A stretch of 64,000 nt of DNA, from the NCBI RefSeq assembly GCF_009914755.1, contig NC_060947.1; one strand, given 5' to 3'. Positions 1 through 64,000 of this stretch are shown here, piece by piece. This DNA is from the human T2T-CHM13v2.0 reference genome, Homo sapiens. Every line of letters begins with the position of its first letter. The stretch's first letter is position 1. Position numbers and translations under genes: made by a program. The notes under the pieces were generated by a model. That model saw only the letters and a list, made by a program, of their open reading frames with translations. It did no database searches and was not told the DNA's origin.

Positions 1-2262
<2,262 letters not shown>

Positions 2263-2925
2263 ATAGGAAAGGAAAAATTTTTTAAAAGACAATATTCCTG
2301 AAATAATCTTCTTTTTTTGTGTTTTTTTGCTGTTCCTCTTCAACAGAGCTCTAAGTTCCTTCAAGTGGGAGCAAATTTCATACTCTTCTTTTATCTTTCT
2401 CTATGTTTAGCAAAATGTACCATAGGCACTTTATCTTGCTGATTACCTTATCTATTAGAAACTATCTTTTATTCTAATGAAATGAGTCAGCATAAAGAAA
2501 TCTCTGAAATCCTGGGCCTTACACCTCGTCTCACACCTCATCTCAAATATCTTGAATTCCACATGAACAGGCAATCTGTCATTTTTCTCTGCATTTTGGA
2601 GAATGTCAAAAGAGTAATGATAGAGTTATAACCATGTTAATTTGTCATTTTAGAATTTCACAAACAATATTTCTTTTCTCAATGATGTTTTATTTACAAT
2701 GTCTCACCCATATTCTCATACATTTTAAAAGAGTTGGGGTTGAGGAAACAATCTTAAAAGTTTCTCGAGGTTCATTTGTTATTTTCTTAGTAACCAAGAT
2801 TGACCAGATGCAGGTTCCAAGTTCCTTTTGTAGCTTCATATTTCATGCCAGTTTAGAAAGAGCTCAGAAAATACCAGCTACGTTAAAAAATGCTAATCAG
2901 GTTGTAAAACTTTTTTTATTATTAG

Positions 2926-3246
<321 letters not shown>

Positions 3247-3654
3247 TAGCCTAAGCAACTTGATATTTACTGAGAAAAAAATATGTATTTTAAGAAACCG
3301 ATTTTGGAAATATACTGTGGTAACATTTTACCCAAAGAAGACAATAATTTTTTCCCCTGAAACATGTTCAATTTAATGATTTCTTGTTGCTAAAGAATGC
3401 TTCATCTTCACCTCGTAAAGAGAAGGGAAAGAAAAGAAAAATCAAGAATGCTTTATCTGAAGTTTCTAGTATGAGTCATACTATTTAAGAGTGATTACAG
3501 AAAATCAGACCATAAACAATGCAAGTGATTATTAAATTGTTGATGGTGACACAAAGCTTGAAAGTAATTATCAATAAAAATATGTATGTTTGCTTCTAAA
3601 AAAATTGAAATTTGTGTAGGCCAAAAACAGAATAGAGAGGCAAATCACAACACT

Positions 3655-3765
3655 TATCTATGTATGTTGTGTATATATGTGTGTACATATGTCACATGTA
3701 GTACATGTATAGTATGTATGTACCTGTTATGTGTATGTATGCATGTATGTATAAACACATATATG
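3655..3765. repeat. Degenerate (TATG/TG)n low-complexity microsatellite
   Basis: Runs of tgtatg/tatgtg. Confidence 0.7.
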
Positions 3766-5444
3766 GATGAATATAATGATAGAAATTTGAGTGAGATAAA
3801 TTTCAACTCTTTAATTTAGTAAAACATAGTAATATTCAATTTTAGTGAAGATTTAGTGATATAGATAATTTTATATACTACTATTACGGATAGAAAATGG
3901 TACAAACCTTCTTGAAAGTGTTTTGTACAGATGTACCGTGAAATATAATGAGATGCAATTAACAGGAAATGTATTTAAATAAATATTTTAAGAGATTAAA
4001 ATATTACACAGCACATTTAGTTTAAAAAGCAAATATTTATATGTATATATTCTTATATATCCTGCAGTTGTTTACTAATTGCTTTTTGTGCACAACAATA
4101 GTTAATATACTTAGAAAAATAATTTGAAATAACATACTTGCAAGTGTCAGTAGTGGTTATTGGACATATTGGTGATTTTTCTTCTTTGTATCTTTCTACA
4201 TTTTCAAAATGTTACCTAATCAACATCTAGTTTAGAATGAAAATATATTGATTTTTTATTTCCTCAAAAATATGATAGTAAATAGTTTTCATATTACTTA
4301 TTCTTAAATTATACACAGTCTAAGTAAACCATAGCAGGGTTTGGGACTACAAACATTTAAAATTTTATAGTAGTAAAAAGTGTTTCACACAGGATCATTC
4401 AGAAAATAAATTTTTAGAATCCCTGAAGATTCCTCAGTAGAAGTTGCTCAGAAAATAATATTTGCTTTGAATGGAGTAATACAATTACAAATTATCATAA
4501 AATTTTCTGCATACATATCAAAGCTCTATATAAACTCTATAAGAGCTTAAAGCTCTTATAGAGTAAACCTCTAAACTTCTTCAGGACTTAGTGAATCTGT
4601 TTCGCAAGGGTAAGCCACAAGGGGGCAGAAGAACAGTATGGTTTACAATATCCCATCCTAGAACATGTTATACAGTTTAATTTTACCAATAACATAATTA
4701 TTAACTATTAATACTCAAACTCTAACATCACAATGTATTCCTATGACCTTTTCAGATGGAATTAAAATGTTTTTCCTACACTATTGATACAAATGCGAAA
4801 ACAATAAATGACACAATAGTGGAGTAGACCATGTTGTATGCTTTTTCTAAGACTTTTCAGAGACACAGTTTCAATATGCCTGTATTTTTCTTGCAGTTTT
4901 GCTTTATTTTAATTATTTTTTCATTTAATAGACTTGGGGGATGGGTCCTTCACCCATGTACCTCAGATAGGTACCATGAAAGTAGATGAAATCATCTAGA
5001 ATCATAGAAGCTCAGTATGTCTGACCTATGAGGCGGCTTTAGAGATCACCTGGTCTGAATTTGTCATGTTATCTATGGAGAAACTGAGGACCTGAAAATA
5101 ACATGCACAAAAGCATATGACATATTAAGGCAGAGGCAGGAGTATAAGGCATATCTCTGGACAACTAGATCTATCAATGTAGTGATAATCAGAACATGTT
5201 CACAGTTTGAAGAATCACATAGAAGGAGTAACAATTTTGGTCTCTCTCTGGGCCAGATCTCAGAGATTCAAATTTGTGATTCCGGTACTAGTGTCATATG
5301 AGGTCTAAGATGGAGAAAGGTAACATGCCAGCTCTGACAAAAATGTTTTTTTGACGCTTCAGAATCCCAGTTTTCCAGGTGACCTACAGAAATCAATTTT
5401 GATCCTTCCGGAACCCATCTCAGAAGCAACATCTCTTTTAAGCT

Positions 5445-5986
5445 GATGTTGGGGCTTCTGCACTCTCATAATTCGGCAAGTGGGAGGGGGTGTTACAGCT
5501 TTTTTACTCCTGTGGTTTGGCAAGTTCCAAGTCCTTGTCTCATGATCAAGAGTAATGAGATACATGGACACCAGAGAGTGAGTAATGCAGAGTAGAATTT
5601 TATTGAGGGGCAGAAAGAAAGCTCTCAGAGTGAGAGGGGACCTAAAAGTGGGTTGCCAGCTGTGAGGTTGCAAGGCTGAGTCCAGGGTTTTTATGGGTTT
5701 AGAATGGGGAAATACATGCTGATTGGTTTATGGGTAGGCTTGGAAAAGGTACTATTCAGAAAGGTACGATAGTGTAAAGAACCAACCAGGGGCTGAAGTG
5801 AAGGCTTGGCCTGGGACCAGTCAGAGGCTAAGTGCACCGAACGTGAATGGAAGTTCTCACTCTGGTGCATGGGCTCTATCGAGAACTGGTAGTTTGGTGT
5901 TCAGACTGTCACTGGCTTGAAGCTTAAGTGTCACTGGGGACCCGCCCATATCTGCCTAGGAATTTGTCTGCCTCCTATCACTATCA
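5445..5986 (-). mobile_element. Solo ERV1 LTR (LTR27/LTR28/MER61-like)
   Basis: Minus strand begins tgatagtgataggaggcagacaaattcctaggcagatatgggcgggtcccc; minus-strand AATAAA near 5598; family name from memory. Confidence 0.65.
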
Positions 5987-6561
5987 CTAGGCTTGGGAAA
6001 AGAGTGACAATTTCCAATTAATTAATAACTGAGTCGTGGAGGCTCACAGTGATAAAGGACCTTAGGAATATTCTAGATCAAGATTTCATTAACCCCAGTT
6101 ATAAAAGAGTCAATAGGCTGTTAGCCAATTTGTTTTGAAAGAAGTATTGGATTTAGGGCAACAAGCTTAGCATGAATGCTAGCATTCAGTAACAATATCC
6201 ATTCTGTCAACATTCTTTCACTCCTCAACTAAAAACAATTTTTTGCTGAGAACGTTTGTTGTGGACATGTAATGTGATTTTAAAGGGGTTTTCAATCATA
6301 AAGCATTTTGAAGAAAAACACTTAGTCATTTAATACTCAACCTTTCATCTGCTGCTCCACCTTAACCTCAGTATATACTTTTCTAACTTGTAAATACAAT
6401 TCATTACTTTTGTTTGAGGCACAGCTTTCATGACAAACAAGAAAAATGAGTTCATAATTAAAATATTGTTTTCTTAAGTCTTAAAATATTCTTAGCATCA
6501 GCTTGGAATGCTTCCTCTTCCTATACTCCCCTTTCCTATGCTAATCACTTGTCCACACATC

Positions 6562-6921
6562 TACTATGGTCTGAATGTTTGTGTCCCCTCAAAATTCCTA
6601 TGTTGAAATGCTAATCACCAAGGTGATGGTATTAGGAGGTGGGGCTTTGGGAGGTCATTAGGTCATGGAGATAGAGCCAGCAATGAATGGAATTAGTGGC
6701 CTTATAAAAGGGGCCCCAGAGAGATCCCTCACCCCTTCTACCATATGGATACAGCAAGAAGATGCCATCTTTGAACCAGAAAGTAGGCCCTCACCAGACA
6801 TCAAACCTACTGGTGCCTTGATGTTGGACTTCTCAATCTTCAGAAACGTGAGAAATAAATTTCTGTTTATAAGCCACCCGTTTACTGCATTTTGCTATAG
6901 CAGCCAGAATGGACTAAGACA
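6562..6921 (+). mobile_element. MaLR solo LTR (MLT1A0-like)
   Basis: Starts ctatggtctgaatgtttgtgtcccc and ends gaatggactaagaca, typical MLT1A ends. Confidence 0.85.
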
Positions 6922-7049
6922 ACATTCAACTCCTGTTTTTTTTTTTTTTTTTAATATGCAGGCCACCAATTCTCCTTACTCTCTGAAGAGTCCAAGAATA
7001 AAATCACCCCATTTCTGTCACATCCTGATGCCTTGCTGTGGATGTTATA

Positions 7050-9200
7050 GGTTCCATTTCTGTTCTTTTAGTGGTTGCAATAAATATTTTTTCTTCCTTT
7101 TTGGTTATTTGTCCTAACTAATAAATAGGTAAAAGCTGGGCACAGTGGCTCACACCTGTAATCCCAGCACTTTGGGAGGCCCAGGCAGTGGGTCCCTTGA
7201 GCCCCAGAAGTTCGAGACCAGCCTGAGCAACATAGTGAGAGTTGTTTCCAGGTTTTGCAATTAGAAACAGTGAAACCTTGAGAATCCTTATACACATCTC
7301 CTTGTTCAAGAGATTGGGGTAATAATTAGAAAATGGCTTTGCTGGTTTGTAAGAGATAAGCAGTTTTAATTTTGGAGATAATGGCAAACTGTTTTTCAAA
7401 GTGTTTGAACAAATTTAGTGTCCTATGTGCAGTAATAATGAGTTCGGGTTGCTCCATATCCAAAAGCTTATGGGTGCATAAAATGATGTTGTGCTTTCTA
7501 TGTCTTGTTTAAGAGATAGTTTCTTACCCCAAAGACCTAATGTTATTACATTTATTCCTAACAGTTTAAAATGTTTTCAGTTCATATTTAAATATTTAAT
7601 TTACCTGAATTTGATTTTTGTTTCTGTTTTTAGGTAGATATCTAATTTCACTTATTAAATATGAATAAACATTTGTCCCATCCGTATTTATTGATGAGTC
7701 TTCCTTTCCCAGATTATTTGCATAGCCACCTCTGCCATAATTCAAGTTTCCAAATATGTGTGACTCTATCTGTCTTCTCCACAACAGTGGTCTATTTGAC
7801 TCTTTCTGTACCAATACCCTACAGTATTTTCATTGCCATAGCTTCATGTAAATTTGTAAAACCTGGTAAGGCAATCCCTTCCTATACATTAGTGTCTACT
7901 TCAGTATCATATTGGTTATTCTAGGCCTTTTGATTTTCTACATACATTTTAGATTTAGCTTCTCAAGTTCCACAACATAATGTGGGGATTTTGACTGGAA
8001 TTTCATTGTCTTTATAAATCAATTTGGGGAAGCTTTATTTCTTTATAATGCAGAGCCTTCTAATCCATGAATGTCGTATATCTCTCCAGTTCTTTAGGTT
8101 TCTCTAATATCTTTTAGTACAATTATACCATTTTCTCTTTAAAGACTCTTTTGGGGTAAGATTTATTCTTGGATAATTTATTATTGTTGATGCTTTTATA
8201 ACTGTATCATTTTTATTATATTTTCTAATTCTGCAATGTTCGTGGGTAGAAGTATATTTTTTGTGTGTTGATTATGCATCCCACCACTTTGCAAAATTAT
8301 CTTAAGCCTAGTAATTTATATGCATATATTTTGGATTTTGCACATAAGTGATCATCTTATGGGAATAATGAGAGGCATCTTTCTAATCCTTATATATTTT
8401 TATTTTGCCTTAATGCACTGACTCAGATACTAAGTACTGTGTTGAAGAGAAGTAGTGGCAGTGAGAAACCTTTTGCCATTCCAGATTTCAAATGGAATGC
8501 CTTTATTATTTCATGATTAAATATGCTACTTGCTGTGAATTTTTGTAGGTGCCAATTTTCAGGCTAGTAAAGGCACCTTCTATTTCTACTTTGCTAAAGA
8601 TGTTTTTTTCTTTTTAAATAAAGTAGATGTGGAGTTTTATCAAATTTTTTTCTGCACCTATTGATGGTTGTAATTTTTTTCAATAAGTAAACATGGTAAG
8701 CTAATTGATTTTCTTGTGTAAAACCATCTTTAACATTCCTGAGGTAAACACTACTGGATTTTTTTGCTAATATTTTGCTAATGGTCATTTCATCTATGTT
8801 CAAGAGAATGTTGTCCTATAATGTTAATTATTATACTGTCCTTGCCAACTTTTGGTTTTAAAATGTTGTTAGTTTTATTAAATGAGTTGAGGATTTTATT
8901 CTACAATGACTTAGGGGTTTGTGAGATATTCAAACTTATTCCTTGGATCTCTGGGAGAAGTATTGATAAAACCAAGGCCTCTACACATGTGCAAGAGTTT
9001 ATTTGTGATATTTGTCTAGGAAGCTTGTTGAGAATTAACTGCAATGAAAATACTTTTTATTTCTGGAAGTTCTGTTGATTTTTTTCCTATGTATGATCCA
9101 TTTTTAATAATATTTTGCTCTTTTCTTATATTTTAGATTCATATATTTATATCCTTATTTATTTTAAACATACCCATTTTGGAATTTTCATTTTATTTTC
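7050..9200 (-). mobile_element. Old, degraded L1 (L1MC/ME-type) fragments
   Basis: T-rich antisense L1 ORF2-like motifs (ORF track 8594-8803 resembles L1 RT); boundaries approximate. Confidence 0.6.
7135..7240 (+). mobile_element. Alu left monomer / FLAM
   Basis: gctgggcacagtggctcacacctgtaatcccagcactttggg...agcaacatagtgaga. Confidence 0.85.
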
Positions 9201-10231
9201 TGTTTTGGAAATATAAACCTGCTATCTCTCATGTCAGTGGACTCTCATGTTAAATTGTTTCATTGTGATTCTGGAAATTTGGATTGCGAGTTTATCCTCA
9301 GTTTTATGCTTGACAGTCTTGTAAATGTTCGAGTTGATAGAATTTACCTCCAAAGATATCTTGTATTTATTTTTGCAAATAGAAGCTGGTAATAGTTTTT
9401 ATATTACCTTCTCAGCTCAGGGTATCTATGTTTTGCATATAGTCTCAGTTTAATCTGAAAGGCACTGAGGGTAGGCTTCAGGTTACACAAAGGAAGAAAG
9501 TCTCCACTCTCCTGCAAAGCTCAGAGACCAACAAGCTTCTTTTTTCAGCTCTCCACGCCTTTGCCAGGCTCCTCTTTAGCTTCCTCTTTGTCTTTGGCCT
9601 CTAGGAGTATCCCTTACTTTTTTCTAAGGTTAACTGTAACTTTACAAATATTTTTGCTCAATTTATGTATGTTTTTAGCAGAAAGCTTATCAGGTCCCCT
9701 AATGCATATCTTTAGAAGACAGTCAGTAAGACCTTCCTCAAAGTTATTCCTCAGGATTGACAAATTTGATAAGATAAATTCATGCTATATATCAGGAAAA
9801 ACAAACGTAAAAAGAAAAAAGAACACTCCTACCTGTTATTAATTTATGCCTTCCTCCCTCAAAAAACATACAGTATCTATTATTAATGCTAAGAATTCAA
9901 GAAAACGAGTCTAAGAGATGTTCAGAATTTCCAAAAGATAATTGTTATGTATAACTGTACACATAAACACAAAGAAAGTAGGATGGTTCTACCTTCTTTT
10001 TAATCCTATTGGGACAAGCTCCTACTTCTCCAAACGTCTTCTGTTGCAATCATTTGCCTTTCATACACATCAACTTGGAGATAGTTGGGGGAATCATAAC
10101 ATGAGACAGAAAAGATAATAAGAGAAGGTAGACATGTTTCTAAAAAGAAGATTTAAAATTCTATAACAAGAAGCACAACAAATATTTCTAACACATCTTC
10201 TTTGCTGTTTCTAAAAGATCAATGCCGAGTA

Positions 10232-10714
10232 CTATTGGGTTCAGGACACACTACACTCTAAAATGTCACCTTGGCATTTGAGAAAACTGCAAAAGCAGAA
10301 AGCTCTCTGTCACCTTCTCCTCATCCTTCTCCCCTGAAGCAGGTTATAAAATGCTCATTTGAGAGGTGCTCTCCCTATAACTAGAAGAAAGGATCATCGT
10401 TATCTCTGAAGACATTGGATACAGAGACGAATCTTAAACAGCCCTTGCAAAGTTCCTCCCAGTTTATTACCTTTAGATCATACCCCGTTTACCCAATCAT
10501 ACTTCTCCACGCTGTCCACGCTTTCCTAAACCTAAGTAGAAAAATATACGGGCTCCTCTGTTTCTTTAGGTTTTCATTTCTAAAGGCTCCTCTGTCACAT
10601 AAACTTTATATTAAATAATTTTTTATGCTTTTCTTCTGTTAATCTGTCTTTTGTCATAAGATCTTCAGGCATAAACCTAGCATAGGTGAAGGAAAGATTT
10701 ATGTCCCCCCTACA
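10232..10714 (+). mobile_element. Solo ERV1 LTR (MER34-like)
   Basis: Starts gggttcaggacacactac...caccttggcat; ends ccccctaca. Confidence 0.6.
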
Positions 10715-11709
10715 ATACTTAACCATTGTCTTATAGTGTTCCTTAATTACTTCTTCTAGGTATCTACTGAATAGAGATTCACAGATTCTTTTCTTGTTCA
10801 GAAACAGTCCTTTTTTTTTTTTTTTGCCTCAAGCAATACATACTATTTTTCAGATACTTAGCAAACGTGTTAGGTAATTCAAATTAATGTTAGAATTCAT
10901 TCTGGGACAATAGTTCCTAAAATATGGTGGTTGAGGCTGGAGAGCAGTTGTATTTTATTTCCCCCTGGCATATACTTGAAATTTAAAATGACATTTTACA
11001 AACAATGACAACGTTCCCCCAGACATTGTATTTGTTTTATTGCTTTTTGGCAAAATTTAGTTTTCTGTAATTGTCACTGAGTCAATGAATACTGCACCCT
11101 CTTAAGATGATAAGTTTAGTATCTGTACTGTGAAAAACCGGGGCGTGTAAAGCAAGACGGAAGAAAAGGACATGTGAGGCATGTTGCGAATAGAACGGAA
11201 GTTGTACGACTGTGCTGCAAGGCCAGGAATTGTGCTGTGTGCTTTTTCATACGTTTTACCTGCTGATTTCCAGAGAAAATGTATGAATCAAAAATTACTC
11301 GTTTCTAGATGATAAAAACAAGGCCAAAGTAATGTAAGTGACTTACCTCTCTTCACATTTTCACAAGCAGTGTGGTTTTTTTCTGTCTCTGACTCAGAAT
11401 ACAGTTTTTTTTTTTCCTGTGACACTATAGTTATCCTCCATTCTAACCAACACAGGTCTCATAGTTATCCTCCATTCTAACAAAGACATACAGTACTTTG
11501 TACCAAATATATGAAATTCAGCAATCAGGTATAATATGTGGGAAGGGATCGCGGTGGTTGGTGATGCTTGTAGCACAAAATCCATATTTGAAGTCAGAGC
11601 CTAGTCCTGGCCCTCAGATAATTCAAGAAGATCCATTAAGGTGGGTATTCCAGGATATTTTCCATCCACTGAACAATGTATATTTACAAAAATAAGTAGA
11701 CCTCCTACA

Positions 11710-12199
11710 TGTATTAATTTCCTAAAGTTGCTATATTAAATTATCACAACTGGGCGCTTAAAACAATAGAAATGTATTATTTCAAGTCCTGTAGGCTAGA
11801 AGTCTGAAATAAAGATGTAGGCAGGGCCACATTCCCTCTGAAGGCTCTAGAAACAACTCCTTTCTTGCCTCTTCCAGCTTCTGGTGGTTTCCAGCAATTC
11901 TTGACATTCTTCGTCTTGGAGTCAAATCACTCCAATCTCTGCCTCCGTCTTTGCATGGCCTTCTTCTTTGTGTCTCTGTCAAAATTTCCGTCTCCTTTCT
12001 CTTATAAAGATGCCAGTCATTAAATGTAGGGCCCACTTTAAATCCAGGATGATTTTAACACAAGATCCTTAACTAATTAGATTTTTACCTCAAGATTCTT
12101 TATTAATTACATCTCCAAAGACCCTATTTCCAAATAGGATTAAATTCTGAGGTTCTGGGTAGTAATGAATTTTGGGTGAACACTATTTAACCCACTACA
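11710..12199 (-). mobile_element. MaLR solo LTR (MLT1C-like)
   Basis: tgtattaatttcct...ggctagaagtctgaaat...aacccactaca matches the reverse MLT1C pattern. Confidence 0.85.
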
Positions 12200-14094
12200 A
12201 TTATCAATAGAAGCATTGTAATATTATATTAACCATATAAGTTCAACAGACTGTTATTTTTTACTATTATTACTACCCCAAATATATCACCTTTATTTTG
12301 TATAGATGCATCCCTTTTTATTTTAGAGTACACACAGGAAGTCTTATGCACATTGTACTCACTGAATTTTCATAACAACTCTATAAATATACTATAAATA
12401 TACAATATATAAATATAAATATGCATAATTGTTTCACATTGTGTCGATAAAGATCCAGAAACGTAGAGAACTAAAGACTTGCTAAAATACGCATATGTGG
12501 TAAATACAAGGAAAGAGACTTTGATTCAAGCAGGACAGGAGAAAAGCAGGATTATTATGAATAGGAATGTATTGTATATGAGTGAGTTGTCTTCTCTCTT
12601 AGATTGCAAGCTGGTTGAGAGTGTGGGCATATTCTTAAAACTTTTATCTTCCACAATATTTAACCTACTTGTCATTTATTCATTAATCATATATTTATTG
12701 TTCTTGGCCATTAACAAACACTCGATTTACATGCTTGTTAATTAATTCTATATAAGCGTCTATAAACCTCAAGTGTGTACCGTATAGCACAGAGTAGAAT
12801 GTGCATTATTCAGTCATTCCATTTATATACTTATTTGTTTATTTATTTATTTTGGTGGGGTGGAATGAAATTTAATATTTTTCCTACTCTTTGCAAATTT
12901 CCTCTTCACTTGATGGTCATTAAGATGATTTCCTGTAAGAACTGCCTCTGAAAATGAAAAATGACTCTATAGTTGATGGATGGAAACCGCAATATGGAAC
13001 TAAAATGATAATACAGATATGCAAACTAAAACATTACATAGCCTGCAGCAGATTTTGACTGCTTATTTATGAAACCCTGCAAAGTGGGGTCTATAATGAA
13101 ATTGCGGCTAGACCCTTAGCTGTAACATCTATCATGGCGGGCGATGGTATACAACTAAATGAGAAGTTGTTAAGGTCAAGGTACAACCAATATGTATACA
13201 CTTGATATACAAATGTGTGACTTATGCACAGAAAAAGCAATAGATAAAAATATGATGGATTCAATCTTTTTTTTTCTCCCAATGGAGACCATCTTTAAGA
13301 TAAATGGTATGGATAACTTTATAAAAAGGTCACCCCTGATTTTATTTATTTAGCCTCAAAGGTAGCAGAAACAAATTACTTTTTTTAAAGGAAAACATCT
13401 GATTTTTTTTTGTTTCAGCCATCATACATATGTCAATTTAGCCTGTGGGGAAGTTTGATAACTCATGATTACCCACAATTACATTATAAATTATTCTTTT
13501 CACAATGTTTCTATGCATTCTTTCCCTTTTTACAGCACTTAGACCATCATCAGTTCTTTTAAGATGAGTGTTCTAAATTGTCTTCTCTATATTTAATCCC
13601 CCTTGATCCACATTGCACTCCTAAATGCAATGTGTGTATCATTGTGTGTATCATTCCTTTTTTTCCAATGTGGTAGCTTGCCTGTCTGATGGTAGAGCTT
13701 GGATAATGTGTTGTCCCAGGTAACACTCAAACATTTAAATTGAAGTGTTCTATAGATAATGCATCCTCATTTGTTTTGTAACAAGATAGACATTGTAGGA
13801 ATTTCAGAAAAGGCAGAAGAGATGCCCAGTGTTATGGGCGCTATTGAAAGGGAACTTAGGGAAAGTAAGTTTGTGTGCATGTAGACAATGGCCTACATTA
13901 CTAAATCTTTCTGTAGTCTAGAATATGTCAGCATGGTCCTTAGCCTCAGAGACATCCCATTTATATCTCAGTTCTGTCATTTATTTTCTGGGAGAATAAA
14001 CAAGTTTCTTAATCTCTCTAAGCTTCAGTTCCTTTGTATAAGATGGAGATAATAATCCCAGCCTAATGGAGTTGTCGTGTGCTTTAAATAGGTA

Positions 14095-15560
14095 ACTGAA
14101 ACAACTCAATGTCCATTGACAGATGAATGGATAAAGATAATGTGATATATATACACAATGGAATACTCTTCAGCCTAAATCCCGTCATTTGTGACAACAT
14201 GGATGAACCTGGAAGACATTATGCTAAGTGAAAAAAGCCAAGTATGGAAGGACAAATACTTTATGATTCCATTTATATGCAGTATCTATAAGAGTGAAAC
14301 TCACGGAAGCAGAGAGTATATTAGTAGTGGCCAGGGGATGTGGGGGTGGCAAATGGGGAGGGGCTGTCAAAAGAGGGAAAACTCACTGTTTTCTCCACTC
14401 ACATCACTCTTCTAAAGCCACCAATAGGGAATTTTACTGACACCAACTAATTCTTCAATTCACAGCAAACATTAACTCAGTATCCTACAATTTAACTCAA
14501 TTCTGATGCTGACTATTCAGAGTCAGTGCAAACCCCACCAGTTAAGGGCTCAGTTCCAAAAACTAACCCCATTTCAGATGCCAATGGCAAGTTAGATCGT
14601 CTCATAAATCTCACTGAACATCTATAAATCAGGTGTTCTCACTAATCTCTCCTCAGGTTCCAGAATTTGCTAGAATAGCTCACAAAACTCAGGAAAACAT
14701 TTTCTTACATTTAATGGTTTATCATAAAGCATACAACTCTGGAACAGCCTAATGGAAGAGATGAATAGGGCAAGGTAGCGGGATTGGATGTGGGAACACC
14801 GCCCTCCCATTACCTACATTCACCAACCCAGAAACTCTCCAAACCTCATATTTCAGGGATTTTTATGCAGGCTTCACAACATAGGCATAATTGATTTTTA
14901 ACTCAATCTTCTGTACTCTCCCCTCCCTGGAGGATGGGGAATGGGCTGAAAATGCCATGTTCTAATCATGCCTTGATTTACCTGGCAGACAGCCTCTATC
15001 CAGGAGGCTACCAAGGATTGTCTCAGTAGAACAAAATATGCTTCTTTCATCAGGAAATCCAACGAATTAGAAGCTCTATGTCAGGAACCAGAGTCAAAGA
15101 TCAAATATCAGAACAAAGATCCTCCTAGCACCCTTATTACTATAGACATTACATGGGTTTTAGGAGATCTTTGTCGGGAACCAAGGGCAGAGACAGAAAT
15201 ATATTTTTATTATGTCACATTGTTTCAATTCGTATACCATTTCAGTTATTTTAGATGAATAATTTCCACAGATCGGCTGTAAAACATAGTGCCTATAGTT
15301 CACAATATGGTATTGTACCCTTCACATTTTGTTGAGAGTTTAAATCTCACGTTAAGTGTTCTTACCTACCAAAAATAAAAACAAACACCAAAAGGGATAC
15401 AGGAATCTTTGGGAGGTGTTAGATACAGCTATTACCTTGATCGTGGTGGCGGTTTCATGGGTATTTGTATATGCACAAACTCATCAGTACGTATTAAATA
15501 TGTATAGCTCTTTATACATCAATTATACCTTACTAAAGCTGGTAAAAATAAAATGTAAAG
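14095..15560 (+). mobile_element. L1MB-type 3' end split by a MER21 LTR
   Basis: acatggatgaacctggaagacattatgctaagtgaaa (ORF 14191 'WMNLEDIMLSE'); the 3' UTR resumes after 15220. Confidence 0.75.
14366..15219 (-). mobile_element. MER21-type LTR
   Basis: Ends gggcagagacagaaatatatttttattatgtcaca, the reverse of the MER21 5' end. Confidence 0.75.
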
Positions 15561-17009
15561 TAAAATAGACAATCAGTTTACAAGCCACTTAAACTTGGGC
15601 ATGAAAATGTCTCTGAACATAAGTGGATTGATCTGGAAATTTCTGTTATCAATATCTACATTAATATATTATTATAAGTGATTAGATTTGTGTCCCTTCA
15701 GGTGGTAAAAATGCTTAAATATGATACTTACACAATTCAAAAAATACTTTCTGAGCACCCGCCACAGGTTCATATAAAGCATTTAACAGAGGACCTTGCC
15801 CAGGGTCAATGCTCAGGGGATGTTAGCTCTGTGACCATGATTATATTAAGGATACACGGCAGCTCTGCTTCCTTAAACACTGACATGTGGTTAAAATACC
15901 AAAGAGTCACTTTTTATTAGCAGGCCTCATGGAGCTCGCCTGTTTAACAGCTTCCTATGGGAATTAATCTGCTTCTGAGAAGTTGCTTACAAAAGAAAAG
16001 GACTTAATTTTAGAAGTTATTTTGTGGTAAGGTAGTTAATAGGACGTTGAGCGAATATTATTTTCGCTTTATGTAATCTATTATAAGTTTACACAGGTTA
16101 TTGAGTCTTCAGAAATTTTTCGTTTGCACCAAATCCATGCCAAAGAGAAGCTGTTGTTTTCTTAGTGATTTGAATGTTAATATATGACATATATCCATTA
16201 CGTATATCTCTTACTTTTCCAAGATTGGCACCTATTTTTAATAAGCCTTTAGACTAAAAGACATGCAGCTTTTAAAATGAACCTTCCCCATATGGCCATG
16301 TGTTTCTAAACTGAAATTTCGAGAGAAAGACAGATAGAATGTTCTCCTTTTTTGTTTAAAACACCAATCTTCCTAAAAAGCACTGGAGCCTTCATCAAAC
16401 CCTATCTGTCAGAATAATGCATTTATTACATGCCAGAGAAATACTTGCTTGCTGTGGGTTTGGTGTCTTAGGTGTATGGTTTTGCCATTACCACCACTTA
16501 ACAAAAGCATTTTGAAACTTTTAATTTTTTGAAATCCAGCAGTGCAATCCCCACTGCTCTTCATCTTGGTTTACAAGTACTAGCTTTCACTGTTAAAGTT
16601 CGCGGATTAGAGAATCAGCTGATTCCCTCTGCTACTGAGTGACCACCTAGGCTGCTTCTCTCTACCATCCCTGTGTGCTACACAAGACAAACACGTAAAT
16701 ATGAGCTGAAGAACAATACAATCAGAAAAGGGAAACCATTTAACCAAAAGGTATTTAACGTACTCCAAAATCATAATTAAGTAATTTCTGGATGAACTGC
16801 TCTTTAGGAATACTCATAGCAAACTTTTCAGGACAGTCTATCTGTCTGTCAATCTATATATCTATTTATTATCTATCTATTCATTTTCACTTAAATGCTC
16901 TAAAAAATAGGAACAGAGAAGAATACAAGATGTTGAAACTCAATTAAACTTAATTAGTAGGATGTCACTTTCCTTTAGCAAACTTAAGTGTTTAGATTAT
17001 TCGTTTTAA

Positions 17010-17396
17010 ATGCCGGTGGAAAATCTGGGTCTCCCATACTTATGTGGAGCTATCAATTGGGAATTCCCGTGAACTCCTCCTTGGGTTTAATAATTTCCTA
17101 GAATGACTCAAAAAACTCAAGAAAACATTTGCTTACATTTACTGATTTATTATAGAGGATGCAACTCAGGAGCAGCCTCATGGAAAACATGGACAGGGCA
17201 AGGAATGGGCACAGAGTCAGAGAGCTTCCATGCCCTCTCCAGGCACATCACCATCCAAGTACCTTCATGTGTTCACCAATCCAGAAGCTCTCCGAATCCC
17301 GTATTTTAGAGAGTTTAATGCTGCTTTCATGACGTAGGAACAATCAGTTTACATATATATGAACAATCAGTGTATATATATGTATATATATATATG

Positions 17397-17430
<34 letters not shown>

Positions 17431-17790
17431 CAGAATCTGGCTGTGTCTCCCAGGCTGGAGCGAAACGGTGCCATCGAGTCATACTGCAACCTCTGCTTCC
17501 CAGGCTCAAGTGATCCTCCAGCCTCAGCCTCCTGAGTAGCTGGGACTACAGGAATGAGCCATCATGCCTGGCTAATTTTTGTACTTTTTATAGAGATGAG
17601 GTTTCGCCATGTTGGCCAGATTGGTCTTAAACTCCTACGCTCAAGCGATCTGCCTGTCTCAGCCTCTGAAAGTGTTGGGATTACAGGCATGAGCCACTGC
17701 AGTCAATTTTCAATTCCGTCTCCTCTAACTCTCCCCTCCCTGGAGGATGTAGGAACAAGAGGTAGATGGAAGGAATGCTAAAACAGAAGC
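17010..17790 (-). mobile_element. MER21-type LTR fragment containing an AluJ-like element (~17400-17703, minus) with (TA)n/(GA)n tail
   Basis: Similar to 14600-14950 (ctcaaaaaactcaagaaaacatttgcttacattt); nested reverse Alu. Confidence 0.75.
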
Positions 17791-18674
17791 AAGGCAAAAG
17801 ACTGCATACAAGATATCAACTAACCACATAAAATTTATTGAGTGCTTGGACTGTCTGAGAGATGGTCTCCCTTAGAATATCATTTCCTGATGTATTTTGG
17901 CTTATGACTTTCATAATAATATACAATCTTATGCACTCTCTTAGAAACTTTTTACATTTTTCCCCCATGTTTTTGCGTAGCATATGTTAAAAAGTTATTT
18001 TAAGCCAATATATTTATTGTACATCAACATGTTATTAAAACTACATACCACTAATTTAATGACATATATACTATCCATAATATATATACATAAATGTAGA
18101 TTTTATTTTACACTCTACAGGTATTATTTGTCTAAAAAATCATTAAAATTAGATTTTATATCATATTTGATTTTGGTGCCAAATGTATGCCAAAATTCCT
18201 AGAATGGAAGCCAGTAGTTTCTTCTAATTGTGAAGTATAATATGTAACTTTTCCCATTGATTGTGTCAAAATAGATTCAACAATATTAGATATCGGGTCA
18301 AACTATCCTACATTTTTTTTTGCATCTATTGAGATTATCCTCTGGTCTCCTATAGTCCATTAGCATAGCGAATTCCATCTGTTACTGATTTCCTGTCCTT
18401 GAACCTTCTTTGTATTTCTGTCATAAACTGTGTTAGACAATGTTGTATTACTGTTCAATACTCTGTTGGATGTGGTTAAGCTAATGTTTTATTTAGGTTT
18501 CCATCATATCTTATACCATCCTTGGACAATTCAAGGTTATCCTAGTCCCATAAATGAGTCAGAATTTATCTCATTTTCTGTTGTCTCTAAAACCTTGTAT
18601 AAAAATAAATGATCTGTTTCTTAAAATTTAGTGGAACTTACGTGTAACCTCTATAGGCCTTGGACTTTGGCTTA

Positions 18675-18870
18675 AGACAATGGTTCCCAACAGAGAAGGT
18701 GGACAGTTTTGCCTCCCAAGGGACATTTGGCAGTGTCTGGTTGTCACAACTGGTAAGTGGGGTTGCTAGCAGGTGTGACCAGGAATGCTGTTCAACATCT
18801 ACAAAGTATAGGATAGCCCCACCCCCACAAGGAAGTATCTAGCCCAAAACGTCAAATGGATAATGTTAGA
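18675..18870. mobile_element. MER20 DNA transposon within old L1 sequence
   Basis: caatggttcccaac...ttttgcctcccaagggacatttggcagtgtctgg...tatctagcccaaaacgtca. Confidence 0.75.
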
Positions 18871-20096
18871 GAAATCTTAGGTTAAAGGAAGAAGGAATAA
18901 ATTTGCTATTGTAATTTCAGTTTACTTATGGTTTCTGTCTACCTAAGATTTTTACTTCTTTTTTTGCCAATTTACTACTTACAATATTTTAATAATTTCA
19001 TTATTTTTTCCAGTGTTTGACAGGTACTTGCTCTAAATATTCTCTAAGTATTTTTAATCTCACATATTTGTAGACAATTTACCATTTTCATTATAAATTG
19101 TATTTACATTTTACAACTTTTTTCTTGAATCAGTCTTGTAAGAGCTATGTTTATCTATTTTGTACTTTCAAAAGATCAGGTTATATCTTTGTTAATCATC
19201 TCTATTGTTTCAGAGTTTTACCTTTTTTTTTTTCTAGTGATTTCTACCACTATCTTATTTCCCTCCTTTCTTCTATTTAGGTTCATTGTATTCTCATTTT
19301 CCTATCCTCTTACGCAAATGTTTTTTCCTGTATGAATCCATTTGTTTGAAATTCTAGAAAGGTCAGAACTGCAGTGATAGAAAGCAATTAGTGATTTTCA
19401 GGAGACGATGAATGGACAGAAGGTTTAGACTGCAAAAAGACATAAGGGAACTTTTTGTAGTGATGGAAATACTCCATACCATCTATGTGGTTACAGTTTT
19501 TGACTCTTCCGTTTTTACTGAAATTCATTAAGTTTTGCATTTAAACGTGGTGAACTTTATTATATGTAAATTATACTTCAAGAAAGCTGATTTAAAAATA
19601 GAGCAAAAGCCAGACTTTATGTGCCTCCTGCTGAAGAAACTCAAAACCACCCATACTCTTGCTAAACTGCTGTATATGAATATGATCCAGTCTCTGCATA
19701 CAGCTATAAATTTGAAGGAAATATAGAGAGCGAGGGAGTATGCTAAACTATACCAAGAGTAGGAAATGAGCAAGATACAGATTATGAGAAACTCTACAGG
19801 TCAAATGGCCAGAATTCTTTAATAAACACTTTTTAAGAATTTAAAAGACATATTAAATTGAAGAAGAAGTAGACATGATTAATCCAAAGTGTCTAAGGAA
19901 TTCACACTTGCGAGATAAAAATAAAAAAAATAGGAAGTGATGATTATAGAAGTCAGAATACTGGTTTTTTGGGAAAGAAGGAGGGGCTCTAATTGAAATG
20001 GGCCATTTGGAGGGTCTTCCAGGATAGCTGGAAAGTTCTAGTTATTCACCTGCATTAATGTTAAAATGGTGTGTATCTTACATCAATCCAATAAGC

Positions 20097-20282
20097 TAGA
20101 GATTCTCTAAGTGTGGTATCAGGTAAACAACATCTGCATTCCCTGAGAAACTGTTAGAAATGTACATTTTCAGACCCCATCCCAGGCTTCTGAATCAGAA
20201 CTCAAGATGGTGCCCAACAATGGGCCTTTTAGCGAGCTCTCCAGGTGATTCAGATGCACTCTAACATTTGTCAACCACCATA
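20097..20282. mobile_element. MER5A DNA transposon
   Basis: ctctaagtgtggt...ctgttagaaatgtacattttcagaccccatccc...ccaggtgattcagatgcac. Confidence 0.75.
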
Positions 20283-20419
20283 CTAAGTCATACTTTTGTT
20301 CTGTGTGGTTTGCTGATTCTGTGTTTTATTTTACAAAAAGCAGATTTTTGTTTTAAGTTGCAGAGCAACGTTTTTTTAAAAAGGCAATGGGAACCTATAT
20401 TAATATATGTATATTTAAG

Positions 20420-20858
20420 TGTTAAATAAAACTAAATTTGGCCGGAAAAAGCCTACGTACTTGCATACTGAGTTCTTACATATGAACCTCAATCTAACTT
20501 ACGATGTAAACAAACTGAATACCTAACTTAGGCGAATGCTTCTGTAAGATTTGCTGAGTCTCAACCAATAACAGCAGCCATACAGCAGGCACTCACAGGT
20601 GGTCAATTATTCAAACATTGCTCAAATGAGGCAAAACCCTGGGCTGTAACCAATCCAGCTGTTTCTGTACCGCATTTCTCTTTTCTGTGTCACTTCGCTT
20701 TTTCTGTTCATAATTGTTATCCAAACATGTGGCGACCTCAGAGCCTCTCTGAATCTGTTCCGATTCTGGGGGCAGCCCCATTCCCAGATTGTTTTTCTTC
20801 CTCTTTATTGCTCAGTTAAGCTCTGTTAAATTTAATGTATTTAAAGTTTTTAAAAACA
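20420..20858 (+). mobile_element. Solo ERV1 LTR (MER57-like)
   Basis: TG...CA ends; starts tgttaaataaaactaaatttggcc; internal gtaaccaatccagctgtttctgtacc. Confidence 0.7.
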
Positions 20859-23722
20859 TATTTTACGTATTCATATAATAAAATGTGGAAGGACATACAT
20901 CAAACCCTTAGCGTTAACTCAAGGAAGTGGAATCAAAAGGAAGAATTTAGTTTTTAAAAATATCTTTGTATTATGGACTTATTAATTGAGATGAATATTG
21001 AGTTTTGTGTTAAAAAACACAAAAACTAAAACATTGACTGAGACTTTTCTAACTTGCGGTGCCTCAAATACTTGTGTCCCACCAGAGGCTAATAGTCCTC
21101 CAGTTAAAATGTTTAGTAGTCAAATAAATGTATAAAAAAACAGACAAAGGGTGCAGGTGACAGAGCAAGAAATAATCCAGTAAGTGACACTGCCAGACAA
21201 ACACCTACACTGACACATACAAAGATGCACACATAGCTATTTTGTAGAGTAGCAGAGCTTTACTAAAGCTCTGTTTGACCTAGTCCAATCACTTCTCCAT
21301 TCGGTGACTGAAAAGGCTAAAGAAGTATCAGACTAAAATTGTAGGTTCTCTTTGTTCAGGCTATTCAAGTGGATTTCCTATATAAAGGTTATAACAGAGA
21401 GGTACAAAGTTTTTTAATAAAGTGTTTATAATTCATATTCATCCCAGTGTTGTTCTTCCTTCAAAAATAAATATTAATAAAAGAAAAAAATTCAGATAAT
21501 AGGGTCTGAATTATAAGTTGTTGAATAGAAACCTGTTAGTAAGTTTTGACTTAATTTTTATTTTTTTGATACAGTAATTAAAAACAAACCACACCCTGTA
21601 CCTTCTTCAATAGACAATATCAGCAATAGTATGTGTAGATTTACAGTTTATAAGAATTTTTCAAATATGTTACTTCATTTGCTCCTGCCAGCAAATCCGT
21701 GCGGTAGTATGATATTAACACACCCTTCATGACGTGAATCACACACCTAACACTGTTCTCAGTGGTTTACATACCTCATCCCATACATACATACATCAAC
21801 CCATGCCTTTACAACAGTGCTCTGAGGTGTTGGTATATTATTGTACTTATTTTACACATGAAGAAACTGAGTTACAGAGAATTCAGCCATCTTGCCTAAT
21901 ATCACTGAGCAAATGAGTGGGGGCAAGGAGTGGATTTAGTCCTGGATTCTGGCTTCTGGCTTCAAAGTCTATGCTGCACTATTTTGCTCAATGCCCTCTC
22001 TGAAGTGTCATTTCTTGAAATAATGACACTGTGTTTTCACAGGACTGCCGTCACAGTAATGACAAAACAGCAGCAGGGGCTCTATCTGCCTTATGCACAT
22101 GGACTTGGGATATGTTTAGTGAGAATGCATGTTTTGCTGTTACTCCTAAGAGCAGGTAGGATCTTTGTTGCACAGAACCTAGAATTTGAGGCTTAAAGAA
22201 GTTCATGCCTTGGGTTGCCATATTACCAATCATTCAAAAAGTATCTACTGAAATGTGTTAGAAAAATAGTACAATTGAATTGCAGCAGATAGAATCAAAG
22301 ATGCATAAACAAAAAGATCTTGCAGCAAAGATGCGTAAAGAAAAAATTTGTAATCTCCTCACCCACCTGACCTTCATTTCTACTCTACTGAGGTGAACAG
22401 TTTTAATACTTGACACAAGGCTTTCCCTAATCATCTTCTTCAAGGAGAATACTGAAACATAAATGAAGGCTCAAACGTCTTGGAAGAAGGCTTGGTCTTC
22501 ATTGGATGTACAGAAATGGGGCTATTTTATGTGGATTCCTCTTCAACTTGCTGGTCTAATTGAATAGTAAGTCGTGGAGAATGTTTTGTGTCCATAGATG
22601 ATTGTGGTTTCATGTCTTCAAAATCTAATTCTGTAATCCATTTTGAAAGTCTTTTTGGGTCTGGGTAAAGACATGCTCTAACAAATTATTGTTCCTCACA
22701 TATCCAAATTAATTACCTTAGTTATTCCTGCTCCATCATGTGTGAAGTCCTGGGCAGAGACTGCAAGGGGTTCATTGTTATTGCCATGTAATTCCAGTGG
22801 ATTCATTAAGGTGTATTTCTTCCTCGCCCCTCCCCCAGCTATTCTTACTTGTCTTGTGGATGGCCTAAAATCTCCTTGTCAAACTCCCCTCAAAAGAGTT
22901 CCACTGGGACTAGAGAAACATTCTTTTGCAACTCAAAAACAAATTTTTAAAAAGTCAACATCTTTCTAGTTTTAGGTTTTCCTTTTAGGAAAATTCCTGG
23001 AATAAATATCCATTTACTCAAGTCTTCTCTTGGATTCTAGAGTAAATTTTAATTTTTTTCTTATATATAATTCATTAACAAATGTCACCGAATAGTTCAT
23101 TCTAGGCATTTTGATTTTATCACTGTCACACATTGCTTTGTTTTTTTCCATTTTATTTTCTGATGGATTTTTGCTGGTCTACAAGTACTAATTTTTTTAT
23201 ACAGCTTATATATTTATTGCACTTAAGAAACATATAACATTTACTTCTTGTCAGACATGTCATATATTTTAGTAAACATTATATTAAAACGTTTTCTATT
23301 TATTTACTGTGGTATCCTCAGGGTCTAAAACAGATAATGCTGTCTGTAGATTTGATGCAGCATAACTTTAAAAGCACATTGTATTCTTTAAGTGCTAGAC
23401 ATTTTCATCTAGAACAAGGGGGCCTCTTGCTTTGGGGACCTTTCCTCCCTGGACAGTGACCTCATTAGCTCTGTGATGTCATCTGCATCTTCAGGTAACC
23501 AGTTACATATGACTTTGCTGCCCAGGTTTGTGCTGGCAGCCACATGGAAGCCACACTCTTAGGATAGTTTTGGTAGACTGCTTGGCAGTATAACCACAAG
23601 GGTTAAACCCAGCTAGTTAGCAGGTTGACTCACAGCCCCCATCCTGATAGTTCTGGAGATTCCAAATAGGAAGTCTAGTTATCATCAGCAAATGCATTTT
23701 TCGAGACATGGAGTTAATGTGA

Positions 23723-24248
<526 letters not shown>

Positions 24249-27200
24249 TTGGCTGCAACTCTTGCTTAAATGCTTTTGTACTTTGAACACTGAAGAGAAA
24301 CATTCTTCCCTAACTCAAAGCTGCTTTGTAGAAATACGTGTCGAAGTGTTAGTGGTTTCATAAATTTCTAAATGAAATTGTTTAAGTTATTCTACGGTAT
24401 CATCTGGTTGCATGGTGTGTAAAGTGACACTGTGCTGTGACACCTCCCCAGCATTTCCTTCATTAACATAGTTCGGTGGACCTGTCAGTGTGTGAGCCCG
24501 GACCACCCTGGGCTAATTATTCTGACCATAAAATGCCAATTAGTGCCTGGTATCCTTCATTAGTCTCACTTTTTCATATTTTATTATAATATGTACCTGG
24601 GTGTACTCCTGGATGAATTTAACATCACTTTGCTAAATTCATGTAATAAAAAAACTTAGCAAGGATTTTTTAAATGCAATTACCATAAAACATACATTGA
24701 ATTTGGGGAACAAAAACTCATTACAAATACCAAATATTCCCTTTCAGTAATATGTGTATTTATATATATTCATTCAACTTTCTTTTCCTATGCCTTAAGG
24801 AAATATTTGTGATTTCTCCTTATACATGTGGAATGATTCTTGATGTTTGTTTATTCCGGTGCATTTTTGTTCTTTTTCATGAATGACTTGACCACATTTT
24901 CTAAAATCACTGCTTGTCTTTAGGACATGTTTGCATGTATATATAGGTATAGATATAGATTATTTATTTATACTCACCAGAATAAACTGTTTTAGTGGTT
25001 TTCATAGTTTTAAATTTATTAACTTTGGATTTCTAAGGATATAAATCAAGTGAATACCATACGTTTAACAATTTAAAAAAAGATTTTGTAAAAAGCACTC
25101 ACCACATCCTCATATACGCTTCATACACATGGCCATTTAGCATGAGTCAGACAGCATTTTTTTTTTTTTTTGGTGGTGAGGGGCCGGGGGGTGGGGTAAT
25201 TGCCTAAATGAAACCCCAAATGCTCTGAGATATTTTGATTATAGCAAATGCCAACAGTGTCTGCAAGGCGCTAAAATCATAGCAATTAGAGAAGTTCCCT
25301 GCACTCACTCACAAAGTGGAAAGTATTTGGACATTAGATAGCAAAGCAACGTGCTACCAGGAGATGTGGGCTGTAGAGTTGGAATCATGTTTTGTAACAT
25401 AACCTCTTAGCATGCAGGGCTAATTTGCAGTTTATCAGAGTATTTTCCAGTGGATTCATGCTTGACCTGTGTGACTACTTGGCAAGGGAGATGGAGCAAT
25501 TAATACATCTGCCACATGGGCTGCTGTGAAGATTTGAGGAGAGAATCTTCATGTGGCCACAGTTCAGTACCTGGCCTGGACAAAATGCTCAATAAATCCT
25601 CACTATTGCAATTGTTCTCACTAGAAGATATCATTTTCTTCCTGAATACGTGAAAAATTGAAGTTAAGGGTAGTAGACCAAATGAAAGATGAGCATTTCC
25701 TTGAAGTTTTAGAAATAAAATGTATTGATTAGAGGAGTTATGCATGTTCAAGTGACTGGAGGAAGGAAAGCAAAGATATTTCAAGAGACAAAGAGGATCT
25801 CTGGAACCCGTTCTCCCCCCATCCGCCACCCCCACTTACCCTTAAGGCATCCATTGTTGGCAGCCCTGATAAGATAGATACAAAGCCACTTAAATATATC
25901 CATATGCACACCCACATCCCCTAACTCTGCCACCCCGCAGGCCAACTGCGCTGCTCCAACTATACTCTCGAGGGCAGGGCATGTTTACCCGCACTTCTGC
26001 ACATTCAGCTCAGGCAGAGAGTTCCCTCTGTCAATATACAGGTAACCTTTCGAAATTATTTCCTTTTTGAAAACAGCCAGCATGCTATGCATTTTAATTT
26101 TTCTAATGTTTTCTCACTTAAAATATGCCAAATATGTCTTTCCAGGGTTTTCCACATCCATAGATTTATCTTGTATTACATTTTAAAATTCCAACTCATA
26201 ACTCGTGTAAGCTTTATTGAGTGTAAATTTTGAAGTGCTGATTTAACAGTTTAATTTTTTCACAAATATCTAATTTTCCCAGCAGCATTTGACCTTAGTA
26301 CAGTACCTGTTTCAACTCTGTTCATTCTTGAGAAAAAGAAAAAAAAACCATACAGTTTTAATTTGGTAGTGCTATAATTCCCTTTCAGTATCTATTATGA
26401 GAAATATGTCATTACTCTTTATTTCATGAATGAATTGCCTAAAGCTGAACTGACCACATGTGACCATTTAAATTTGGATTTGTTTTAAATTAAATACAAT
26501 CCAGTCCCATCTCAAGAGTTTAGTAGCCACAAGTGGCCAGTGTCTGTCACATGGGCAATTGCATGTAAAGCATTTCCATCATTGCAGAAGTCATTGCAGA
26601 AATCTCTCTTGGACAGCAGTGCCCCAGAGTGTCACGGCTTTGGGGTTTTTAATGCAGTTTCCGGAAACCACCACCGAGATAAAAACCAACATTTTGCAGT
26701 ACAGTATCTTGCCATGCAGATATGTGGGTATATCCTTTGGTGCAAGGTTTTGTTCTATTCCTCATTATTGTTTTATAGATTTATTTATAAGGGCTCTACA
26801 CAGCTCTCAGTAAATCATTATTGTATTCAAAGAACAGGAATTATCTGATTGTTACAGATGGGAGCTTTTGAGACAGAGAAATTGAGGGACTTCGTAGGAG
26901 CACACACATGAGTTAATATTTATTTTGATCAGTTTTTTAATTGATATTTTACTTACAGAAGTATCACTTGTTCATCCTAACCGGTGAAATGCTGCAAAGA
27001 TGTACAAGCAGAAATCACGTGGAGTTCCCTGGACCGGCCCTCCAAGGCTGCCCCCCTGAAAAACCAGTTTTAAGGTCCACCTTATCTTGGGTAGCCTCCC
27101 TCACTCCTGACCCCTGCCCCGCAGCTCAGAGGACAGATGGGCAGGGCTCGATTTCTTCCTTGGTCCACATGCAGTTCATACTCTGATCGCTTAGGAGGTA

Positions 27201-27685
27201 GAGTAATCCCTTTAGGGAGAGGTTTTTATATTTCATGTTTTAATGTCCAAATCATAATCTGGCACCGGATTTGTTTGGATTTTTATTTCCAGGAAAGTTT
27301 TTGGATTTTTTGGGGGAGGAGAATTTTGGTGAGATGCAAGAATTAACTGCTTTTCCCAAGACTCGTCTACAAATATGCAGTTTGTCATAAGAGCTCTTGG
27401 TTCTCATCTTTTGATCTGTGTCAATACCGAAGGCTCCCTGATGGCATTTTTCATACTGTCATTTTACAACAATTTGTCTGGCAAGTATCCCTCATTACTT
27501 ATCTTTTGTGGTTAATTTCATGAATTTTCTCACTAATTTATTGGTTGCAGATGAGCTTTAATATTGTTTGATCCAACAATTGTTTTAAACATACTGACTC
27601 CAAATCTAGCATTTAATTTGAGAGTAACCGGTAACAGGAGCACTGGAGTCATGGCAGTTCTGTTCTGATGACCTCTGGAAGTCTT

Positions 27686-28351
27686 TTTTTATTTTATTTT
27701 ATTATTATTATACTTTAAGTTTTAGAGTACATGTGCACAACGTGCAGGTTAGTTACATATGTATACATGTGCCATGTTGGTGTGCTGCACCCATTAACTC
27801 GTCATTTAGCATTAGGTATATCTCCTAATGCTATCCCTCCCCCCTCCCCCCACCCCACAACAGTTCCCGGTGTGTGATGTTCCCCTTCCTGTGTCCATGT
27901 GTTCTCATTGTTGAATTCCCACCTATGAGTGAGAACATGTGGTGTTTGGTTTCTTGTCCTTGCGATAGTTTGCTGAGAATGATGGTTTCCAGTTTCATCC
28001 ATGTCCCTACAAAGGACATGAACTCATCATTTTTTATGGCTGCATAGTATTCCACGGTGTATATGTGCCACAACCCCATCAAAAAGTGGGCGAAGGATAT
28101 GAACAGACACTTCTCAAAAGAAGACATTTATGCAGCCAAAAAACACATGAAAAAATGCTCATCATCACTGGCCATCAGAGAAATGCAAATCAAAACCACA
28201 ATGAGATACCATCTCACACCAGTTAGAATGGCGACCATTAAAAAGTCAGGAAACAACAGGTGCTGGAGAGGATGTGGAGAAGTAGGAACACTTTTACGCT
28301 GTTGGTGGGACTGTAAACTAGTTCAACCATTGTGGAAGTCAGTGTGGCGAT
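27686..28351 (-). mobile_element. Young L1PA (PA2-4-like), 5'-truncated with a 5' inversion
   Basis: Minus-strand L1 3' UTR from 27686 to ~28069 joined to a plus-strand ORF2 segment from ~28070 to 28351; 13-bp TSD ctctggaagtctt; GAG rather than the Ta ACA diagnostic. Confidence 0.92.
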
Positions 28352-28977
28352 CTCTGGAAGTCTTGAGTCAATATCTTCTATAGTATATTGACCAGAATCT
28401 AGTATCTGGTATTGAAAATGCTCACTTATTTATTCAATACATCTTTTTTGTAAACCTTGGAATTTTTCTCAATAAGTTTCTTGAAATATTAATGAAAAAT
28501 TTATTCTGAGTGGTGTTTTTACATTTGTATATTTGTATATTATAGTTGATAACTGCTGGAATACAAGAAAACTATAGATCTAAATGTAAATTGCTCATTT
28601 TTCTGCCAAACTTTCAGAAATGTCTTGCCAGTAGTGCTCACAGATTTTCTATGAATGCTATTGAATGTTCTATATTGGTAATGTTACATGTGTGTTAGAT
28701 GTATTCCAATATCATAGCCAAGAAATACTGGATCATCACATTCGTTAAAGCTCTCGATGGATCATGAAACTGAAAAGTTTTTCAGTTTCCTTGCTTTTGA
28801 GTTTACAGCCTACGTTCAATGCCACCACTTCAACCAATCCTTTTACTCCAAGTTTTTTTCAACCTTTTTCTGATAAGTGGGCCCTCAGGTAATATTTTGC
28901 AAGGCCTTGAATGCAGACTAATTAGTGATGCCCTAGTACCCACATGAAAGCTCACTAGGAACAAGTTGTAAAGCACC

Positions 28978-29290
28978 ACTAGCCAAAAGAAACACAATGT
29001 TAGCGACATATGTAATTTTAAATTTTCTAGTAGCCATATTTTAAAAATAAAAAAGATGTGGAAATATTAGTAATATGTTTTATTTAGTTAGATGCATGAA
29101 AATGGTATAATTTCAACATGTAATCAATGTAACAAACATGTTAATGAGATATTTCACTTTATTTTTTCATACCAAATGCCCAGCAAGTGGTGGTGTGTAT
29201 TTCACACCTGAAGCACATCTTCATTTGGACAAAGCACATTTTAAGGGCTGATAGATATATGTGACTAATAGCTATCATACTGGACAACAT
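28978..29290. mobile_element. MER33 DNA transposon
   Basis: acatatgtaattttaaattttctagtagccatatt...ctggacaacat. Confidence 0.75.
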
Positions 29291-30052
29291 GGTGATATTA
29301 CGGTAGTGGTTAAGTCTAGCTAATGTATTGGGTTGTTCATAATGTTCATATTCTGAGAGCCAGGTATGTAAGATCTCAAGAACTAAACTAACTTTAATTA
29401 AATAATTTGTTTTGTTAGATGTGTGACAGCACATTAAAATAATGTAATTGCTTCTATTGCTAAGTTTTGTTCAGTTTACAGGAGTACTTCCGTGTGGTGC
29501 GCATTTACTCGTGTTGATGGATTTTCGAGGTAAAAGTAATAATATTACCAGTCATTAGTTCATTATGCAGATTAAATGAGTAGAATTCAATAAAAGCTCT
29601 TAGTGTGCTGCCTGAAATGTCAGTGAAAACTCAGGAAATGTTAGTAATTGTCATTATCATGATTGTCATTACCAGGCTTAATGGCATGAATTTTCCCTGA
29701 TTTACAGCTTAGGAAGCTTGAAACTTGCAGACATTGTTAAATGTCACAGGACACGTAAGTGGTAGGAGGTAAGTTCACTTTAATTTAAAAAAATTGTATG
29801 AAAAGTTTATTGAAAGATACGACTTGCTTATTCTAATATTTGAGACAATGCTCAACTATATAAAGAGGAAAGTTTGTAGTCCATCCCCATACCCTGACTC
29901 AACCATTACAAAAACCCCCAACTTGTCCCTCCACACTGTTGTCCTTGCTAACACAATCATCTACTAACTCCCATATGCACATGGGAGGCTTTTTTCCCCT
30001 TATTTGTTTGTGCAAATATGAGCTCATCATACAAAAGCAGTTTTCTGCATTG

Positions 30053-30342
30053 TTTTTTTGAGATAGGGTCTGATTCCCATCATCCAGGCTGGAGTGCAGT
30101 GGCATGACCATAACTCACTGCAGCCTCAAATTCCTGGGCTCAAGTGATCCTCCCACCTAGGCCTCCGAGTATCTGGGACTAGAGGTGCATATCATCACGC
30201 CTAACTAACTTTTTGGTATTTGTAGTAGAGATGTGGTTTTGCCGTATTTTCCAGGCTGGTCTTAAATTCCTTGGCTCATGCACTCTGTCCACCTTGGCCT
30301 CCCAAAGTGCTGGGATTACAGGCATGAGCCACTGCACCTGGT
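30053..30342 (-). mobile_element. AluJ-like
   Basis: Diverged reverse Alu with J-type cactgcagcctcaaattcctgggctcaag. Confidence 0.9.
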
Positions 30343-31599
30343 CTGCAATTTGTTTTTCTTGCTTAAAAAAGATAAAATAGGTTTCTCCCCAGATCAGTGG
30401 GGGAGATTTTATGGTTTGCATTTTATACATCAACTCTCTAACCCATATGGAATTTATTTTGGTAAATGCTAGAGAGGTGAGGTTTTTCACTTTCCTTTTT
30501 TTTTGTAATATGAAATTTGTCCTGGCAACATTTGAGTTTTCGGTTTTGTTACAGTGATCCTCAGGTCACTTCTTAAACTAGATGTTCAATTGCTTTAATT
30601 ATTTAGCTATACAGTGCCACTTGGTACTCATTCAATAAATATTTATTGGTGTCAATAGTCTGTCATCATTAAGCAAAAAATAATAATAATACTCATCATC
30701 ATGGGACTTGCATTCTAAGTGCAGGGAGAGGGCAGAGATGTAAGCACTGTTGGGAAGTCATAAAATATAAAGGTTGAGGGCGAAAATACACATCCAGGTT
30801 AAAGGGGTTCTGGAGTTCTGGTGTGGGGACCGGTTGCAAAACTAAAGTGGTCAAGAAGGTCTTCAATGAGAAGGTGTTTTCTGAAGAAACTGCTAGAATA
30901 TATGAAGGATGTGAGAAAGGCATCATAGAAACTTACATAGAAGAACAGACCTAAGGAACATCCTGTGAGAATGCCGTAATATAGAAGAGCGGCTGGTCAG
31001 TTCTAGGAACATCAGGGAGGCCAGTGTGGCTACAGCGCTGTGACCCAGGAAGAGTCTTTAGGGATGAAATCAGAGAGATAATGTAGGGCTTTGGAAGTTA
31101 TTACAGTGACCGGCTTTTAATCCAAGATCAATAGGGGAGCTACTGAGGTTTGGAGCCACAGTGTATGTCATTTTCTGACTTACCAGTTAAAATGGTTATT
31201 TTGAATATATTTTTAGAAAGCATGCCTATAGGATTTCCTGATGAATAAGATGTCCATTTATTGAAATGAGGAGATTTCCATTTCAAGAAAAATGTGGTAT
31301 TGGTTAGGAGATCAGTTAAACTTGGTATTATTGTTAGACATACAAATGGAGACGCTGAGTAGGCAATTATGTTCTCTGGAGGTCAGAAAGGAGGTCTAAA
31401 CTGGAAATATAAACTTAGATGTTATTAGTATACAGATTGTACATAACACCATTAGACTGGAAATATTCATTTAGGGAGTATGTGCATGTCCATAAAGCAA
31501 AGAGGAACTTAGACACAAGGAAGAGAAGAACCAGCTAAAGGGACTGCATAGGAACCAGTGACTTAAGCAGAAAACTCAGAAAATTGTGCCTAGGTAGCC

Positions 31600-32018
31600 G
31601 ATATGGTTTGGATCTGCGTCCCCACCCAAATCTCAAGTTGAATTGTAGTCCCCAGTGTTGGAGGTGGGACCTGGTGGGAGGTGGTTGGATCATGGGGGTG
31701 GAATTCTCATGAAGGTTTAGCACCATTCCCTTAGTGCTGTTCTTGTGATAGTGAGTGAGTTCTCATGAGATCTGGTTGTTAAAAAGTGTGCAGCACCTCC
31801 CTTTTGGCTTTCTCTTGGTCCTGCTCCTGACATGTAAGATGACTTCTCCTGCTTTGCCTCTTGCCATGAGTTAAAGTTCCCTGAGGCCTTGCCGGAAGCA
31901 GATGCTGCCATGCTTCCTGTACAGCCTGCAGAACTATGAGCCAATTAAACCTCTTTTCTTTATAAATTACCCAAGGTTAGGTTGTTTCTTTACAGTAGTG
32001 TGAGAACGGACTAATACA
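31600..32018 (+). mobile_element. MST-type MaLR solo LTR inserted in L2 remnant
   Basis: gatatggtttggatctgcgtccccacccaaatctc...gagaacggactaataca. Confidence 0.9.
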
Positions 32019-32069
32019 GAGGCCAACTGAATAAAGTGTTCACAGGAGGAGAGAGTAACCTACTGTAGC

Positions 32070-33115
32070 AAAGCTTACTTATTATGACACATAAAGCATA
32101 AGCAACCAAAGAAATAAGTAGATAAATTGGACTTCATCAAAATTAAGATATTTTTTGGTTCAAAGGACACTATACAAAAGTGAAAAGACAGCCCATAGAA
32201 AAAGAAAAAAAAATTGTAAGTAATTTATCTGATAAGGACCTATTATCTAGATTATATAAAGAGCCTTTGCAACTTGACAGTAGAGAAAACAACTCATTTA
32301 AAAAAAAAATAAGAAAAGTACTTGAATAGCCATTTCTCCAAATAGGCAATAAGTACATGAAATGATGCTCACCATAATAGGTGTTAGAATGCAAACCACA
32401 ATGAATTATCATTTCACACCCAAGAGAATCGCTACAAAATTCAAACAAACCAACAAACAAATACCAGACAATAGTAATTCTTTGAGAAGACATGAAGGAA
32501 ATGTTGCTGGTGGGAATGTAAAATATTACAGCCACTTATAAACAAAGTCTCATAGTTCTTAAAAATGTTAAACATGGAGTTACCGTATGACCAGCAATTC
32601 TACCTAGATATATACCCAAAAGAAGAAAAAATATATGAGCAAACAAAAACTTGTGCATGAGTATATATGGGAGCACTACTCATAATAGCCAAAAAGTGGG
32701 AATAATTTACATGACCATGAACATATGAGTGAAAAAACAAAATATGGCATATTCATACAAGGAAATAGTATTCAGTGATTAGAAGGAATGAAATATTGAT
32801 ACATGATACATCAACAAAATTTGAAAATATTATGGTAACTGAAAGAAGACAGACACAAAAAGTGCATGTATACATAGCATCATTTATTTTATATAAAAGT
32901 GTCCATTATAAACAAACACATAGAGATACAAAGTAGAATAGTGGTTGCTAGGTTCTGGGGGAGAGGGGATAGAGAGTGACTGCTAATGGTACAGGGTTTC
33001 TTTTAGGGGTGACTAAATGTCCTGATATGAGATAGTGGTAATGATTGCACCACCCTGTAAACAAACTCAAAACCAATGAAGTGTAAACTTTAAGGGGTAG
33101 ATTTTAGGGTAGTTA
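32070..33115 (+). mobile_element. L1MB-type 3' fragment
   Basis: gataaattggacttcatcaaaattaag..., with 3' UTR ggtacagggtttcttttaggggtga. Confidence 0.8.
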
Positions 33116-33649
33116 AATCTGTTTTATTTATTTCACTTTTATATTAAGTTCAGGGGTACATGTGCCGTTTTGTCTTATGGATAAACTTGTGCTCCAGGAG
33201 TTTCATCCCCCAAGGGCATACGGGGCTGGTGGTAGACAGCTTGGTGCTCCAATGTAGAGAGCCTTGGAATGCCACGCCAGAAAGTTCAGATTTCATTTTA
33301 TCTCTAGTACCAAATGATTGCAAGGACAAATGTGAGTTGTAAGAGCCTGAAACATTGGCTGCAGCAATGAAAACAAAAATGATTGGCAAGATTCCAAAGA
33401 TAGTTTAATGGCGGAATTGGCTGACTCTCATTACATTTTTTAGAGAAAGGAAGAGATCAAAGATGCTGAGGTTTCAGTTTTGGTAAAGAGATTCACCAAA
33501 TTCAGTTTTATTCAGTTTATCCACTATTTGCTGGGTATTCCTGAGTTGTGGCAGCAGACGACAGGGAAGTTTGTTCTCGCAAAGACATTTCTAGTGCTGG
33601 AAGGCTCAAGGCAAATGTTTTGATAGTGTACTACCTCTAATCAATGTAA

Positions 33650-34084
<435 letters not shown>

Positions 34085-34748
34085 TGAAGAAATGATTGAT
34101 ACCAATTTAAAACCTTAGGCTGGCAGTACCTGTCTTTTAAAATATGTTTTTTGTGGTACATATTCAAAATACGTTGTTGGGTTTTTCAATCTCTGAAAAC
34201 CATGAAGCAAAAAACTTGGGCTGAGGAGAAGAGTGGGAGGAGGCGAGGCTACTTCCATGGAGTGGAAGTTTGCTGAGCATTTTCACATGGCCCTTGTTTC
34301 TATGGAAACAATTACCCTTGTCTGTACCATTTATATATGTTTAGAATAATCTCTTCTGTATTTCCGATCTCAAAGAAAGCCTCCTATGAAACTTGGAATC
34401 ATCAGTGGGAAACTATTTTAACACATTAGAAATCTGTAATGGAAGCGGACTAACGTTTTGGTCTTCAGAGAACGCTAAATAAAGTAAATGGTGACCATCT
34501 GGTTATCATTTGTAAATTTAGTGAACCTTGTAGGATGAAAGTTTACCTCATACCCGGCCATGGACTACATACTTTTAACATTTATTGACTGCTTACTATA
34601 TTTCAGGCACCATGATGCAAAGTTTTGTTTCACATCTTATTCAATCCTCAGAACAGCTCAGCGTGGTAGTACAGTTATTCTCATCTCCGTTTTACTCATG
34701 AGAAACTGGGGCTAAAGACATGAAGTGACTTGTGCAAGATCAGCCTGA

Positions 34749-35072
<324 letters not shown>

Positions 35073-35429
35073 GACTCTACTCTTTTTATGCCTGGCTGTG
35101 GCTTCCTGTGAGCTGATCTATTAGGCAGTAGTTGAGGTCTTCACTTACCCTGAATTTCTTCTGGTTCTCCACTACCGGTAAATGACTAACTCTGTGAATT
35201 GAGTAATGGATGAAGTCAGGAATGAGTCTATTGCATGCGTGCATTTATAGAAGAGGCTGCAGTGCCAAGACTCCTTTAGTTTTGTGTTTGCTCATTGTGT
35301 ATGGATGAGGCTACTCCAGTGTTCTCTATCTTTATTTCACATAAAATGCAGAGGATTTCAGGCCTGGGTGTAGATCATCATCACACATGTCTTGTTGTCG
35401 CTATGTTTGTAGGCAATAAAGGTAGGTTT

Positions 35430-36548
<1,119 letters not shown>

Positions 36549-37359
36549 TATCTCAAAGCCAATTTATAGTCTTGTGTGCACTTGTACAAACACAATAGAT
36601 GAACAGCATGGGCATGGCTATTATTATTAATTTGTGAGTAAGTGGTAGGGAGGAGGTCCAGGGAAGATTGTCTGGAAATAATGACATCTACGCTGCAGAT
36701 GTATGGAGGAACAGACGTTATCCTGGTGATTGGGATGCAGTGTGGGAGAAGGGTATCCCAGGCAGAGGAGATAACTTGTGTAATGTCAGGGGTGGGTGAG
36801 TAAGAGAGGATGGTATGCTCGCAGGACTCCTTCCTGCTCTGACCTTTGCCCTGACACTTCATGTTCCTGGTTCTCCATCGCCTCTCCTGAGCATCATTTT
36901 CTCTCCCACTACTCATGCTAAGCACTGTGCAAAGTTCAGTTCCTGGCCCAGTGATATTCTCCTTTTACTACTTTTGAAAAATTTTAAAAATGCCATTACA
37001 TAAAATATCATCCCTCCCAGGACCCCCGCGGTATGAAACTCCAGCTGAGTGGCAGTTCTTGCCTACAGCATTTACATTTGCACAGCCCAGCTTCAGCTCA
37101 ACCCTGAGATGCCAAAATGACACCCTTCACCTTTCCTTCCAAATTGTTGTCTAGATTCTGTATTTTAAAAAATATTCTCATCATCAATAAGTGACCTGGT
37201 CCTAAAACCTGGAGTGATCTCTGACTTCTCCTGCTACCAAACACCTTGTCAGGAATCAGGGCCAAACAGTGTTATTGTATACATCCTCAATTGTTTATTT
37301 TTCTTGAAATTCTAAGCAACCTTCGTCTCTCCCCATTCTGTGAGCATCTCTCTCCAGCT

Positions 37360-37620
37360 CCAATGACCAGTGGAGATTCTGTGTCAGGGCTCCAACCCCA
37401 GATTTCCCCTTCACATTGCCCTAGTAGAGGTTCTTCATGAGGGATCCAACCCTGCAGCATACTTCTGCCTGAACATCCAGGCATTTCCATACATCTTCTG
37501 AAATCTAGGCAGAGCCTCCCAAGCCCAAGCCTCAACTCTTACCCTCAGTGCATCTCCAGGCTTAACACCATGTGGAAGCCACCGAAGCTTGAAGCCACCA
37601 AGGCTTGAAGCTTGTACCCT
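37360..37620. mobile_element. THE1/MST internal fragment
   Basis: ccagtggagattctgtgtcagggctccaaccccagatttcccc...catccaggcatttccatacatcttctgaaatctaggcagag. Confidence 0.65.
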
Positions 37621-38277
37621 CATGTTAGTCTTAGATTATAGTATCCTGCAGGTAAATACTCAGAACAACTTCCAGCACTTGAATATCCACTCCTTCCCCC
37701 ACCCACATACTGGCAGAATTCATGTTGGGAGACTACATTTACTATGAACACACACCCCTGATTTGAAACAAGACTAGGATACATGGTAAAGAATGTTTAT
37801 TCACTAAAGTTTTGACAGACTGAAGGCCATTATTTCAGATTGGAGATAGGAAACTTAAAAGAACTACATGGACATTGGGTAAAAGAACATGGGTTGAAAT
37901 TTGCCTGGCAGTAGCCCAAAAGTAAATGGTCTTCGAGGTGCATGTGAAGGAACTGTAGGAGGGAAATGGGATAATTCACATCTCCACCAATAATTACATG
38001 TAGCCACACTAGCTTGGGGGATTTGAGGTGAGACATCTAAAATACTAAGTCATGGTGAGGGCTGGAAGACAAAAGAATGAATCACTTCATAGGAATGGCT
38101 GTGGGGAAGGGCTTGAAGGAATCATCCTCTGACTTCCATGTGAACCATGAACATTAAACATGGAGAAATGAGGAGCGGCGGCAGATCGGTTTGGGATGCA
38201 TCTTCAGGGGATGCTGAAACAACAACAGCATTTGGTTTCCTCTACATCCCTGTCACCCCTCCCCCACAAGCCCAGGG

Positions 38278-38404
38278 ATTGGTCAGCAGTGGTGCTTCGT
38301 GATGTCAAAGCCACCCTAGGACTGCCATTGGCTGGGACACTGCCTGTATGATCAAACAAAGCTCAAGGGTGTGGCTTTGCCTTGTCACCAGGAGGGTATA
38401 TATA
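38278..38404 (+). promoter_or_regulatory. SPANXN1 proximal promoter: inverted CCAAT boxes (38278, 38327), CRE-like TGATGTCA (38300-38307), TATATATA (38397-38404)
   Basis: Motifs read directly; TATA lies 114 nt upstream of the ATG; function inferred. Confidence 0.6.
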
Positions 38405-38510
38405 GGGAGGGCAAGAGCTCTGGGACATCCTCCTGGGAAGCTTCAATACAGCTGTGCAAGTCTGGAGTCTACAAGAGCCTACTATAGACATTCTACAACC
38501 AACCAGAATC

Positions 38511-38585
38511 ATGGAACAGCCCACTTCAAGCATCAATGGGGAGAAGAGGAAGAGCCCCTGTGAATCCAACAATGAAAATGATGAG
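38511..38585 (+). CDS. SPANXN1: SPANX family member N1, coding exon 1 (MEQPTSSINGEKRKSPCESNNENDE)
   Basis: ATG in context aatcATGG; 25 codons followed by phase-0 donor GAG|GTAAGA; peptide matches my recollection of human SPANXN1. Confidence 0.92.
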
Positions 38586-38592
38586 GTAAGAT

Positions 38593-39038
38593 TGTTAGGT
38601 TTTGAAGGGAAGGTGAGGGTGAAAGAAAGACACACAGAGAAGGGACGGCTCAAACAGCAACACAGGAATATTGCAGACACCTGTGGAAGTGGGAGACCCG
38701 CTTAATGCCAGAGCCCACCGCCGCTTACAGCCTGGGGTGCTTGTAGGTAGGGGTGGGAGGGGCCTGGGCAGTATGGCTTGCTGCCCGGCAGGATATTGAT
38801 AAGATGTTTTTATGATCAGGCTGTTTGGTCCTTTTTCCAGTGGGATGTCATTGTGGTGTTTCTTGGAACTTTGCCCAGCAAGATACCATAGGAAAGTTTC
38901 TTTAGTTGGACCTTTGTCCGTCTTGTGTTACGATGATTAGGCAAGATTTTTCTCAGCCTGAACCCCCGTGGAATGTTTCACTTTGATCAAGGTCTGAAAA
39001 ATAGCAGGGTGCTTACTAAATGGTGGTTTGGACTCACA
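38593..39038 (-). repeat. Proviral 3' LTR
   Basis: tgttaggttttgaagg...ttggactcaca; adjacent minus-strand polypurine tract aaagtagaaggcaagaa at 39039-39055. Confidence 0.92.
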
Positions 39039-39083
39039 TTCTTGCCTTCTACTTTAGTATAAAAGGAAGAGGGGCATTGTTGA

Positions 39084-40500
39084 TTATCTGGCTGCTTCCT
39101 GCCGAATAGGGGAGCTGTAATCAGGGTTTGGGTTTTGAAGCAGTGGGTGTTGGACTTCAGAGTTGTTTTCCTGGAGGCACTGGTACCGGACTTGGCAGAG
39201 GAGAAGGATGGTATCAATGTGTTGCTGGGTGGCTGCCTGGACAGGGGAGTTTAGCCTTCGGGAGATAAAGCAGGATATGAAGGTGAGTATACATCGGCCA
39301 AATGTACTATCAGGAGGAGGAAGATTAACGGCCCTAAGAAAGGGACCACCTGCTATCCCAGTGCTGAGTGCATCAGAGATGCTTAGTTCTGCTAACACTA
39401 GAATGAGATGTACAGCCTGCTTAGTGTGTGTGGAGGAAGATGAGACAGAAGCTACTAAAGGAACCTGGATGGTCTGCTTGTTAGGCAAAATGTTAATGTT
39501 TAGATTAACAAAAAAGTTGTAGATTATGGCGGTTAACGAAAGTTGTAGGTTATGGTGGCAAGCCATGAGAAGGTGGGGGTTGAATTCTCCACAAACACTT
39601 TGTTTTAACTTTTATATTCCTCCAAGTTCAATAGCTGCCAGCAAGGGTAGCCCCACTGAAGGCCTGATAGGAAATGTTGGTGGTGGAGGAGGTGAAGGCT
39701 GCTTGGTTTTGGAGAGAGAGGGGGAAATGGGTTTTTGTAACTAATAGCCACTGTGGTCCTTACAGGGCAGAAGGATACAGGTTGCAGTTGAGGGAATTGT
39801 TTGTGCATGTTTTCCAGGGAGCGCCCTTGAGTTGGATACATGAAGAGTGGCTCTAGCCAAGAGGGGAGGCGTTGGTAAGAGGTATTTTATGGAATCAGAG
39901 TTGTAACATGTTTAGTTAAGAGGCTATGAGGTGAAGGAGGGTGACAGCCCTGTGTGTGATGGTGTGGGTGGATTTAATGGATTGGGGGGAAAGGTGATTA
40001 GCCGAGCAAGATTATAAACAGGATTTGGGAATGAATTGGTCCAGTAGGTGAGATGCAGGTTTATTTTCGACCAGGTTTATGTGGCCAGGTTGACAGGAAG
40101 GGATGTGAACTGCTGGATTTGTGTGGACAAACAAGTTTAACAGTTGGAAGTAAAAGGGGAGTGTGACTGATTTAATGGGCAATGTGTGAGGCTGATGAAG
40201 GGGGCTCAACTGCTAGAGGTTGGGGGTGGGGACTTAAGAGTATCCCACAGACAAAGAGGACAAAGGAGAAAAAGGAGATTTGAGTAGGAGTGAAATTTTG
40301 GAAGGTGCCCTAAAGTCATACCTCCTGCGTTAGTGTGAGAAATTGGCATAGACTATCCAGGGACATAGGGAAGGGAAACCAGGAAAGATCTGAAACAAAG
40401 TAGGAGGTAAAAGATTGGAAATTGGCGACGGAGAGTGTTATGGGCTAGGGTGTTCTGGATTGGCAAATTCTGGAATTCTTGTTAAGTACAGTGAGGCTGG
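39084..40500 (-). pseudogene. ERV env remnant
   Basis: ORF 39084-39566 has a degenerate SU/TM cleavage site (HTKQ), a fusion peptide ending ALSTGIAG, and a membrane-anchor/tail-like 'TFGRCILTFISCFISRRLNS'; 5' limit approximate. Confidence 0.75.
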
Positions 40501-40559
40501 TCCTGTGAGGGAAGGAGAATAATTTGGGGGTGAACAAATTTCTAGATGTGGATCTGGTG

Positions 40560-43500
40560 CTCTTTTTAGTTTGAAATGGTGCATTCAGTGTGGAAAGGAT
40601 GTTAGCTTTGGCGCTGTGGGAGTAGTTAGGATAACCTGGTGGGAACCCCTCCACTTAGGTTGGAGAGGGAGGAGGAGGAGTCTGTGATTCAGACCCAGTC
40701 CCCTGGTTGTAGGGACAGGGAGGAGTGTTTTGAGGATGGACTTTTAGGCTGGGTCAAGTAAGCATTTGTGTACTGTCTTATTAGATGTTGGGTGAGGTGT
40801 AACGCCGGCCAAGTATTCCATATAGAAGGGGGAGAAAATACGGGGATATTTTGGAGGATAAATGGAGCATTTGTACATGAGTTTAAATGGGCTTAGGCTG
40901 AGGAGCTTTTGGGAAATGACTCATAAATGCATGAGGAACAATGGGAGAAGTGAAGTCCAGGCCATTTTAACCGTTAGGGAGAGTTTGGTTAGTTGTTTTT
41001 TATAAAATTTTTCCTGAAGATTCGGAGTGGTAAGGAATATGGAAAGCCCATTTAATGTTTAGAGCCTTTGCCAGCTGTTGGCTGAACTGTGAAACAAATT
41101 GACCCATTGTCTGACTGGATGCAAGAGCGAGTTTAAACCGGTGGATAATATGGGTGAAGAGAATAGACGTGATGGTGTGTGCCTTTTTGGTGGTGGTGGG
41201 AAAAACTTTTATTCATCCAGAGAATGTATCTACTATTGTGAGGTATAGGAATCACTTTCTGGGGGGCATGTGAGTGATGTTGATTTGCTAGTCCTGCCCT
41301 GGTAAGTGTCCTCAGGCCTCGTGTGTTGGAAAGGAGGTGGTTTGATAGCTTCCTGAGGGGAAGTTTGAGTGCAAAGGGAACATGCCTTAGTAATATCTTT
41401 GAGATGGGCAGCCATGGAGGAAGAATATATGTATGTTTTTAAAAGCTGGAGTAGGGGCAGTAACCGGCATGGAAATGGTTGTGCACATATGAAAGTTCAG
41501 AAGGTTTTTTAAACTTGGACAAGACACTTTTATCATTGAGGTGGAACCATTTTTTCCTGAATGGCGCCAGTCCGGGCAAGTGGGGTTTGTTCCTGCTGGG
41601 TATATACAGGGTGTATGCTGGAAAAAAATGAGCAATAACGATGGGGTTTTAAGGGCTGCCTGCCAGGCTGCCAAATTTATTGAAAGGTTTTTCTCGGTTT
41701 TGGCATCTGTAACCTTTCGGTGTCCCTTGCAATGGATAATGGTGGCCTTTAGTGGTAGTTTATCTACCCCCAGCAGCTTATGTATAAGTTTGCCATTTCT
41801 TGTGGAGGTTCCTTTTGTAGTTAGGAAACCCTGTTCCTGCCAGATGAAGGCATGAGACTGTAGGACATGGTATGCATATTTGGAATGGGTGTAAATGTTG
41901 ACCCTCTTTCCCTTTGCTAGGGTGAGGGCCCTGGTTAGGGCAACTAGCTTTGCCTGTTGAGAGGCAGCATGGGGTGGGAGAACATTGGATTCTAGGAGTT
42001 TATTTTCAGCAATGATGGAATAGCCAGCTGCTGGACATGGCTCCCTAAAAGAGCTTCCATTAACTAACCGTGTATGTGTTCCCTGCAAAGAGGCATCTGA
42101 AATGTGTTGGAAGGGGGAGGAGAGGGAGTCTAAGAGGTCCAGACAGGAGTGAGAGAGCTTAGAGTCGGAAGTGTTTACAGGGAGGAGGGTGGCTGGGTTG
42201 AGAGTTTTATATCTCTGGAAGGTGATTAGAGGGTTACCTATGAATAAGGCATGTACCTGCTGTAAGCAGGATGGTGGGAGGCATAGAAGAAATTGATGGT
42301 TTATGAGGTCCTGTAGGTAATGGGAAGATGCAATAGTAATGTGTTGGTAAAGAGGGAGTTTCTGTGCCTCTAAGGCCAGTGATGTGGCCACACCCAAGAT
42401 TTTTAGTCAGAGTGACCAGCATTGGATGACAGAGTCCAGTTGTTTTGAGAGATGTGCAATGGCTTCTGGGGCGTCGCCGTATGTTTGACAGAGTAGTCCA
42501 AGGACAAGGCCTTGGTCGGAATGTACATACAAAGTAAAGGGCTTGGTGAGGTTGGGCAGTCCTGGTGCCAGGGCCATTAAAAGGGCATTTTTAAGTTTTT
42601 TGTTTGTTTGTTTTGGTTTTGGTTTTTTGTTTTGTTTTGTTTTGTTTTAGTGGGAATTGATGGGGTAAGCTGGGTTTGGGGATTTTAGGATGGGCCCATG
42701 TGAGGCCATGTAGAGTGGCTTGGCCAGCAAGTCAAAGTTGGAAATTCATGGCCAAAAGTATCCCACAAGGCCCAAGAAGGAGAGGAGGTCCTTTTTTTGT
42801 GTGGGGAAGGGGCATGTCCCAAATTAGCTCCTTTCATTGGGTTGGGATGGCTCGAGAATTAGGGGTTAGGACAAACCCATGTTTGTGCTACCTGAGATTT
42901 TGTGGGTTAGGCCCAATCTCCTCGATTATGGAAGCAGTTTAAAACCTGAGTGGTGTGTTGAATGGACAGGTTAAGGAAAGGGCTACAGAGAAGGAGGTCA
43001 TTGACATATTGGAGGAGGGCACTAGGAAAAAGAGGAAGTTCAGCTAGGTCCTTGATGAGGGCCTGTCTGAATAGATGGGGGCTATCCTGGAACCCCTGTG
43101 GGAGTATAATCCATGTTAGTTGGGTGGACATGTGAGTATTAGGATTTGGCCAAGTTAGAACAAAGAGACTTTGGTAAGCTGGGTTTAAGGGAAGAGTGAA
43201 ATAGGCCTCTTTTAGCTCCAACACAGAGGAGTGTGTGGTAGATGTAGGAGTATGAGAGAGTAGAGTATATGGGTTGCAGACCACCAGATGGATTGGTACC
43301 ACTGCCTGGTTAACAACTTGGAGATCCTGGAAAAAGGGGTAAGTCTTGTCTGTCTTCTGGAAAGCCAGAATAGGGGTGTTGTGGGGAGAGTTGACGGGCT
43401 TGAGAATTTGAGCTTGCAAAAGTTTACAAATAGGATTGAGGCCCCTTAAACCGGCTGGATTAAGTGGATATTGAGACTGATGAAGGAAAATGGAGGGGTT

Positions 43501-43600
43501 CTGGAGGGTTATTTTAACTGGGATGTGATGTGTGGCTATTGTGGGTTTAGAAACATTCCAAAGTTTAGAATTAACAGAAGGTAACAGGGTGGATAATGAG
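40560..43600 (-). pseudogene. ERV pol remnant (RT, RNase H, integrase) with frameshifts and stops
   Basis: LPQGFQDSPHLF and LLQYVNDLLL (YVDD decayed) in ORF 42907-43419; RNase H motifs SQQAKLVALTRAL, VNIYTHSKYAY, IIHCKGH in 41387-42397; integrase CSLC; (TTTTG)n at ~42595-42648. Confidence 0.92.
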
Positions 43601-43629
43601 GATGAGTAGGGGGAGAGGGAAGCGTTTGG

Positions 43630-43990
43630 GTGTCAGAGTAAAATAAAAGGGGTAGAATTGTAGGAGCCACATTGCATGGAGGTCTGGGATTTACTTAATA
43701 TGTCCCACCCCAAGATAGGGGTAGGGGACTGAGGGATAACCAGGAAAGAGTGGGTGAAGGGGGCTGTTGAATAGGTTGCATAATAAAGGACGAGTCTGTG
43801 CCTAGAGGGGATTCTATTGACTCTCACAATAGAGATTGAAAAACGGAAAAAGGGTCTAGAATATTTGGGTAAAACCGAGTAACTAGTTGTCCTATTGAGC
43901 ATCCAATAGGAAAGACATGGGCTTACTAGAGACTGACAGAATTACCCTGGCTTCCGAGGTGGTGATGGCAGTACGGGCGGTGGACTCTAG
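43630..43990 (-). pseudogene. ERV protease remnant
   Basis: 'MSFLLDA' (decayed FLLDTG) and 'HSFLVIPQSPTPILGWDILSK' in adjacent frames. Confidence 0.85.
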
Positions 43991-44036
43991 GCCCCGTCTG
44001 TCTTCAGGTACGGGTGGTGAAGCAGGATGAAGAGTT

Positions 44037-45270
44037 TCACTGAGCACAGTCTGACTTCCAGTGTTGCTTGATACCACAGATGGGGCAAGGTTTCCAGAAT
44101 GTCCTGGGATTAGGGTAGGCTTTTTCCCAGTGTCCGTGTTGGACGCACTTATAACAGGCTCCTGGAGTTGACTGTCGCCAAGTTGAGGAATTCTGTATGC
44201 CTTGGGAACCCTGTTGAGTGGCAGCCACCAGCATTTGGTATTTCGCCTGGTCCTTCTTTAGGTTTGAGGTTTTTGGTTCTTCCTCTCTATTCTTAAAGAC
44301 CTTAAAGGCCACTTTGATTAAGTCTCTTTGGGAGGTTTGAGGGCCATCCTTCATTTTTTAATGTTTTTTTTCAAATGTCTGGGGCTGACTGGGAGATAAA
44401 GTGTAAATGGAGGTCGATTTTGCCCTTATTGTTATTAGGGCTTAAGGTGGCATATTTAGTTGTGACCTTTGGAAGGCAGGAGAGGAAAAGATCAGGGGCG
44501 ATATTATATATGCCAGCTAGAAGGCATGATATGATATGGCCTGGTTTCTGTCTGTCTACAGAAGTTGCCTGACAATTCCAATTGGGGTCAGTTCTGGGGA
44601 CAGCTAGGGTCCCTATTGGGTTGTGAGTAGCATCTTTTTGTTGGAGGGTGTTCTCATGGGCCTGGGTGCCAATAAAGATGTGTTCCCTGTCCTCCAGGGT
44701 GAGGGTAGAGGAGAGGATGACATATACGTCATGCCAGGTAAGGTCATAAGATTTAGGGAAGTACAGAAATTTCTTGCAGAAGGAGGTAGGATCCATTGAA
44801 AAGGAGTCAAGTCTCTTTTCAATATGGGAGAAGTCAGCTAGGGAACTTGAATTCAGATTGTGTCTTCAGGCCTCGCAACCTCCTGCAAGGGAAGGACTTT
44901 GGAAGGCCTTTGGGCATGTGCCTGGTTTCTAGCGAAAGGGGGTTGGGTGTGAGACCTGGTTTGAGGTGGAGAAGGAAGGGGGATGGAGGGTGACAGTAAG
45001 GGGGTGGAGGAGCCGGATCCGAAGGAGAAGGTGGAGGGAATGGGAGTGGGCAGGAGGCAGAGGAAGGGGTTTGTTGTCCAGGTTGAAATTCAGAGGAGGA
45101 AGGCTTGTCCGGAGGAGGAGGCATTTTGGGGGGTTTCTCCTTGAGGAGGAAGATTTGAAAAGGTGAACAAGATTGGCAGAGAGGGAGAGTGAGCTGTGAA
45201 CGAAGATAAGCAAAGCACTTCAGATTATTTACCCTTGTGTTGGAGAAAGTTTTTCAGATGATGTTGAATT
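44037..45270 (-). pseudogene. ERV gag remnant
   Basis: PPPPPY late domain; capsid-like YDLTWHDVYVIL and HFISQSAPDI; two zinc knuckles CYKCVQHGHWEKAY and CPICGIKQHWKSDC. Confidence 0.9.
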
Positions 45271-45304
45271 TGGAAGTTGAATGTTTTGTTTTTTTGGAAG
45301 AGGG

Positions 45305-45429
45305 GAGTGAATACTCTGGATGGGAGTGACTACCCCTAAGGAAAGTGAGTACCCTGGAAGAGAGTGAATATCCCAGAGCGGAGTGAGTTCTCCAGAGGGA
45401 AGTGAATACACCAGAGGAAAGTGAGTACT
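45305..45429. repeat. 19-bp tandem repeat (~6.5 copies) in the proviral leader
   Basis: Units (g/a)agtga.t.c...... start at 45305, 45324, 45343, 45362, 45381, 45400 and 45419. Confidence 0.85.
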
Positions 45430-45935
45430 TGATTCCGCCTGGAAGAAGGGACCTGGAGAGTCGGGGCAGCCCCGTACTATTCATGCTCCCCAGAGGCCGG
45501 AGCGGCCAGAGTGGCAAGCATTCTGAGGCTGTCCCCTGAGAAGGGAGGCTGCGGTCACCTGGTGACTGGGGAGACCTCTCACCCAGCACTTGATTGTTTT
45601 TTGGAGAACAGGCAGAAATAGAGAGGAATCCAGAAAGGAGGAAGAGGGAGACTCACCCACTAATTGACGCCCAGTGTTGGATGTGATGTCCAGAAATGGG
45701 GGTGATCCTTGTTGCAGCAGCGCAGAAAGGGGAAGGAAGGGAAAAGAAAAAGGTCGAGAGTTTGATCAATATCTGGAGGTTATCCCAGGTCTGGAGAAGA
45801 CTAGAGTATAAGGGGAATGGAACTAGGAACAGGGAGATCACAGGATCTGGAAGCAGGCCCCGGTCTAGTTTGTGCTGCTTTTCGCTTTCTGGGTTGCAGC
45901 AGAAAACTTACCCATTAGAACCCAATCACCAACCA

Positions 45936-45953
45936 CTCCAGGTTTTGACACCA
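45936..45953 (-). promoter_or_regulatory. Primer-binding site, best match tRNA-Phe
   Basis: TGGTGTCAAAACCTGGAG vs Phe PBS TGGTGCCGAAACCCGGGA: 13/18 identical, all mismatches transitions; 3 nt from the 5' LTR. Confidence 0.7.
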
Positions 45954-45956
45954 AAA

Positions 45957-46406
45957 TGTCAGGTTTTGAAGAGAAGGCGAGGATGAAAGAAAGACACACA
46001 GAGATGGGGCAGCTCAAACAGCAACACAGGAATATTGCAGAAACTTGTGGAAGTGGGGGAACAGCTTAATGCCAGATCCCACCACTGCTTACAGCCTGGG
46101 GTACTTACAGGTATGGGTGGGAGGGATCTGGGCAGTATGGCTTGCTGCCAGGCAGGATATTGATAAGATGTTCTTATGATCAGGTGGTTTGGCCCTTTTT
46201 CTGGTGGAATATCATTGTGGTGTTCCTTAGAACTTTGCCAAGCAAGATATGATAGGGATGTTTCTTTAGTTGGGCCTTTGTCCGCCTTGTGGACAGGTGG
46301 TTAGGCAGGATGTTTCTCACGGCCTGAACCCCCATGGGATGTTTCACTTTGACCAAGGTCTGCAAAATGGCAAAGAACTTACAAAATGGTGCACTTTGGA
46401 CTAACA
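45957..46406 (-). repeat. Proviral 5' LTR
   Basis: tgtcaggttttgaagag...ttggactaaca, colinear with 38593-39038. Confidence 0.92.
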
Positions 46407-46594
46407 GGTGACCCTACCCATGCTCCTCTTCTTCTTCCCCATAGATCCCTACCCTATGATTCAACCTTGTTCTTCTCTGGCACACACCCCTTCCTCCACC
46501 TGCATTCCTTCTCATAAAGCCCCCCTTGCTATCCAGTCTCTATCCTATTCACCCAAAATAATGTCTTTCTGGCCTCTCCCTGTTTTCTTAACAG

Positions 46595-46738
46595 ATGCAG
46601 GAGACACCAAACAGGGACTTAGCCCCCGAACCGAGTTTGAAAAAGATGAAAACGTCAGAATATTCAACAGTATTAGCGTTTTGCTACAGGAAAGCTAAGA
46701 AAATACATTCAAATCAACTGGAGAATGACCAGTCCTGA
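46595..46738 (+). CDS. SPANXN1: SPANXN1 coding exon 2 (MQETPNRDLAPEPSLKKMKTSEYSTVLAFCYRKAKKIHSNQLENDQS*)
   Basis: Polypyrimidine tract and acceptor ttttcttaacAG|ATG; in frame with exon 1, giving 72 aa; TGA at 46736-46738. Confidence 0.92.
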   Translation: MQETPNRDLAPEPSLKKMKTSEYSTVLAFCYRKAKKIHSNQLENDQS

Positions 46739-46774
46739 GAGAACTCCATCAATCCAGTCCAAGAGGAGGAGGAC

Positions 46775-47037
46775 GAAGGCCTAGACTCAGCTGAAGGATC
46801 TTCAAAGCAGGATGAAGACCTAGACTTACCTGAAGGCCTAGACTCAGCTGAAGGATCTTCAAAGCAGGATGAAGACCTAGACTTACCTGAAGGATCTTCA
46901 AAGCAGAATGAAGACCTAGGCTTACCTGAAGGATCTTCAAAGCAGGATGAAGACCTAGACTTACCTGAAGGATCTTCACAGGAGGATAAAGACGTAGAAT
47001 TACCTGAAGGATCTTCACAGGAGGATGAAGACCTAGA
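46775..47037 (+). repeat. SPANX-N 39-bp minisatellite (EGSSKQDEDLDLP-like units), downstream of the stop codon
   Basis: About 6 copies of gaaggatcttcaaagcaggatgaagacctagacttacct; includes an exact 57-bp duplication (46775-46831 and 46832-46888). Confidence 0.92.
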
Positions 47038-47544
47038 GAAAAAGCGATCATCTAGGTCAAGAAATGAAATAGAAATTTCAGAAATTACAGAAATTCTCCA
47101 AGGAAGGAGCCAGATAAATAAATATTCTGATTTCATTTTCCTCCTTCTCCAGTGATCTGCAGGGACCTACCATTCACTAAAACTAACCCGAAGCCATAGA
47201 ACAAGACAGCTTATTAATACAGTCCATGGTTTATATGAGTAGATTTTTAGCAGCACAAAGTAGAGTGGAGAATGGATCTGGTGAAGCAAATGGACGATAT
47301 ATTGAGAACACTGAACTCAGAGAAGCAAAAGCCTCAGGAGAGATCATACTGTCTTTCTTCAACTCTCTGATATGGTGTCATGTGGAATCAGGCCAGACTT
47401 ACACTTTTTGAGTGCCATACCTATGATTAGTAGGACCACAGTAGGGAACTTAGGGGAAAGTGGCATAAACTCCCTTAGGCAGTTGATGTGGATGAGTTTG
47501 TCCTGGAAAAGCTGTTTACAAAATGATCAACTGTAATTTTGCTC

Positions 47545-48471
<927 letters not shown>

Positions 48472-49177
48472 AGCTCTTTCCTGTGGGTGTGAATATCTCA
48501 CCATGCCTGTTACTCTCTACATCAAAATGTCTAACACTTGCTACCATATTTCCCTGGTGTAAAGGAGAAGGTTGTTGGGTTTTTTAAGCTTGATGTCATT
48601 TGAAAAATAAGAGTTATGTTATATAAAAACTTGAACAGTGGCAAGGATGTGTGGTAGCTTGACTGCTAATTTCCTGAAAGTTCAGATTTGAACTTGTTTG
48701 CTGTGGTATCATCTGGAAATAGCATGGAGCCTGACACACAACAGGCAATTAGTAAATACTTGCTGAATGATGGCACAAGCATGGACAGTGAAGTGTAGCA
48801 TGGTGATGAGAAAAAAACACTGATAGTGACTCATATTATATAAGGTTCTAGCCCCAGCTGTGGTTATAACTAAAAATATAATCTTGAGCTAGTTAAAGAA
48901 ACACCCTTTAAATGTGATGTCCAAGTACCTAATTCCATTAATTTAGATGTAATTGCTAAATGTTTGGGTCTATGTAGCACATTAATCTAAGTGCAAAAAC
49001 ATCCAAAATATCCAAGATAATGGAATAAGTCTCTCTAGTTGAAAGTTTAATACAATGCTGAGGCTGATATCTACTCAAAAAGTTGAGGATGTTATTTACT
49101 CAAAAAAATTTCTAGGCATAGATAGTAGATATAATGATCTTAATTATATTATTATTTTCATTTTACACAACCTTAAT

Positions 49178-49715
49178 TTTTTTCTCGAGTTTTATTTTAG
49201 CTACGGGGGTACAAGTGCTGGTTTGTTACATGAATATATTGCACTCAGATAGTGATTCTAGTACCCAATAGGTAGTTTTTTCACCCGTGCCCTCCTCCCT
49301 CCCTCCCCCATCTAGTAGTTTCCAGTGTCTATTGTTTCTACATTTATGTCCATTTGTGCTATTTAATCCCTGCTTGTAAATGAGAACATCTGGTATTTGG
49401 TTTTCTGTTACTACATTAATTCACTTAGGATTATGGCCTCCAACTCCATCCATGTTGTTGCAAAGGACATAATTCCATTGTTTTTTATGGCTGCATATAA
49501 TTCCGTGGTGTATATGTACCACATTTTATTTATCCAATCTACCTATTTATGGGCACCCAGGTTGATCCCATGCATTTGCTATTGTGAATAGTGTGGTGGT
49601 GAGCACACGAGTGCATGTGTCTTTTGATATAATGATCTATTTTCCTTTGAGTATATACCCAGTAATGGGATTACTGGGTCAAATGGTAGCTCTATTTTAA
49701 GTTCTTTGAGAAACA
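49178..49715 (-). mobile_element. L1PA/PB 3' end fragment
   Basis: Reverse L1 3' UTR (atggcctccaactccatccatgttgttgcaaaggac). Confidence 0.85.
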
Positions 49716-49780
49716 GCCTAATTTTTAAAAGACCTCAAAAGATAAATTTACTTTAGTAAACTTTAAATCAATGCACATTT

Positions 49781-50090
49781 TGGCCAGGCGCAGTGGCTAA
49801 CGCCTGTAATTCCAGCACTTTGGGAGGCTGGGGTGGGCAGATTACTTGAGGTCAGGAGTTTGAGACCAGCCTGGGCAACATGGCGAAACCCCATCTCTAC
49901 CTAAAATACAAAAATAATAGCCGGGCATGGTAGTGTGTGCCTGTGGTCTCCACTACTCAGGATGATGAGGCAGGAGAATTGAGTCGAAAGGGAGGAGGTT
50001 GCAGTGAGCCAAGAGTGAGCCACTGCACTCCAGCCTGGGTAACAGAGTGAGACCTTGTCTCAAAAAATAAATAAATAAATAAACAAATAA
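49781..50090 (+). mobile_element. Alu
   Basis: Dimeric Alu with (TAAA)n tail; TSD aatgcacattt. Confidence 0.92.
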
Positions 50091-50495
50091 AATAATGCAC
50101 ATTTAAATGAAGAATATATCTTTGCCTTGAAATGCTTCACTAAATGTGAATAACACTACTAATAATACTAATGATATCTAACATTTTCAAATAATTATGT
50201 CTAACATTTATTTAGCATTTCCTAAATATCAAGCACTTCATATGCATAAGGTAATTTAACCCTCATAAAAAGCTTATGATTCTGGTAGTTTTGCTATCAG
50301 CATCCTTAGGGAATGAGAAATGGAGGCCACATAGCCAGCGGTGAAATAGAGATTCAAACCCAGACAGTCTTGAATACAGAGGCTGAATTGGTATCTATTC
50401 ACTATAAATATTATATCTTGACTTTTCCTCAGAAAGCTCATGGTAAATGCACATGTTTTCTGCCATATAAATTCAAAGATACCATGATTTCATAC

Positions 50496-50578
50496 TGATA
50501 TGGTCTGGTTCTGTATCCTTACCCACATCTAATCTTGAATTGTAATCCAAATTGTAATACCCACATGTTGGGGGAGGG
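50496..50578 (+). mobile_element. 5' fragment of a THE1/MST LTR
   Basis: tgatatggtctggttctgtatccttacccacatctaatcttgaattgtaatcc resembles the MaLR LTR start at 31600. Confidence 0.7.
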
Positions 50579-50580
50579 AG

Positions 50581-51316
50581 TATACATAAAGAGGGTGGGG
50601 CCCCGGGCTATACTACTGCTTGACATCAACATGGAAGAGGTAACTGGCAAACCGGAGTTGCCTAACACAGCTATGGATCAACCAACACCAGACATGCAAC
50701 AACCAACCACAGACACCAAAGGAAAGAAGAATGAATATCCCATATGAACTCAAGTCCAGAGACAGTGGCAAGGTCAGATCAAGCTGCCCATGTTCTTTCT
50801 CTGTCCCCTTAACTATATTACCACTTCCAAGACTCCTACCTTAACCTTATGTGGTATGTATCCCCTCCTCAGCCCATAACCAGGTTCAGTAAACCCTCCT
50901 TCCTATGCATTTCACATTCTCTTCTCCTAAATCACTGCCTTATGGGAAGAGGACCTGACAGCACCCTGTTTCCCTACCAGGTGCAGGAGATAATCATAAA
51001 AGTAAAAGTAGCCAGTAGTTTTTCAAGGGTGTTCAAGAGAAAAATCTCTAAGAACTACCATCTCTTGAAGCAATCCTACATCAGCCAAAGGCCAAAACTA
51101 TTCGGTCATTATTACAGGCCCAATGAGAAAGTGAATCAAAATCAGGGAGACTAAGACTAAGAAAACCTGGGGTTTTCTTCGAGTGAAGTGTGCATCCTGT
51201 GACTGCAGAGTGAAGAACAGACCTCTCAAAAAGTTCTTCTGTCTCCAGAGGTATGGCTGCTGAGAAATGACTAACAATGTAGAGGTTAAATCTTCCACAG
51301 TGATGATTAAAATAAA
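50581..51316 (+). pseudogene. Diverged SPANX-N-like two-exon pseudogene (exon 1 ends 50772; intron 50773-50980; exon 2 starts 50981)
   Basis: TATACATAAA at 50581; ATG 50694 'MQQPTTDTKGKK'; donor AAG|GTCAGA; acceptor ctgtttccctaccAG|GTGCAGGAG; exon 2 VQE...LFGHYYRPNEKVNQNQGD*; AATAAA at 51311; +1 frameshift near 50730. Confidence 0.72.
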
Positions 51317-51574
51317 ATCAACAAGTTGTAAAAGCCCCTAAGTTTTCAGTTGAATTGTGTCATCCATATGTGTATGTGTCTCTGCAAGTTATCTGATGGT
51401 GGAGAAAGAGAAAGGAAGCAAGTGGTGTGAGAAGGGAGGCAAGAGGGGTTCTGCAGGGTTAGGGGCCAAACTGGCAGGTCCACAGCCAGATATTGAGAAT
51501 AAAGACTGGGTCAAGACTATACATGAAAGACAATTGCTAATCCAAATGCAAGAAGGAAAATGGCATGGTATTGC

Positions 51575-51577
<3 letters not shown>

Positions 51578-51620
<43 letters not shown>
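51578..51620. repeat. (TG)n microsatellite
   Basis: About 21 perfect TG units. Confidence 0.97.
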
Positions 51621-51622
<2 letters not shown>

Positions 51623-51884
51623 ATAGTGGCATTGGTAGTAGATGTCAGGGTCTAGATCACCAAAACCCAAATGAGGTTAAATGCCAGCTATCTGCAATTT
51701 TCTGGACTCTTGCTCAACCTGCTCTCTTCCCATCTCCAATCTCAGTTGAAGAGGTATTTTTCCTTCAGTCTGAGGCAAATCCCATTTGTTACCACCTCTT
51801 CAGGGAATTTAATTCATAAATGTTCTATCACCTGTTTCTTCAATCTTGTCTACCAGCTTCTTATTCCTTCTTGTCAACATTTGT

Positions 51885-52520
51885 TTTTTTATATATATAA
51901 CTTCAACTTTTGTTTTAGATTCAGGGGGGTACCTGTGCAGGTTTGTTACCTGGGTACATTGAGTGATGCTGAGGTTTGGTGTACAAACAATCCCATCACC
52001 CAGGTAGTGAGCATAGTACCTAATGGTTTGTCAACACTTGCTCCACTCTTTCCCTCCCCACTCTAGTAGTCTCCAGTGTCTATTGTTCCAATCTTTATGT
52101 CCATGAATACCCAGTGTTTTGCTCCTGCTTATAAATGAGAACATGTAGAATGTAGTTTTCTGTTCCTTTGTTAATTCGCTTAGGATAATGGCTTCCAGCT
52201 GCATATGTGTTGCTGCAAAGGATATTATTTCACTCATTTTTATGGCTGCATAGTATTTCATGTTATATATGTACCACATTTTTTTAAATCCAATCCACCA
52301 TTGATGGACACCTGGATTGATTCCATGACTTTGCTATTGTGAATAGTACTGTGATGATCACACACGTACGTGGGTCTTTTTGGTAAAACAATTGATTTTC
52401 ACTTGGATATATACCCAGTAATGGGATTGCTGGGTGGAATGGCAGTTCTGTTTTAAGTTCTTTGATAAATTTCCCAATAGTTTTCCATAGTGGCTTAAGT
52501 AATTTACATTCTTACATTCA
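51885..52520 (-). mobile_element. L1PA/PB 3' end fragment
   Basis: ORF 52031-52279 'MQLEAIILSELTKEQK' is the L1 ORF2 C-terminus; reverse 3' UTR. Confidence 0.88.
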
Positions 52521-53064
52521 AAAATGCTCAGTCACTCCCACTATTGAACAAAATGCAAAACAAGCAAAGCAAACACACCCTCCCACCACCCGGCGTCTCC
52601 CTCTAGGTAGTAACCTACTTCTCTGTACAGCAGCACTTGTAGATTCTAGTTGGAGATGTCTAGAATCTAGGAAGAGTACTTTATACAATGTTGTCTTCCA
52701 ATACTCAATTAACATTACTTCCACAGTTAACTGTAGTCAACATTTTGCTTCTCCCTTACCAACGACATGCTCCTAGCAAAGCTATCTGTGTTTTGTGGTG
52801 ACAGTAATTGAGGTTAGAAAGGTATGGAAGAAAGTTCTGTGTTTCACAAAAGGTAGGGATAATACCTGATACAGACTAGCTCAGTAAAAACTTTAGGAAG
52901 GAAGGAAAGAAGAGGTATTGTTGGGAAACAAATCGAATTTTAAACAAATCTCCTCTCAACCCAGAAAGCCTTTCTACGAAGATAGAAGAGAAAGAAAACA
53001 GTTTTATTATTGGATAAACATTAAACCAAAATGTGGTGCACATCACAAGCAATCCACTAACTTC

Positions 53065-54190
53065 CTAAGAACCAAAAATCAAGTGAGCACTCCTCGTACC
53101 TCATTTTAATTTCATATCCCTGAAAGAGGCACTGAAGAGAGAAAAAAATAGTCGTGAATTGCTGATGCCACCCCTCTCACACCCTAGCAGCAGCAGTGGC
53201 AAGGTACAGAGAACATCACTGAGCACCGGGAAAGGGAGAATACAGCAAGTTGTGAGGCATTAAACTCAGTGCTTTCCTGTTAGAGCAGAAAGGAAAACCA
53301 GACCAAACTAAGCTGACACCTGCCCACGGAGGGAGCATTTAAACCAGCCCTAGCCAGAGGGGAATTGCCAATCCCAGGGGTCTAAACCTGAATTCTCACA
53401 AACCTCACCACTGAGGGCCAGAGTGCTGTGTCTCCAAGTAAACTCAAAAGACAGTCTAGGCCAAAAGGACTGCCATTCTTAGGTGAGTCCTGCTGAACTA
53501 GGCCCAGAGATAGTGGACTGGCAGAGTGTGCAGCATACTGAGACACCAGCTAGAGCAATCAGAGGAGTGCTGACATCACCCTCCCCCAGCCCCAGGCTAC
53601 ACAGTTCGGTGTCCAAGAGAGACCCCTTTCTTCTGCTTGGGGAGAGGAGAGAGAAGAGTGGGGAGGACTGTGTCTTGCACCATGGATATCAGTTGAGCCA
53701 CGGCAGGATATGGGACCAGTCAGAATCATTAGGCCCCCGTTCCCAGTCCCAGCTCCCAGATAACATTTCTAGATACATCTTGGGCCAGAAGGAAATCTGC
53801 TGCCATGATGGAAAGGATCCAGTCTCAGCAGCGTTTATTATCTGCTAACTAAAGGACCCTAGGGGCCCTGAATAACCAGCAACAATACCCAGGTACTACA
53901 TCCAGGATGAGCCTCTGAGAGTTGCTCTCTTCAAGTACAAACATGATCAAAGGGGAGTAGAGCACCAGGTGGCCTCTGAGGATCCCTGATTCCAGGACTT
54001 TAGTCTTGGATAGCTTTTCTGGATCTACCCTGGGCCACAGCAGGGGCTAGTGCACTGAAAGGTTAGTCCCAGGCCAGGCAGCATTCAGCACAAGCTGACT
54101 TAAGAGCCCCTTAAGGGAATATCAGTGGAAGTTTAGTAGTACTCCTTCTGGCCTGGGTTGGCAGTGGATACAGGGTGAGGCTCCTCTGCT
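53065..54190 (+). mobile_element. L1 5' UTR fragment (L1PB/L1MA-type)
   Basis: agaaccaaaaatcaagtgagcactc...gcatttaaaccagccctagccagagggg...; GC-richer L1 promoter-type sequence. Confidence 0.6.
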
Positions 54191-56720
54191 GGAGCAGGTG
54201 AACACACAGAATCAATAGACAAGTCCGTTTTACAACCATATTTTCCTGCTTCTAGTCCCTGACTACCAGTTCCTGGCTCCCATACTGCTCAAAAGGGTTT
54301 CAAGGACCAATGGGTGCTCGCCCAAATCCACCCTCTTCCAGCCCAGAACATATAACTGTCTATAAGTCCTCTGACTCCAAGTCCTCCAGCCATAGGGGTT
54401 CCACTAAGGGACATGATAGACCCAGGGCAGGTAGCACGCCACCCCAGCCTTGGCACAGGACAAAATAAAAGCTTGGACACTGACGCTGCCTCCAGCACAC
54501 ACTGACAAAAAGGAATGAAATGAAATCTGAAATTAAAATCCATAGCCCCCAACACAATGAAGCCATGCCCACTTACTGGCCAAAGGGAATGGAGTTTGGT
54601 AGGCACCCACCAGACCCCAAAACCTTTCTAAGCAATATGAATCAAAAGCAAAAGCCAAAATAAGATTACACATTGAGAAAAACAAGAGAATAGAATTAAG
54701 CTATAGTGGGAGAAAACACTGCTCCCAAGGACCTTTAAGACAAAACATTTTAACATTGGGCCATAATAGCAGTCATAACCAAAGGGGAAAAACTCACTGG
54801 AGCGGGCATAAAAGCCAAAGGGAAGAGTTACAGGAATCTCAGAAGATTTCCAAATAAATAGGTTTCAAAGTTGAAAAGCCAAATTTCTGGTAATTTCGTG
54901 AATTAATATCAAAACTAAATTTGGCTCTGCTATATAGACCATTTTCGAGAAAGCCTATCACAAACGATTTTCTTTAATCATAGCAAGTTTAATCGTCCAC
55001 AAATTTTCTTTTATAAATTCCCCTTTCTGAACAACTAACACAGACCATCTATAATGTGCTTGAACTTTCTGAGTTGTCCTATACTACCTCTTTGTTAAAT
55101 AAAACCAGTCATTTTACTCTAGGGCAAGAATGTACTATAAAAGATCCCTCCTCATACAAAACTACTCTTTTTTTATATCCTTCTTTGCAAACAAACAAAT
55201 ACATTTTCTACCCATAACTTTCTTTATATCTCTCTTTTCTACCCACAGATTCCCTCGTATTTTGAACCTCCCTTTTGATAACTTCAAAGTTAAGCAAATA
55301 ATATATTTATTTTTTCTCAATAAATAATATACTATTTTTTTTTTTCCTGGCCGGGTGCGGTGGCTCACACCTGTAATCCCAGCACTTTGGGAGGCCAAGG
55401 CAGGCGGATCATGAAGTCAGGAGTTTGAGATCAGCCTGACCAACATGATGAAACCCCATCTCTACTAAAAATACAAAAATTAGCCAGGCGTGGTGGCATG
55501 CTCCTGCAATCCTAGCTATTCAGAAGGCTGAGGCAGGAGAATCCTTAGAACCCAGGAGGCAGAGGTTGCAGTGAGCCAAGATAGCGCCATTACACACCAG
55601 CCTGGGAGACAAAGCAAGACACCATCTCAAAATAAATAAATAAATAAATACACTTTTTTGGCACATTTTATGTAAGCCTAGGAAGGAAGAAGTCCTGAAC
55701 TATTCATTTTACATTGGCATTCTATAGATGAGAACCATTCTACCATTTTAAGATTTTAACCGCGCAACTAGCTCACAATTTAAGCACCTATTTCATTCAC
55801 TTGTATTTAGCTCTTTAACTTTTAACAGTTTTATCTAGACTTCCTCCAAGATCCAAGATACCACAAAAAGTTAGTCATCATTTAAAGCATCTTAATCATT
55901 TTAAAGCCTGTGAACATCAGTAATTTACCTATGCAAATATCTTCAAGTTAAATTTTAGAAGAGAGAACATTCTCTTGAAACTAATAAGCTTTGACTAGTC
56001 TTACTTATGAGTGCTCTTTTATTTATAAGCCAATTTCATAACATGCTAGACACAACACACATCATAATACTTGTATATATACCTAAACAAACATAGTAAA
56101 TAAAACAACCTATACAAGACAACTGGATTCAAGTCATTTACAAAACTATTACCAATCTACCTGGCCAAATTTTGTTTGCCATAATAGGTGTGGAAAACAG
56201 GAAGACACAGGAAAGCGAATCCTGCAGCATCAAATATGGAAGGGAGGGTGCAAACTGCATTGCTCAGGGGAAACCCTGGAGTCCCTGAGCCACCAGAGAA
56301 CTCACACAATAGTGGAGACACTGAAGAAAAATGTTTGGGCAGCTGCTTGTCTGCCACTGCGTGAAGCTTTCTGATGGGTCCAGGGTCCAAGACTCCCAGC
56401 AAACTTACTTCAGCAAGGCAGCTTATTGAGGCTGGTGGAATAAGGTTAGCTCTAGTATTGATAGGGAGCTTTTGTTTTCCTCTCACCAGGGATAGTTAGG
56501 ACATTTTCATTGCCAATGGCCCTTTTGCTTATAGTAGGCACACTGATTCTGCCCTAGGTGCTAGTGAGTTGACGGTTCTTGTCTAGGCATCCCAGATGCT
56601 TATTTGGCAACATTTTCTCAAAATGAATATCCCTGCAGGGGCAGGGGGATTAAAGTAACTGTTTGTAATTGTACTTTTTGGATTTTTTTCTTTATTTTTC
56701 CCTCTTTTGCCCTGTTCTTA
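54190..56720 (-). mobile_element. ERV1 internal fragment (MER4-group-like) with a nested Alu (+, 55349-55648)
   Basis: Typical non-coding ERV1 internal sequence (ttttcttttataaattccccttt, ccaaattttgtttgcc); the Alu is clear, the ERV family is uncertain. Confidence 0.55.
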
Positions 56721-56957
56721 TTGCTGTAAACTTTAAAGGGTATGTTTAAGAGTTGGCATATAGGGGTATGAGTTCCCATTGCTGCTTTTTTATGATCACC
56801 TCAAAATAGGTTTAGTCCTCCTGCTTTATACTTTTATAGGCTTTTACATTTATATATTTATGCTTGCATTAGTATTATCAATAGTAATAGTAGTAGCTGG
56901 CACTTATTGAATGATTACTGTATGTCACATACTGTGGCAGGCACTTAAAAATGATCT

Positions 56958-59900
56958 TCGCCCCCCTCACCCTATGCTACCACTGTCACCAGCATGAATG
57001 TGCACAAGGAGGGCACCACCCACACATCTGCCAGTGCCCTGCCCCCACACCAACACCACCATCAGCATGAACACATACACATACAACAGCAGTCCTATCC
57101 CCACCATGCCATGTCACCAATGCTGCCTCTGTGAATACGTGCATGAAGGCCAGCACCCATGCACCCAGCAGTGCCCCACCCCAGTTGATGAGTGTACACC
57201 CCACTGCACTGACACTACTGCTGGCACATGTTAATGAGCACTGATCCTGCTGTCACTGCCTGATAAAGTGCTTTGGCTGAAACCACCCATTGGATTATTG
57301 TGACCAGTGGTCGGGGAACAGGTTGGCCCCTCCAGCACAGCAGGTTCCTAACACTGAGGAGTTAGAGAACAAAGCCGGGGACCTGATACCAGCCCCTAGC
57401 ATGAAGCCCAGGAATACTGCGCTGAGCCTTGGCCCCCTTATGTCTTACAAAAATGAAGCCAGTCAGTTAAACCCACCTTATAACGTAATCAAACCCCCAA
57501 AGACATCAAAGAGGATAAATGAAAAAAAAAATCCAATGGCCAGCAACTTCAAAGATTAAAGGAACATAAACCACAAAGATGACAAAGACCCAGTGCAAGA
57601 ACTCTGGCAAGTCAAAAAGCCAGCGTGTCTTCTTACCTCCAAACAAGTGCACTAGTTCCCCAGCAATGGTTCTTAAAGAGGTGGAAATGATGGAAATGAC
57701 AGAAATAGTATTCAGAATATGAATAGGAGCAAAGACCCTCAAGATTCAGGAGACAGTCACAACCCAATCCAAGGATTCTAAGGAATACAATAAAATGATA
57801 CAGGAGACAAAAGACAAAATGGACATATTAAGAAAGAAACAAACTGATCTGATAGAGCTGAAAAATGGACTTCAACAATTTCATAATACAATTGCACGTG
57901 TTAACAGCAGAATTGCATAAGCTTATGAGGGAATCTCAGAGCTAGAAAATTCAAACAAAAAAAGGGAAGAAAATAAAGAAGAATGAATAAAACCTCGAAG
58001 AAATACAGGATTACGTAAGGAGGCAAATTCCACGCCTCACTGGCATCTCTGAAACAGAGGGAGAGAAAGCAAGCAACTTGGAAAACATGTGTTAACATAT
58101 CATCCATGAAAATTTCCCCAAACTTGCTAGAGATGCCAACATTCAAATTCAAGAAATGCAGAGAACCTCTGCAAAATACTACAAAAGAAGACCATCCCAA
58201 AGACAAATAGTCATCAGACTCTTCAAGGTTAAAATGAAAAAAAAAATGTTAAATGCAGCAAAAGAGTAGGGGCAGGTCACCTACAAAGGGAACCCCATCA
58301 GGCTAACAGCAGACTTGTCGGCAGAAACCCTATAAGGAAGAACATATTGGGGGCCCATATTCAACATTCTTAATGAAAAAAGTTTTCAACCAAGAATTTC
58401 ATATTTAGCCAAACTATGCTTCATAATCAAAAGAGAAATTAGATGCTTTTCAGACAAGCAAATGCGAAGGGAATTTGTTACCACCAGACTTGACTTACAA
58501 GAGGTCCTGAAAAGAGTGCAAAATATGAAAAGGAAAGACTGTTACCAGCCTCTACAAAAACACACTTAAGTACACAGGCTAGTAACTATAAAACAACCAC
58601 ACAAACAAGTCTCCATAATAACCAGCTAACAACATGGTAACAGGATCAAATCCACAGACAGCAATACTAACCCTGACTGTAAATGGGCTAAATGCTCCAA
58701 TTAAAAGGCACAGAGTGGCAAGTTGGATGAAGAACCAATACACAATAGTATGATATCTTCAAGAAACCCATGTCACATGCAGTGACACCCATACGCTCAA
58801 TGTAAAGGGATGGAGAAAAATCTACCAAGCAAATTGAAAACAGAAAAAGGGCAGGGATTGTTATTCGCATTTTGCATTTCAAACAAAACAAACTTTAAAC
58901 CAACAAATAGCAAAAAAAAAAAAAAAAAGACAAAGAAGGACATTACATAATGGTTAAGAGCTCAATTTAAAAATACTTAACTATCCTAAATATATGTGTA
59001 CTCAACACAGGAGCACCCAGATTCATAAAGTAAGTTCTTAGAGACCTATGAAGAGTCTTAGATATACACACAATAATAGAGGGATATTTCAACACTGCAC
59101 TGACAGCATTAGACAGATCATCAAGGCAGAAAACTAACAAACATATTTGTGACCTGAACTCAACACTTGATCGAATGAACTTAACAGACATCTACAGAAC
59201 TCTCCACCTAAAAACAACAGAATATACATTTTTCTCATCTGCACGTGGCACACAATCTGAAATCAACCACCTAATTAGGCATAAAATAATCCTTAGCAAT
59301 TTCAAAAAAAGTCATACCAACCACACTCTCAGACTACAGGCAATAAAAATAGAAATAAAATTAAATAGAAATCACCCCAAATCGCACAATTACATGAAAA
59401 TTAAATAATCTGCTCCTTAATGACTTCTGGGTAAATAATGAAATTAAGGCAGAAACCAAGAAATTCTTTGAAACTAATGAGAACACAGATACAACATACC
59501 AGAATCTCTGGGACACAGCTAAAGTAGTGTTAAGAGGAAAGTTTATATGCTAAACATCCACATGAAAAGTTTAGAAATATCTCAAGGTAACAGCCTAACA
59601 TCACAACACAAAGAACTAGAGAACCAAGAGCAAACCAACCCCAATGCTAGCAGAAGAAAAGAAATAACCAAAATCAGACCTGAACAAATAGAGATTGAGA
59701 CATAAAAAAAATACAAAGGATCAACAAGTCAATGTTTATTATTTGAAAGAATTAAAAATTAAAAATATAGACTGCTAGCTAGATTAATGAAAAATGAGAG
59801 AAGATCCAGATAAACACCATCAGAAATGAGAAAGGGGAGGCTTAGCTAGATTAATTAAGAAAATGAGAGAAGATCCAGATAAACACCATCAGAAATGAGG

Positions 59901-62750
59901 AAGGAGACATTACAACTGATTGCACAGAAATACAGAAAACCCACAGACACTAGTATAAACACCTCAATGCAGACAAACTAGAAATCCTAGAAGAGATGGA
60001 TGAATTCCTGGAAGCATACAACCTCCCAGGACTGAAGCAGGAAGAAATTGAATCCCTGAACAGACCAATAACAAGTTCTGAAGTTGAATCAATAATAAAA
60101 AGTTTACCAAGCAGGAAAAGACCAGGACCAGATAGAATAATGGCCAAATCTACCAGATGTATAAAGAAGAGCTTGTACCATTCCTATTGAAACTATTGCA
60201 AAAAATTGAGGAATAAGAACTCCTCCCTAACTCATTCTATGAGGGCAGTATTATCCTGATACCAAAACCTGGCAGAGACACAACTAAAAAAGAAAACTTC
60301 AGGCCAATATCCTTGATGAATATAGATGCAAAAGTCCTCAACAAAACACTAGCAAACAGAATCCAGCAGCACATCAAAAAGCTCATCCCCTACTATAAAG
60401 TAGGCTCTATCCCTGAGACGCAAGGTTTGTTCAATGTATCAATATATGTGATCCACCACATAAACAGAACTAAACACAAAACCCACATAATAATCTCAAT
60501 AGATGCAGAAAAGGCTTTCAATAATATTCAACATCCTTTCATGTTAAAAACACTCAATAAACTAGGCATTGAGGGAACATACTTTAAAGTAACAAGAGCC
60601 TTGTATGAAAAACCTACATCCAACATCATAGTGAATGAGCAAAAGCTGGAAGCACTCCCTTTGAAAACTGCAACAAGACAAGGATGCGTTCTCTCACCAC
60701 TGCTATTCAACATAGTACTGGAAGTTGTAGCCAGAGCAATCAGGCAAGAGAAAGAAAGAAAAGGCATCCAAAATGGAAGACAGTAAGTCAAAATATCCCT
60801 GTTTGCACACAATATGATTCCATACCTAGAAAACCTCTTAGTCTCTGCCAAAAAGCTCCTTGATCTGATAAAACACATCAGCAAAGTTTCAGGATACAAA
60901 ATAAATATTCAAAAATTGATAGCATTCCTAGACACTTACAATATTCAAGTTGAGAGCCAAGTGAAGAATACAATCCCATTCACAAGAGACACAAAAAGAA
61001 TAAAATACCTAGGAATACAGCTAACCATGGAGGTGAAAGATCTCTACAGTGAGAATTACAAAATACTGCTCAAAGAAATCAGAGATGACACAAACAAATA
61101 AAAAAGCATTCCGTGATCATGGATAGGAGGAATCAATATTGTTAAAATGGCCATACTGCCCAAAGCAATTTACAGACTCAAGGTTATTCTTATCAAACTA
61201 CCAACTACATTCTCATGAGATTATTTAAAAACTATTTTAAAATTAATATGGGACTTAAAGCCTAAATCACCAAGGCAATTCTAAGCAAAAAGATAAAAGC
61301 TGGAGGCAACACATTACCTGACTTCAAACTATAGTACAAGGCTACAGTAACCAAAATAGCTTGGTACTGGTACAAAACTAGACACATAGACCACTGGACC
61401 ATAATAAAGAGCCCAGAAATAAGGCCACATACTTACAAGCATCTGATCTTCAACAAAGCTGACAAAAACAAGCAATGAGGAAAAGTTTCCCTATTCAATA
61501 AATGGTGCTGCAATAATTGGCTAGCCACATGCAGAAGATTGAAACTATACTTTTTTCCTTGTACCATATATGAAAATCAACTCAAGATGGATTAAATATT
61601 TAAATGTAAAATTGGGGATTACAAAAATCCTGGAAGATTACCTAGGGAGTTTTTGGCATGGGATCTGGAAAAAAAATTTCATGATGAAGACTCCAAAAGC
61701 AATAGCAACAACAGCAAAAATTGACAAATGGGACCTAATTAAACTAAAGGGCCTCTGTGTGGCAACAAAAAAGTATCAACAGAGTGAACAGAAAACCTAC
61801 AGAATGGGAGAAAATATTTGCAAACTATACATCTGACATAGGTCTAATATTCAGAATCTATAAGGTGCTAAACAAATTTACAAGGAAAAAACAACCCAGT
61901 TATAAGATGGGCAAAGGACATGAACAGATGCTTTTCAAAAGAAGACATACACGTGTCCAACAAGCATATATAAATGCTTAATAGTACTATCATTAGAGAA
62001 ATGCAAATCAAAAGCACAATGAGACACCAACTCACACCAATCAGAAGGGCTATTATTAAAAGTCAAAAAATAACAGATGCTGTCAAGGTTGTGGGGAAAA
62101 GGGAACACTTATACACTGCTTGTGGAAATGTAAATTAGATTAGCCATTGTGAAAAGCAGTTCAGTGATTTCTCAAAGAACTGAAAGCCGAATTTTCACTC
62201 AACTCAGCAATCCCATTATAGGGTACATACCCAAAGGAATACACATTGTTCTACCATAAAGACACATGCATGTGCATGTTCATTGCAGCACTATTCACAG
62301 TAGCAAAGACATGGAGTCAACCTAAATGCCCATCAATGGTAGAATGGATAAAGAAAATGTGGTACATATACCCTATGAAATACATGGCCTTTCCAGCAAC
62401 ATGAATGGAGCTGGAGGGCATTATCCTAAGGAAAATAATGCAGAAACAGCAAACCAAATACTGCATGTTCTCACTTATAAGTTGGAGCTAAACACTGCGT
62501 ATGTATGGACACAAAGAAAGGAACAAGCGACACCAGGGCCTAATTGAAGGTGGAGGGTGGGAGGAGTGTGAGGATTGAAAAACTACCTATCGCGTACTGT
62601 GCTGATTACCTGGGCGATGAAATAATCTGTAAACCCTACCCCAGTGACACACAATTTATCTATAAGACAAACATGCACATGTACCCCTAAACCTAAAATT
62701 AAAGTGAAAAAAGAGCTATCTAGAACTGAAAAGTTAAAACAAGCTTCAAA
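56958..62750 (+). mobile_element. Near full-length older primate L1 (L1PA13-16-like) with disrupted ORF1 (~57540-58570) and ORF2 (58634 to ~62450)
   Basis: ORF2 start ATG...GSN; endonuclease and RT fragments ([40 protein letters not shown]); 3' UTR; TSD aaaaatgatct at 56947-56957 and 62751-62761. Confidence 0.93.
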
Positions 62751-63162
62751 AAAAATGATCTCATGTAAGTATATTTAAAATGTGTGTTTTGCACTACACT
62801 GTATACACCATAACAGCAGCTATCATGTCTTTTTGTTCTCCATTGAATCATCAATGCCTGACAGAAAGCCTGGCACATATTAGGTGCTTAATATTTCTTT
62901 GTTGACTGATTAAGGCGTCAAATACGTTATTTCAACCTTTACTGTTTACTCCTGGCTAAGGAAGACATTTTTATTTCTAGTCCATTGGATTCGTATGTTT
63001 AGATTGCTAAATTATTACTATGGAAAATATTGAAGGCCAATATTTTGATAGCTGCTAGAGTGCCCATGTTGTACCCTGCATGTTTTTGGAGTTTAAAGAG
63101 AGAGACATAGCCCATGACTTATTCACTCTGTGTTGGGCCACATAATCAAAGTAGCTGACATG

Positions 63163-63297
63163 TTTTTTCCTTCAAGGTTTAAGTTCCGGGTACATGTGCA
63201 GGATATGTAGGTTTGTTACAAAAGTAAACGTGTGCCATGGCGGTTTGCTGCACAGACCAAACCATCACCTAGGTATTAAGCCCAGAATCCATTAGCA
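63163..63297 (-). mobile_element. Short L1PA 3' end
   Basis: tttaagttccgggtacatgtgcaggat...cctaggtattaagccc. Confidence 0.8.
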
Positions 63298-64000
63298 TAA
63301 TCTTATTTGAGATTTTGAATTTAACCATGAATTCCTTATGGAAAACTGATCTAAATTCATAATGTTGTCAAAGATTTTTTTCCTGCATTCTGCTCATATA
63401 TGTATGTAATTTCTATTCGGTTGGAATAATCTTGGTATAATAATAAAAAGGTTCTGAATCCATTTAATAGCCATGTGTAAGAAATAACCATATTTCTCCT
63501 GTCAGCAAAATGCTTATTTTTTTTCCCAGTGACCTAGATATACCCAAAGCCTCTGAGAGTTACTCTGAATTTATTTTGCAAAAATCAATATCAGTTTCCC
63601 TTCCATATTTCTATAGGGAATATTTTCTCTTTGCTTTCCACCTGTCCACAGTAGAAACTTTAGTCAGAGATAAATAATACAGCAACCTTTCCAGATTCAT
63701 CTCCTAGAAAAGAAAGGGATTTTCCACATTGATTCATTAAGTTGAAATATTCTATCCTGAGCAAAGCCCCAAACTGTACTGAAAGCAGATGCTAGCTGGT
63801 GTTTAACATAGGTAAAGACAGATAGATTTTTATCATCTAGTATAATGTGTGCACATAAGACCTTTTTTAGTACTTAATCATTGAATCGTAATTTGAGTTT
63901 AGTAAAATACCTTAAAGATCATTAGTTTCAAAAGACAGCATACAATAATTCCTTACACTTCTTTAGCACTTTGCACATTTCAAAGATTTTCAAATATGAT

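What the first reader, a model, noticed from the sequence alone, without database searches (positions are those of the whole stretch)
50581..51316. Hidden, deeply diverged SPANX-N-like paralog 4 kb downstream of SPANXN1
Seen in sequence: every structural element of SPANXN1 has a colinear counterpart here. TATA context is ggagtatacataaagaggg vs gggtatatatagggaggg. TATA-to-ATG spacing is 113 nt (50581 to 50694) vs 114 nt. The N-terminus is MQQPTTDTKGKK vs MEQPTSSINGEK. Removing one base near 50730 gives GKKMNIPYELKSRDSGK, which aligns with GEKRKSPCESNNENDE and makes the exon 78 nt with a phase-0 donor, as in SPANXN1. Exon 2 opens gtgcaggaga vs atgcaggaga and contains LFGHYYRPNEKVNQNQGD*D*EN vs VLAFCYRKAKKIHSNQLENDQS*EN. 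AATAAA follows at 51311. Inference: this is an ancient tandem SPANX paralog, now a pseudogene here, that may be intact in other mammals. I do not recognise it among the named members (N1-N5, A-D) but cannot check annotation.
Basis: partly seen in the sequence, partly recalled or inferred. Interest (0 to 1): 0.8.

Follow-up and report, generated by a model that had tools for sequence, protein, structure and literature searches.

The report
Decayed SPANX/CXorf51-type gene beside SPANXN1
Just downstream of SPANXN1 lies the unannotated, broken remains of an old two-exon testis-type gene related to both SPANX and CXorf51, and it seems to have lost its promoter when the SPANXN1 copy arrived at this site.

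Summary
Window 50580-51595 is colinear with a whole SPANX-type gene: TATA, 5' leader, exon 1, a 208-nt intron, acceptor, poly(A) block and about 220 nt of 3' flank. Identity is about 60%. Scores lie 8-10 SD above shuffles, and the best matches in the window fall exactly on the SPANXN1 parts.

The two SPANXN1 matches stop at the termini of its intronic ERV, so this copy shows the uninterrupted (ERV-free) form of the site.

The interpretation needs correcting. This is not a tandem offshoot of SPANXN1. It is one deep lineage of an X-linked family of about 1-kb units, 14 of which were aligned here: SPANXN2-5, CXorf51A/B and eight apparently unannotated units including this one. At protein level it is closer to CXorf51, and Pfam SPAN-X does not detect it.

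SPANXN1 sits in a 13-kb duplicon copied from a SPANXN3-like source. The duplicon ends at 50579, directly before the relic's TATA, so the family's conserved CCAAT/GT-box promoter is missing.

One frameshift breaks exon 1. Every other signal is intact.

The superfamily is already published (Hansen 2008). Verdict: a new member of a known kind.

The parts
37621..50579 (+). Context: the SPANXN1 duplicon. It is a copy of a SPANXN3-like segment, and its distal end abuts the relic.
   Evidence: It is colinear with chrX:141827615-141808437 (minus strand) at 88-94% identity in five blocks ending at 50579. N2, N3, N4 and N5 all begin their homology with N1 at 37621, yet they share 230-2971 nt more with each other upstream of that point.
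38593..46406 (+). Context: the ERV with two LTRs inside the SPANXN1 intron. The relic has no insertion at the matching point.
   Evidence: LTR pair 38593-38892 / 45957-46256 (88%) and 38947-39025 / 46313-46391 (84%). The relic's two matches end at 38592 and begin at 46405. Kouprina 2007 describes an ~8 kb intron holding an ERV with two LTRs (PMC1831492, passages).
50487..50579 (+). First ~93 nt of an interspersed LTR-type repeat (MaLR THE1/MST-like; name from memory). It is the last piece of the SPANXN1 duplicon and stands where the relic's upstream promoter should be.
   Evidence: All 39 non-self genome matches scored (842 first-look candidates, many chromosomes) cover only 50480-50579, at 86-92% identity. 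A full copy lies in the window at 31599-32019. The same element is full length at SPANXN3 (N3rc 29484-29862) but cut here.
50581..50590 (+). TATA box (TATACATAAA), the only promoter element retained.
   Evidence: It aligns with the TATA of SPANXN1-5 and of 5 of the 9 other aligned units (CXorf51A/B, locus C, X149b, X151); in X119 it aligns one base offset. The ~100 nt upstream that the family conserves (ATTGG box, CCAAT box, GGGTGTGGC) occurs in the window only at 38283-38397.
50631..50772 (+). Exon 1 coding remnant, 142 nt. In-frame ATGs lie at 50631 (the position CXorf51 uses), 50673 and 50694 (the position SPANX-N uses). A frameshift lies near 50722-50731, giving a TGA at 50745-50747.
   Evidence: Translations in three frames. 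Alignments. BLASTP to CXorf51 exon 1: 14/33 identities, E 1e-6. The 142 nt equal 47 codons plus 1 base.
50773..50980 (+). Intron of 208 nt, GT...AG, phase 0, with no ERV.
   Evidence: It aligns with the 7 nt after the SPANXN1 donor plus the last 190 nt of its intron, and with the introns of 9 other units. GT and AG are intact.
50981..51154 (+). Exon 2 reading frame: 57 codons open in phase 0, followed by TAA.
   Evidence: The frame stays open in 139 of 5000 dinucleotide shuffles; the other two frames carry 6 and 3 stops. It is 72% identical over 180 nt to locus B. BLASTP to CXorf51 exon 2: 8/20 identities, E 6e-4.
51155..51335 (+). 3' UTR with AATAAA at 51311-51316, inside the family's conserved poly(A) block.
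   Evidence: GATGATTAAAATAAAATCA here against GATGATTACAATAAAATCA in SPANXN2-5. N5 gives 92% identity over 25 nt. AATAAA sits in the same column in 7 of 10 units.
51371..51595 (+). Conserved 3' flank beyond the poly(A) site. Homology ends at a (TG)21 run at 51578-51620.
   Evidence: 65-71% identity to the sequence just downstream of SPANXN2, N3, N4 and N5, E 1e-12 to 1.6e-18. Alignment with locus B and N2-N5. (TG)n found by TRF.

Best explanation
Window 50580-51595 (T2T chrX:143,518,580-143,519,595, plus strand) is a pseudogene. It is the remains of a compact two-exon, TATA-driven gene of about 1 kb.

It belongs to the old X-linked family that includes SPANX and CXorf51, and, according to the literature, VCX/Y, CSAG and mouse Cypt. 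It is a separate deep lineage of that family, not a derivative of SPANXN1.

It was already at this site when a 13-kb copy of a SPANXN3-like segment carrying SPANXN1 was placed next to it. The distal junction of that copy lies at 50579/50580. Everything upstream of the relic's TATA, meaning the conserved ATTGG/CCAAT/GT-box promoter, is now replaced by a repeat fragment from the incoming segment.

One frameshift in exon 1 also breaks the reading frame.

What is shown: the homology, the boundaries and the lesions. What is inferred: that loss of the promoter silenced the gene, that this happened before the frameshift, and that the locus now has no function.
For: Homology across the whole unit:
- Promoter and exon 1, and the intron, score z = 8.1 and 10.3 against shuffles. 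The best hits in 64 kb on both strands are the matching SPANXN1 parts.
- The poly(A) block and 3' flank match SPANXN2-5 at E 1e-12 to 1.6e-18.
- There is a continuous 60% alignment over 606 nt to the CXorf51 unit (E 6e-29) and 66.5% over 206 nt of flank.

Independent check: the two SPANXN1 matches end at 38592 and start at 46405. These are the outer ends of the ERV LTRs at 38593 and 46406.

Not an interspersed repeat:
- A genome search with 50580-51330 finds only itself and locus B.
- Searches with family units find matches only on X and Y.
- Only 50480-50579 is dispersed across many chromosomes.

Family placement: a 14-row alignment and tree, plus BLASTP to CXorf51.

The locus I call CXorf51A/B encodes 44+64 = 108 aa, with 19 K, 12 R, 11 S and 10 T, and is an inverted pair 99.8% identical. 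This fits the published 108-aa Xq27.3 protein and the palindrome P17 gene pair (PMC8481210 section 3; PMC8327919 passages).

Duplicon boundary.

Promoter loss: the upstream ~100 nt of five family units each match 38283-38397 at 70-73%; their only other hits in the window are 17-48-nt matches at E 0.26-0.90.

Lesions: one frameshift. TATA, ATG, GT, AG and AATAAA are all intact and exon 2 is open. Among the ten non-SPANX-N units aligned, only this one and CXorf51A/B show that state.
Against: - No expression data were available, so 'silent' is an inference. The TATA box, both splice sites and the poly(A) signal are intact.
- A 71-codon spliced frame exists from ATG 50731 (14 codons) into exon 2 (57 codons).
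- The open exon 2 (p about 0.03 by shuffling) could mean present-day constraint rather than recent death.
- The direction of the SPANXN1/N3 duplication rests on two truncated ends. Two later deletions at an ancestral N1 locus would give the same picture.
- Tree support around the relic is weak (38-68%), so its nearest relative is not settled.
- Pfam finds no family in either exon.
- A search of 1.84 billion representative proteins found only a naive ORF of this same DNA.
Confidence: 0.8

Rival explanations
1. One reading: an ancient local tandem duplicate of the SPANX-N gene, so that SPANXN1 and the relic have been neighbours since the duplication. A later deletion would have removed the DNA between the repeat at 50487-50579 and the relic's TATA.
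For: Same strand, 3.45 kb apart, and tandem duplication is the usual origin of paralogues. A random breakpoint landing on one of the few ~1-kb family units would be an odd coincidence. The units known so far sum to roughly 20-30 kb in tens of Mb of Xq.
Against: - Both ends of the N1 segment are truncated relative to other SPANX-N loci.
- SPANX-N's sister in the tree is the 139.935 Mb unit (97%), not the relic.
- Nothing beyond 50579 is colinear with the SPANXN3 locus.
- No relic copy lies at N2-N5.
- Kouprina 2007 also takes N3 as the original locus (PMC1831492 section 19).
Confidence: 0.1
2. The unit is still a working gene, or a testis or tumour non-coding RNA. It would be transcribed from its TATA box, spliced and polyadenylated, and perhaps translated from ATG 50731 into a 71-aa protein.
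For: TATA, GT, AG and AATAAA are intact, a state otherwise seen only in CXorf51A/B among ten units. Exon 2 stays open in 2.8% of shuffles. The 14+57-codon frame exists.
Against: - The conserved upstream promoter is gone.
- Three upstream in-frame ATGs (50631, 50673, 50694) open a frame that ends at 50747, ahead of or overlapping ATG 50731.
- There is no RefSeq model in the supplied table.
- No related protein other than the naive ORF was found among 1.84 billion representatives.
Confidence: 0.07
3. The similarity is chance, low-complexity sequence, or due to a shared interspersed repeat.
For: Identity is only about 60%. The intron is pyrimidine-rich. A true repeat abuts the unit at 50487-50579. 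Exon 2 alone is not significantly similar to SPANXN1.
Against: - 0 of 150 shuffles reach either score.
- There are four colinear blocks in the right order.
- The alignment ends coincide with the ERV termini.
- E-values fall to 1e-18 (N5 flank), 6e-29 (CXorf51) and 6e-48 (locus B).
- The full-length repeat copy at 31599-32019 matches only 50497-50555.
- All relatives are on X or Y.
Confidence: 0.02

Closest known systems
SPANX-N genes (SPANXN1-N5; Pfam PF07458 SPAN-X)
   Same: - TATA at the same distance from the SPANX-type ATG.
- Exon 1 of the same length (79 against 78 nt), with a phase-0 donor at the same place.
- Homologous 3' end of the intron.
- The same poly(A) block and 3' flank.
   Different: - No ERV in the intron.
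- No 39-nt minisatellite: TRF finds none in 50400-51800, against 5.3 copies at 46831-47037.
- Exon 2 cannot be aligned at nucleotide level.
- No Pfam SPAN-X hit.
- It keeps an upstream ATG that SPANX-N has lost.
- Only 56-57% identical.
CXorf51A/B (108-aa disordered, testis-expressed protein; X palindrome P17)
   Same: - Continuous alignment from TATA through both exons (60% over 606 nt, E 6e-29) plus the flank.
- The same start codon position.
- Exon 1 gives 14/33 identities (E 1e-6) and the exon 2 C-terminal motif gives 8/20 (E 6e-4).
- Similar total length: 47 codons plus 1 base in exon 1, and 57 codons in exon 2, against 44+64.
   Different: - The tree does not join them. CXorf51 groups with the 149.77/149.78/151.50 Mb units at 98%.
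- The relic is frameshifted and lacks the promoter.
- It carries an in-frame 21-nt tandem duplication in exon 1.
- I found no paper linking CXorf51 to SPANX. The search 'CXorf51' + 'SPANX' found 6 papers (5 listed), of which I saw only titles and abstract starts, none about gene-family evolution. The CXorf51A paper contains no occurrence of 'SPANX'.
VCX/Y-SPANX-CSAG-Cypt shared-promoter superfamily (Hansen et al. 2008, Mol Reprod Dev 75:219)
   Same: - X-linked, small, fast-evolving germ-cell genes with a common promoter.
- The promoter block is the best-conserved part among the units aligned here (70-73% to SPANXN1 38283-38397).
- CXorf51-unit searches also hit Xp22.3 and chrY places that I take, by position and from memory, to be VCX/VCY.
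   Different: - The relic lacks the defining promoter apart from the TATA.
- I could not read Hansen 2008, which is not held. I know it only from its title and two passages in PMC8327908. I therefore cannot say whether it lists this locus or CXorf51.
Locus B (chrX:145,311,940-145,312,755, minus) and locus C (chrX:143,573,190-143,574,339, plus), further decayed units
   Same: These are the closest relatives by identity (61.4% and 60.5%). Locus B is 72% identical in exon 2 and 64% over 676 nt. Locus C is 63% over 713 nt.
   Different: Both are more decayed. Locus B has 3 stops in exon 2, and an L1-like fragment (identified by eye, from memory) stands where exon 1 should be. Locus C has lost the donor, the acceptor and AATAAA in the aligned columns.

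Membership tests
SPANX (Pfam PF07458 SPAN-X) | Protein matches the SPAN-X profile above the 22-bit cut-off. | tested here: not met
   No family at E <= 10 for exon 2 (57 aa), for exon 1 from ATG 50673 (23 aa) or for exon 1 from ATG 50631 (38 aa). SPANXN1 exons score 38.1 and 69.8 bits in the same call. A genome-wide PF07458 scan gives 21 matches at the 10 known SPANX loci plus one weak match elsewhere, and none here.
SPANX (gene structure) | Two exons, a phase-0 intron after about 26 codons, and TATA about 114 nt before the ATG. | tested here: met
Primate SPANX-N / SPANX-A-D | ERV or solo LTR in the intron, at the point 7 nt after the donor. | tested here: not met
   The relic intron is 208 nt and runs straight across the insertion point.
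Primate SPANX-N | 39-nt minisatellite in exon 2 (absent in human N4, per PMC1831492). | tested here: not met
   TRF finds none in 50400-51800. It finds 39 nt x 5.3 in SPANXN1.
VCX/Y-SPANX-CSAG-Cypt superfamily (Hansen 2008) | The shared promoter region upstream of the TATA. | tested here: not met
   Only the TATA remains. The upstream ~100 nt of five units match only SPANXN1's promoter in the window. 50487-50579 is a dispersed repeat. Descent from the family is shown instead by the rest of the unit.
VCX/Y-SPANX-CSAG-Cypt superfamily | Sex-chromosome-restricted copies. | tested here: met
   All matches to family-unit queries are on contigs C23 (X) and C24 (Y).
CXorf51 | Protein similarity over both exons and grouping with CXorf51A/B in a tree. 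| tested here: inconclusive
   BLASTP gives E 1e-6 and 6e-4 in pairwise comparison. The tree places CXorf51 with other units at 98%, and the relic's own nodes have 38-68% support.
Processed pseudogene / retrocopy | No intron, a poly(A) tail, and a location unrelated to the parent. | tested here: not met
   The intron, promoter TATA and 3' flank beyond the poly(A) site are all retained.

The most novel reading that the evidence does not exclude
The relic was a live, CXorf51-like testis gene until fairly recently in primate history. It was killed by its own relative: the duplicative arrival of the SPANXN1 segment removed its CCAAT/GT-box promoter at a junction a few bases before the TATA, and only one frameshift has accumulated since.

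If so, primates or other mammals without the SPANXN1 insertion should carry an intact, expressed orthologue that has no name in human.

The relic, CXorf51 and about 20 further X-linked units would also show that the VCX/SPANX/CSAG/Cypt superfamily is homologous over the whole 1-kb unit (promoter, intron, poly(A) site and 3' flank), not only in the promoter. That would give the uncharacterised CXorf51 a family.
Probability: 0.35. Interest if true: 0.5.

Novelty: new member of a known kind. Interest (0 to 1): 0.35.

Why it matters
- It adds an unannotated member to a fast-evolving family of X-linked germ-cell and cancer-testis genes.
- It shows that the human ancestor had several diverged SPANX-type lineages, not only the single SPANX-N gene proposed for the rodent/dog/primate ancestor (PMC1831492, section 19).
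- It ties the uncharacterised CXorf51 to SPANX through homology of non-coding parts, which protein searches miss.
- It pins the distal breakpoint of the SPANXN1 duplicon to a few bases. This gives a concrete, testable case of one family member disabling another by landing on its promoter.
- For annotation: this is a pseudogene, and a protein model should not be called here without RNA evidence.

Tried and rejected
- **Shuffle tests that timed out.** Two versions using many blastn runs timed out. I redid them with a Smith-Waterman aligner.
- **Pfam.** No family for any relic exon.
- **Representative-protein search.** Exhaustive phmmer of the 57-aa exon 2 against 1.84 billion representatives gave 1 hit, a 70-aa ORF starting inside this intron. 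That is a naive ORF call on the same DNA.
- **Repeat explanation.** The full-length LTR at 31599-32019 aligns only to 50497-50555.
- **Displaced promoter.** I looked for the relic's promoter left of the duplicon. Windows 36721-37620 show nothing above shuffles when compared with the SPANXN1 promoter (45/300, 199/300 and 283/300 shuffles do as well). The family promoters give no significant hit anywhere else in the window; the only others are 17-48 nt at E 0.26-0.90.
- **Exon 1 of locus B.** Nothing in the 10 kb upstream (135/200 and 193/200 shuffles do as well).
- **Second relic in the window.** None. All family-unit hits fall on SPANXN1 or the relic.
- **Hansen 2008.** Not held.
- **Further family members.** They are therefore not in the tree.
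- **ERV target-site duplication.** I looked by eye for one in SPANXN1 that the relic might show in single copy. The flanking bases (…AAGAT / GGTGA…) are too diverged to call.

Full report
**1.
A sensitive blastn of 50400-51500 against the whole window gives three non-self hits better than E 1e-5:
- 50573-50779 against 38391-38592 (61%);
- 50775-50990 against 46405-46604 (60%);
- 50497-50555 against 31600-31658, which is a repeat.

By Smith-Waterman against both strands of the rest of the window, the first two are the best matches anywhere. They score 29 and 30, against 16.6 +/- 1.5 and 16.5 +/- 1.3 for dinucleotide shuffles, and 0 of 150 shuffles reach either.

The targets are the SPANXN1 TATA-to-donor stretch, and the last 190 nt of its intron plus 10 nt of exon 2.

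**2. An independent check.**
The SPANXN1 intron holds an ERV whose LTRs run from 38593 and to 46406 (also described in PMC1831492, passages seen). The two alignments stop at 38592 and start at 46405. The relic's 208-nt intron therefore runs straight across the insertion point, and the relic represents the pre-insertion form of the gene. An aligner could not produce that by chance.

**3. The unit is longer than reported.**
SPANXN1 has lost the family's normal 3' end. This is a deletion relative to N2-N5, so the window alone hides part of the homology. Against SPANXN2-5 the relic also matches the following:
- the poly(A) block (51297-51321, 92% to N5);
- about 220 nt beyond it (51371-51594, 65-71%, E 1e-12 to 1.6e-18).

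The relic is thus a complete unit, 50580 to about 51595.

**4. What did not match.**
- The body of exon 2 and the 3' UTR have no significant nucleotide similarity to SPANXN1.
- Pfam SPAN-X finds nothing in either exon.
- A genome-wide scan with that profile finds only the ten known SPANX loci and one weak hit elsewhere.
- The relic has no 39-nt minisatellite.

**5. It is not a repeat.**
Only 50480-50579 is dispersed across the genome. All 39 non-self matches scored cover just that stretch, at 86-92% identity. It is the first ~93 nt of an LTR-type element; I recall it as MaLR THE1/MST, and no tool named it. A search with 50580-51330 finds only itself and one other X locus.

**6. A family appears.**
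That other locus (locus B, chrX:145.312 Mb, minus strand) is 64% identical from the acceptor to the (TG)n run. Its intron matches the SPANXN1 intron (score 32 against 14.4 +/- 1.7, 0 of 200 shuffles).

Using locus B, then two further units, as queries uncovers many places, all on X or Y.

I fetched seven regions holding eight more units and aligned ten units end to end. Most of them share a TATA, a 5' leader with an ATG, a donor, a short intron, an acceptor, exon 2, a poly(A) block and a 3' flank.

One inverted pair (chrX:145.069 and 145.074 Mb, 99.8% alike) has an intact 44+64 = 108-aa frame. This fits CXorf51A/B as published:
- 108 aa, Xq27.3 (PMC8481210 section 3);
- a testis-expressed pair in palindrome P17 (PMC8327919 passages).

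**7. Where the relic sits in the family.**
I built a tree of 14 rows: the relic, loci B and C, X119, CXorf51A/B, X149a/b, X151, X139 and SPANXN2-5. It used 1000 of 1542 columns.

Left out were N1 (it lacks the flank), SPANX-A/D, and the members that could not be fetched.

Results:
- SPANX-N joins X139 (97% bootstrap).
- CXorf51 joins the 149.77/149.78/151.50 Mb units (98%).
- The relic branches near the centre with 38-68% support.
- Identities are 61.4% to locus B, 61.0% to CXorf51, 60.5% to locus C and 56-57% to SPANX-N.

The relic keeps the upstream ATG (50631) that CXorf51 uses. Its exon 1 and exon 2 translations match CXorf51 by BLASTP (E 1e-6 and 6e-4).

Terminal branches are 0.26-0.43 substitutions per site. 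CXorf51-like proteins are reported across Eutheria (PMC8481210). I therefore infer that the lineages split around or before the eutherian radiation. This is an inference, not a dated result.

**8. State of the gene.**
- From ATG 50631 the frame reads 38 codons and stops at 50745-50747. The +1 frame then carries on to the donor, with residues that align with the CXorf51 exon 1 tail.
- Exon 1 is 142 nt, one base over 47 codons. One frameshift near 50722-50731 is the only break in the frame.
- Exon 2 is open for 57 codons in phase 0 (2.8% of shuffles; the other frames have 6 and 3 stops).
- Among the ten non-SPANX-N units, only the relic and CXorf51A/B keep TATA, ATG, GT, AG, AATAAA and an open exon 2.

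**9. Relation to SPANXN1.**
- Window 37621-50579 is 88-94% identical to the SPANXN3 locus, and the homology ends at 50579.
- The repeat at the end is full length at SPANXN3 but cut here after ~93 nt.
- N2-N5 all start their homology with N1 at 37621, yet share 230-2971 nt more with each other upstream.

SPANXN1 is therefore a derived 12,959-nt copy, truncated at both ends. This agrees with the published view that N3 is the original locus (PMC1831492 section 19).

The relic begins exactly at the distal junction. The ~100-nt promoter that five other units share with SPANXN1 (70-73% identity; ATTGG box, CCAAT box, GGGTGTGGC) is the best-conserved part of the family. It has no significant match in the window other than SPANXN1's own promoter at 38283-38397. 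It is also not detectable left of the duplicon.

The bases at the junction (GGGAGGGA) resemble both the repeat and the family's pre-TATA sequence. A microhomology-mediated join is therefore plausible, but not shown.

**10. Best reading.**
This is a promoter-less, frameshifted pseudogene of an old X-linked germ-cell gene family. It stood here before SPANXN1 arrived.

Its unusually good preservation suggests, but does not prove, that it was functional until the insertion removed its promoter. Why a SPANX-N copy landed on a distant relative's promoter is unexplained. The rival is an ancient tandem pair plus a later deletion, which I rate at about 0.1.

**11. Known or new.**
A common origin of VCX/Y, SPANX, CSAG and mouse Cypt, based on a shared promoter, was published by Hansen et al. 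2008. I saw that paper only as cited in PMC8327908; the paper itself is not held.

The kind is therefore known. The following may be new:
- this locus;
- its junction with the SPANXN1 duplicon;
- homology extending over the whole unit;
- the place of CXorf51 in the family.

I found no paper linking CXorf51 with SPANX (searches; the CXorf51A paper contains no occurrence of 'SPANX'). I could not check Hansen 2008, GENCODE or Dfam.

**12. Limits.**
- No other mammalian genome, no expression data and no repeat library were available.
- Part of the family could not be fetched.
- Gene names for loci outside the window rest on published descriptions, and on memory where I say so.

Noticed in passing
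T2T chrX:139,934,863-139,934,958 and 139,935,148-139,935,300 (+); L044:3864-3959 and 4149-4301: An intact two-exon frame of 32+51 codons with GT/AG intact, lying between the SPANX-A/D genes. It is the sister of SPANX-N in the tree (97%). Its exon 2 aligns to SPANXN1 exon 2 (65% over 291 nt) and gives a sub-threshold Pfam SPAN-X hit (E 0.039, 15 bits). The PF07458 genome scan missed it. In the alignment it lacks the family TATA and promoter. I do not know whether it is annotated.
   Followed up: partly
T2T chrX:143,573,190-143,574,339 (+), 41.5 kb beyond the window's end; L039:3191-4340: Locus C, another decayed unit of the same family. It is 63% identical over 713 nt to the relic and 66% over 835 nt to locus B. 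The supplied table lists no RefSeq gene within 100 kb after the window.
   Followed up: partly
T2T chrX:145,311,940-145,312,755 (-); L010:1038-1853: Locus B, the relic's closest relative. It has 3 stops in exon 2, and an L1-like fragment (identified by eye, from memory) lies directly upstream of the intron remnant. No exon 1 was found within 10 kb.
   Followed up: partly
window 46942-47205: SPANXN1 lacks the poly(A) block and 3' flank that N2-N5 share. This is a deletion equal to about 6.6 kb of the SPANXN3 locus. SPANXN1 ends instead at another AATAAA near 47117, in about 170 nt not shared with the other loci.
   Followed up: partly
window 38283-38397 and 51371-51595; the same parts in all units: The two best-conserved parts of the family are non-coding. 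One is the ~100-nt promoter (70-73% identity). The other is about 200 nt beyond the poly(A) site (65-79%, and detectable even in the Xp22.3 and chrY copies). The reason for conservation of the downstream flank is unknown.
   Followed up: no
window 50673-50714: An in-frame 21-nt tandem duplication in the relic's exon 1 (ATGGATCAACCAACACCAGAC / ATGCAACAACCAACCACAGAC). It gives the repeated peptide MDQPTPD / MQQPTTD, and it is absent from the other units in the alignment.
   Followed up: no
T2T chrX:52,081,142-52,083,144 (SPANXN5 locus; L031/L032): Both LTRs of the SPANXN1 ERV map to a single region of the SPANXN5 intron. N5 therefore carries a solo LTR, and its two exons lie about 0.6 kb apart.
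   Followed up: no
X and Y places listed: DNA searches with three family units hit at least 20 places on Xq24-q28, four on Xp22.3 and two on chrY. These include inverted pairs at 138.33/138.53 and 147.94/148.00 Mb. No autosomal match appeared. Most could not be fetched or named.
   Followed up: partly
protein P0001: The public representative library holds a 70-aa 'protein' that is simply the ORF from an ATG inside the relic's intron (50942) through exon 2.
   Followed up: no
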